A DNA stretch of 32,569 nt, from assembly GCA_051294375.1 (NCBI GenBank), contig JBJCIZ010001663.1, forward strand, positions 1-32,569, written 5' to 3'. Below are positions 1 through 32,569 of this stretch, one piece after another; within the stretch, counting starts at the first letter, position 1; each line of letters starts with the position of its first letter. This stretch comes from Paraspadella gotoi (Eukaryota; Animalia; Chaetognatha). The notes under the pieces are model-generated. The model did no database searches, was not told the DNA's origin, and saw only the letters and a program-made list of their open reading frames with translations. The position numbers were made by a program, and so were the translations under genes.

Positions 1-119
1 TGTAAAAAGACATACAAAACACCGATAAACGACTTTTCTAATGTAAAAAAAGATAATAACGTAAAAAACACCAGCAAACGACTTTTCTAATGTAAAAAAA
101 GATAATAACGTTTAAACAC
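1..119. repeat. AT-rich ~49-bp tandem repeat in flanking DNA (just over 2 units visible, probably continuing left of the window)
   Basis: AAACGACTTTTCTAATGTAAAAAAAGATAATAACGT at 27-62 recurs at 76-111; AAACAC recurs with a similar period. Confidence 0.8.
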
Positions 120-177
120 TTCTAGAAAATATTTCCAAGAGATACGTTTTAAAAAAGAAATTTACTGCTTTTCATAT

Positions 178-555
178 TGTAACAATAGGCGCTAAACATA
201 GTGGTACGAGCGGTGAATGAGATGGAACCGATGATCACCTGTTTCCTAATCTTGCCTTACTTTCGCCCTCTACCGTTCTTGGTTCCAGCTCATTCTCCGA
301 TGGAAGGCCGAATCGTAAACATCGAAAATAATAATTTTCTACTATTTCACAAAAATGTAAATATTTAATTAAATATTTATATATTATAACTTAAGAATTA
401 ATTAATAAATTAATTCTTCCTTCCATTCTAGGTTTGAACAATTCCATTTCTCGTATTTTGGAACGCAGCGAAAATGTACTCGTCTTCTAAAATATATCTT
501 GGTAGTTCTACATTAAGTGGATTATATTTAGGTATTTTAGTATAGATTAGTTACA
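178..555 (+). repeat. 5' LTR of copy 1 (378 bp)
   Basis: Homology to 18595 starts exactly at TGTAAC (178); inverted terminus GTTACA at 550-555; AATAAA at 404-409. Right boundary could alternatively be ...CGACA at 676. Confidence 0.75.
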
Positions 556-657
556 TTTTTACATTCAAACATTTTTTAGTAAATAATAGTTAATTAGTTA
601 AAATTATTTTAAGAATTATTTTTTAGGATTATAATTTAAAATTATAAATTTAACAAA

Positions 658-666
658 AGGTAAACT
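658..666 (+). promoter_or_regulatory. Candidate major 5' splice donor (AG|GTAAAC) upstream of the structured leader
   Basis: AGGTAAACT is conserved at 19087-19095 in copy 2 although neighbouring sequence has diverged; a second conserved candidate AAAG|GTTAGA lies just before the gag ATG. Confidence 0.4.
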
Positions 667-669
667 GTT

Positions 670-850
670 CTCGACAGTGGCTCTGCCGCGTAATGCCGAG
701 AGGAGTAACAAGGAACCGCGGAGAGATTTATAACTCATCGCGGGCAAACTTTGTCGCTTGGGGACTCTAACCCATCGGCGAAGTAGTTAGGGAAAATACT
801 GGTCGTAATAAAATCTGAATCCCCCCTCTCAGATTAAGAAACGCCCGGTA
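670..850 (+). other. Structured 5' leader RNA (four hairpin domains; candidate packaging/dimerisation or translation element)
   Basis: Stems show compensatory changes relative to 19099-19278, e.g. ACTTTGTCG/CGGCGAAGT vs ACTTCGTCA/TGATGAAGT and TGGG/CCCA vs TGAG/CTCA. Confidence 0.75.
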
Positions 851-940
851 AAAAATACGAAGGCCAAACTTAACATATTCGAAATAAATTCATCTCGTCG
901 AACTCCTCCGCCGCCCGTCGTCTTCAAAGGTTAGAAAATC

Positions 941-3900
941 ATGGATAGCTTTACTGAAGACTGTGATAATGTTTCAGAGAGGGAATTTAGGCATTTTTTG
1001 ACTGAATTTAGGCAGAAATTAGATAAGTTCAGCTTAAATTATCAATCGTATTTGACCGATCAAACCTCGGCGAACTTGCGTGAGATTCTGGAAACGCGCG
1101 AAAACCTCGTTGATCTTGTACGGGATCTGTCGGGCGGGCTCCAAAACCGTCCAGACTTAAAAACGGGGCGTGCGGAAAGTCTTTTGCGTGAGGCCGAGGA
1201 GATCTTATTGCGTTGTCCAAGTATTAATATTTCTGGGGGGGGTGTCCCTGGGTCCGTTGAAACGAGTATCTGCGAAAAACGGGTTGATTCGCTTAATGTC
1301 GTTTCGGATTCCGTAAACGATCCGATTCCCGTAACCGTTTCGGCGCCCGTAAACGCGCCAGCCGCCGCGCTTGTCGACGTGAATAATTCTATCACTCCCT
1401 CTGCCTGTCCCGAACCCAACCTACCCCCCATCCCTGCCCATGTATCTAGATGGGTCGAAGAAACCGCAGTGAATCCCGGGAGGGCGCCGTCCGTCGACGA
1501 TTCCGAAAACCCGCGAACAGAAGAGGATCGCCGATCGGGAACGACGTCGTCTGAGTCCGGAGTATCAAAACCGTCACGAGAAGCACAGCGAGAGAGATTA
1601 ATTAAAAAAGGTAAGGTCGAGGATCGGCTGTGCAGTTTTCGCCGAAAGCTCGAACGAATGGAGAACGAGCAGAACCGAAAAATGATAGAATTGAATGAGG
1701 CACGTGACGAGATGAGAAGGATGGAACGGGAGGCGGAGATCGAAAGGATTGACATTGAAAATCAATATGAAGATAACGTTGAGATTGTAGAACTAAATGT
1801 CTCTCTGATCAGGAACGACGCGGAACCGAGGAGACGCGAGAGGGCCGTTCAGACGACGATCAACGCGGAGGGACCCGTCCCCATAGCAACGTCTCCACCC
1901 AACGCCAGACTAGCCGATCCGGTCCCAGCGAAAGGTCAACGTGCAGCGGATCAATCACGCGCGGCCGTCATGACAACGACGACGCTGCCTCGCTCGGGGT
2001 TAGGGGAAGATCGCTCTTTGGGAAATCGACACGAAGCTATTACTACGGTTACGGCGGCTTCGAAAACGCCGCGACTTGCGAGCAGAGATCCAGCGCGAGT
2101 AAATGCGGTCGTGACGGAAGCGCCGGCGCAGACGCCCCTCCAAAGTGCAGCGCAGATACCGCAAGAACCGCTGATTCAAAATTCACGCGTTTTACCTGTT
2201 TCCCATAACGTTGATTCTCGTGTTGCTGCGCCCATTTCCTCTACATTTTTGAGAGAATTACACAATGAGAATAGTGCGTCGAAAAGTCATTTGAATAGAA
2301 ATCTAGTAGAGCAAATTAGTGCTTCTATCAATTCTGCTATTATTGCGCCTGTTGCAAATTCACCTGAAATTTTACGTCCTATTATGTCTGTCAATTCCGG
2401 TGTCATTTCGCCCTTGTCTAGTCTTAAGCAACAGGAAAATATTTTGTCAGTTATTCAAGCTGCAGTAATGCAGGCTATCACGCCATTGTTTACGTCACAA
2501 AGCTCGATAGTTACGCCCGTAGCGCCGCCGGTCGCGTCCTCGTCGGTCCCGTCGGGAAATGTCGGAATCCCATTCGTTACGCCTTCGACAAAGTCGGGTT
2601 TGACCGCGGCGCCATCTCCAACGCCTCCGTCACCGGGTCCCGAAACCGCAGTGGATTTGACGATTCCAAAAACCGTGGCACATCCCTCAGGACCACCCTC
2701 ACCCCATCCACCACCCCAGGCGTCGGAACAAATCGGAAAACAGGTTTTTAATGAAAAAACTAAATTAAATTCAAATAAAGTCAATTCGAACGTTATTAAT
2801 GACGATATGCCTCAACTTAGCGACGACGAGGGATCCGTAAGTTCAGACATCACGCACCGTGTCGGTTCGATCGCAGCACCTACAGCAGAGGACGGTCCAC
2901 TGGCACAACTATGCGCTATTCAACTTCAACAACAGGCGTTCTCACTCATGCGGCAGAAAAGACCAAAATTGAAATTCTCAGGACGAGATCGACGTGTCGA
3001 CTTCGACAATCAACTCGCCCTCTTCAACACCCTCTACAGCATCCCGGGGATCACAAATGAAATGCTGGTAGGAGAATTAAGGGAATATTTCGCGGGTGAT
3101 GCTCTAATAATCATTCAACAGTATGAATTGGGAAGCGATTACGGTAGATCCTTAAAAAAGATAAAGAAGGCATTGCGAGTACAATTTGGAAGGAAAGCCT
3201 ATACAGCAAGACATTTGCTAGACAATTTACTGAAAGGTCCAAAGATTAGTTCGCGAGATTCAGTGGGGTTAAAAACATTTATACTAGAACTAGAAAAGAT
3301 CTATTTGCGAGCGAAAGAAACGAATAGGGAGAAAACGTTTGCGACGCAAGAAATATATACCGAAATTCTATCAAAAAAGGCGCCGCACCTGGGAAATGCG
3401 TGGGCAAAGAGGGCTGTTAAAAAGAAAATGGAATGGTTGGAGAGAGAGACGGATGATGAAGATGACGAATGTGACCTTGACCCCACTTTTGAAACATTTA
3501 TCAAATTTCTCAAATACACTGCCGAAATATCTGAAATGGGCTCAATTTATTCAGGGTTCGGCACTCCGAGTGAAAGTAGGACTCCAGGTTCGGGACCGAC
3601 CGCCACTTCGACTCCAAAGCCCCACCGGAAATCTTTCCCAGTTCGCCTCGCCGCCGTGTCAACAAAAACGACGAAGTCCACATCAATGTCAAAAAGCCAG
3701 AATTCGACCTCAAATACGACACCAAAGTTTCCTCACCCCAACGCCAATCCAACGACGCACGCCCCAAGGAACCCGTCGACGACCACGTGCTACATGTGCG
3801 GCGTGAACCATCGGTTGGAGACATGCAGGAAATACCTAAACTTCGAGACCGAAAAAAGGTGGGAATTTATCAAGAAAAACAATTTATGTCATGTCTGTTT

Positions 3901-4012
3901 AAGGCGTGGTCACATGACAAGGGACTGCAAAAACCTTTTAGGTTGCCGAAAATGCGCCGGTCGGCATCACGTCTCTGTCCATGCAGAGACTCCAGTCACA
4001 AACTCTTCTTGA
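941..4012 (+). CDS. gag: Gag polyprotein (1023 aa): N-terminal coiled coil, long Pro/Ser/Thr-rich linker, capsid-like region, three C-terminal zinc knuckles
   Basis: CYMCGVNHRLETC, CHVCLRRGHMTRDC and CRKCAGRHHVSVH match the CX2CX3HX4C / CX2CX4HX4C / CX2CX3HX4H triple knuckle typical of BEL/Pao Gag. Confidence 0.92.
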   Translation: MDSFTEDCDNVSEREFRHFLTEFRQKLDKFSLNYQSYLTDQTSANLREILETRENLVDLVRDLSGGLQNRPDLKTGRAESLLREAEEILLRCPSINISGGGVPGSVETSICEKRVDSLNVVSDSVNDPIPVTVSAPVNAPAAALVDVNNSITPSACPEPNLPPIPAHVSRWVEETAVNPGRAPSVDDSENPRTEEDRRSGTTSSESGVSKPSREAQRERLIKKGKVEDRLCSFRRKLERMENEQNRKMIELNEARDEMRRMEREAEIERIDIENQYEDNVEIVELNVSLIRNDAEPRRRERAVQTTINAEGPVPIATSPPNARLADPVPAKGQRAADQSRAAVMTTTTLPRSGLGEDRSLGNRHEAITTVTAASKTPRLASRDPARVNAVVTEAPAQTPLQSAAQIPQEPLIQNSRVLPVSHNVDSRVAAPISSTFLRELHNENSASKSHLNRNLVEQISASINSAIIAPVANSPEILRPIMSVNSGVISPLSSLKQQENILSVIQAAVMQAITPLFTSQSSIVTPVAPPVASSSVPSGNVGIPFVTPSTKSGLTAAPSPTPPSPGPETAVDLTIPKTVAHPSGPPSPHPPPQASEQIGKQVFNEKTKLNSNKVNSNVINDDMPQLSDDEGSVSSDITHRVGSIAAPTAEDGPLAQLCAIQLQQQAFSLMRQKRPKLKFSGRDRRVDFDNQLALFNTLYSIPGITNEMLVGELREYFAGDALIIIQQYELGSDYGRSLKKIKKALRVQFGRKAYTARHLLDNLLKGPKISSRDSVGLKTFILELEKIYLRAKETNREKTFATQEIYTEILSKKAPHLGNAWAKRAVKKKMEWLERETDDEDDECDLDPTFETFIKFLKYTAEISEMGSIYSGFGTPSESRTPGSGPTATSTPKPHRKSFPVRLAAVSTKTTKSTSMSKSQNSTSNTTPKFPHPNANPTTHAPRNPSTTTCYMCGVNHRLETCRKYLNFETEKRWEFIKKNNLCHVCLRRGHMTRDCKNLLGCRKCAGRHHVSVHAETPVTNSS

Positions 4013-4102
4013 CTTGCAGCCGCGTACGCCGTCACAGGAACTTTTCGTCCCATAGTTCCTGTTATTGTTAAAAACGGGAACAGAACTGTGACGACGTACG
4101 CG
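4010..4102 (+). promoter_or_regulatory. Probable programmed stop-codon readthrough signal (UGA-C, 8-nt spacer, stem-loop)
   Basis: gag and pol share a frame and are separated only by TGA 4010-4012; 4021-4037 pairs with 4086-4102 (16/17); inner stem 4055-4063/4073-4081; conserved in copy 2. Confidence 0.8.
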
Positions 4103-7100
4103 CTCCTCGACTCAGGAGCAACCCGCTCCGCAGTCGCAACTAATATCGTCAACAAATTAAATTTGAACCCTTATACGTTATTTACTAATCTGACAACTTA
4201 CGACGCAACCTCGCAAATTTGGCGAGATTTCGTAGATTTCGAAATAAAGAATATGGATAATACCTTTTCAATTGAAATTAAAAAAGCAATCGTCGGCAAA
4301 ATTCTAACTTGTGAAAGCGACAAACCTGTAAAGAATGAGGATATACGCGATTATGATTATATGAGAGATGTTGAATTTATCGAGTTGAAACATGATAATG
4401 TTGATTTGATCTTAGATGCAAGCCTCGCGTCGGAATGGATCGGAGGATCGACACGAGTCGGGCCGCCGGGCTTCCCCACTGCCTTACACACCACATTTGG
4501 TTGGACCCTAATCGGACCAAGTGAAAACGGACGCCAAGGAGAGCATGTTATTAGTTGCCTTGACGCCAACCCCTCAGGTTTGGAAGAACTTGAATTCCAA
4601 ATCTCGAAACTAGAGAAGATGGATTTTTTGATGAAAGAATCCGAACATTATTCGTCCGAAGTGAGTCATCCATCTGCTCTAGATCAATATGCAATAGAAC
4701 AACTCGAATCTGGAACTTTCTTTAATCTCTCCACAGGTCACTATAGCGCCCCAACGCCATGGAAGAAGGGGCGAAAAGCAGCGGCAGAGGAATTCAAAAG
4801 AATCAGAGAAGCCACCATCGCAAGCGCAAAAAGAAGAGCAGTCAAAACAGCAGAAAAATTGGCGAAGGATCCAATACTAAAGAAAGGAGTCTTCGAGACG
4901 ATGCGCGAATGCATGGAAGCCGGCTTTTCAAGTAAAGTGGAAATTGAAAATCTAAACGGCGAATTTCCAGAATACTATACCCCGTTACACATAGTCACGC
5001 GCCCTGACAAGCCCGGTAAATTCAGGATTTGTCAGGATGCAGCCTCGAAAACTCGAGGTACATTTTTAAATGATCACTTAATAGCGGGCCCGGATAATCT
5101 AACTCCGTTATTGGGCGTTCTAATGAGATTTCGAAGAAAGAGAGTAACACTGTCAGCCGACATTAAAGGCTTCTTCCACCAAATTGAAATTGACCCCGCC
5201 GATAGAGGGGCATTCAGATTTTTTTGGTATAGTGACGAAAGCATGACGAAGCTTGAAACTCATCAATCCAACGTACACATTTTTGGCGGCTCTGGTAGCC
5301 CAGGAGTAGCCAACTGGGTGATAAAATACCACATAAAAAAAATCAAAGATGAAATCTCACTCGAAGCCTTTTTATCTATTTTTCTTCAGCTCTACATGGA
5401 TGATCTCCTAGACTCTGTCAGCACGCCGCAAGAAGCTCAACGATTGAGATTAGAACTCACCGACGCACTCAAACGCGGAGGTTTTGAACTCTGCAAATTC
5501 AAAAGTTCAGACCCACGAGTGCTCAAGGATGATCCCATATCAGACGACACTCCTCCAGCCATCTTCCAGGAAACGGACGAGCTCGTCGATGATCTCGAGA
5601 GGATAGCCGAAAATACTTCTCCAGAAAGCCCAATGATCGAGGACCACTCAAGTAAGATTTTGGGAGTAGGTTTCAATTCCGAAAAAGATATATTTTTCAT
5701 CCGTATTACTGAAAAGGCAAAAAAGGAAGCCGTTTCCAGGCGAGATTTTTTAAAATTGGTGGCAAGTGTTTACGATCCATTAGGGTTTGTCGCTCCATAT
5801 ATCCTTAAAGGAAGGTCTTATTTCCAAAAAGCGACAAATGATAAACTTACCTGGGACGAAAAAGTTCCGGAAGATCTATTCAAAAAGTTCGACAAATGGA
5901 GAAAGGATATGGAAAATCTGAAGAGATTCACCTTCCCTAGGTGGACCTCCATATCGGGTCTAAATGTCGCAAAAACACAACTGATTATTTTTGCTGACGC
6001 ATCGTCTACTGGATATGGGATTGTCGCATATGTAAAAAAGATGAATCAAGATGAAGACGAATGTCATGTCTCCTTATTTTATGCAAAATCACACGTTGTC
6101 CCATTGCAAATGCAAAGGACATTGATCCCAGGTCAAGAAGACCATCTTGAGAGCATGCCACGTCTAGAATTAAACGCGGCAAGACTCGCGGCCCAATCCA
6201 GAGATACCATAGTCAGAGAGTCCGGTGAAGAGTTTTGTAGTATTGTAATGCTTACGGACTCAGTTACAGTATTAAATTGGATAAACGATTACACTAAAAG
6301 ATTTAAAACCTTTGAACATTTTAGGCTCAAAACTATACGAAATTTATCCCCAATCCAGGAGTGGCGCCACGTCGAAGGGAAAGAAAATCCTGCCGATTTC
6401 ACCTCCAGAGGCCTTGACGCAAATGATAAAAAATGGCTCACCTTCCATCAAGGACCCACCTGGCTCCGTCGACCAGAAAGCGAATGGCCGACGTCGAAGT
6501 ACCCAGTCAAATCTTCGGCAAAGAAGGAGATGTCCAAAGATAAGAAAAATATTCAAGAAGTCAACTTAGCCGCAATTCATGATGATTGCACTTACTCCCC
6601 AATGGAATTGGTCGTCGTCAACGCCACTCGCACTTACCCAGCGCTTCCGCCATCAAACTCCAGAAATTGGGTGTTGAAAATTACAGACAAAGTATCAGAA
6701 TGGCGACAAAAGGTGAGAAGAATTGCTTATTTTTCAAAAGCTGTTCCCAAACTTTTAAAATTCTTAAAAGCGAAAAAAGAAGGGAAAAGAATTAGAGCCG
6801 AAAATATTTCACTTACTGCCGATGAATTTAAAAATGCAGAAACGAAATTAGTTAGAGCTATCCAACAATCATATTTCGATAAAGAATTCTATGAGTTATT
6901 TAAAATGGGCATTTTGTCTCCCGACGCAAAAAGGGAACTTAGAACCAAAAGCTCAAAAATGATTTCATTAAGTCCGTTTATTGATTCAGAAAATTGTATC
7001 AGAGTGGGCGGCAGACTTGGCAATGCCAAAGATATGAAATTCGAAACAAAACATCCGTTGATCTTGCCAAAGAATGATGAAAATGTAGATTCTTTAATTA

Positions 7101-8203
7101 GGCACCATCATGAACAATTAAAGCATGCTGGCGGTTCAGCTACCTTTCATTCCTTAAACCAAACTTTTGCTTTATTAGGAGGACGAGCAAATGTGGACAT
7201 CATCGTCAAGAAATGCCTCCAATGTCAAAAGGCTCACAAAAATCCAACTCCACAGCAAATGGGACCGTTACCGGAGTTTCGAGTAGAAGCAACCATTCCT
7301 TTTCAAACCACTGGAGTCGACGTTTTCGGTCCCTATAAAGTAAGGAATGCCGGGAGAGGGTATAATAATAAACATGTTCTTCTCCTCACCTGTATGACCA
7401 CAAGAGCCGTGGTTTTTGAAGTACTAAAAGATATGTCAAGTATTTCAGTCATTTCAGCCTTAATAAGATTTCGTTCACATTTCCCAGGCTTGGAGAGACT
7501 CGTCTCCGACAACGGAACAAATTTTAGAGGAATTGACAACGAGCTCAAAAGGCAATTAAGAACAATTCGCCAGGATGAAAAATTCACGGAGTTCATCGCC
7601 TCGAACGACATCAGGTGGGACTTTGGTCCTCCCCATACTCCTCATTGGGGGGGAGTGTGGGAACGCCTTGTAAAAAGTACCAAAAAACATATTACTACTT
7701 CTTTACCTAAAGAGCCTGATCTCGATACCTTTGTCACTATTTTGTGTGAGATCTCTGCCATACTGAATAGAAGACCAATTACACAGGCGCCAGCAAACCC
7801 AAATGAGATTATAGCATTGAGCCCTGAGAATTTTTTATATCCCTACTTGCACGCTTCAACCGCTTTAACTCTTCTCCCTTATGCCCCTACAGTTGGCGAC
7901 ACCCTGCGAGCATCGTGGAAGGCCGTTCGAGATACGGCAGACAGATTCTGGACACGCTGGAGACAAGAATATCTCACGACCCTTCGAAGTCGAAAGAAAT
8001 GGACGACCTCATCCGATAGCCTCGAAATGGGAGACATAGTCTTAATAGAAGAAGAAAATACACCCCGTGACATTTGGAGAATCGGCCGAGTCTTAGAACT
8101 AGTGGGAGAAGACGTTCATAAACGTGAAGCAATCGTGATAACTAGGAACAAGAAGGAGATCCGCCGTCATGTAAAAACTTTGATCAAACTAGAAGTCGAT
8201 TAA
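4013..8203 (+). CDS. pol: Pol: aspartic protease, reverse transcriptase, RNase H, integrase (translated as Gag-Pol fusion)
   Basis: PR ALLDSGA; RT LSADIKGFFHQI and LYMDDLL; RH IIFADAS, PRLELNAA, TDS, WRHVEGKENPADFTSRG; IN HEQLKH..CLQC, GVDVFGP, SDNGTNF, GGVWERLV; C-terminal FWTRWRQEYL. Frame is open from the gag stop. Confidence 0.95.
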   Translation, partial: LAAAYAVTGTFRPIVPVIVKNGNRTVTTYALLDSGATRSAVATNIVNKLNLNPYTLFTNLTTYDATSQIWRDFVDFEIKNMDNTFSIEIKKAIVGKILTCESDKPVKNEDIRDYDYMRDVEFIELKHDNVDLILDASLASEWIGGSTRVGPPGFPTALHTTFGWTLIGPSENGRQGEHVISCLDANPSGLEELEFQISKLEKMDFLMKESEHYSSEVSHPSALDQYAIEQLESGTFFNLSTGHYSAPTPWKKGRKAAAEEFKRIREATIASAKRRAVKTAEKLAKDPILKKGVFETMRECMEAGFSSKVEIENLNGEFPEYYTPLHIVTRPDKPGKFRICQDAASKTRGTFLNDHLIAGPDNLTPLLGVLMRFRRKRVTLSADIKGFFHQIEIDPADRGAFRFFWYSDESMTKLETHQSNVHIFGGSGSPGVANWVIKYHIKKIKDEISLEAFLSIFLQLYMDDLLDSVSTPQEAQRLRLELTDALKRGGFELCKFKSSDPRVLKDDPISDDTPPAIFQETDELVDDLERIAENTSPESPMIEDHSSKILGVGFNSEKDIFFIRITEKAKKEAVSRRDFLKLVASVYDPLGFVAPYILKGRSYFQKATNDKLTWDEKVPEDLFKKFDKWRKDMENLKRFTFPRWTSISGLNVAKTQLIIFADASSTGYGIVAYVKKMNQDEDECHVSLFYAKSHVVPLQMQRTLIPGQEDHLESMPRLELNAARLAAQSRDTIVRESGEEFCSIVMLTDSVTVLNWINDYTKRFKTFEHFRLKTIRNLSPIQEWRHVEGKENPADFTSRGLDANDKKWLTFHQGPTWLRRPESEWPTSKYPVKSSAKKEMSKDKKNIQEVNLAAIHDDCTYSPMELVVVNATRTYPALPPSNSRNWVLKITDKVSEWRQKVRRIAYFSKAVPKLLKFLKAKKEGKRIRAENISLTADEFKNAETKLVRAIQQSYFDKEFYELFKMGILSPDAKRELRTKSSKMISLSPFIDSENCIRVGGRLGNAKDMKFETKHPLILPKNDENVDSLIRHHHEQLKHAGGSATFHSLNQTFALLGGRANVDIIVKKCLQCQKAHKNPTPQQMGPLPEFRVEATIPFQTTGVDVFGPYKVRNAGRGYNNKHVLLLTCMTTRAVVFEVLKDMSSISVISALIRFRSHFPGLERLVSDNGTNFRGIDNELKRQLRTIRQDEKFTEFIASNDIRWDFGPPHTPHWGGVWERLVKSTKKHITTSLPKEPDLDTFVTILCEISAILNRRPITQAPANPNEIIALSPENFLYPYLHASTALTLLPYAPTVGDTLRASWKAVRDTADRFWTRWRQEYLTTLRSRKKWTTSSDSLEMGDIVLIEEENTPRDIWRIGRVLELVGEDVHKREAIVITRNKKEIRRHVKTLIKLEVD

Positions 8204-8727
8204 AGAAACGATGAATCTATCAAAGTCCATTCATTCCTAGCATCGATGGTATGAATGTTCTCTTATTTTATCAAATAAGTTAGTATTAATTACAAACAAT
8301 TCATTTGTACCAAACTGAGTTCCTATTAACCTATTTGTTCACGAGACAAAATTTTTCAACAATTCGCCCATCGTTTGGAAATTATTCGTTTGAAATTTAA
8401 AGTCTAGCCATAGGTCAAATATCAAATTCAGATATTTAGTTCGAATTGTTAAATTCGTTGTATTTAGTCTTCGTTCAAATTGAGTACAGAACACTGATCT
8501 GTCTAACGGAAGTTAATTGGCAAGGCAGAGCGCAAAAAATTAGAATGTTTAAACAGTTATCTAGTAGATCGAATAAGTTGTTGCTATTAGAATTAATCAT
8601 TTGATTACAAAGGGAAATAGCTAATTACAACCAAATACCTATATTCAATTACTTACCTATCCAAAACAGATTGTTAGATTTTACTGACTCTCTTATTCAA
8701 GGTCACTTGTTGAAAGCACAATCCAGG

Positions 8728-9330
8728 ATGGAATCGACGGAAATAGTCACGATCGAAGACGAGCCTCTAAGTCAAAATGAATCAGTGTCTGCTCCCTCGG
8801 AGATGAAATCATCACCGCCCGCGACTCCAGATAGGAGATCGTCGTCACCTGCATCTCCAGAAGCAAGGTCACTCTCGCCAACGTCCCCAATATTCTTATC
8901 GCAGCCTGAATCCGAAGCCGCACCTCCATCAAGTTCCGCGTCAGCTGCGGAAATAGATCGTGAAGACATAATCGAAATCCTTGAAGTCTCAAAATGGGCG
9001 CCGCCTCCTTCATCATCATCATCAGAAGAGGACGAAATCATCGTTTTGACGAAGTCAACAAGCGCAGAGTGTTTCGCCGAACTACAAGAAAAGTGGAATG
9101 AAGAAAGCAAACGCGAATTCCTCCGACAACAACGAAAGAAAGAAGAAGCCAAGAAGCGCCTTCAAAGTTGGAAGAAGGAAGTCGCCCGCCTTCGCGAGGA
9201 TTTACAATGCGAAAAGGAACGGAGGATCAAGAAGAGCCTACGGGAAGAAGTCCGAAAGATCAAGAGAGGCAAGAGGAATCGCGCTCTCTTAGCCAAAATT
9301 CGCGAGATGGAAGAAGCGGAGGAAATATGA
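8728..9330 (+). CDS. Accessory A1 (200 aa): Ser/Pro-rich N-half with SIM-like motifs, basic coiled-coil C-half
   Basis: First ATG at 8728 aligns with the homolog at 27278-27898; strong protein conservation with many synonymous changes. Confidence 0.85.
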   Translation: MESTEIVTIEDEPLSQNESVSAPSEMKSSPPATPDRRSSSPASPEARSLSPTSPIFLSQPESEAAPPSSSASAAEIDREDIIEILEVSKWAPPPSSSSSEEDEIIVLTKSTSAECFAELQEKWNEESKREFLRQQRKKEEAKKRLQSWKKEVARLREDLQCEKERRIKKSLREEVRKIKRGKRNRALLAKIREMEEAEEI

Positions 9331-9886
9331 ACTAATATTGAAAATCATTCAACTGTCTCTTAGTGACACATTTACATTGCTTCATGTTCATCATCGTTCA
9401 GCCAATCCCATTGTTTTATGCATTGTTATTTCAACCGATGGGTAGATCCATCATTTCTATCTCTCTACGGGTAAAGTCGAAGAATGAAGGTTTAAACAAG
9501 AGCCGTATAACTAGAATACGACGACTACTAACAAAGTGAAGAGAGATCATTTGCGATGAAAAATTGAATCAGAAAAAATAAATTGAGGAGATAGGGCATC
9601 GTTAATGTTAATAAAAACTGTTATCAAACAAACAAACTTTGTTTTCTCTAAATATATATACACGAGGGAAAAGTGTGAAAAATTAAAATCTCTCTCTTTG
9701 CCGCCTTCTGTCGTTACTCGATTCTGATGTCTATTCATTGAAATAATTTTTTTCTGTTTAATGTTCCTCCTCAGGCACGAGTCGTTAGATTAAGTAGAAA
9801 ATAATTTAGGACACAGTCAAACCGCTTCAATTAAGCTTCCACGTTCGAGTCAAACTTCTTTACGGACGACCACTCGCGGTCTCGGA

Positions 9887-10592
9887 ATGTCTTCGGACGA
9901 ATCAACCAGACGAGCAAGAGCGACCGCTGCCAGGACGTGCGGAAAGCCGATAGCGAGGGTATCTCCGTTCCATCCTGGGGAACCGTTGCCTCCAGGCGTG
10001 GAGTTGCCGCCAGTCGTCGCGCAACCGCGTCCAACTCGAATAGTCAGACCAACCGTCGTGCAGCCGCGCCAGGCCCAATTGGCTTCGCAAGCCACCGCGC
10101 CATCAAGCCGAGTTCGAGCGGTATCTCCAATTGCTGCGCCGCAGCAGCAATACCAAGGCTACCTGCCAACTCCTGAACCTCGATACAGTAGAAGTCCTTC
10201 CGAGCGCAGACGATTAGGCTACCCTCCTCTCATGGACGATTCGGACCCCGATATCGTAAGAATTTATTATATGGAATAATGCTGACAAACAATATTTTTT
10301 ATTATCCGAAAAGATGCCGCTAAACAATATTTATTATAGAAAAGATGCTGCCAAACAACATTTATTATAGGAAAGATGCTGATAAACAATTATTTCCTAG
10401 GAAATCATTTTCGACTCGAATCAACGCGCCAGAACGGAACGCAGATACGAAATCGTCAGAAGCGTGGAGGCTACGATCAGCGACTTACGCGAATCGTTGA
10501 CGCGCGGACGTCAGGAAGAAGCTGGGAGGGCCAGAGAGAATCCTAGGCCACGAGTGCCAGTCAAGGAGAGACTTGGACGGCGTCCCTATTAA
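9887..10592 (+). CDS. Accessory A2, two exons join(9887..10255,10401..10592), 186 aa, Pro/Arg-rich
   Basis: Phase-0 intron GTAAGA...TTTCCTAG; exon 2 (EIIFDS...DLRESL...PVKERLGRRPY) is homologous to exon 2 of copy 2. Confidence 0.8.
10262..10390. repeat. ~31-bp degenerate tandem repeat (4 units) forming most of the A2 intron
   Basis: Unit approximately ATTTATTATAGGAAAGATGCTGACAAACAAT; two related units at ~28652-28710 in copy 2. Confidence 0.8.
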
Positions 10593-10762
10593 AACAAGTC
10601 CAATTTAGACTATTGGAGCCAGAAACATTTATAATCAGCAGACGTGATCGTTGAATTAACATGATTCATTTTTAAAATCAGCAAACGTTACCGTTGTTTT
10701 AAAACGATTTCAGATATTAATTAAGACTCATTATCTTGAACACTCAAACATTCCGGTAGAGG

Positions 10763-11031
10763 ATGGAGAAGAAATTTAAGTCGAACTCGCAACCGACGTC
10801 GACGGCATCGTTAGCTCCGAACTCATCGGAAGTGACGATAAACGTGAGTGAAACCTGAGGAAATAAATAAAAGTAATAAGTAAACTAAATAATCGCTTAC
10901 CTGTTCAGTGGACCCCGGTGGAGACGCCACTGCCTCGACGACGCCTAGCAACGCCTCTCGCAGGAACGAAAATCGGACGCATCATCCCGCCTCACGTCAT
11001 GTCATCAGACATTTATTGCAAAACACCATAA
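10763..11031 (+). CDS. Accessory A3, two exons join(10763..10843,10909..11031), 67 aa
   Basis: Phase-0 intron GTGAGT...CTTACCTGTTCAG; 27-codon exon 1 and C-terminal MSxDxYCKT conserved in copy 2. Confidence 0.75.
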
Positions 11032-11286
11032 GATGCTCATTTATCATTATTTCGTGCAAAGCTCACGAATGAATGAGAGAGAAAAAACTCAGTGTTCTAA
11101 ACAGTGTTTAATCCGCTCTTTTTCATTACCATTTGAATAACTTCCAGTATATTTACTGAATTTACCCAAAAATCTTGGTGTCACGAGAACACGGACTTCT
11201 GCATACTTGAAACTTACCTGACGAGAAAAGAAGCCAAGCCCAAGAGACGTCGATCCAGCGTAAACCCGGAAAGTCTTGGCGAAACC

Positions 11287-11526
11287 ATGTCATCGAGACG
11301 AGTGCTCTTCAATAGGATGATCGACCTCATCCCGATGGAACATTTAGCAGAGTTTCACGAGAGATATAATCATTGGTACGACGAGACAACTCTCAAGATG
11401 GACCAAATCGAATCCTTGAACCTATCCGAGATAAGCAAAGAACTTATAATGCAATTGGCAATGAAAAAAAGGAAAGAAATGCTGAGGAAAATTATTATCG
11501 ACCTGCGGAATAAAGCCGAGAAATGA
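11287..11526 (+). CDS. Accessory A4 (79 aa, helical; paralog of A5)
   Basis: Homolog at 29752-29991 is almost identical over the first ~33 aa despite many synonymous changes. Confidence 0.88.
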   Translation: MSSRRVLFNRMIDLIPMEHLAEFHERYNHWYDETTLKMDQIESLNLSEISKELIMQLAMKKRKEMLRKIIIDLRNKAEK

Positions 11527-11595
11527 TTAGTATATCATCAATTTAAAATCATTCTGTTGATTTATTTACTCTCAGTTCATTATTAAGCAAGCAAA

Positions 11596-11895
11596 ATGCA
11601 AAGGGAACATGTGGAAATAGTAGGAGAGCTCCATATGCGGATCCTACTTGAACTTGTTCCAGTTCAACACAAGGGAGAATTCATAGTCGAGTTCGGTCTT
11701 TGGAAAGAAAGAACAGAAAAGAAACTAAACGATACGGTGGATGAACTGATGACGCAGTATGTTGCGATGGATCGCGTTCCTACAGCATCATTGGAAATAT
11801 TCAATCGCATTGAGCGGGATGCCCTCGAAGACATTCACGCCATCATCAGGGATTTCAACTACCGTGCTCAATCCCGAAGAGAGGAACAACGATGA
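11596..11895 (+). CDS. Accessory A5 (99 aa, helical; paralog of A4)
   Basis: Homolog at 30086-30376; upstream acceptor CTCTCAG ending at 11575. Confidence 0.88.
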   Translation: MQREHVEIVGELHMRILLELVPVQHKGEFIVEFGLWKERTEKKLNDTVDELMTQYVAMDRVPTASLEIFNRIERDALEDIHAIIRDFNYRAQSRREEQR

Positions 11896-11996
11896 ACATC
11901 TCGTGAAATGACCAATCTAATAAACTTTGCGCCATAAAATTAATGAACTTGTAATGATAAATTAAAATTAACGATTATGCTTGTCTATTCAGGAAA

Positions 11997-12197
11997 ATGA
12001 ATTCATTCAATAGTTATACGTTCGGAAGATTCGGCATCTGTTACGATGAAATCCACAAAGCCCCGCGCTCTGATCCGGAAAGGCCAAGCGCGAAACGGTC
12101 TCTTTCCCTCCTGAAAAGTAAAAAGATGATCGTAAAAACATTTGTACCCAGTCAAGAAATCGAAAAGTCGATTACAAAATTCACAAACTCTAATTGA
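11997..12197 (+). CDS. Accessory A6 (66 aa, basic)
   Basis: Homolog at 30501-30707 (FGxFGICYxExH, SDPE, SAKRSL conserved); acceptor TATTCAG ending at 11992. Confidence 0.8.
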   Translation: MNSFNSYTFGRFGICYDEIHKAPRSDPERPSAKRSLSLLKSKKMIVKTFVPSQEIEKSITKFTNSN

Positions 12198-12279
12198 CTC
12201 TTGTTTATTTTCACCAGAGTTTTTTATTGCAGTTCCAACCCCATTGCGAAACAAATTCATTTTCGAATTTACCTACGAA

Positions 12280-12627
12280 ATGTCCAACAAAATTGTTTGG
12301 TTGTGGGACGACTGGAGAAGCTTGAAGCTCCAAAAAGAAAGCGAGAATAGAAACCAAAAAATCTTGGACGTAATTCTCCGAGAAGCAGAATCTAATCTAT
12401 CCTACAAACCCGATTGGATAAAGGAGATACTTTTTGGCGAAAACAAAGGCCCTGAATACGAAGCTGAGAAAGCAATTCGCCTGGCAAGAGATTGGATGAA
12501 GACAGCGGAGATCCTGAAGAAAGAAAAACCTAAGAGATCCAAAACCTTCGAAGCCATCATCAAAATGATGCAAGAACGCATCGAGAAACAAGAGGCTGTT
12601 TTAGAAAAACATTTTATGGATGAATAG
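12280..12627 (+). CDS. Accessory A7 (115 aa), family Y
   Basis: ATG at 12280 (MSNK) aligns with homolog at 30769-31107; DW-x21-RE motif. Confidence 0.87.
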   Translation: MSNKIVWLWDDWRSLKLQKESENRNQKILDVILREAESNLSYKPDWIKEILFGENKGPEYEAEKAIRLARDWMKTAEILKKEKPKRSKTFEAIIKMMQERIEKQEAVLEKHFMDE

Positions 12628-12708
12628 AATTTACATGAGTAATGCAAAATTCATATCAAAGTATTAATCAAATTATTCAATTTTGTCGTTACAGCATTAA
12701 CAGATACA

Positions 12709-13092
12709 ATGCAGAACAGGCCTTCACCTACCTCGATCTACTCCAAAGAACATTTGGAGCTTTGCGCCTTCAAACGCAGGAAGACGGATGAACTGGAAAA
12801 GCGTCTCCCGGGCTGCGTCGAAAAGTGCATCGAATGGACGCAGAACTATATAGCAGAGATTGAAGAACTGCGCAAAGCAATCGCCAAAAGAAAAGCGAAA
12901 AATCCGACAGCGAATGTTGAAAATCTCATCGAAAGAGTTAAGAAAATCGAGGAGAAGTTTCCGACTCTGGAGCGGTGGAAAGAAGTCTATTTGAACAGAG
13001 GCTGTATTTTCAGCCATGAAAGCTTGGATTCAATAAAGGATAAGATTCCTCCAAAGGAGAGAATAGAAATTGTGGGATTTTCGATCATGTGA
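12709..13092 (+). CDS. Accessory A8 (127 aa), family X
   Basis: Same-length homolog at 31205-31588; LPGCVEKCIE and W-x7-GCIF motifs. Confidence 0.88.
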   Translation: MQNRPSPTSIYSKEHLELCAFKRRKTDELEKRLPGCVEKCIEWTQNYIAEIEELRKAIAKRKAKNPTANVENLIERVKKIEEKFPTLERWKEVYLNRGCIFSHESLDSIKDKIPPKERIEIVGFSIM

Positions 13093-13202
13093 AAAACTAC
13101 AAGGAATTTAAGTGATTTATTAATCTGTTGCTACAAGATATGTTCGTTTATTTAAAAAAAAAAAAACTTTTTTTCCTTTAGCCAGCGACTATTCACTCAA
13201 GA

Positions 13203-13547
13203 ATGTCCGATCCAGTGGGTGGTGCCCGATTCCTCCAAGAATGGAAACGTCTATTTGACAATGAGGGGGAAATGAAAGATAAACATTTTGGAAGGGATCT
13301 CAACGTGAGAGAACAAGAGGCGAAAATCAAGCGATATCCAGAGTGGCATAAAAACAAACCCGAAGATTACAAACTAGAGTTAAAAAAGGTCGCCGAAGAG
13401 GACGTCCGCAACGCAATAGGATGGAGAAAGACGGCAGTAATGCTCAAGCTCTACCGAAAGGAAAAAGCCGAAACTTACAGTGAAATCTACAAAATGATTG
13501 ATGAGCACATTCAGGAAAAACAGGAAGAAATCCTGATCCTGTCATAA
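13203..13547 (+). CDS. Accessory A9 (114 aa), family Y
   Basis: Homolog at 31690-32034; EW-x21-RE motif. Confidence 0.87.
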   Translation: MSDPVGGARFLQEWKRLFDNEGEMKDKHFGRDLNVREQEAKIKRYPEWHKNKPEDYKLELKKVAEEDVRNAIGWRKTAVMLKLYRKEKAETYSEIYKMIDEHIQEKQEEILILS

Positions 13548-13613
13548 CGCGATCTCAATATGAACTTACCTTATTTATTTACTATGTTTATTCTTAGGAA
13601 TTTTCAGGACAAA

Positions 13614-13934
13614 ATGCAAGGCTGCTGCGGATATTTGGCTGATTGTTATAGAGACTTCCGAATGTTCATCATAAGACGAACGGAAGAGTTAAACAGTGAA
13701 GCTCCCGATTGCGTCGAAAAGTGTTTCGACCTCATAAAGAGTTATTCGTCGGAATTGGAACAACTACAGGGAGTCATCAAAGATCCGGGAAATGATGACA
13801 AAATCCATCAAGAACGAATCAAGTATCTGGAGGAAGAAATTTCCTTCGTCGAGAGGTGGAAAAAGATTCGACTCACCCAGGGCCGGATTTTTAATAAAGA
13901 AAGCATCGGAATGTTGCCAGAGGAACTTCCGTAA
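13614..13934 (+). CDS. Accessory A10 (106 aa), family X
   Basis: ATG at 13614 follows acceptor TTTTCAG (13607) and aligns with homolog at 32121-32441. Confidence 0.87.
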   Translation: MQGCCGYLADCYRDFRMFIIRRTEELNSEAPDCVEKCFDLIKSYSSELEQLQGVIKDPGNDDKIHQERIKYLEEEISFVERWKKIRLTQGRIFNKESIGMLPEELP

Positions 13935-14025
13935 AATGATAATTTACATGCAGGATTATTCCATCTGTTCCGTTAGTATTCGTTTGGTTTAAAATGTATT
14001 TACCCAGTTCAGTTACTCATCGACA

Positions 14026-14379
14026 ATGTCCCGGATGAAGTCTATCGCTGAGATCCAAGACGAAATTACTCGAGACTGGGAGAAAGCAAGGAACATCGAT
14101 GACTACTCTCAGAGAAACGCCGCGGTCGAAAGCATCGTTTTTCGGGAGCATGAAATTCGGATTCAAAAGAAAAAGGAGGAAAGAGAAGAAAGAATGAAAC
14201 ACAGCAAGGCCATTGAGGCGTCCGAGATCTACAAAGACATCCAAGAGCTGGAGGATCGCCGAAAATTAGCAATGGACGCAAAACGTAAAAGGCCAAGTCT
14301 CGGTGATATTTACGATGAAATTGAAGGCCGAGCAAAGAAGTTACAGGATGAAGCAAAGGAGCGTTTGATGAAAATTTAA
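14026..14379 (+). CDS. Accessory A11 (117 aa), family Y
   Basis: DW-x21-RE motif; N-terminus KSIAEI recurs at 32538 in copy 2. Confidence 0.82.
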   Translation: MSRMKSIAEIQDEITRDWEKARNIDDYSQRNAAVESIVFREHEIRIQKKKEEREERMKHSKAIEASEIYKDIQELEDRRKLAMDAKRKRPSLGDIYDEIEGRAKKLQDEAKERLMKI

Positions 14380-14436
14380 AATTTAGTTTTATTGATTCTT
14401 GTCTAATGGTACGAATTTACTTACTTTAGTTACAGA

Positions 14437-14739
14437 ATGTTAACCGATTTTGAGTATAACAGGCGGGAAATGCGACTCTTTGCCGGTTACCTGATCCCAA
14501 GATCTCTGGAAGGAGCTTTGGAGGAGCTGAGAAGTTTTGAAAAAGAACTTTTTCAAGAGGAACAGGAAATTGAAAAAGGAATGAAGGGAGAAAAGACAAA
14601 GCGAAGCATTGAAAGCCACGAAGGCAGATCAGAATACTTACAAGATCGCATCAAGATGCTTAAAAAATGGCCAGATGTGTTAGAGCAAGAGGGAAAAATA
14701 TTCACCTCAAGATACTACAGGATTCCAGAATATTGTTAA
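14437..14739 (+). CDS. Accessory A12 (100 aa), family X
   Basis: IPRSLEGALE and W-x7-GKIF motifs; acceptor TTACAG ending at 14435. Confidence 0.8.
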   Translation: MLTDFEYNRREMRLFAGYLIPRSLEGALEELRSFEKELFQEEQEIEKGMKGEKTKRSIESHEGRSEYLQDRIKMLKKWPDVLEQEGKIFTSRYYRIPEYC

Positions 14740-14785
14740 TTATTTACTTACTCTTTCATTTTCAGTCTCTCACCAACATTTCGAG

Positions 14786-15049
14786 ATGTCCGAAGTAAGA
14801 AGGAACTTTAAAAAGTATGCCAGGGAAAACGCAATATTTTGGTTACCTTCTAATCTCGAGGATGCACTGGACGAGATCCGGAAGAGAGAAAACAACCTGG
14901 TTCAAAGAATTCAAGAATACGGAATCCATGGCGCAGATGAACGTGAATTCAAGACGATCGCACAACTCACCAGATGGGCAGGGATCTTGGAGGAGCAAAG
15001 AGAGATCTTTTCTTTGGAAACCAAGTCGATAATGAATTTGTGTCTTTGA
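14786..15049 (+). CDS. Accessory A13 (87 aa), family X
   Basis: LPSNLEDALD and W-x7-REIF motifs; acceptor TTTTCAG ending at 14765. Confidence 0.78.
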   Translation: MSEVRRNFKKYARENAIFWLPSNLEDALDEIRKRENNLVQRIQEYGIHGADEREFKTIAQLTRWAGILEEQREIFSLETKSIMNLCL

Positions 15050-15114
15050 TTCATACATTACCGTTTGAGTTTGTGAACTTAATTTATTCAAATAATGAAC
15101 TTACCTTTAGCAAA

Positions 15115-15450
15115 ATGAACATCGAAGACTTTAATAGAGTCCGTGATCAGCTGAACAAAGACTGGACTGATTTAGATCAAATTCCGTGGAGTCAAGAGAA
15201 GACAAAATCCATCATTGATCTGATGATCAGAGAGGATGCTCTATGGAATCGTCGAGAGGAAGAGATTAGAAAACAAGTCCCGCGAACGGTTGCTGAACTC
15301 AAAAGGGAGATGAACGAATCGGAAAACGTTGTATGGACGATAGGGGAGGCGCTAAAGGTTAAGCCTGAGAATGCAGCGGTCTACCTTCAATTCCTCAAAG
15401 CGGAAAAAGAAAAGATAAGAAAACTCAAAAATGAAAACGCTCTTCTATAA
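15115..15450 (+). CDS. Accessory A14 (111 aa), family Y
   Basis: ATG at 15115 follows acceptor CTTTAG (15110); DW-x21-RE motif. Confidence 0.8.
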   Translation: MNIEDFNRVRDQLNKDWTDLDQIPWSQEKTKSIIDLMIREDALWNRREEEIRKQVPRTVAELKREMNESENVVWTIGEALKVKPENAAVYLQFLKAEKEKIRKLKNENALL

Positions 15451-15556
15451 ATTCATAATTGGCCGATGCTATTATTTTGTTCATGTGGAGATAAATTATT
15501 GCTCAATGATTCTTTGTTATTAATAATTCTTGTTTATTCCATCAAGTTGTTAAAAC

Positions 15557-15907
15557 ATGTCAAGGGAACAGGACTCTGACCACTGGATTCGCGGTCATTG
15601 CCAATTGACTTATATCATGAAGAATCGAATGAAACAGGGAATTCGTCAAAGAATGCCAAGTTCCGCGGAAGAATCGTTTGAGCAATTCGAAAGTAATTGC
15701 TCAGAAATGGCAAGAAATGAAATTATCATGGAGACTAAATTCAACGAAAATCCTGAAGCAGACGTGGAGTCCGAAAAGAAGAGAATCCAAATTCTCGACA
15801 AGGAAAATACAAACCTTATCCTTTGGGCAAAGTTTAAGCTTCAGAGAGGAGATTTGTTTGCGGAAAAAACTTTATCTGAAATATCCGCTAAATTTCGTGA
15901 AAATTAA
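15557..15907 (+). CDS. Accessory A15 (116 aa), family X
   Basis: MPSSAEESFE and W-x7-GDLF motifs; NPxAxVE shared with A8. Confidence 0.8.
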   Translation: MSREQDSDHWIRGHCQLTYIMKNRMKQGIRQRMPSSAEESFEQFESNCSEMARNEIIMETKFNENPEADVESEKKRIQILDKENTNLILWAKFKLQRGDLFAEKTLSEISAKFREN

Positions 15908-16227
15908 TAATTGTGCATTATTGGATCATGATATTATCGTCATTGAATGTATCATTTTAATTGTTGGCTGAATAATCGATTACCTATCTATAAAAACTTA
16001 TCTTTAACAGGACATCTTTTTGATAATAAGTGCAATCGCACTAAAATTTCAATTCATTCTCATCCATAAACTCGAATAAACTTTCAATATTGAAAACACG
16101 CGCAACGGGAACGAATCCGCTTCAAATTCAGGAAGCATCAAATCCAAGGTGATTAATACTTAAAAATTACTACATAAAAATACAACAATTGTTCAAATAC
16201 TCACAAGTTAAACTTACCTATGTTCAG

Positions 16228-17583
16228 ATGCTTAGCACTCGCGACGCGATGTGGGGAAGTGACGAACTTTTGAATCTTTCTCTCGACGTCCAAGGAGAAG
16301 ATTACGCCTCCATATTCCCGCAGAATTGCGCAAACCCGGATGAGATAGCGGGCTTCAGCCGAAGGGACCCGTTAAGTCTTAATACTCCCCCAAATCCCAA
16401 CACCCTCTTCAACTCAAACGCCACTCCTGTGAGCAGCACCCCAATTCCCTCTTTTATGGAATTATCGGAGGTATTTAAATTGGGAATTGTCTGGATTGCT
16501 ATTTGTTATATATTTATACTATACCTGAAATATTATTTGCAGCCAACTCTTCTTCAGCGTCTTCCGTTGAATGACGCACAGGATTCATCCTCGAACGATG
16601 GAACCCTTCCTTACGACATTCCGCCCACGCCCAAAACTCCTCCCAATTTGCCCACGACGTTGTTCGATCCGCCGACTCGTAAACTGCCGCCAATCCCAAT
16701 GAAGAACGGAACGATAGATACGTCTCAATGTAATAACAATCTTAGCCTTCTCGCCTACAACGATGAAAGAATCCCGTTTATCATTGGAACAACCGACGAA
16801 TGGAAATTCAGATCGGACGTTCCACTCTCGGGCAAGGTGGGGAAATGGATAAAGACATGTCGACGCAATTGGCGAAAAGTAGCGAGGAAGCGCGGTATCG
16901 ATTATATCAAGTTCGTTTTCGAAAATTTTGGTCTCCTCGCCAATCCCAGTGAACCCCAAGACGAGAGACTCCACTTACCTCCCAGCGGTGTAAAAAATCC
17001 GACGACGACGAAAAGAAAGGTCTTCGTCAAGCAGCCGACGGCGTCAACATCCTCGTCATCCATTATGGATTCGTCGGCGTTCGGGCCCCCGCTAGCATCG
17101 TCATCTTTTAACGACATCTCAACGGAGCCGAAAAAAACCCGAAGCGACGAAGTCCGTCGTCTCCTCGCCGAAAAAGAAACTCTAAAATTAGAGCGGGATA
17201 AATTTAAAGATCGTGCGGCGAAATTAGAAGAAGAACTCGCGAAGGAAAAGAAACTCCGCGAACTGGACCGTGATCGTTTCGAAGAAAAGGTCAATAAGAT
17301 AAGAGAAGACTCTGATAGGCGGATCGACCGTCTGACGGAGACTCACCTCCACGAAATAAAGAGCTGGCGAGAAGCTCTCTGCGCTCCGCAACAATCCTCA
17401 AAATCTTCGAAAGGCAACGAGAAAAGAAGTGAGTCGCCTAAAATGCGCGTACACGGTGAGCCGTTTAGAATCGCAGATACTCGTCCCCACTTACCCGTTT
17501 TCGATCCTCCACCCCATCTCCAACATTTGACGAAACCCCCCCGTCAGTCCCCACCCCCTCGTAAAATTCAAAAGAAATATTGA
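16228..17583 (+). CDS. Accessory A16 (451 aa unspliced; 427 aa if the in-frame 72-nt intron 16471-16542 is removed): Pro-rich region, small Trp/basic domain, coiled coil
   Basis: Long ORF; ATG directly follows acceptor TGTTCAG (16227); AT-rich GT...TTTGCAG segment inside; AATAAA hexamers downstream at ~17828, 17848 and 17905. Confidence 0.8.
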   Translation: MLSTRDAMWGSDELLNLSLDVQGEDYASIFPQNCANPDEIAGFSRRDPLSLNTPPNPNTLFNSNATPVSSTPIPSFMELSEVFKLGIVWIAICYIFILYLKYYLQPTLLQRLPLNDAQDSSSNDGTLPYDIPPTPKTPPNLPTTLFDPPTRKLPPIPMKNGTIDTSQCNNNLSLLAYNDERIPFIIGTTDEWKFRSDVPLSGKVGKWIKTCRRNWRKVARKRGIDYIKFVFENFGLLANPSEPQDERLHLPPSGVKNPTTTKRKVFVKQPTASTSSSSIMDSSAFGPPLASSSFNDISTEPKKTRSDEVRRLLAEKETLKLERDKFKDRAAKLEEELAKEKKLRELDRDRFEEKVNKIREDSDRRIDRLTETHLHEIKSWREALCAPQQSSKSSKGNEKRSESPKMRVHGEPFRIADTRPHLPVFDPPPHLQHLTKPPRQSPPPRKIQKKY

Positions 17584-18004
17584 AACGATGCTTACCTTCT
17601 ATATTTGAACTCATTCTATATCGTTATTATATTTGGCGTCAGTCTGATTTGTAACATAAATAATTAAATTTGTTTAACTGACGCGATATCGCATATTGTT
17701 GAGCAACGTTATACTGTAAATAACAATTAAATTAACTCACCGTCTCAAATCGCGGTTATTCATCTAATTCCAATTGCCTATTATCTTGTATTACGATTAT
17801 TCATTAATACTTACCTCCTATATGGCAATAAACATTAATGTCATTCAATAAAGTGTAAAAACAATGGATGATGGGGGGTTGCTTGCCTGTTTCCTTTGCT
17901 GAGTAATAAAACTTGGACAACGTAGTAAAATATAAAATTGTAATTTTTCAAATAGAAATTGACAGTCGAGGAAAGATAATTCAAAAAATTAGTTTACCCC
18001 TCAC

Positions 18005-18017
18005 AAAGGGGGGAGAA
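18005..18017 (+). other. Polypurine tract-like run AAAGGGGGGAGAA followed by TG (second, upstream PPT candidate)
   Basis: 13 consecutive purines followed by TGAGA, 577 bp upstream of the LTR defined by repeat homology. Confidence 0.45.
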
Positions 18018-18188
18018 TGAGATCCCGTGTTTGAGACTTACTCCAAACCAAAACCTCAAGCAAGTACTAGCAACTCGCATAATTTGTGCAGGGATAAGCT
18101 AATTTTAATTCGGGCCCGTCAAAGCCGAAGTCCTTGATCCAGTTGCGGAAAAATCGACGGTGGGAGCGGACCTGTCCAGACGAAGGCG

Positions 18189-18338
18189 CCGACGGAGCCG
18201 CAGATGGGACCTCCGACGGACCGCAGATGGAACCTCCGACGAGCCGCAGATGGGACCTCCGACGGACCGCAGATGGGACCTCCGACGAGCCGCAGATGGG
18301 ATCGCAGATGGGATCGCAGATGGGACCGCAGATGGGAC
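18189..18338. repeat. GC-rich tandem repeat (23-bp then 12-bp period) containing 8 CGCAGATGG cores
   Basis: CAGATG at 18201, 18224, 18247, 18270, 18293, 18305, 18317 and 18329. Confidence 0.92.
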
Positions 18339-18584
18339 TGCCAACGGGCTCGCGGACGGAATTATCAACGTTCAAGATCGGGTTGGGAAATCACAGCCGC
18401 GAAAGGGGGGAGTTATTGCAGCATTGCAGCATCGGGAAATGCAGAGCCTTTGGGACGGGGGAGTAAGAAGGAGAGATGATGAACCTACCTCCAAGATGAC
18501 GCAGTCTGAAATGATTTAGATGTGCCGCTATGTCTGCGCTTCCTTTATTTGGCAACTTTGACATATAAGTATTTACAATGTTCC

Positions 18585-18594
18585 AAGGTGGGAG
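18585..18594 (+). other. Polypurine tract (AAGGTGGGAG) immediately 5' of the central LTR
   Basis: Purine-rich 10-mer abutting TGTAAC at 18595. Confidence 0.65.
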
Positions 18595-18983
18595 TGTAAC
18601 AATAGGCGCTAACATAGTGGTACGAGCGGTGAATGAGATGGAACCGATGATCACCTGTTTCCTAATCTTGCCTTACTTTCGCCCTCTACCGTTCTTGGTT
18701 CCAGCTCATTCTCCGATGGAAGGCCGAATCGTAAACATCGAAAATAATAATTTTCTACTATTTCACAAAAATGTAAATATTTAATTAAATATTTATTTAT
18801 TATCGTAATTATTATAACTTAAGAATTAATTATTAAATTAATTCTTCCTTCCATTCTAGGTTTGAACAATTCCATTTCTCGTATTTTGGAACGCAGCGAA
18901 AATGTACTCGTCTTCTAAAATATATCTTGGTAGTTCTACATTAAGTGGATTATATTTAGGTATTTTAGTATAGATTAGTTACA
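18595..18983 (+). repeat. Central LTR (389 bp): 3' LTR of copy 1 and 5' LTR of copy 2
   Basis: Nearly identical to 178-555 (a 1-bp indel, a ~12-bp indel and very few substitutions); TGTAAC...GTTACA termini. Confidence 0.8.
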
Positions 18984-19098
18984 TTTTTACATTCAAACAT
19001 TTTTTAAGTAAATATTAGTTAATTAGTTAAAATTAAATTAAGACTTTAAACTTGAGAATTATAACTTAGAATGTAAAATTAATAATAGGTAAACTTTT

Positions 19099-19278
19099 CT
19101 CGACAGTGGCTCGCCACGGTAAATGCCGAGGGAAGTAAAACGGAACCGCGGGGAGATTTATAACTCACCGCGGGCAAACTTCGTCATTTGAGGACTTTAA
19201 CTCATTGATGAAGTAGTTAGGGAAGAAACCGATTGTAATAAAATCTGAATTTCCCCCTCAGATTAAGAAACATTCGGT
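19099..19278 (+). other. Structured 5' leader RNA of copy 2
   Basis: Same hairpins as 670-850 with compensatory substitutions. Confidence 0.75.
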
Positions 19279-19371
19279 GAAAAAAAAATTACGAAAGCTA
19301 GAAATTCAAATAACTCCGCTTCGTCGAATCCTCTTCGCTCCCGGCTGCTTTCAACGGAAAGGTTAGAAACC

Positions 19372-22300
19372 ATGGATAGCTTTAACGAGGATAGCGATAG
19401 TGTTTCGGGTAGAGAATTTAGACATTTTTTAACTGAATTTAAGCAGAAGTTAGATAAGTTTAGTTCGAATTACCGATTGTATTTATCTAACAAAACCTCG
19501 GCAAACTTACGCGAAGCTCTCAAAACGCGCGAGAACCTCGTTGATCTCGTAAGGGATCTGTCGGGCGGGCTCCTAAACCGTCCAGACTTGAAAACGCGGC
19601 GCGCGGAGGGTCTTCTGTGTGAGGCTGAGGAGTTATTATTACGTTGTCCAAATATTGATATTTCTGAAATGAGTGACCCCGAACCCATCGAAACGAGTGT
19701 TCGCGATAGGCCGATTGAATCATGTTGCATTGATCCTGTTTCTACGTCGGTTCCTGTAACTAATCCGGTTCCTGTAACTAATCCCGTTTGTGTTGATACG
19801 CCAGCCGTCATGTCCGTAGACAAAATTAATCCTACCATTCCCTCTGTCGATCCCGATTCCGACCCACACCCTGTCCCCGCCCGTGTGTCCAGCTGGGTCC
19901 AGGAGGCCGCCGCCAATCGCGGGAGAACGCCGTCCGCCGATTCCTCCGAGAAGACCGAAGATGACAGTCAATCGGGAACGACGTCTTCAGGGTCCGGTGT
20001 ATCGAGGCCGTCACGCAAGGCACAGCGGGAGAGATTAATTAAAGAAGGTGAGGTGGAGGACCGTCTGTGCAATTTCCGTCGAAAACTCGAGCGAATGGAG
20101 AACGAGCAAAACCGTAAAATGATTGAGTTGAATGAAGCTCGTGACGAAATGAAGAGAATGGAACGAGAGGCAGAAATTGAGAGGATTGATATTAAAAGTC
20201 AATATGAAGAAGAGGTCGAAATTCTTGAATTAAATGTCTCTCTGATCAGGAACGACGCGGAACAGAAGAAACGCGAGAGGGCCATTCGGACGATAACGAA
20301 CGTGGAGGAACCTCTTCCCGCAGCGGCGCCGTCGTATCCAGCCCACTCAACCGAGACGGAAAATCCACGCACGCAGAATCGGTCGCGATCCGTTGCCGTG
20401 GCTACGACAACGCTGCCCCGTTCAAAGTCAGCGGGGAGCCGCCCGTCGGAAAACCAGCGCGGAGCCGTTACTAAGGTTACGGCGGCTTCGAAGGCGCCGC
20501 GACCTACAACGAGAGTCCCGGTGCGAACGAATGAAGCCGTGTCGGGGGCGCCGGCGCCAAAGACGCCGGCCCAAACGCCCGGCCAAGACGCGGCGCGAGT
20601 ACAACGAGGACCGCTCAACCAAAATTTACGTGTTGTACCTGTTTTGCATGATGTTGATCCCTGTTTTGCCGTGCCTATTCCTTCTGCAATTTCGAGTGAA
20701 TTACAAAATGAGAATTGTGTGTCGAAAGGTTATTTGAATGAGAATGAGAATCTAGTAGAACGAATCAGTGCCTCTGTAAGGCCGTCTGCTGCTGTGTCAC
20801 CGCCCTTTGTTGCGAATCCAGTTGATTGCACGGATCCGATCATGTCAGCTCAGCCAGGCGTTTCCTCTTCGTCGCCTCAGTTTAAACAGCAAGAGAATAT
20901 TCTGTCGATGATTCAGGCAGCGTTGTTGCAAGCTATAACGCCTTTGTTTGCGGCGCAAAATGCTATGATGCCATCTGTAGCGCCGCCAGTTAATGTTATG
21001 ATGCCATCTGTAGCGTCGCCAGTAGCGCCGCCAGTCAATGTTTATGACGCCTTCTGTAGCGCCGCCAATCGCGTCGCCGGTTAACGTGACGACGCCGCCC
21101 GTAGTGCCGCCGATCGCGCCGCCGGTTCCGTCGGACGACCTCGCCCCGCCTCTAGTCTCGGCTCCAATCACGATCCCTCCGTCGCCGGGTCCCGAAGCTG
21201 CAGTGGATCTAACGGTCCCGAAAACCGTGGTTTATCCCTCGAGACCACCCACACCCCGTCCACCACCCCAGGTACCGACTCGAAACCGGAAAAACAGGTT
21301 CTTAATAGAAAAAACAAATTAAATGAGATTGAACCCATTCCAAACGTTATTAATGACGATATACCTCAACTTAGTGACGACGAAGTATCTATATGTTCGG
21401 ACAACACTCACCGTGTCGGATCCATTGTAGCACCCACGTCAGAGGACGGTCCGTTGGCGCAACTTTGTGCCATTCAGCTTCAGCAACAAGCTTTCTCACT
21501 GATGCGGCAAAAAAGGCCAAAACTCAAATTCTCCGGAAGGGATCGTCGAGTCGATTTCGACAACCAGCTCGCCCTTTTCAACACCCTCTACAGCATTCCG
21601 GGAATCACCAACGAGATGCTGGGTTGGGGAATTAAGGGAGTACTTCGCAGGTGACGCCCTTATAATTATCCAACAGTACGAGTTGGGAAGTGACTACTGT
21701 AGATCGTTAAAAAAGATTAAAAAAAGCATTGAAAGGGCAATTCGGGAGAAAAGCATATACAGCTAGACATTTACTGGATAATTTATTGAAAGGTTCAAAA
21801 GATCAGTAGCCGAGATTCGGCAGGCCTAAAAACGTTCATACTCGAATTAGAAAAAATTTATTTGCGAGCAAAAGAAACGAATAGAGAAAAAACATTTGCA
21901 ACGCAAGAAATATATACCGAGATCTTGTCGAAAAAGGCCCCGCATCTGGGAAATGCATGGGCGAAAAGGGCCGTAAAAAAGAAAATGGAATGGTTAGAGA
22001 GAGAGACTGATGACGAAGATGACGAATGTGATTTAGACCCCACGTTCGAAACGTTTTATTAAATTCCTTAAATATACGGCTGAGATATCTGAAATGGGTT
22101 CTATTTATTCAGGGTTCGGCGCCCCGAGCGAAAGCAAGACGCCAAACGCGGGACCCACTGCCACTTCAACGCCAAAACTCATCGAAAGCCGTTCCCAGTC
22201 CGCTTTGCAGCCGTCGCAGCAAAATCGGCGAAACCCACGTCAATGCTGAAAAGCGCAGATACAACGCCAAAATTTCCCCACCCCAACGCCAATCCCATGA

Positions 22301-22558
22301 CGCACGCTCCAAGGACCCCGTCAGCAGGTGACATGCTATATGTGCAGCGCAAACCATAAGCTGGAAGCTTGCAGAAAGTATCTGAATCTCGTGATTGAAA
22401 AAAGGTGGGAATTCATCAGAAAAAATAGTCTATGCCATGTTTGTTTGAGGCGTGGCCATATCACTAAGGAATGTAAGAGTTTACTAGGTTGCCGAAAATG
22501 TGCCGGCCGTCACCACGTCTCCGTGCATGCAGAGACGCCGGCCGCAAATTCTTCTTGA
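19372..22558 (+). pseudogene. gag: gag of copy 2, broken by several small indels (possibly sequencing/consensus errors)
   Basis: ORF fragments 19372-21084, 21038-21322, 21454-21654, 21862-22062 and 22328-22558 tile the copy-1 Gag; several breaks fall in homopolymer runs. Confidence 0.8.
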
Positions 22559-25500
22559 CTTGCAGCCGCGTACGCCGCCACGGGAACATTCCGCCCTATT
22601 GTTTCCTGTGATTATCGCAAACGGGAACAAAACCGTGACGACGTACGCGCTTCTCGACTCAGGAGCAACCCGCTCCGCAGTCGCAATCTCTATCGTCAAC
22701 AAATTAAATTTAAACCCTTATACATTATTTACTAATCTTACTACTTATGATGCAACTTCACAAATCTGGCGAGATTTTGTAGATTTTGAAATAAGAAATA
22801 TGGACGATACTTATTCAGTAGAAATTAAAAGGGCCATCGTCGGCAAGATTTTAACATGTGAAAGCGACAAACCTGTAAAAAACAAAGACATAATCGAGTA
22901 TGGGTATATGAGAGATGTTGAATTTATCGAGTTGAAAGATGATAATGTTGATTTAATCCTAGATGCAAGCCTCGCTTCGGAGTGGATCGGAGGACCGACA
23001 CGAATCGGACCGCCAGGCTTTCCCACAGCCCTACATACTACATTCGGTTGGACTCTCATTGGGCCAAGCGAAAACAGACGCCAAGGAGAGCACATTATTA
23101 GTTGCCTTGACGCCGACCCCCCAGGTTTGGAAGAACTTGAATTTCAAATCTCAAAACTAGAAAAAATGGATTTTTTAATGAAAGAATCTGAGCATTATTC
23201 ATCCGAAGTTAGTCACCCATCAGCGTTAGATCAATACGCAATAGAGCAACTCGAATCTGAAATAAAATTCAACATCTCTACAGGTCACTACAGCGCCCCC
23301 ACGCCGTGGAAAAGGGGACGAGAAGCGGCCGCCAAGGAGTTCAAGAAAATCAGGGAAGCAACAATCGCAAACGCAAAGAAGAGAGCGATCAAAACCGCGG
23401 AGAAGCTAGCGAAGGACCCAATCCTGAAGAAAGGGGTCTTTGAAACAATGCGCGAATGCATGGAGGTTGGTTTCTCAAGCAAAGTAGAAATTGAAAACTT
23501 GAACGGTGAACTGCCCGAATATTATACCCCATTACACATAGTCACGCGTCCCGACAAGCCCGGCAAATTCCGGATTTGTCAAGACGCAGCCTCGAAAACT
23601 CGAGGGACATTTCTTAATGAACACTTAATAGCCGGACCTGATAACTTAACTCCATTGCTGGGCGTCTTAATGAGATTTCGAAGAAAAAGGGTAACATTGT
23701 CAGCCGACATAAAAGGTTTTTTTCACCAAATCGAAATCGACCCCGCCGACCGAGGCGCCTTTAGATTTTTTTGGTATAGTGATGAAAGTATGACCAAACT
23801 CGAAACTCATCAATCCAATGTCCATATTTTTGGTGGTTCTGGAAGCCCAGGAGTAGCGAATTGGGTGATTAAATACCACATGAAAAAGATTAAAGATGAA
23901 GTCTCACTCGAAGCCTTTCTTTCTATTTTTCTTCAGCTCTATATGGACGATCTCCTGGATTCCCTTGACACGCCGCAAGAAGCTCAGCGATTGAGAACAG
24001 AGCTCACCGACGCACTCAAACGCGGAGGCTTCGAACTCTGCAAATTTAAGAGCTCAGACCCACGGGTGCTCAAGGACGACCCCATTTCGGAAAACACTCC
24101 CCAAGCTACTCCTCAAGGAACAGGCGAACTCACTGACGACCTCGAGAAACTGGCCGAAAACGCCGCGCCGGAGAGCCCGATGATAGAGGATAATACAAGT
24201 AAGATCCTAGGAGTAGGTTTTAATTCTGAAAAAGACATATTTTTCGTTCGTATCACTGAGAAAGCGAAAAAGGAGGCGGTCTCTAGACGAGATTTTTTGA
24301 AGTTGGTCGCAAGCGTATACGATCCACTCGGGTTTGTCGCTCCATATATCCTCAAAGGAAGATCTTATTTCCAAAAAGCGACAAATGACCAACTTACTTG
24401 GGATGAAAAAGTTCCAGAGGATCTTTTCAAAAAATTCGATAAATGGAGGAAAGAAATGGAAAGTCTAAAAAGATTTACCTTTCCTCGATGGACATCGATA
24501 CCAGGTCTAAATGTCGCTAAGACTCAATTAATTATTTTCGCTGACGCATCTTCTACCGGATATGGTATCGTTGCGTATTTAAAAAAGATGAACAAAAGCG
24601 AGGATGAATGCCATATTTCTTTATTTTACGCAAAATCCCACGTCGTCCCGCTGCAGATGCAAAGGACACTGGTACCGGGTCAAGAGGACCATCTTGAGAG
24701 CATGCCTCGTTTAGAACTAAACGCGGCAAGACTTGCGGCACAGTCTAGAGACACCATAGTCAGAGAATCTGGAGAGGATTTCTCCAGTATCGTAATGCTT
24801 ACAGACTCGATTACAGTATTAAACTGGATCAATGATTATACTAAAAGATTTAAAACCTTTGAGCATTTTAGGCTCAAAATGATACGAAATTTATCTCCAA
24901 TGCAGGAATGGCGCCATGTCGAAGGAAAGGAGAATCCAGCCGATTTCACGTCCAGAGGTCTTGATGCAAACGACAAAAAATGGTCCATCTTCCATCAAGG
25001 CCCCGCCTGGCTTCATCGACCGGAAAATGAATGGCCGACGTCGAAGTATCCCGTCAAATCCTCAGCGAGAAAGGAGACAGCCAAAGAACAGGGAAATACG
25101 CCAGAAGATATCAAATTAGCGGCAGTCCACGACGATTGCACCTACTCCCCAATGGAATTGGTCGTCGTCAATGCCACCCGTACCTACCCAACGCTTCCGT
25201 CTTCCAATGCTGAGGACTGGACGCTGAAAATCACAAATAAAGTGTCAGAATGGCGACAAAAGGTGAGAAGAATTGCCTATTTCTCGAAAGCTGTTCCAAA
25301 ATTTCTAGAGTTTCTGAAAATGAAAAAAGAGGGAAAAAAGGTCAAAGTCGAAAACATTTCACTTACCGCCGATGACTTTAAAAACGCAAGAGCAAAACTA
25401 TACAGGGCAATTCAGCGATCTCACTTCGAAAAAGAATTTTACGAATTGTTTAAAATGGGCATTTTATCTCCCGATGCAAAAAGGGAACTTAGAACCAGAA

Positions 25501-26753
25501 GTTCGAAAATGATTTCGTTAAGCCCGTTTATTGACTCAGAAAACTGCATTAGAACGGGCGGTAGACTCGGTAACGCTAAAGACATGAAGTTCGAAGCAAA
25601 ACATCCTTTGATCTTGCCGAAAAGTGATGAAAATGTTAATTCAATAATTAAGCACCATCATGAGCAATTAAAACACGCTGGTGGCTCTGCAACATTTCAC
25701 TTTCTAAACCAAAAATTTGCTTTATTAGGAGGACGAGCAAACGTAGACGCCGTTATCCGGAAATGCCTTCAATGCCAAAAAGCACACAAGAACCCAACTC
25801 CACAGAAAATGGGACCTCTTCCGGAGTTTCGAGTGGAAGCAGCCACCCCGTTCAAAACCACTGGCGTGGACGTCTTCGGGCCTTACAAAGTAAGAAATGC
25901 CGGAAGGGGCTATAATAACAAACACGTCCTACTCCTTACCTGTATGACTACAAGAGCAGTAGTATTTGAAGTATTGAAGGATATGTCAAGCATGTCAGTC
26001 ATATCTGCATTGATAAGATTCCGTTCACACTTTCCAGGCTTGGAACGACTCGTCTCGGATAACGGAACAAACTTCAGAGGGATCGACAATGAACTTAAGA
26101 GGCAACTGAAAACGATTCGCCAAGACGAAAAATTCACGGAGTTCATCGCCTCAAACGACATCAGGTGGGACTTCGGTCCTCCACATACTCCCCACTGGGG
26201 GGGAGTGTGGGAACGCCTTGTTAAAAGCACTAAAAAACACATTACCACTTCTTTACCTAAAGAGCCTGATCTCGACACCTTTGTCACCATTTTGTGTGAA
26301 ATATCAGCTATTTTAAATAGGAGGCCAATCACTCAAGCCCCGGCAAATCCAAATGAAATTATAGCATTAAGCCCCGAAAATTTTTTATACCCATACCTAC
26401 ACGCCTCAACAGCTCTAACTCTTCTTCCTTACACCCCTACAGTTGGCGACACTTTGCGAGCTTCGTGGAAAATCGTCCGCGATACGGCGGATAGGTTTTG
26501 GAGTCGTTGGAGGCAGGAATATCTCACGACCCTACGAAGTCGAAAGAAGTGGACGACATCATCCGATGGTCTGGAAGTAGGAGACATCGTCTTAATCGAA
26601 GAAGAAAACACACCCCGCGACATTTGGAGAGTCGGTCGAATTATGAAGCTCGTGGGAGAAGACATCCACAAACGGGAAGCAGTCGTGAAAACTCCAAACA
26701 ACAAAGAGATCCGTCGTCACGTGAAAACTTTAATTAAACTCGAAGTCGATTAA
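22559..26753 (+). CDS. pol: Pol of copy 2 (PR-RT-RH-IN); intact apart from one extra T at 22602-22604
   Basis: All catalytic motifs as in copy 1; same TCT TGA CTT GCA GCC junction. Confidence 0.93.
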
Positions 26754-27277
26754 TGCGGTTCCACTAAACCTTTGAGTAAAATATCGCGTTATTGCATTTA
26801 TTTATTTATAAACAACGATTGTCCCAGTGATTTCGTTTATTATTGATCACCAAATTACCCACCCATTTGTGAGCTACTGTATTGAAAACTCAAGCTTAAA
26901 TCATTCAGTAATAAAAATATTATTTAAATAACTCACCGACTACTTGTCGAGTGATCAGCGTCTAAAAGCAGAATCAAACAAGCTTGAATAATTAGCCATA
27001 AATTATCGATAACGAGCCAGTTACCCAGTTACTTACCGTACCCATTGCTATTTTGTTTGCATCGACGTCATGCGCAAAAATTTGTTTCATAATTAAACAC
27101 GAAAACAATTGTCAATTCAGTAAAGTTTAATTAGCGATTACCGAATAAAAAAGCCAGACGATTATCTAGTAAATTAAACAAATTGTCGTCACGATAGTAA
27201 ATAGAATCCAATTATTTATTTGATTCAACCTACCCTCTCAACCAGATATACTAACCTGTTTAGTACACGGTTCAACC

Positions 27278-27898
27278 ATGGAGTCATCTGACATTATTAT
27301 TACAAAAGAAAATCTCCCAAGGCAGTCAACGTCATCACTTTCGATCAACGAAGAGGCAAGTTCAGCGAAGTCATCTCCGCCGGAGTCACCCTCGAGGCCA
27401 TCGCTGTCATGTGCCTCACCGGAGAGGTCGCCGCCACCAACCTCCCCGATACTCTCATCACAACCGGAATCGGAAGCCGCACCGCCATCGAGTTCTGCGT
27501 CAGTAGCAGAATTAAGTAGTGAGGATGTGATCGAAATTCTCGAAGTCTCGAGATGGGCGCCTCCTCCTTCGTCGTCGTCATCCGAAGACGAAGAGGTCAT
27601 CATCCTGACGAAGTCAACGAGCGCGGAATGTCTCGTCGAGTTACAGGAGAAGTGGGCCAAAGAGAGAAAACGTGAATTCCTACGCCAACAAGAAAAACGA
27701 AAAGAAGCGAAGAAACGTCTCCAAAATTGGGAGAAAGATGTTGCTCGTTTACGCGAAGACCTACAGTGCGAAAGGGAAAGAAAAATGAAGGAGAGCCTGC
27801 GCGAGAAGCTGCGAAAAATCAAGAGAGATAAAAGAAATCGCGCCCTCATGAACAAGATACATGAAATGGAACATTCGGAAGAAATTGAACTCGAATAA
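27278..27898 (+). CDS. Accessory A1 homolog (206 aa)
   Basis: Aligns with 8728-9330; preceded by TACTAACCTGTTTAG (canonical branch point plus acceptor). Confidence 0.87.
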   Translation: MESSDIIITKENLPRQSTSSLSINEEASSAKSSPPESPSRPSLSCASPERSPPPTSPILSSQPESEAAPPSSSASVAELSSEDVIEILEVSRWAPPPSSSSSEDEEVIILTKSTSAECLVELQEKWAKERKREFLRQQEKRKEAKKRLQNWEKDVARLREDLQCERERKMKESLREKLRKIKRDKRNRALMNKIHEMEHSEEIELE

Positions 27899-28200
27899 AA
27901 TCATTAAATTACTCATGTAACCATTCGCCTATGTTGCCGTTCGTTTATAATGGGGTCGCCGCTAGAACGCAGCAACACCTCACAGTTCTGTTAATTCTGC
28001 ATCCACTCATAGTTTGTTTCTTTCTTGGTTTGTTCAACCTCTCCTTTTTTCCCAGGCACAAGTTAAAAAAAAGGCGTGGGACAGTCAATCTTCTTTGGAG
28101 ATCAGCGGGCTTGGACAGTCAATCTTCTTTGTAAATCTACGAATTCGAGCAGTCAAGCTTCCTTAATTTCTTGGTCTTATCCAATCAAACCTCTTCGACG

Positions 28201-28925
28201 ATGTCAACAAACAACGCGGCGGAGAGAGCGAAGGCGATTGCCGCGGCGACCTGTCACAAACCGATGGCGACCATCGCACCGTTGCCGCGAAACGAACCGG
28301 CGCCGCCGGGAACGGAAGTGGAGATCTCTCGATCAAACGCCGAACCGCCACCACCGGGAACGGAAGCGGAGATCTCTTGGTTGGGCGCGCAGCAGCCGCC
28401 ACCAGAAATGGAAGTTGAGATCTCTCAACCGGATGAACAAGAGCCGCCGGAAGCGGAAGCCGAGATCTCCGGGCCGGCCGTACAACTGGCGCTTCCGGCC
28501 CGTCGCTACTTCATAGCGCGGAGAATCCGCGCGCCATCACCATCTCCGCCACCTTCACCTCGAGCCACCGTAGAGACGCCAATGGCCGAATACATCGGCT
28601 ATCCACCGCTCATTCATGAGAGCGACAGTTCCGAACCGGTGAGGGGGACTGATTTATTATAGGAAAAGATGCCAAGAACGTTTATTATAGGAAAAATGCC
28701 TTTAAACAAACAAATATTTATCAGGAAATCATCTACGAGTCGCGCCCGCGCGTAAGGGTGATGAGGCGCAGGGCCCAGCGCGACGAAGACATCGCCTCCA
28801 GCGTCGGCGAAGCCATTCGCGACCTCCGCGAAAATCTGTCGCGACGACGCCCAAGCGGCGAAGAGGAAGCGCGCCGGCGCCCAGTTAAGGAGCGTCTTGG
28901 GTGGCGCCACCATCAACCGAGATGA
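28201..28925 (+). CDS. Accessory A2 homolog, join(28201..28638,28725..28925), 212 aa, with 4 EPPP-x3-E-x-EIS-like internal repeats
   Basis: Phase-0 intron GTGAGG...TTTATCAG at the equivalent position to copy 1; RAxAxAAxTCxKP, GYPPL, DLRE and PVKERLG conserved. Confidence 0.8.
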
Positions 28926-29213
28926 TTTTTTATTTCTTTAATAATGTTCAAGTTATGTGAGAAGAAAAGACGTTGACATTTGCTACGTTTTTTATCAAAT
29001 GAGTCAAACATTATTGAATGTTGAGTTAACCCTATTAGCAGATACATTATTCGCTATAATTCGTAATTAGCAAAATTCGCGAATAGACTGGAGACAAAGC
29101 GCCACGCAAACAACGGGACTCACCAGTCACCAGCAGTGTCAAGCAGCTTCACCTTACAGACCTGGAACTGTCGCTTCCTGTGAGATCGCTCTACAATCCA
29201 CGAGACGACGGAA

Positions 29214-29473
29214 ATGGAGAGGAAGCTCGGTTTAAATTCGCAACAAACGCCGTTGACGTCGCCGAACATCAGCCCATCAAAGCCAAAAACAAATGTAAGC
29301 AAGACACAAAAATAAATAAATCAATAAACAAATTCGATAATTACTTACCTGTTCAGGGAAACCCCTCGAAAGAGATTTCTCAGCGCCATCTAGCGACACA
29401 TCCTCCAAGGAAAGAAATCGAATTCATTCCGCTCAACATCATGTCAGCGGATACGTATTGCAAAACTTCGTGA
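29214..29473 (+). CDS. Accessory A3 homolog, join(29214..29294,29357..29473), 65 aa
   Basis: Phase-0 intron GTAAGC...CTTACCTGTTCAG; same 27-codon first exon. Confidence 0.75.
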
Positions 29474-29751
29474 AGTCCGTTTTTCAACAAAACCTTACCT
29501 ACATCGTCGACAAAAGTGCTTCGATAGGAACGTTCGAAAACATTGAAAAATCAGCGTTTAAGTGATGATTAAAACTGCATTCTTTCTCGCTACAATTAAA
29601 TTATTTTAACGCGTTTACCAAAACCTTTTAAGATTCAGCAGAACCTTCAAATCCGAGACTTACCTGAGAGGAAGAAGGGTCGGTGAAAAGAAGGCAACCT
29701 AACACGAATCTCAGCGACGACTCCGCGAAGCAAAAAACGGGCGACAAGATC

Positions 29752-29991
29752 ATGTCATCTCGGCGGGTTCTTTTTAACAGAATGATTGACCTGATTCCAA
29801 TGGAACATTTAGCGGAATTTTATGAAAGATACAATCATTGGTATGACGAGACGTTGATCAAAATAGATCAAATCGAAGCGCTGAATTTAACAGACACGAA
29901 CAAGGAACTCATAATGCAATACGCGATGAAAAAAAGACAAAAAACTCTTAAAGAAATCGTCATCGACCTGCGAGATAGGGCCGAGAAATAA
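29752..29991 (+). CDS. Accessory A4 homolog (79 aa)
   Basis: Aligns end to end with 11287-11526. Confidence 0.88.
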   Translation: MSSRRVLFNRMIDLIPMEHLAEFYERYNHWYDETLIKIDQIEALNLTDTNKELIMQYAMKKRQKTLKEIVIDLRDRAEK

Positions 29992-30085
29992 TCCAACATT
30001 TAATCAAATTGATAAAGAACTTACTTGCGTGAGAGTTGATTAATTTATTTACCCTACTTGCCTTTCAGCCTATTCCATATTTAAA

Positions 30086-30376
30086 ATGCAAAAAGAGCGA
30101 ATTGAAATCGTAGGGGATCTTCATTTGCGGATCTTGCTCGAACTCGTTCCAATTCAGTTCAAAGAAGAGTTCGTGGTCAAATTCGGTCAATGGAAAGAAC
30201 GCACGGAAAGAGACCTGAATGAAGCAGCAGACGAGATATCACGGCAACGTTTGTCACCAGGTCATACCTCTACAGAGGCATTGGAATTACTTGACCACAT
30301 CGAGCGCGATGCTATCGAGGACATCCATGCTGTCATCCGGGATTTCGCTCATCGTGCTCAGGAGCAAAGCGGATAA
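30086..30376 (+). CDS. Accessory A5 homolog (96 aa)
   Basis: Aligns with 11596-11895; acceptor TTTCAG ending at 30068. Confidence 0.88.
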   Translation: MQKERIEIVGDLHLRILLELVPIQFKEEFVVKFGQWKERTERDLNEAADEISRQRLSPGHTSTEALELLDHIERDAIEDIHAVIRDFAHRAQEQSG

Positions 30377-30500
30377 AATAAACATTATGTTGTAAAAGTG
30401 AATTACTAAATTAACAAACTAAAATTCATTGAATCGATTTTCAAAAAGCATTGAATTTATGAGTCGACGATATTATTCTATTTTTGTTTATTCAGGGAAA

Positions 30501-30707
30501 ATGACCTCGTTTAGCGGTCACATGTTCGGTAAATTTGGCATTTGTTATAACGAAACTCACGGAGTCTCGTACTCGGACCCGGAAAAGGCGAGTGCAAAGC
30601 GTTCCCTGATATTGCTGAAAAGCAGAAAAATGATTATTCCAGTATCCATTCCGATTCAAGAGAAAAATATCGAATGCAAAAAGGAACAAAAAGCTCCTAT
30701 CCAATAA
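30501..30707 (+). CDS. Accessory A6 homolog (68 aa)
   Basis: Aligns with 11997-12197; acceptor TATTCAG ending at 30495. Confidence 0.8.
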   Translation: MTSFSGHMFGKFGICYNETHGVSYSDPEKASAKRSLILLKSRKMIIPVSIPIQEKNIECKKEQKAPIQ

Positions 30708-30768
30708 TTGTTCATTATCATTATAGTTTCATTTCAGTTTGACTTACCTTGAACATTTAGTTATCAAA

Positions 30769-31107
30769 ATGTCCAACAAACCTGTTTGGTTATGGGACGA
30801 TTGGAGAAGTTTGAAGTTCCAGGAAGAAAGCGAGGACAGGAATAAGAAGATCCTGGACGTGATACTTCGGGAAGCAGAGGCCAATCTTTTTTACAAACCG
30901 GACTGGGTGAAGGATATCCTTCTTGGTCAGAACAAAGGCCCTAAGGATGAAGCCGAGAAAGCGATCCGTCTCGCTAAAGATTGGATAAAGACAGCAGAAG
31001 TACTGAAAAGGGAAAAACCTAAAAGATCCAAGATTTTCGAAGCGATTATAGAGATGCTGCAGGAGAACCTCGAGAAACAGGAAGTCGATTTAAAAAATAT
31101 TACATGA
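30769..31107 (+). CDS. Accessory A7 homolog (112 aa), family Y
   Basis: Aligns with 12280-12627. Confidence 0.87.
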   Translation: MSNKPVWLWDDWRSLKFQEESEDRNKKILDVILREAEANLFYKPDWVKDILLGQNKGPKDEAEKAIRLAKDWIKTAEVLKREKPKRSKIFEAIIEMLQENLEKQEVDLKNIT

Positions 31108-31204
31108 ATGAATATAATCTGTATGAGCTAATGCGATTCAATAACAATAGTTTGATCAAATTGTTCAAATTTCATTTCTGTTATTCACAGCATTTCGAAA
31201 CATA

Positions 31205-31588
31205 ATGCAGAGGGGGCATCTACCTTCCTGGATTTATTCCAGAGAACACTTGGAACTTTGCGCGTTCAAACGCAGGAAGACGGACGAGTTAGAAGAACGT
31301 TTACCAGGTTGCGTCGAAAAGTGTATCGAATTGACGCAAAGCCACGCCGCGAAAGTCAAAAAACTACGCGAAGTCATCGCCAAAAGGAAAGCGGAAAACC
31401 CGGCGGCAAATGTGAAAGAAGTCATCGAAAAGATCGAGAAAATCGAAGAGGAATTCCCGACTTTGGAACGATGGAAAAGGATTTATTTGACCAGAGGCTG
31501 CATCTTCAGCCACGAAAGCTTGGAATCGGTGAAGGATAAACTTCCTAAAAAAGAAACGATTGAGATCGTGGGATTTTCTGTGATGTGA
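31205..31588 (+). CDS. Accessory A8 homolog (127 aa), family X
   Basis: Aligns with 12709-13092. Confidence 0.88.
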   Translation: MQRGHLPSWIYSREHLELCAFKRRKTDELEERLPGCVEKCIELTQSHAAKVKKLREVIAKRKAENPAANVKEVIEKIEKIEEEFPTLERWKRIYLTRGCIFSHESLESVKDKLPKKETIEIVGFSVM

Positions 31589-31689
31589 AATTAAATAGAA
31601 ATTATAAATGAATTCATGAATCGATTACCGTGAAGCATGATTATTCATTGAATACTTACCTTTACAGTCAATATTTACTTACGTCAAGA

Positions 31690-32034
31690 ATGTCCGATCC
31701 AGTGGGTGGCGCTCAATACCTGCAAGAATGGAAGCATCTCTACGACAACGAAGGAGATATGGAAGACAAGCATTTCGGAAGGGACTTAAATCTGAAAGAA
31801 CAAGAAGCAAAGATCAGGCAACATCCAGAATGGTTTAAAAACGGGCCTGAAAGCCACAAAATAAAATTGAAAAAAGCGGCGGAGCAAAGCATTCGGAACG
31901 CAAAAGATTGGAAAAAAGCGGCGGTGATGCTCAAGTTTCATAACGGAGAAAAGATTGAAACTTATAAAGAAATGTACAAACTAATCGATGATCACATTAA
32001 AGAAAAGGAAGGAGAGGTTCAAATTCTGTCGTGA
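31690..32034 (+). CDS. Accessory A9 homolog (114 aa), family Y
   Basis: Aligns with 13203-13547. Confidence 0.87.
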   Translation: MSDPVGGAQYLQEWKHLYDNEGDMEDKHFGRDLNLKEQEAKIRQHPEWFKNGPESHKIKLKKAAEQSIRNAKDWKKAAVMLKFHNGEKIETYKEMYKLIDDHIKEKEGEVQILS

Positions 32035-32120
32035 TTCTGATTTAATTGCAATTTTTTAAAAAAAATTGTTTCGAAATTCATTCATTAATTGTGTTTATTT
32101 TTAGCTGCAGCCAAAGCAAA

Positions 32121-32441
32121 ATGCAAGGTTATTGTGGATATCTGGCCCATGGTTATAAAGACTTTCGAGAATTCGTCATGAGGCGAACGGAAGAATACAA
32201 CAAGGAGGCTCCGGATTGTCTCGAGGAGTGCTTCGACCTCATTAATGGTTATTCATCTGAACTGACTCAATTGCGGGAAGCCGTCAAGACAGCGGAAGAC
32301 GAAACGAAAATCCGCCATGAACGAATCAAGCATCTGGAAGAGGAGATATCTTTCATTGAAAGATGGAAAAAGATTAGACTGGCCCAAGGTCGTATATTCA
32401 ACAAAGAGAGCATCGCAATGCTAGTGGAGGAATTGCCGTAA
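32121..32441 (+). CDS. Accessory A10 homolog (106 aa), family X
   Basis: Aligns with 13614-13934. Confidence 0.87.
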   Translation: MQGYCGYLAHGYKDFREFVMRRTEEYNKEAPDCLEECFDLINGYSSELTQLREAVKTAEDETKIRHERIKHLEEEISFIERWKKIRLAQGRIFNKESIAMLVEELP

Positions 32442-32537
32442 ATTAATGATTCAAACTTACCTTTATTGTTGATGATCAACCTTTACTCTTCGAGTGCTTG
32501 CTAGTATAAATTAATTTGTCTAGTACAGATACCTGAA

Positions 32538-32569
32538 ATGGCTCAAGTAAAATCAATCGCCGAAATCCA
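32538..32569 (+). CDS. Start of accessory A11 homolog (truncated by the window end)
   Basis: MAQVKSIAEI vs MSRMKSIAEI. Confidence 0.7.
   Translation, partial: MAQVKSIAEI

Follow-up and report, generated by a model that had tools for sequence, protein, structure and literature searches.

Organization of the locus

The window, meaning the whole 32,569-nucleotide stretch of DNA that was analysed, is made up of two head-to-tail Bel/Pao LTR retrotransposons: element A, which is complete and forms a unit of 18.4 kb, and element B. The main features are as follows.

178–676, plus strand: 5' LTR of A (TGT...ACA), then a TGG start resembling a primer-binding site; from sequence
941–4012, plus strand: gag-like ORF of A, 1023 residues, with C-terminal Cys/His knuckles
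4253–8203, plus strand: pol of A, with reverse transcriptase (RT), Peptidase_A17 (Pao), integrase zinc finger and core, and DUF5641; from domain matches
8728–17583, plus strand: array of 16 same-strand accessory genes of A, with spacers mostly of 46–125 nt
18595–19105, plus strand: LTR common to A (as 3' LTR) and B (as 5' LTR), with a purine tract ahead of it
19372–26753, plus strand: gag (with several frame breaks) and pol of B
26754–32569, plus strand: accessory genes 1–11 of B, up to the end of the window, with nine strong minus-strand donors among them

The element shares LTRs, gag and pol with other Bel/Pao elements. Its pol contains Peptidase_A17 and DUF5641, with RT, an RNase H region and integrase in that order; the LTRs have TG...CA ends, a primer-binding-site-like start follows the 5' LTR, and a purine tract precedes the 3' LTR. 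It differs from Bel/Pao elements in its 18.4-kb unit, its 16 accessory genes and its predicted sense introns. The pol of B is 90% identical to that of A. The closest database proteins to pol are 36–43% identical, and named matches are distant, at ~25–32% identity; in the Atlas clusters closest to pol, the few members that have a record come mostly from Arthropoda, a weak taxonomic hint. The gag-like ORF of A has no Pfam match, a search with the gag C terminus returned no homologue, and there is no env-like Pfam match in the element.

Accessory genes and predicted introns

The accessory array of A includes two paralogous families of ~90–130 residues. Searches with its 16 genes, including an accessory-family search, detected no homologues, and comparison of exon 2 of gene 16 with the Atlas gave scores that were all below 0.9. 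The predicted model of the gene 8 product (pLDDT 69) has three long helices and no match in the PDB at E ≤ 0.001. Between A and B, the accessory orthologues have identities of 0.78, 0.85 and 0.53 at codon positions 1, 2 and 3; this third-position divergence fits coding on the plus strand, and a minus-strand protein gene was ruled out.

An acceptor-like AG precedes most accessory genes, and 32 acceptors were called in total. Sense introns are predicted in three of the 16 accessory genes of A (genes 2, 3 and 16).

10256–10400, plus strand: predicted intron of gene 2, lacking a strong motif; counterpart in B at 28639–28724
10844–10908, plus strand: predicted intron of gene 3, with the motif 4 nt before the AG in both copies; counterpart in B at 29295–29356
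16471–16542, plus strand: predicted in-frame intron of gene 16, in one copy only

A sequencing run, X1, whose type is presumed, contained a fraction of 0.11 of the window words and was assembled over positions 8210–17915. This gave 43 contigs, 30 of which fall below 90% identity and represent other copies of the element family. Exact contigs are unspliced across the predicted intron of gene 2 (10111–10451) and the acceptor of gene 16 (16002–16248), which is not informative on expression. Two joints within the contigs, with ends CG..AC and TC..AC, are non-canonical on either strand. With 16 orphan genes and retained sense introns, this Bel/Pao element poses the question of how its genomic RNA stays unspliced past ~19 acceptors.

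A recurrent motif in the spacers

Read on the opposite strand, the motif ACTTACCT gives the consensus 5' splice site. A preliminary description had placed exact copies at 13 positions, 11 given as non-coding and two as coding (5845 and 16973), and all 13 are present, on the plus strand; the minus strand has none. The number expected in the window is 0.44, in line with the earlier estimate of less than one chance copy, and at most 3 copies occurred in 100 whole-window shuffles. In the enrichment test that had been proposed, the 5,749 non-coding bases hold 11 copies against 0.066 expected, a number reached in 0 of 500 shuffles of non-coding DNA, where the motif is the top-ranked 8-mer. The non-coding DNA of A alone has 6 copies against 0.04 expected, and the strictest count, for A only and with 11148–11286 taken as coding, still gives 5 against 0.04–0.26 (Markov orders 1–3, p ≤ 7e-6). 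The non-coding assignment holds for most of the 11 spacer copies, with 11212 and 29658 as possible exceptions; at 11212 in A the open frame of the next gene spans the motif, and both elements read E-T-Y-L there.

Several details of the preliminary description required adjustment. Variants lie at 10895, 17590 and 29493 as described, but the one placed at 12268 starts at 12267, and the similar slot given at 27249, ACTAACCT, is located at 27250. Measured from the end of the motif to the next AG, the gap is 4 nt at 10895, 29343 and 31654 and 6 nt at 16212, within the 4–8 nt described, but it is 2 nt at 15099 and 9 nt at 30742. The match to the 5' end of U1 is correct within the 8-mer and does not extend past it (AT precedes it at 2 of 11 sites and G follows at 3 of 11), so that "U1 5' end" here means the donor-pairing part only.

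Donor shape and individual sites

On the minus strand, the sites match the consensus of a U2-type donor, AG/GTRAGT with an invariant GT. The word G/GTRAG occurs on this strand 10 times in the spacers of A and 9 times in those of B, against 0.7 expected in each case (0/200 shuffles each), and on the plus strand of the spacers 0 times in either element. Over the whole window, 37 donors lie on the minus strand versus 6 on the plus strand. Among 15 GGTAAG sites, 14 have A at position -2, 12 have T at +6 and 11 have A or C at -3, with mixed bases from +7 onward; sequence information is limited to donor positions -2 to +6.

In tests that were designed after the variants had been seen, and that rest on small counts from two related elements, variants keeping the GT were enriched: G/GTGAG (4 vs 0.59, 0/600 shuffles), G/GTAAT (6 vs 1.61, 5/600), CG/GTAA (5 vs 0.94, 1/600), GG/GTAA (6 vs 0.96, 0/600), A/GTAAGT (4 vs 0.39, 2/600) and A/GTAAAT (6 vs 1.05, 0/600). 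Words that break the GT were not (ACTTATC, 1 vs 0.54; CTTAT, 5 vs 8.57; TTTATC, 4 vs 4.33), although CTTGCC, which changes GT to GC, occurs twice against 0.52 and counts against an invariant GT. A consensus minus-strand 5' splice site is the best fit to the variant spectrum. A weak excess in the same direction is found in the accessory coding sequences of A (5 vs 1.9, 3/100 shuffles) and in its gag and pol (7 vs 3.2, 7/100), and the pol of B has none (3 vs 2.3). The strong sites are listed below.

8651–8658, minus strand: consensus donor AG/GTAAGT, in the spacer after pol
10895–10902, minus strand: AG/GTAAGC inside the gene 3 intron, orthologous to 29343
11212–11219, minus strand: AG/GTAAGT, orthologous to 29658, possibly coding on the plus strand
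13564–13571, minus strand: AG/GTAAGT, 17 nt past a stop codon
15099–15106, minus strand: AG/GTAAGT, sharing bases with the pyrimidine tract of a sense acceptor
16212–16219, minus strand: AG/GTAAGT, likewise sharing bases with a sense acceptor's pyrimidine tract
17590–17816, minus strand: three strong donors (17591, 17736, 17810) past the last accessory gene
26932, 27032, 29119, 29344, 29494, 29659, 30743, 31655 and 32456, minus strand: nine strong donors in B

The three donors past the last gene lie among five sense AATAAA/ATTAAA hexamers (17663–17905) and have no sense acceptor downstream. Three further sites, at 12267, 14769 and 31677, fall between an acceptor and an ATG. In the region that aligns between A and B, two of four strong sites of A and two of nine of B are orthologous; sites have been gained and lost repeatedly between the two diverged copies. 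Copies of U1 or SL RNA genes were ruled out as their source, with no shared flanks and 0 Rfam matches, as were local hairpins holding the motif, by local folds.

Interpretation of the motif

The preliminary description had offered three alternatives: a branch point close to the AG, a guide like the nematode Ur element, and antisense donors or U1 sites. The last fits the variant spectrum best, and we lean towards an antisense donor or U1 site. A host branch point, or a fused branch and 3' splice-site signal unusually near the AG, is improbable. YTTAC does fit yUnAy, with the CCT tail starting the pyrimidine tract, and the motif is kept in the gene 3 intron of both elements. The A of the motif lies 7, 9, 9, 9 and 11 nt before the AG at five of the 32 called acceptors, and the CTAAC variant at 27250 occupies the same slot, also at 9 nt; these distances suit a sense role and speak against an antisense one, but the 7–11 nt cluster is partly circular because the acceptor calls favoured pyrimidines. 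CTTACC is missing within 60 nt upstream of 25 of the 32 acceptors and the motif from three of the five predicted introns, and pairing with U2 is poorest when a pyrimidine precedes the branch A. The usual branch words are unenriched (CTAAC, 4 vs 4.32; CTGAC, 4 vs 2.56; TTAAC, 10 vs 11.93; CTAAT, 7 vs 8.39; CTTAT, again 5 vs 8.57) and stand at no fixed distance from most acceptors, and ordinary YTRAY words peak 17–28 nt upstream (12 counts, without a shuffle control). A sense-strand guide is somewhat less doubtful, yet still unlikely: ACUUACCU would mimic the U1 5' end and pair with an AG/GUAAGU donor, most likely recruiting host spliced-leader (SL) RNA to the acceptors, or masking the element's own donors so that genomic RNA stays unspliced. 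The layout is operon-like, with short spacers, acceptor-like AGs ahead of most ATGs and few sense poly(A) hexamers (between genes 4 and 16, just 2 of 12 spacers have them), and local folding tends to leave motif sites unpaired (11 of 20 have values below 0.45, background mean 0.57). Single-mismatch variants favour sense G.U pairing (7 vs 0.59, 0/1000 shuffles; T-to-C variants, 0 vs 0.12), which is a point against the antisense reading; all seven, however, are C>T or A>G, as plain decay in AT-rich DNA would also give. Six sites contain the Ur word TACCTT (6 vs 1.51), and donor complements in short intercistronic spacers before acceptors recall the Ur of SL2 operons, which is proposed to pair specifically with the 5' splice site of the SL RNA. 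The Ur motif TAYYTT lies ~50 nt upstream of trans-splice sites (PMC7668243) and is reported to hybridise with SL RNA (PMC11155486); RNA of an LTR element, Cer1, can be SL trans-spliced (excerpt of PMC3315495). Against the guide, one copepod SL donor reads AG/GUGUGU (supplement of PMC4664967). The motif differs from Ur in covering -2 to +6 instead of -3 to +3, in not being fixed near -50, and in that the wobble words TACTTT, TATCTT and TATTTT are unenriched. A strong site is present in 8 of 20 spacers and in 7 of 13, so many lack one; C-to-T at the base facing G+1 is unenriched, and CTCACC, a central mismatch to GUAAGU that corresponds to G/GTGAG, is enriched. There is no perfect cis partner on the plus strand, duplexes with the element's own donors reach -4.3 to -8.8 versus -9.0 kcal/mol, and no compensatory change separates A and B.

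Other roles have been considered for the minus-strand word. It could supply functional donors to an antisense non-coding RNA that is made from the downstream LTR and spliced, which we regard as quite improbable: the donor spectrum would be the same, and purine-rich coding DNA offers pyrimidine-rich acceptors on the minus strand, but minus-strand acceptors are in excess neither in coding DNA nor in the spacers (3 vs 2.7 and 1 vs 1.3). The sites are also mostly non-orthologous, and no long minus-strand ORF is common to the two arrays. Least probable of all is a DNA-binding site, for example a CAGGTA-type activator motif, or U1 snRNA debris captured by template switching. CAGGTAA is found on the minus strand at four sites, but the base before AG is free and the strand bias is a strict 13:0. 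The 8-mer does equal U1 nucleotides 3–10 (consensus in PMC3033335), but the match stops there, and an Rfam scan of the window gave 0 matches at E ≤ 1, with no RF00003 hit and no U1 sequence beyond the 5' end.

Our leading but tentative reading is thus that the motif represents orphan antisense U1 sites in the spacers, which would likely flag antisense RNA to be held back in the nucleus and degraded. It draws on the enrichment, the strand bias, the donor-shaped variants, the lack of a minus-strand acceptor excess, the gain and loss of sites, and an excess of minus-strand AATAAA (14 vs 6.5, 0/200 shuffles, and 11 vs 3.5, 1/200), which may be a mere mirror of U-rich sense tracts. We infer minus-strand transcription, U1 binding and the outcome for the RNA. 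The minus strand would be transcribed by read-through from host DNA or from a start in the downstream LTR, and U1 snRNP would bind the unpaired donors. With a retained consensus donor adjoining a poly(A) signal, the antisense RNA would resemble a mis-processed transcript, be kept in the nucleus and be degraded, leaving less antisense precursor for piRNA or siRNA silencing. In mammalian cells, RNA with a retained consensus donor near a poly(A) signal is poorly 3'-processed, retained in the nucleus and degraded (excerpt of PMC4380460); that this precedent is mammalian weakens the argument. The same sites could instead block premature polyadenylation of a host gene reading through an antisense insertion, and of the weight that we give to an antisense donor or U1 site about half lies on decay. 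A bolder version seems unlikely to us: that dozens of orphan U1 sites and poly(A) signals on the antisense strand of the element cause any antisense transcript to be handled as mis-processed and destroyed in the nucleus. The element would then counter piRNA trapping without a protein, by means of the splice code of its host, and a single promoter with nested splicing would serve to express all 16 genes of the array.

Splice signals that disturb a mobile element or its host are expected to be lost from it, and repeated gain of perfect donors on the non-coding strand runs counter to this expectation. If the sites act as U1 sites on antisense RNA, the element would have a sequence-encoded means of evading or softening host control, one that could be counted across any transposon library; if they guide a spliced leader on the sense strand, the Ur mechanism would extend beyond nematodes.

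Relatives and known systems

Related DNA was found at 28 loci in metagenome contigs, and none in viral and prokaryote collections. Seven of the 28 loci have one exact motif each, four on the plus and three on the minus strand. In the three relatives whose DNA continues past pol (L003, L005 and L008; 36–39% pol identity), that DNA contains 0 strong minus-strand donors, so the donor enrichment is not shared across the clade.

Burro, Ogre, foamy-like fish ERVs and Terminons are likewise large retroelements with extra coding capacity, but they are gypsy-like, retroviral or Penelope-like, and the excerpted text of PMC6431247 describes no Bel/Pao array of comparable size. Cer1 of C. elegans is an LTR element whose genomic RNA must also skip consensus splice sites, and its sub-genomic RNA is spliced and partly SL1 trans-spliced; it differs in being gypsy-like, with one spliced RNA and no gene array, and a donor-complement motif is not described in the same excerpt of PMC3315495. 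The retained 5' splice-site motif of PMC4380460 is similar in being a consensus word beside AAUAAA without a paired acceptor, but the excerpt describes it for mammalian mRNAs, where it is depleted from terminal exons, whereas here it is enriched antisense in a mobile element, as judged from sequence alone. Antisense splice signals also affect the survival of intronic insertions of human ERVs (excerpt of PMC1794541). In those elements splice signals are similarly frequent on both strands, in contrast to the 37:6 ratio of donors in favour of antisense found here.

Two Bel/Pao Elements with Accessory Gene Arrays

The window contains two LTR retrotransposons, elements A and B, arranged head-to-tail with a spacing of ~18.4-18.5 kb. 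Their pol domains (Peptidase_A17, RT, integrase and DUF5641) are the Bel/Pao set, and the two pols are 90% identical.

Main features of the retrotransposon pair
178-676, plus strand: element A 5' LTR
941-4012, plus strand: element A gag
4253-8203, plus strand: element A pol
18595-19105, plus strand: LTR common to A (3' end) and B (5' LTR)

Between pol and the 3' LTR, element A carries 16 short genes on the same strand, and the first 11 of these are present in B before the window ends. Because identity at codon positions 1, 2 and 3 is 0.78, 0.85 and 0.53 across five A/B orthologous pairs (527 codons), the accessory ORFs are, on this comparison, real plus-strand genes. Two paralogous families take in, or come close to, 11 of them. 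The array of A (8728-17583) consists of orphan genes in which the two families alternate, and a search with one family found no homologues. The predicted model of gene 8 has three long helices, for which no PDB match was found.

A Candidate Antisense Donor Word in the Spacers

The word ACTTACCT, the reverse complement of the consensus donor AG|GTAAGT, occurs 13 times in the window, always on the plus strand, with 0.44 expected. It ranks first among the 8-mers of the 5,749 non-coding array bases (11 copies, 0.066 expected), and element A alone, with a doubtful site excluded, has five copies against at most 0.26 expected. The enrichment over chance proposed in the preliminary description is thus borne out. 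Its assignment of the sites to non-coding DNA stands for most of them, but the orthologous pair 11212/29658 may be coding. The word is real and carried by the element. A literature search (titles and abstract starts) covering accessory ORFs in LTR elements, Bel/Pao among them, trans-splicing, and Ur or ACUUAC motifs found neither the element nor the motif; antisense donors in transposons lay outside its aim, and we do not claim that they are absent from print.

Three readings, a close branch point, a sense-strand guide and an antisense donor or U1 site, were compared by the variants that each predicts, using tests devised after the variant list had been seen and with small counts. Under an antisense donor, GT should never vary, +3 should be A or G, and -2 should be only loosely constrained. 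Minus-strand donor variants were in excess over expectation: G|GTGAG (4 vs 0.59), G|GTAAT (6 vs 1.61), CG|GTAA (5 vs 0.94), GG|GTAA (6 vs 0.96) and A|GTAAGT (4 vs 0.39), with weaker signals for G|GTAAA (6 vs 2.31; 25/600) and G|GTAAC (2 vs 0.78). Strong minus-strand donors (G|GTRAG) number 10 in the spacers of A and nine in those of B, where 0.7 is expected in each, and the plus strand has none; over the whole window there are 37 on the minus strand versus six on the plus strand. The sequence information of the donor sites ends at -2/-3 and +6. Two results weigh against the antisense donor. Strong minus-strand donors are not in excess in B pol, and none follows pol in the three of 28 related metagenome loci that are close and long enough (36-39% pol identity).

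Same-strand accessory ORFs with intron-like stretches follow pol in these distant relatives (L003, 1265-3058; L005, 7771-10254; L008, 3022-6175), and the motif was not found there.

In one cluster the A of the motif lies 9 nt before acceptors, and a CTAAC variant occupies the same slot, which speaks for a sense-strand role. A branch point predicts CTAAC, CTGAC, CTAAT and TTAAT, but none of the four is enriched; the ordinary branch consensus fails to explain the motif as far as the window shows. Moreover, the A lies 7-11 nt from the acceptor in only five of 32 called acceptors, and YTRAY words are commonest 17-28 nt away (12 counts, uncontrolled). A branch signal seems unlikely. A guide pairing with AG|GUAAGU predicts tolerance of C-to-T and A-to-G, and single-mismatch variants of this G.U pattern are indeed in excess (7 vs 0.59), which likewise speaks for a sense role. 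Decay most often produces these same changes, however, and C-to-T at the base facing G+1, which separates guide from decay, shows no excess; nor do TACTTT, TATCTT and TATTTT, words of the nematode operon element Ur. The guide seems rather unlikely.

The best reading, held tentatively, is that the words may be orphan U1 sites on antisense RNA. No enrichment of minus-strand acceptor-like sites was found, minus-strand AATAAA is enriched, and most motif sites are not common to A and B. Geometry is therefore of no importance, yet the sites recur, as would be expected of orphan U1 sites more than of introns. The enrichment of AATAAA could be a side effect.

Possible Consequences for Antisense RNA

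In the mammalian case described in PMC4380460, a retained consensus donor hinders 3' processing and leads to nuclear retention and decay. The consensus donor is common to both systems, whereas here it lies on the antisense strand of a retrotransposon. Antisense RNA over the array might be marked by analogy, retained and degraded. This would leave less antisense precursor for small-RNA silencing, possibly of the piRNA kind. Alternatively, where an element lies antisense in an intron, its U1 sites could shield the host transcript from premature polyadenylation, a protection cited within PMC4380460; an antisense bias of intronic elements is described in PMC1794541. Partial clustering at acceptors could arise because spacers and pyrimidine tracts would tolerate a pyrimidine-rich word without damage to sense coding.

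Sense Transcription and Structural Details

Sense introns are predicted in three accessory genes, and for two of these A and B agree in intron position and phase; most accessory genes have an AG with a pyrimidine tract a short way upstream of the ATG. Sense AATAAA/ATTAAA occurs in only two of 12 spacers from gene 4 to gene 16, and five such hexamers lie downstream of the last accessory gene. We infer that the array is probably one transcription unit producing nested mRNAs through alternative acceptors, supplied by an LTR or leader donor or by a spliced leader. Candidates for a common leader donor, found in both copies (660, 930, 19089 and before 19372), are a donor-like AG|GTAAAC where the LTR ends and, shortly upstream of the gag ATG, AAG|GTTAGA. 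The gene-2 intron (10280-10400 and 28650-28724) consists of short repeats in both copies, whose unit carries TTTATTATAG and AAAGATGC and gives several alternative AGs in A and B.

At 18175-18360, tandem repeats of 23 nt and 12 nt, open in all three frames, precede the purine tract. After the gag stop, both copies have a protease-like region in another frame (4010-4071 and 22556-22620). The gag reading frame of B (19372-22560) is interrupted in several places, with breaks frequently falling at homopolymer runs, through either decay or read error. The common LTR is for the most part near-identical to the A 5' LTR, but diverges towards its 3' end, where one 50-column bin has 72% identity; this suggests a chimera joining two subfamilies ~20-25% apart.

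Follow-up and report, generated by a model that had tools for sequence, protein, structure and literature searches.

To our knowledge, eukaryotic retroelements seldom go beyond one to three extra genes, and these stay few because each of them needs its own capped message. In the adenovirus major late unit, and in HIV and other complex retroviruses, one leader is spliced to many alternative acceptors; these viruses, however, are exogenous and their weak acceptors are graded; adenovirus also has alternative poly(A) sites. In the spliced-leader (SL) operons of nematodes and tunicates, co-oriented genes are separated by short U-rich spacers with an acceptor for each downstream start, and the pre-mRNA contains an element capable of pairing with a 5′ splice site. 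The array described here shares these features, but the operons are host loci and not mobile. In nematode operons, according to the available text of PMC7668243, the acceptor is preceded by a poly(A) site and, some 50 nt upstream of it, by TAYYTT, neither of which is regular here, and tunicate operons, as far as the accessible part of PMC7986045 goes, have little or no spacer, unlike this array.

The window, that is, the whole stretch of 32,569 nt analysed, holds two Bel/Pao LTR retrotransposons in tandem, of which the complete one (178–19105, 19 kb) has 16 short ORFs in the same orientation downstream of pol, all on the plus strand. Judged by its sequence, the element is a member of Bel/Pao (Belpaoviridae), with the order PR-RT-RH-IN, Pao-type domains, and TG...CA LTRs accompanied by a polypurine tract (PPT) and a PBS-like TGG. 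The 5′ LTR (178–676, TGT...CA) has a self-match to 18595 that begins exactly at TGT, and the LTR copies are mostly 98–100% identical in self-comparison, with 72% in two blocks. It is followed by the PBS-like TGG and a structured leader (678–940), whose single-sequence folding gave z −1.64, with both sides changed in 5 of 62 predicted pairs when the two copies were compared; the Rfam search gave no match at E ≤ 1. Gag (941–4012, 1023 aa, ending at TGA) shows three C-terminal zinc knuckles in translation, which is a Bel/Pao feature, while its Pfam matches (DUF1759 and zf-CCHC_3) are weak and under cut-off. Pol (4013–8203) runs in frame past the gag TGA and contains the Pfam domains Peptidase_A17, DUF5641, RVT_1 and Integrase_H2C2; PF05380 was present in 120 of 120 pol homologs among the matches listed, and the closest 44–46 pol relatives are environmental proteins. 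The PPT and the 3′ LTR (18586–19105), which is also the 5′ LTR of element 2, meet at the junction GTGGGAG/TGTAAC, identical in the relative L004. Element 2 (19372–32569, plus strand) is a diverged subfamily ending at the window edge; its gag is frameshifted (about 21080–22600), its pol is open, and it contains ORFs A–J and the beginning of K. The Peptidase_A17 and DUF5641 pol, the three knuckles, the LTR ends and the junction are thus shared with known Bel/Pao elements, but here about 10 kb and 16 ORFs lie between pol and the 3′ LTR, and a single in-frame TGA divides gag from pol.

All accessory ORFs are on the plus strand. ORF A (start 8728, 200 aa) with its acceptor at 8701 (score 5.3) occupies 8701–9330, copy 2 being at 27278, and its dN/dS between the copies is 0.06. 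Acceptor 9774 and the two-exon ORF B occupy 9774–10592, with exon 1 at 9887–10255 and an Arg-rich exon 2 to 10592, and the two-exon ORF C lies at 10763–11031 (exon dN/dS about 0.23). ORFs D (11287; weak AG 11147) and E (11596; AG 11575), within 11287–11895, are both under selection and form paralog family 1 (phmmer E 3e-5). ORF F (11997) belongs to 11992–12197, and its acceptor AG at 11992 is aligned in both copies. ORFs G–O (12217–15907) are helical paralogs of two interleaved families, starting at 12280, 12709 and 13203 (G, H and I; AGs 12217/12232, 12694 and 13181), 13614, 14026 and 14437 (J, K and L; AGs 13597, 14012 and 14429/14435), and 14786, 15115 and 15557 (M, N and O; AGs 14765, 15110 and 15546). 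The single-copy ORF P (451 aa) with acceptor 16227 occupies 16227–17583; its segment 16471–16542 is 75% AT against 50% elsewhere in the ORF, and may possibly be an in-frame 72-nt intron or a TM segment.

The accessory ORFs are under purifying selection, with synonymous sites close to saturation between copy 1 and copy 2, and contain three paralog families. Growth of the array through duplication of spacer-plus-ORF units can be read from these sequences. As for relatives, 15 accessory ORFs gave no Pfam match above cut-off, the homolog search with alignment A2 and ORF A found none, and the Atlas search with accessory proteins gave no usable match; the A1 profile gave two matches, both unrelated repeat proteins, which were rejected as homologs. 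The predicted model of ORF H (pLDDT 77) is all helical, and Foldseek found nothing at E ≤ 0.001 in PDB and BFVD.

The preliminary description had placed a 3′ splice acceptor before nearly every accessory gene, and all 21 AG positions it listed are present, all of them YAG. By an acceptor score built ad hoc for this analysis and not trained on the host, 16 of these 21 reach at least 5, compared with 3.7% of 947 gag-pol AGs. When the acceptor was picked by rule, 19 of 27 starts scored at least 5; several are weak (3.6–4.6), namely those of the ORFs at 11287/29752, 10763/29214, 14026, 15115 and 15557. In the 62-nt windows upstream of 25 of the 27 starts (9887 and 28201, whose AG sits further upstream, being omitted), 15 score at least 5, where shuffles give a mean of 6.9, and the mean acceptor score was reached by none of 2000 dinucleotide shuffles. 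Only 1 of the 25 reverse-complement windows reaches 5, which indicates that the acceptors are strand-specific. U-rich tracts lie immediately 5′ of the spacer YAG, and eleven spacers measure 46–110 nt (median 81). Strong acceptors occur throughout the array (10.7 at 13181; 9.9 at 14765), and the lack of weakening from 5′ to 3′ suits independent use of each. Of 13 copy-1 AGs compared with copy 2, only 5 are aligned exactly to the base, the rest having an AG nearby, and one pairing of the preliminary description had to be corrected: the AG homologous to 32104 is 13597 and not 13607.

The distribution of ATGs follows the same sites. Between AG and start, there is one ATG in 1111 nt (27 starts) against 16.3 expected, or 10.9 expected for out-of-frame ATGs only, whereas upstream of the AG there are 62 in 4215 nt. 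In a separate count over 23 units, 17 of 23 spacers have ATGs upstream of the AG; in the 23-unit counts, one acceptor was entered as 32524/32525 (correct 32523 or 32528), which affects 1 of the 23 units. The AG-to-ATG distances have no common phase, in agreement with the earlier statement that no single protein results from joining the ORFs at these acceptors. That functional acceptors precede most ORFs is well supported in silico, and scanning or reinitiation over the spacers is disfavoured.

The spacers also contain a dispersed motif, (A)CTTACC(T), complementary to AG/GTAAGT (8652–17816, plus strand). Exact CTTACCT occurs at 8652, 10896, 11213, 13565, 15100, 16213, 16974, 17591 and 17810 in copy 1, and at 29344, 29494, 29659, 30743, 31655 and 32456 in copy 2. 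Chance predicts 2.2 matches; 18 were found, of which 17 are on the plus strand, and near-perfect 5′-splice-site complements in accessory spacers number 19 against 1.3 expected, in a spacer set (also used for the poly(A), initiator and branch-point counts) that included stretches now assigned to ORF B exon 2. For 9 of 23 acceptors the motif lies in the 100 nt upstream (0.6 expected); its distance from the AG varies from 12 to 71 nt, and it is absent upstream of 11 of 23 even at a lax score. No excess of it was found in gag-pol, and none in the LTR or leader. The generic Ur hexamer TAYYTT shows no enrichment, with 9 of 23 where 8.0 are expected. CTTAC was also considered as a branch point and rejected: 12 of 28 lie within 16 nt of the YAG against a null of 30% (p 0.11), CTTAC occurs 21 times against 4 each for CTAAC and CTGAC, and CT follows in 14 of the 21.

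The motif is reminiscent of the nematode Ur elements, for which pairing with the SL has been reported, and could equally represent antisense U1 sites. The latter reading, possible though less likely than not, concerns the motif only and is compatible with the rival readings of the array given below: CTTACCT would mark U1-binding donors of the antisense strand, which would splice antisense or read-through transcripts over the accessory region or guard them from early cleavage, with the blunting of small-RNA silencing as a possible benefit. The motif also occurs 3′ of some acceptors, within cis-intron C and three times past the last ORF, and antisense U1 sites fit these positions equally well. 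The position-independence of the motif with its GTGAG variants, a slight excess in accessory ORFs (19 against 12.8 ± 3.1), and a minus-strand pyrimidine tract-CAG/GTAAGT kept in both copies at 11217/29663 point the same way. However, acceptors on the minus strand show no enrichment (42 against 51.5), which leaves a multi-exon antisense gene unsupported, gag-pol minus-strand donors show no excess (20 against 22.7), and nothing relevant to such a feature was found in the literature searched.

Conserved cis-introns in the element imply that cis-splicing acts on it. ORF B has a predicted phase-0 intron (GTRAG...YAG) at 10256–10400 (28639–28724 in copy 2) followed by a homologous exon 2, and ORF C one at 10844–10908 (29295–29356), by whose removal the predicted product is 67 and 65 aa in the two copies rather than 31 and 33 aa. 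In gag, a candidate 202-nt cis-intron (AAG/GTAAGG...TCTCTCTGATCAG) lies at 1611–1812, homologous to 20048–20249; its donor is the strongest of gag in both copies, its acceptor falls within a 33-nt identical run, the longest of N-terminal gag, and one contig joint fits it weakly. The two conserved cis-introns and the stronger conserved gag donor, like the CTTACCT motif and the three paralog families, are additions to the preliminary description. That joint comes from a contig-only run whose RNA nature is guessed; it contains 9% of the window's words, and 85 of its 118 records are less than 90% alike. Compared over 640–13140, a range that takes in 20 nt ahead of donor 660 and the acceptors up to 13140, it has nine listed joints, none at accessory acceptors or from leader to acceptor, and none of the 6 loose ends inspected (of 79) lies at an acceptor.

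The explanation that we favour, tentatively and at somewhat less than an even chance, is that the array is a polycistronic RNA resolved by host SL trans-splicing, that is to say, a retroelement-borne operon. The 16 small genes would be transcribed as one polycistronic RNA, which the host spliced-leader snRNP would resolve into single-gene mRNAs, cutting and capping it at every unpaired acceptor; CTTACCT may pair with the 5′ splice site of the SL RNA, as has been reported for the nematode Ur element. Cis-splicing would act on genes B and C as well, and RNA left unspliced would be the genome and the gag-pol message. Co-oriented genes, short spacers and acceptors ahead of the downstream starts (19 of 27 scoring at least 5), as in an SL operon, were all found, and the eleven spacers of 46–110 nt (median 81) fit the 50–200 nt given for C. 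elegans operons in the available text of PMC7668243. In the accessible part of PMC11155486, weak upstream donors accompany more trans-splicing in Ciona, and C. elegans operons are cited as requiring a U-rich element that hybridizes with the SL RNA. The part of PMC3315495 consulted provides in Cer1 a precedent for an LTR element using SL1. What counts against the SL reading is that, unlike in nematode operons, few spacers are preceded by A[AT]TAAA, which copy 1 has at 3 of 12 (E–P) and copy 2 at 2 of 7; the SL2-type arrangement, in which every spacer has a poly(A) signal and the acceptor a TAYYTT some 50 nt upstream, was not found. The conserved cis-introns also weigh against it, as do the acceptors that lack CTTACCT, the varying distance and the downstream positions of this motif, and the unenriched Ur hexamer. 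A stronger form, rather unlikely, is a selfish mobile operon of duplicated acceptor-plus-ORF units, in which spacers seeded with perfect complements of the SL 5′ splice site would recruit the SL snRNP.

The acceptors could also be served by one non-coding LTR leader exon, cis-spliced alternatively to each of them from donor 660, 930 or 532 in the manner of complex retroviruses and the adenovirus major late unit, with the spliced mRNAs dropping the primer site and packaging leader; this is possible, if on the doubtful side. The conserved donor AG/GTAAAC proposed earlier for U5 (660–665, plus strand; GT also at 19089) is indeed present in both copies, conserved as AG/GTAAA with a conserved block starting at the AG, but it is weak (5 of 7 against the U1 consensus) and not unique, as it ties with 357 and 930. 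It lies within U5, 16 nt short of the LTR end and 5′ of the PBS-like TGG, so its conservation is inseparable from integrase and primer-site constraints. All three leader donor candidates upstream of all acceptors, 660 included, are weak, and the LTR donors are 9–15 kb from the array, with stronger donors (1611, 6713 and 10844) and many acceptors in between; for the last ORF, about 15 strong acceptors must be bypassed, and CTTACCT is left unexplained. On the other hand, internal poly(A) signals are few, the conserved cis-introns and the weak joint at the gag intron agree with cis-splicing, no special host is required, and in the available text of PMC4402516 the Oikopleura Tor3a env is cis-spliced from the LTR transcript. 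In favour of the SL reading, no plus-strand donor scoring at least 6 was found inside the accessory ORFs. The LTR was also considered as its own SL RNA gene and rejected, there being no AT4-6G within 70 nt after donor 660.

Internal promoters before each ORF or small group, with the YAG sites as initiators and not acceptors, are improbable. A start site would likewise yield an ATG-free stretch, the AGs of ORF D are weak in both copies, and the initiator motif TCAKTY occurs at 4 of 23 sites; but the other 19 lack it, a TATA-like box (−20 to −38) was found at only 1 of 23, and spacers of 46–110 nt with U-rich tracts adjoining the YAG speak for acceptors. In a possible mixed form, a single internal promoter before ORF D would be combined with splicing of the downstream genes, and the Tor3b/4b env has an internal promoter according to the accessible part of PMC4402516. 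It is very improbable that the sites are by-products of AT-rich spacers without any role in splicing, the ORFs being translated through leaky scanning or reinitiation. The ad hoc nature of the score and the displacement of some AGs between copies favour this, but dinucleotide-preserving shuffles fall short of the signal, and the ATGs before the AG would trap scanning ribosomes.

Sixteen genes without detectable homologs are kept under selection, and the sequence hints at how the limit on extra genes may be bypassed. If SL trans-splicing is responsible, the locus would support cheap gene-array growth through trans-splicing and the exploiting or spreading of operons by mobile elements, and through CTTACCT the pairing of SL RNA with its substrate could be tested directly in a new lineage; the selfish-operon form, if true, would be an independent origin of a role-reversal trans-splicing signal outside nematodes. 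If cis-splicing is responsible, splicing complexity of adenovirus scale would exist within an LTR retrotransposon.

In the literature searched, which mostly excluded subscription papers, no element of this build was found. Distant relatives' loci, at 24–43% identity, numbered 4 in the metagenome scan and 21 in the genome scan; LTR-like pairs ended 47–1200 nt past the pol match in 9 of these 25, and a comparable array was found in none, many contigs being too short to tell. Viral contigs yielded no relatives with flanks. Terminons, Burro, Ogre and fish foamy-like ERVs are also large and have extra ORFs, some coiled-coil, but belong to other RT classes, with extra ORFs that are few, fused or recognisable enzymes; an acceptor-per-ORF array is not described for them in the available portions of PMC6431247 and PMC5408684. 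In Oikopleura Tor, a downstream ORF relies for its expression either on cis-splicing of the LTR transcript or on an internal promoter (PMC4402516, accessible part), but the element is Gypsy-like with one env ORF. In Cer1, a Ty3/gypsy element of C. elegans, the accessory CERV mRNA undergoes both SL1 trans-splicing and cis-splicing, and the genomic RNA remains unspliced (available text of PMC3315495 and PMC10309623); Cer1 belongs to another superfamily and has one accessory mRNA, compared with 16 cistrons in the element described here.

Two Bel/Pao LTR retrotransposons lie in tandem in the window, with one LTR common to both. The complete one, element 1 (178–19105), consists of an LTR (TGT...CA), a PBS-like TGG, a structured leader, gag (941–4012), pol (4013–8203, with Peptidase_A17, DUF5641, RVT_1 and integrase), an accessory region of about 10 kb, a polypurine tract and the LTR at 18595. 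Element 2, which has a broken gag and is cut by the window end, represents a diverged subfamily (69–82% nucleotide identity). By the features tested, the element is a member of Bel/Pao, and its pol groups with 44–46 environmental proteins that are 35–46% identical (tree of 115/121 RT-RH sequences), one of which is located in a bacterial MAG named SAR324, no more than a hint that the host is a marine eukaryote. Bel/Pao elements are metazoan, which is the ground for taking the host to be an animal, and those found in contigs filed as bacterial genomes and MAGs (L005–L025) are most likely host-animal contamination. When the leaders of two sequences were compared, double-sided changes were found at 5 of 62 pairs. 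The gag TGA is followed by CTT (4004–4031), after which pol of element 1 carries on in the same frame, and element 2 (22550–22600) goes out of frame soon past this stop. Because pol is in frame past the TGA and the stretch beyond it resembles the pol-ORF N-termini of several relatives, stop-codon readthrough between gag and pol is suggested to be a clade trait.

The LTRs (600–660 against 19030–19089) are near-identical until about 600 and then fall to about 72%, which gives the common LTR the look of a product of recombination between two subfamilies, or of chimeric assembly. In the LTR interior (404–461; 18833–18890), one of the window's strongest acceptors (score 9, its AG ending at 431) stands about 25 nt past an A[AT]TAAA, and a sequence resembling an Sm site, ATTTTG, comes next at 455; this acceptor could receive a spliced leader (SL) on the element RNA, or it could mark the same place as the poly(A) site. 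Some 580 nt before the true polypurine tract and LTR there is another run resembling such a tract, with TG after it; this segment (18008–18594) has tandem repeats of 23 bp and 12 bp and may be left over from a further LTR. A 49-bp direct repeat (16–111) occurs in the flank ahead of the 5′ LTR, and 9370–9660, missing from element 2 and showing high contig depth with several loose ends in X1 (a contig-only sequencing run), is probably a small inserted repeat.

Between pol and the 3′ LTR, element 1 carries 16 accessory genes (ORFs A–P), all on the plus strand. The ten ORFs with a full element 2 partner show dN/dS of 0.06–0.23 or saturated synonymous sites (pS 0.66–0.86), and the spacers align between copies at about 44%; judged from these sequences, the accessory ORFs are real genes. 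They sort into three paralog families, from which the array is concluded to have grown through duplication of spacer-plus-ORF units. Helical folds were predicted for both paralog families modelled, no homologs were found for the accessory proteins searched, and no comparable array was seen among 25 distant Bel/Pao loci, many of them in short contigs. In ORF P, an AT-rich in-frame stretch of 72 nt (16471–16542) has GT...AG ends and, if retained, would encode a hydrophobic TM-like segment.

The preliminary description placed a splice acceptor before nearly every accessory start, and this claim stood: all 21 of the AGs it listed are YAG, and acceptors before the starts exceed chance both by score and by ATG depletion. 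An ad hoc acceptor score of at least 5 was reached in 15 of 25 pre-ATG windows (6.9 in dinucleotide shuffles) and in 1 of 25 reverse-complement windows, and the mean score was reached by 0 of 2000 shuffles. An independent test based on ATGs, where the acceptor was picked by rule, agrees: the 4215 nt that precede the AG contain 62 ATGs, and the 1111 nt from the AG to the start contain 1, against 16.3 expected. That is to say, a new 5′ end seems to be made near the acceptor sites, and ribosome scanning across the spacers is unlikely; the test gives the same outcome for an acceptor as for a transcription start. Eight of 27 starts have weak AGs only.

By prediction, the element undergoes cis-splicing, since two phase-0 GTRAG...YAG introns, in ORF B (10256–10400; 28639–28724 in element 2) and ORF C (10844–10908; 29295–29356), are shared by the two copies, and their removal restores second exons that are homologous. 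Inside intron B, a 31-bp tandem repeat (10262–10395), with four copies and fewer in element 2, creates several alternative YAG sites. In intron C (10844–10903), the donor might base-pair with a CTTAC motif lying within the same intron (by eye, 8/8 pairs in copy 1, G-U counted, and 7/8 in copy 2). A candidate gag intron of 202 nt (1611–1812) has as its donor the sole plus-strand AGGTAAG in the window, and its acceptor falls within a 33-nt run identical between copies. One X1 contig joins exactly these sites (depth 3.2, short side 30 letters, letters between not known, 80% likeness) and lends the candidate weak support. The predicted product, the first 223 Gag residues with a short Arg-rich tail, recalls CERV, described in PMC10309623 as the Gag-sharing export factor of Cer1, and this likeness is only a lead. 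As for the LTR donor, AG/GTAAAC is indeed present at 660/19089, upstream of the leader, so that splicing there would drop the primer site and the leader, as had been proposed. The donor is weak: it matches 5 of 7 U1 positions, the same as 357 and 930. It sits 16 nt inside the LTR end, and integration and priming would conserve the block around it regardless; stronger conserved donors are found in gag (1611/20048) and pol (6713/25263).

The preliminary description missed the motif (A)CTTACC(T), the exact complement of AG/GTAAGT and by far the most enriched spacer word. Near-perfect sites number 19 in 30 spacers (1.3 in shuffles), exact matches in the window are 17 on the plus strand and 1 on the minus strand (2.2 expected), none lies in the LTR or leader, and gag-pol shows no enrichment. 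As sites are replaced at other positions from one copy to the other, the motif is judged to be maintained by selection. CTTAC as a branch point was rejected, the distance to the next YAG not being fixed (p 0.11) and CT following in 14 of 21 CTTAC. On the sense RNA, the motif could base-pair with an SL RNA at its 5′ splice site, a role reported, second-hand in PMC11155486, for a U-rich element in C. elegans operons. For 9 of 23 acceptors it is found no more than 100 nt upstream (0.6 expected), but about half of the acceptors have none before them, it occurs also downstream of some, within intron C and three times past the last ORF, and there is no enrichment of plain TAYYTT. Read on the antisense strand, the motif would form a set of U1 sites, of which one (11217/29663) has a conserved upstream pyrimidine tract, although matching acceptors are not enriched.

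For the accessory messages, SL trans-splicing of one polycistronic element RNA is tentatively favoured, because the spacing is operon-like (median spacer 81 nt; mostly 50–200 nt in C. elegans operons, PMC7668243), strong acceptors continue right through the array, candidate donors in the LTR are weak and far away, and (A)CTTACC(T) would be given a natural role. Cer1, an LTR element, is reported to be able to employ SL1 for one of its accessory mRNAs (PMC3315495), and calanoid copepods, tunicates and acoels are reported to have SL systems. X1, which is not recorded as RNA and has the appearance of numerous diverged copies, does not separate the mechanisms. Cis-splicing from one LTR donor to many acceptors, as in HIV and adenovirus, is a possible but more doubtful source; it needs no special host and fits the rare poly(A) signals in the spacers (3/12 and 2/7), and Tor3a env is another precedent (PMC4402516). 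Internal promoters, with Tor3b/4b as precedent, appear improbable, an initiator match being found at 4 of 23 sites and a TATA-like box at 1 of 23, and it would be surprising indeed if the acceptor sites had no splicing role. Mixtures of mechanisms take up what probability remains.

In the literature searched, whose coverage is incomplete, no array of 16 genes with an acceptor for each ORF was found in an LTR element, nor was the (A)CTTACC(T) motif. Tested for nematode operon features, the element departs from the SL2-type operon of nematodes, and extra ORFs, splicing of env and the use of an SL are, taken singly, already known.
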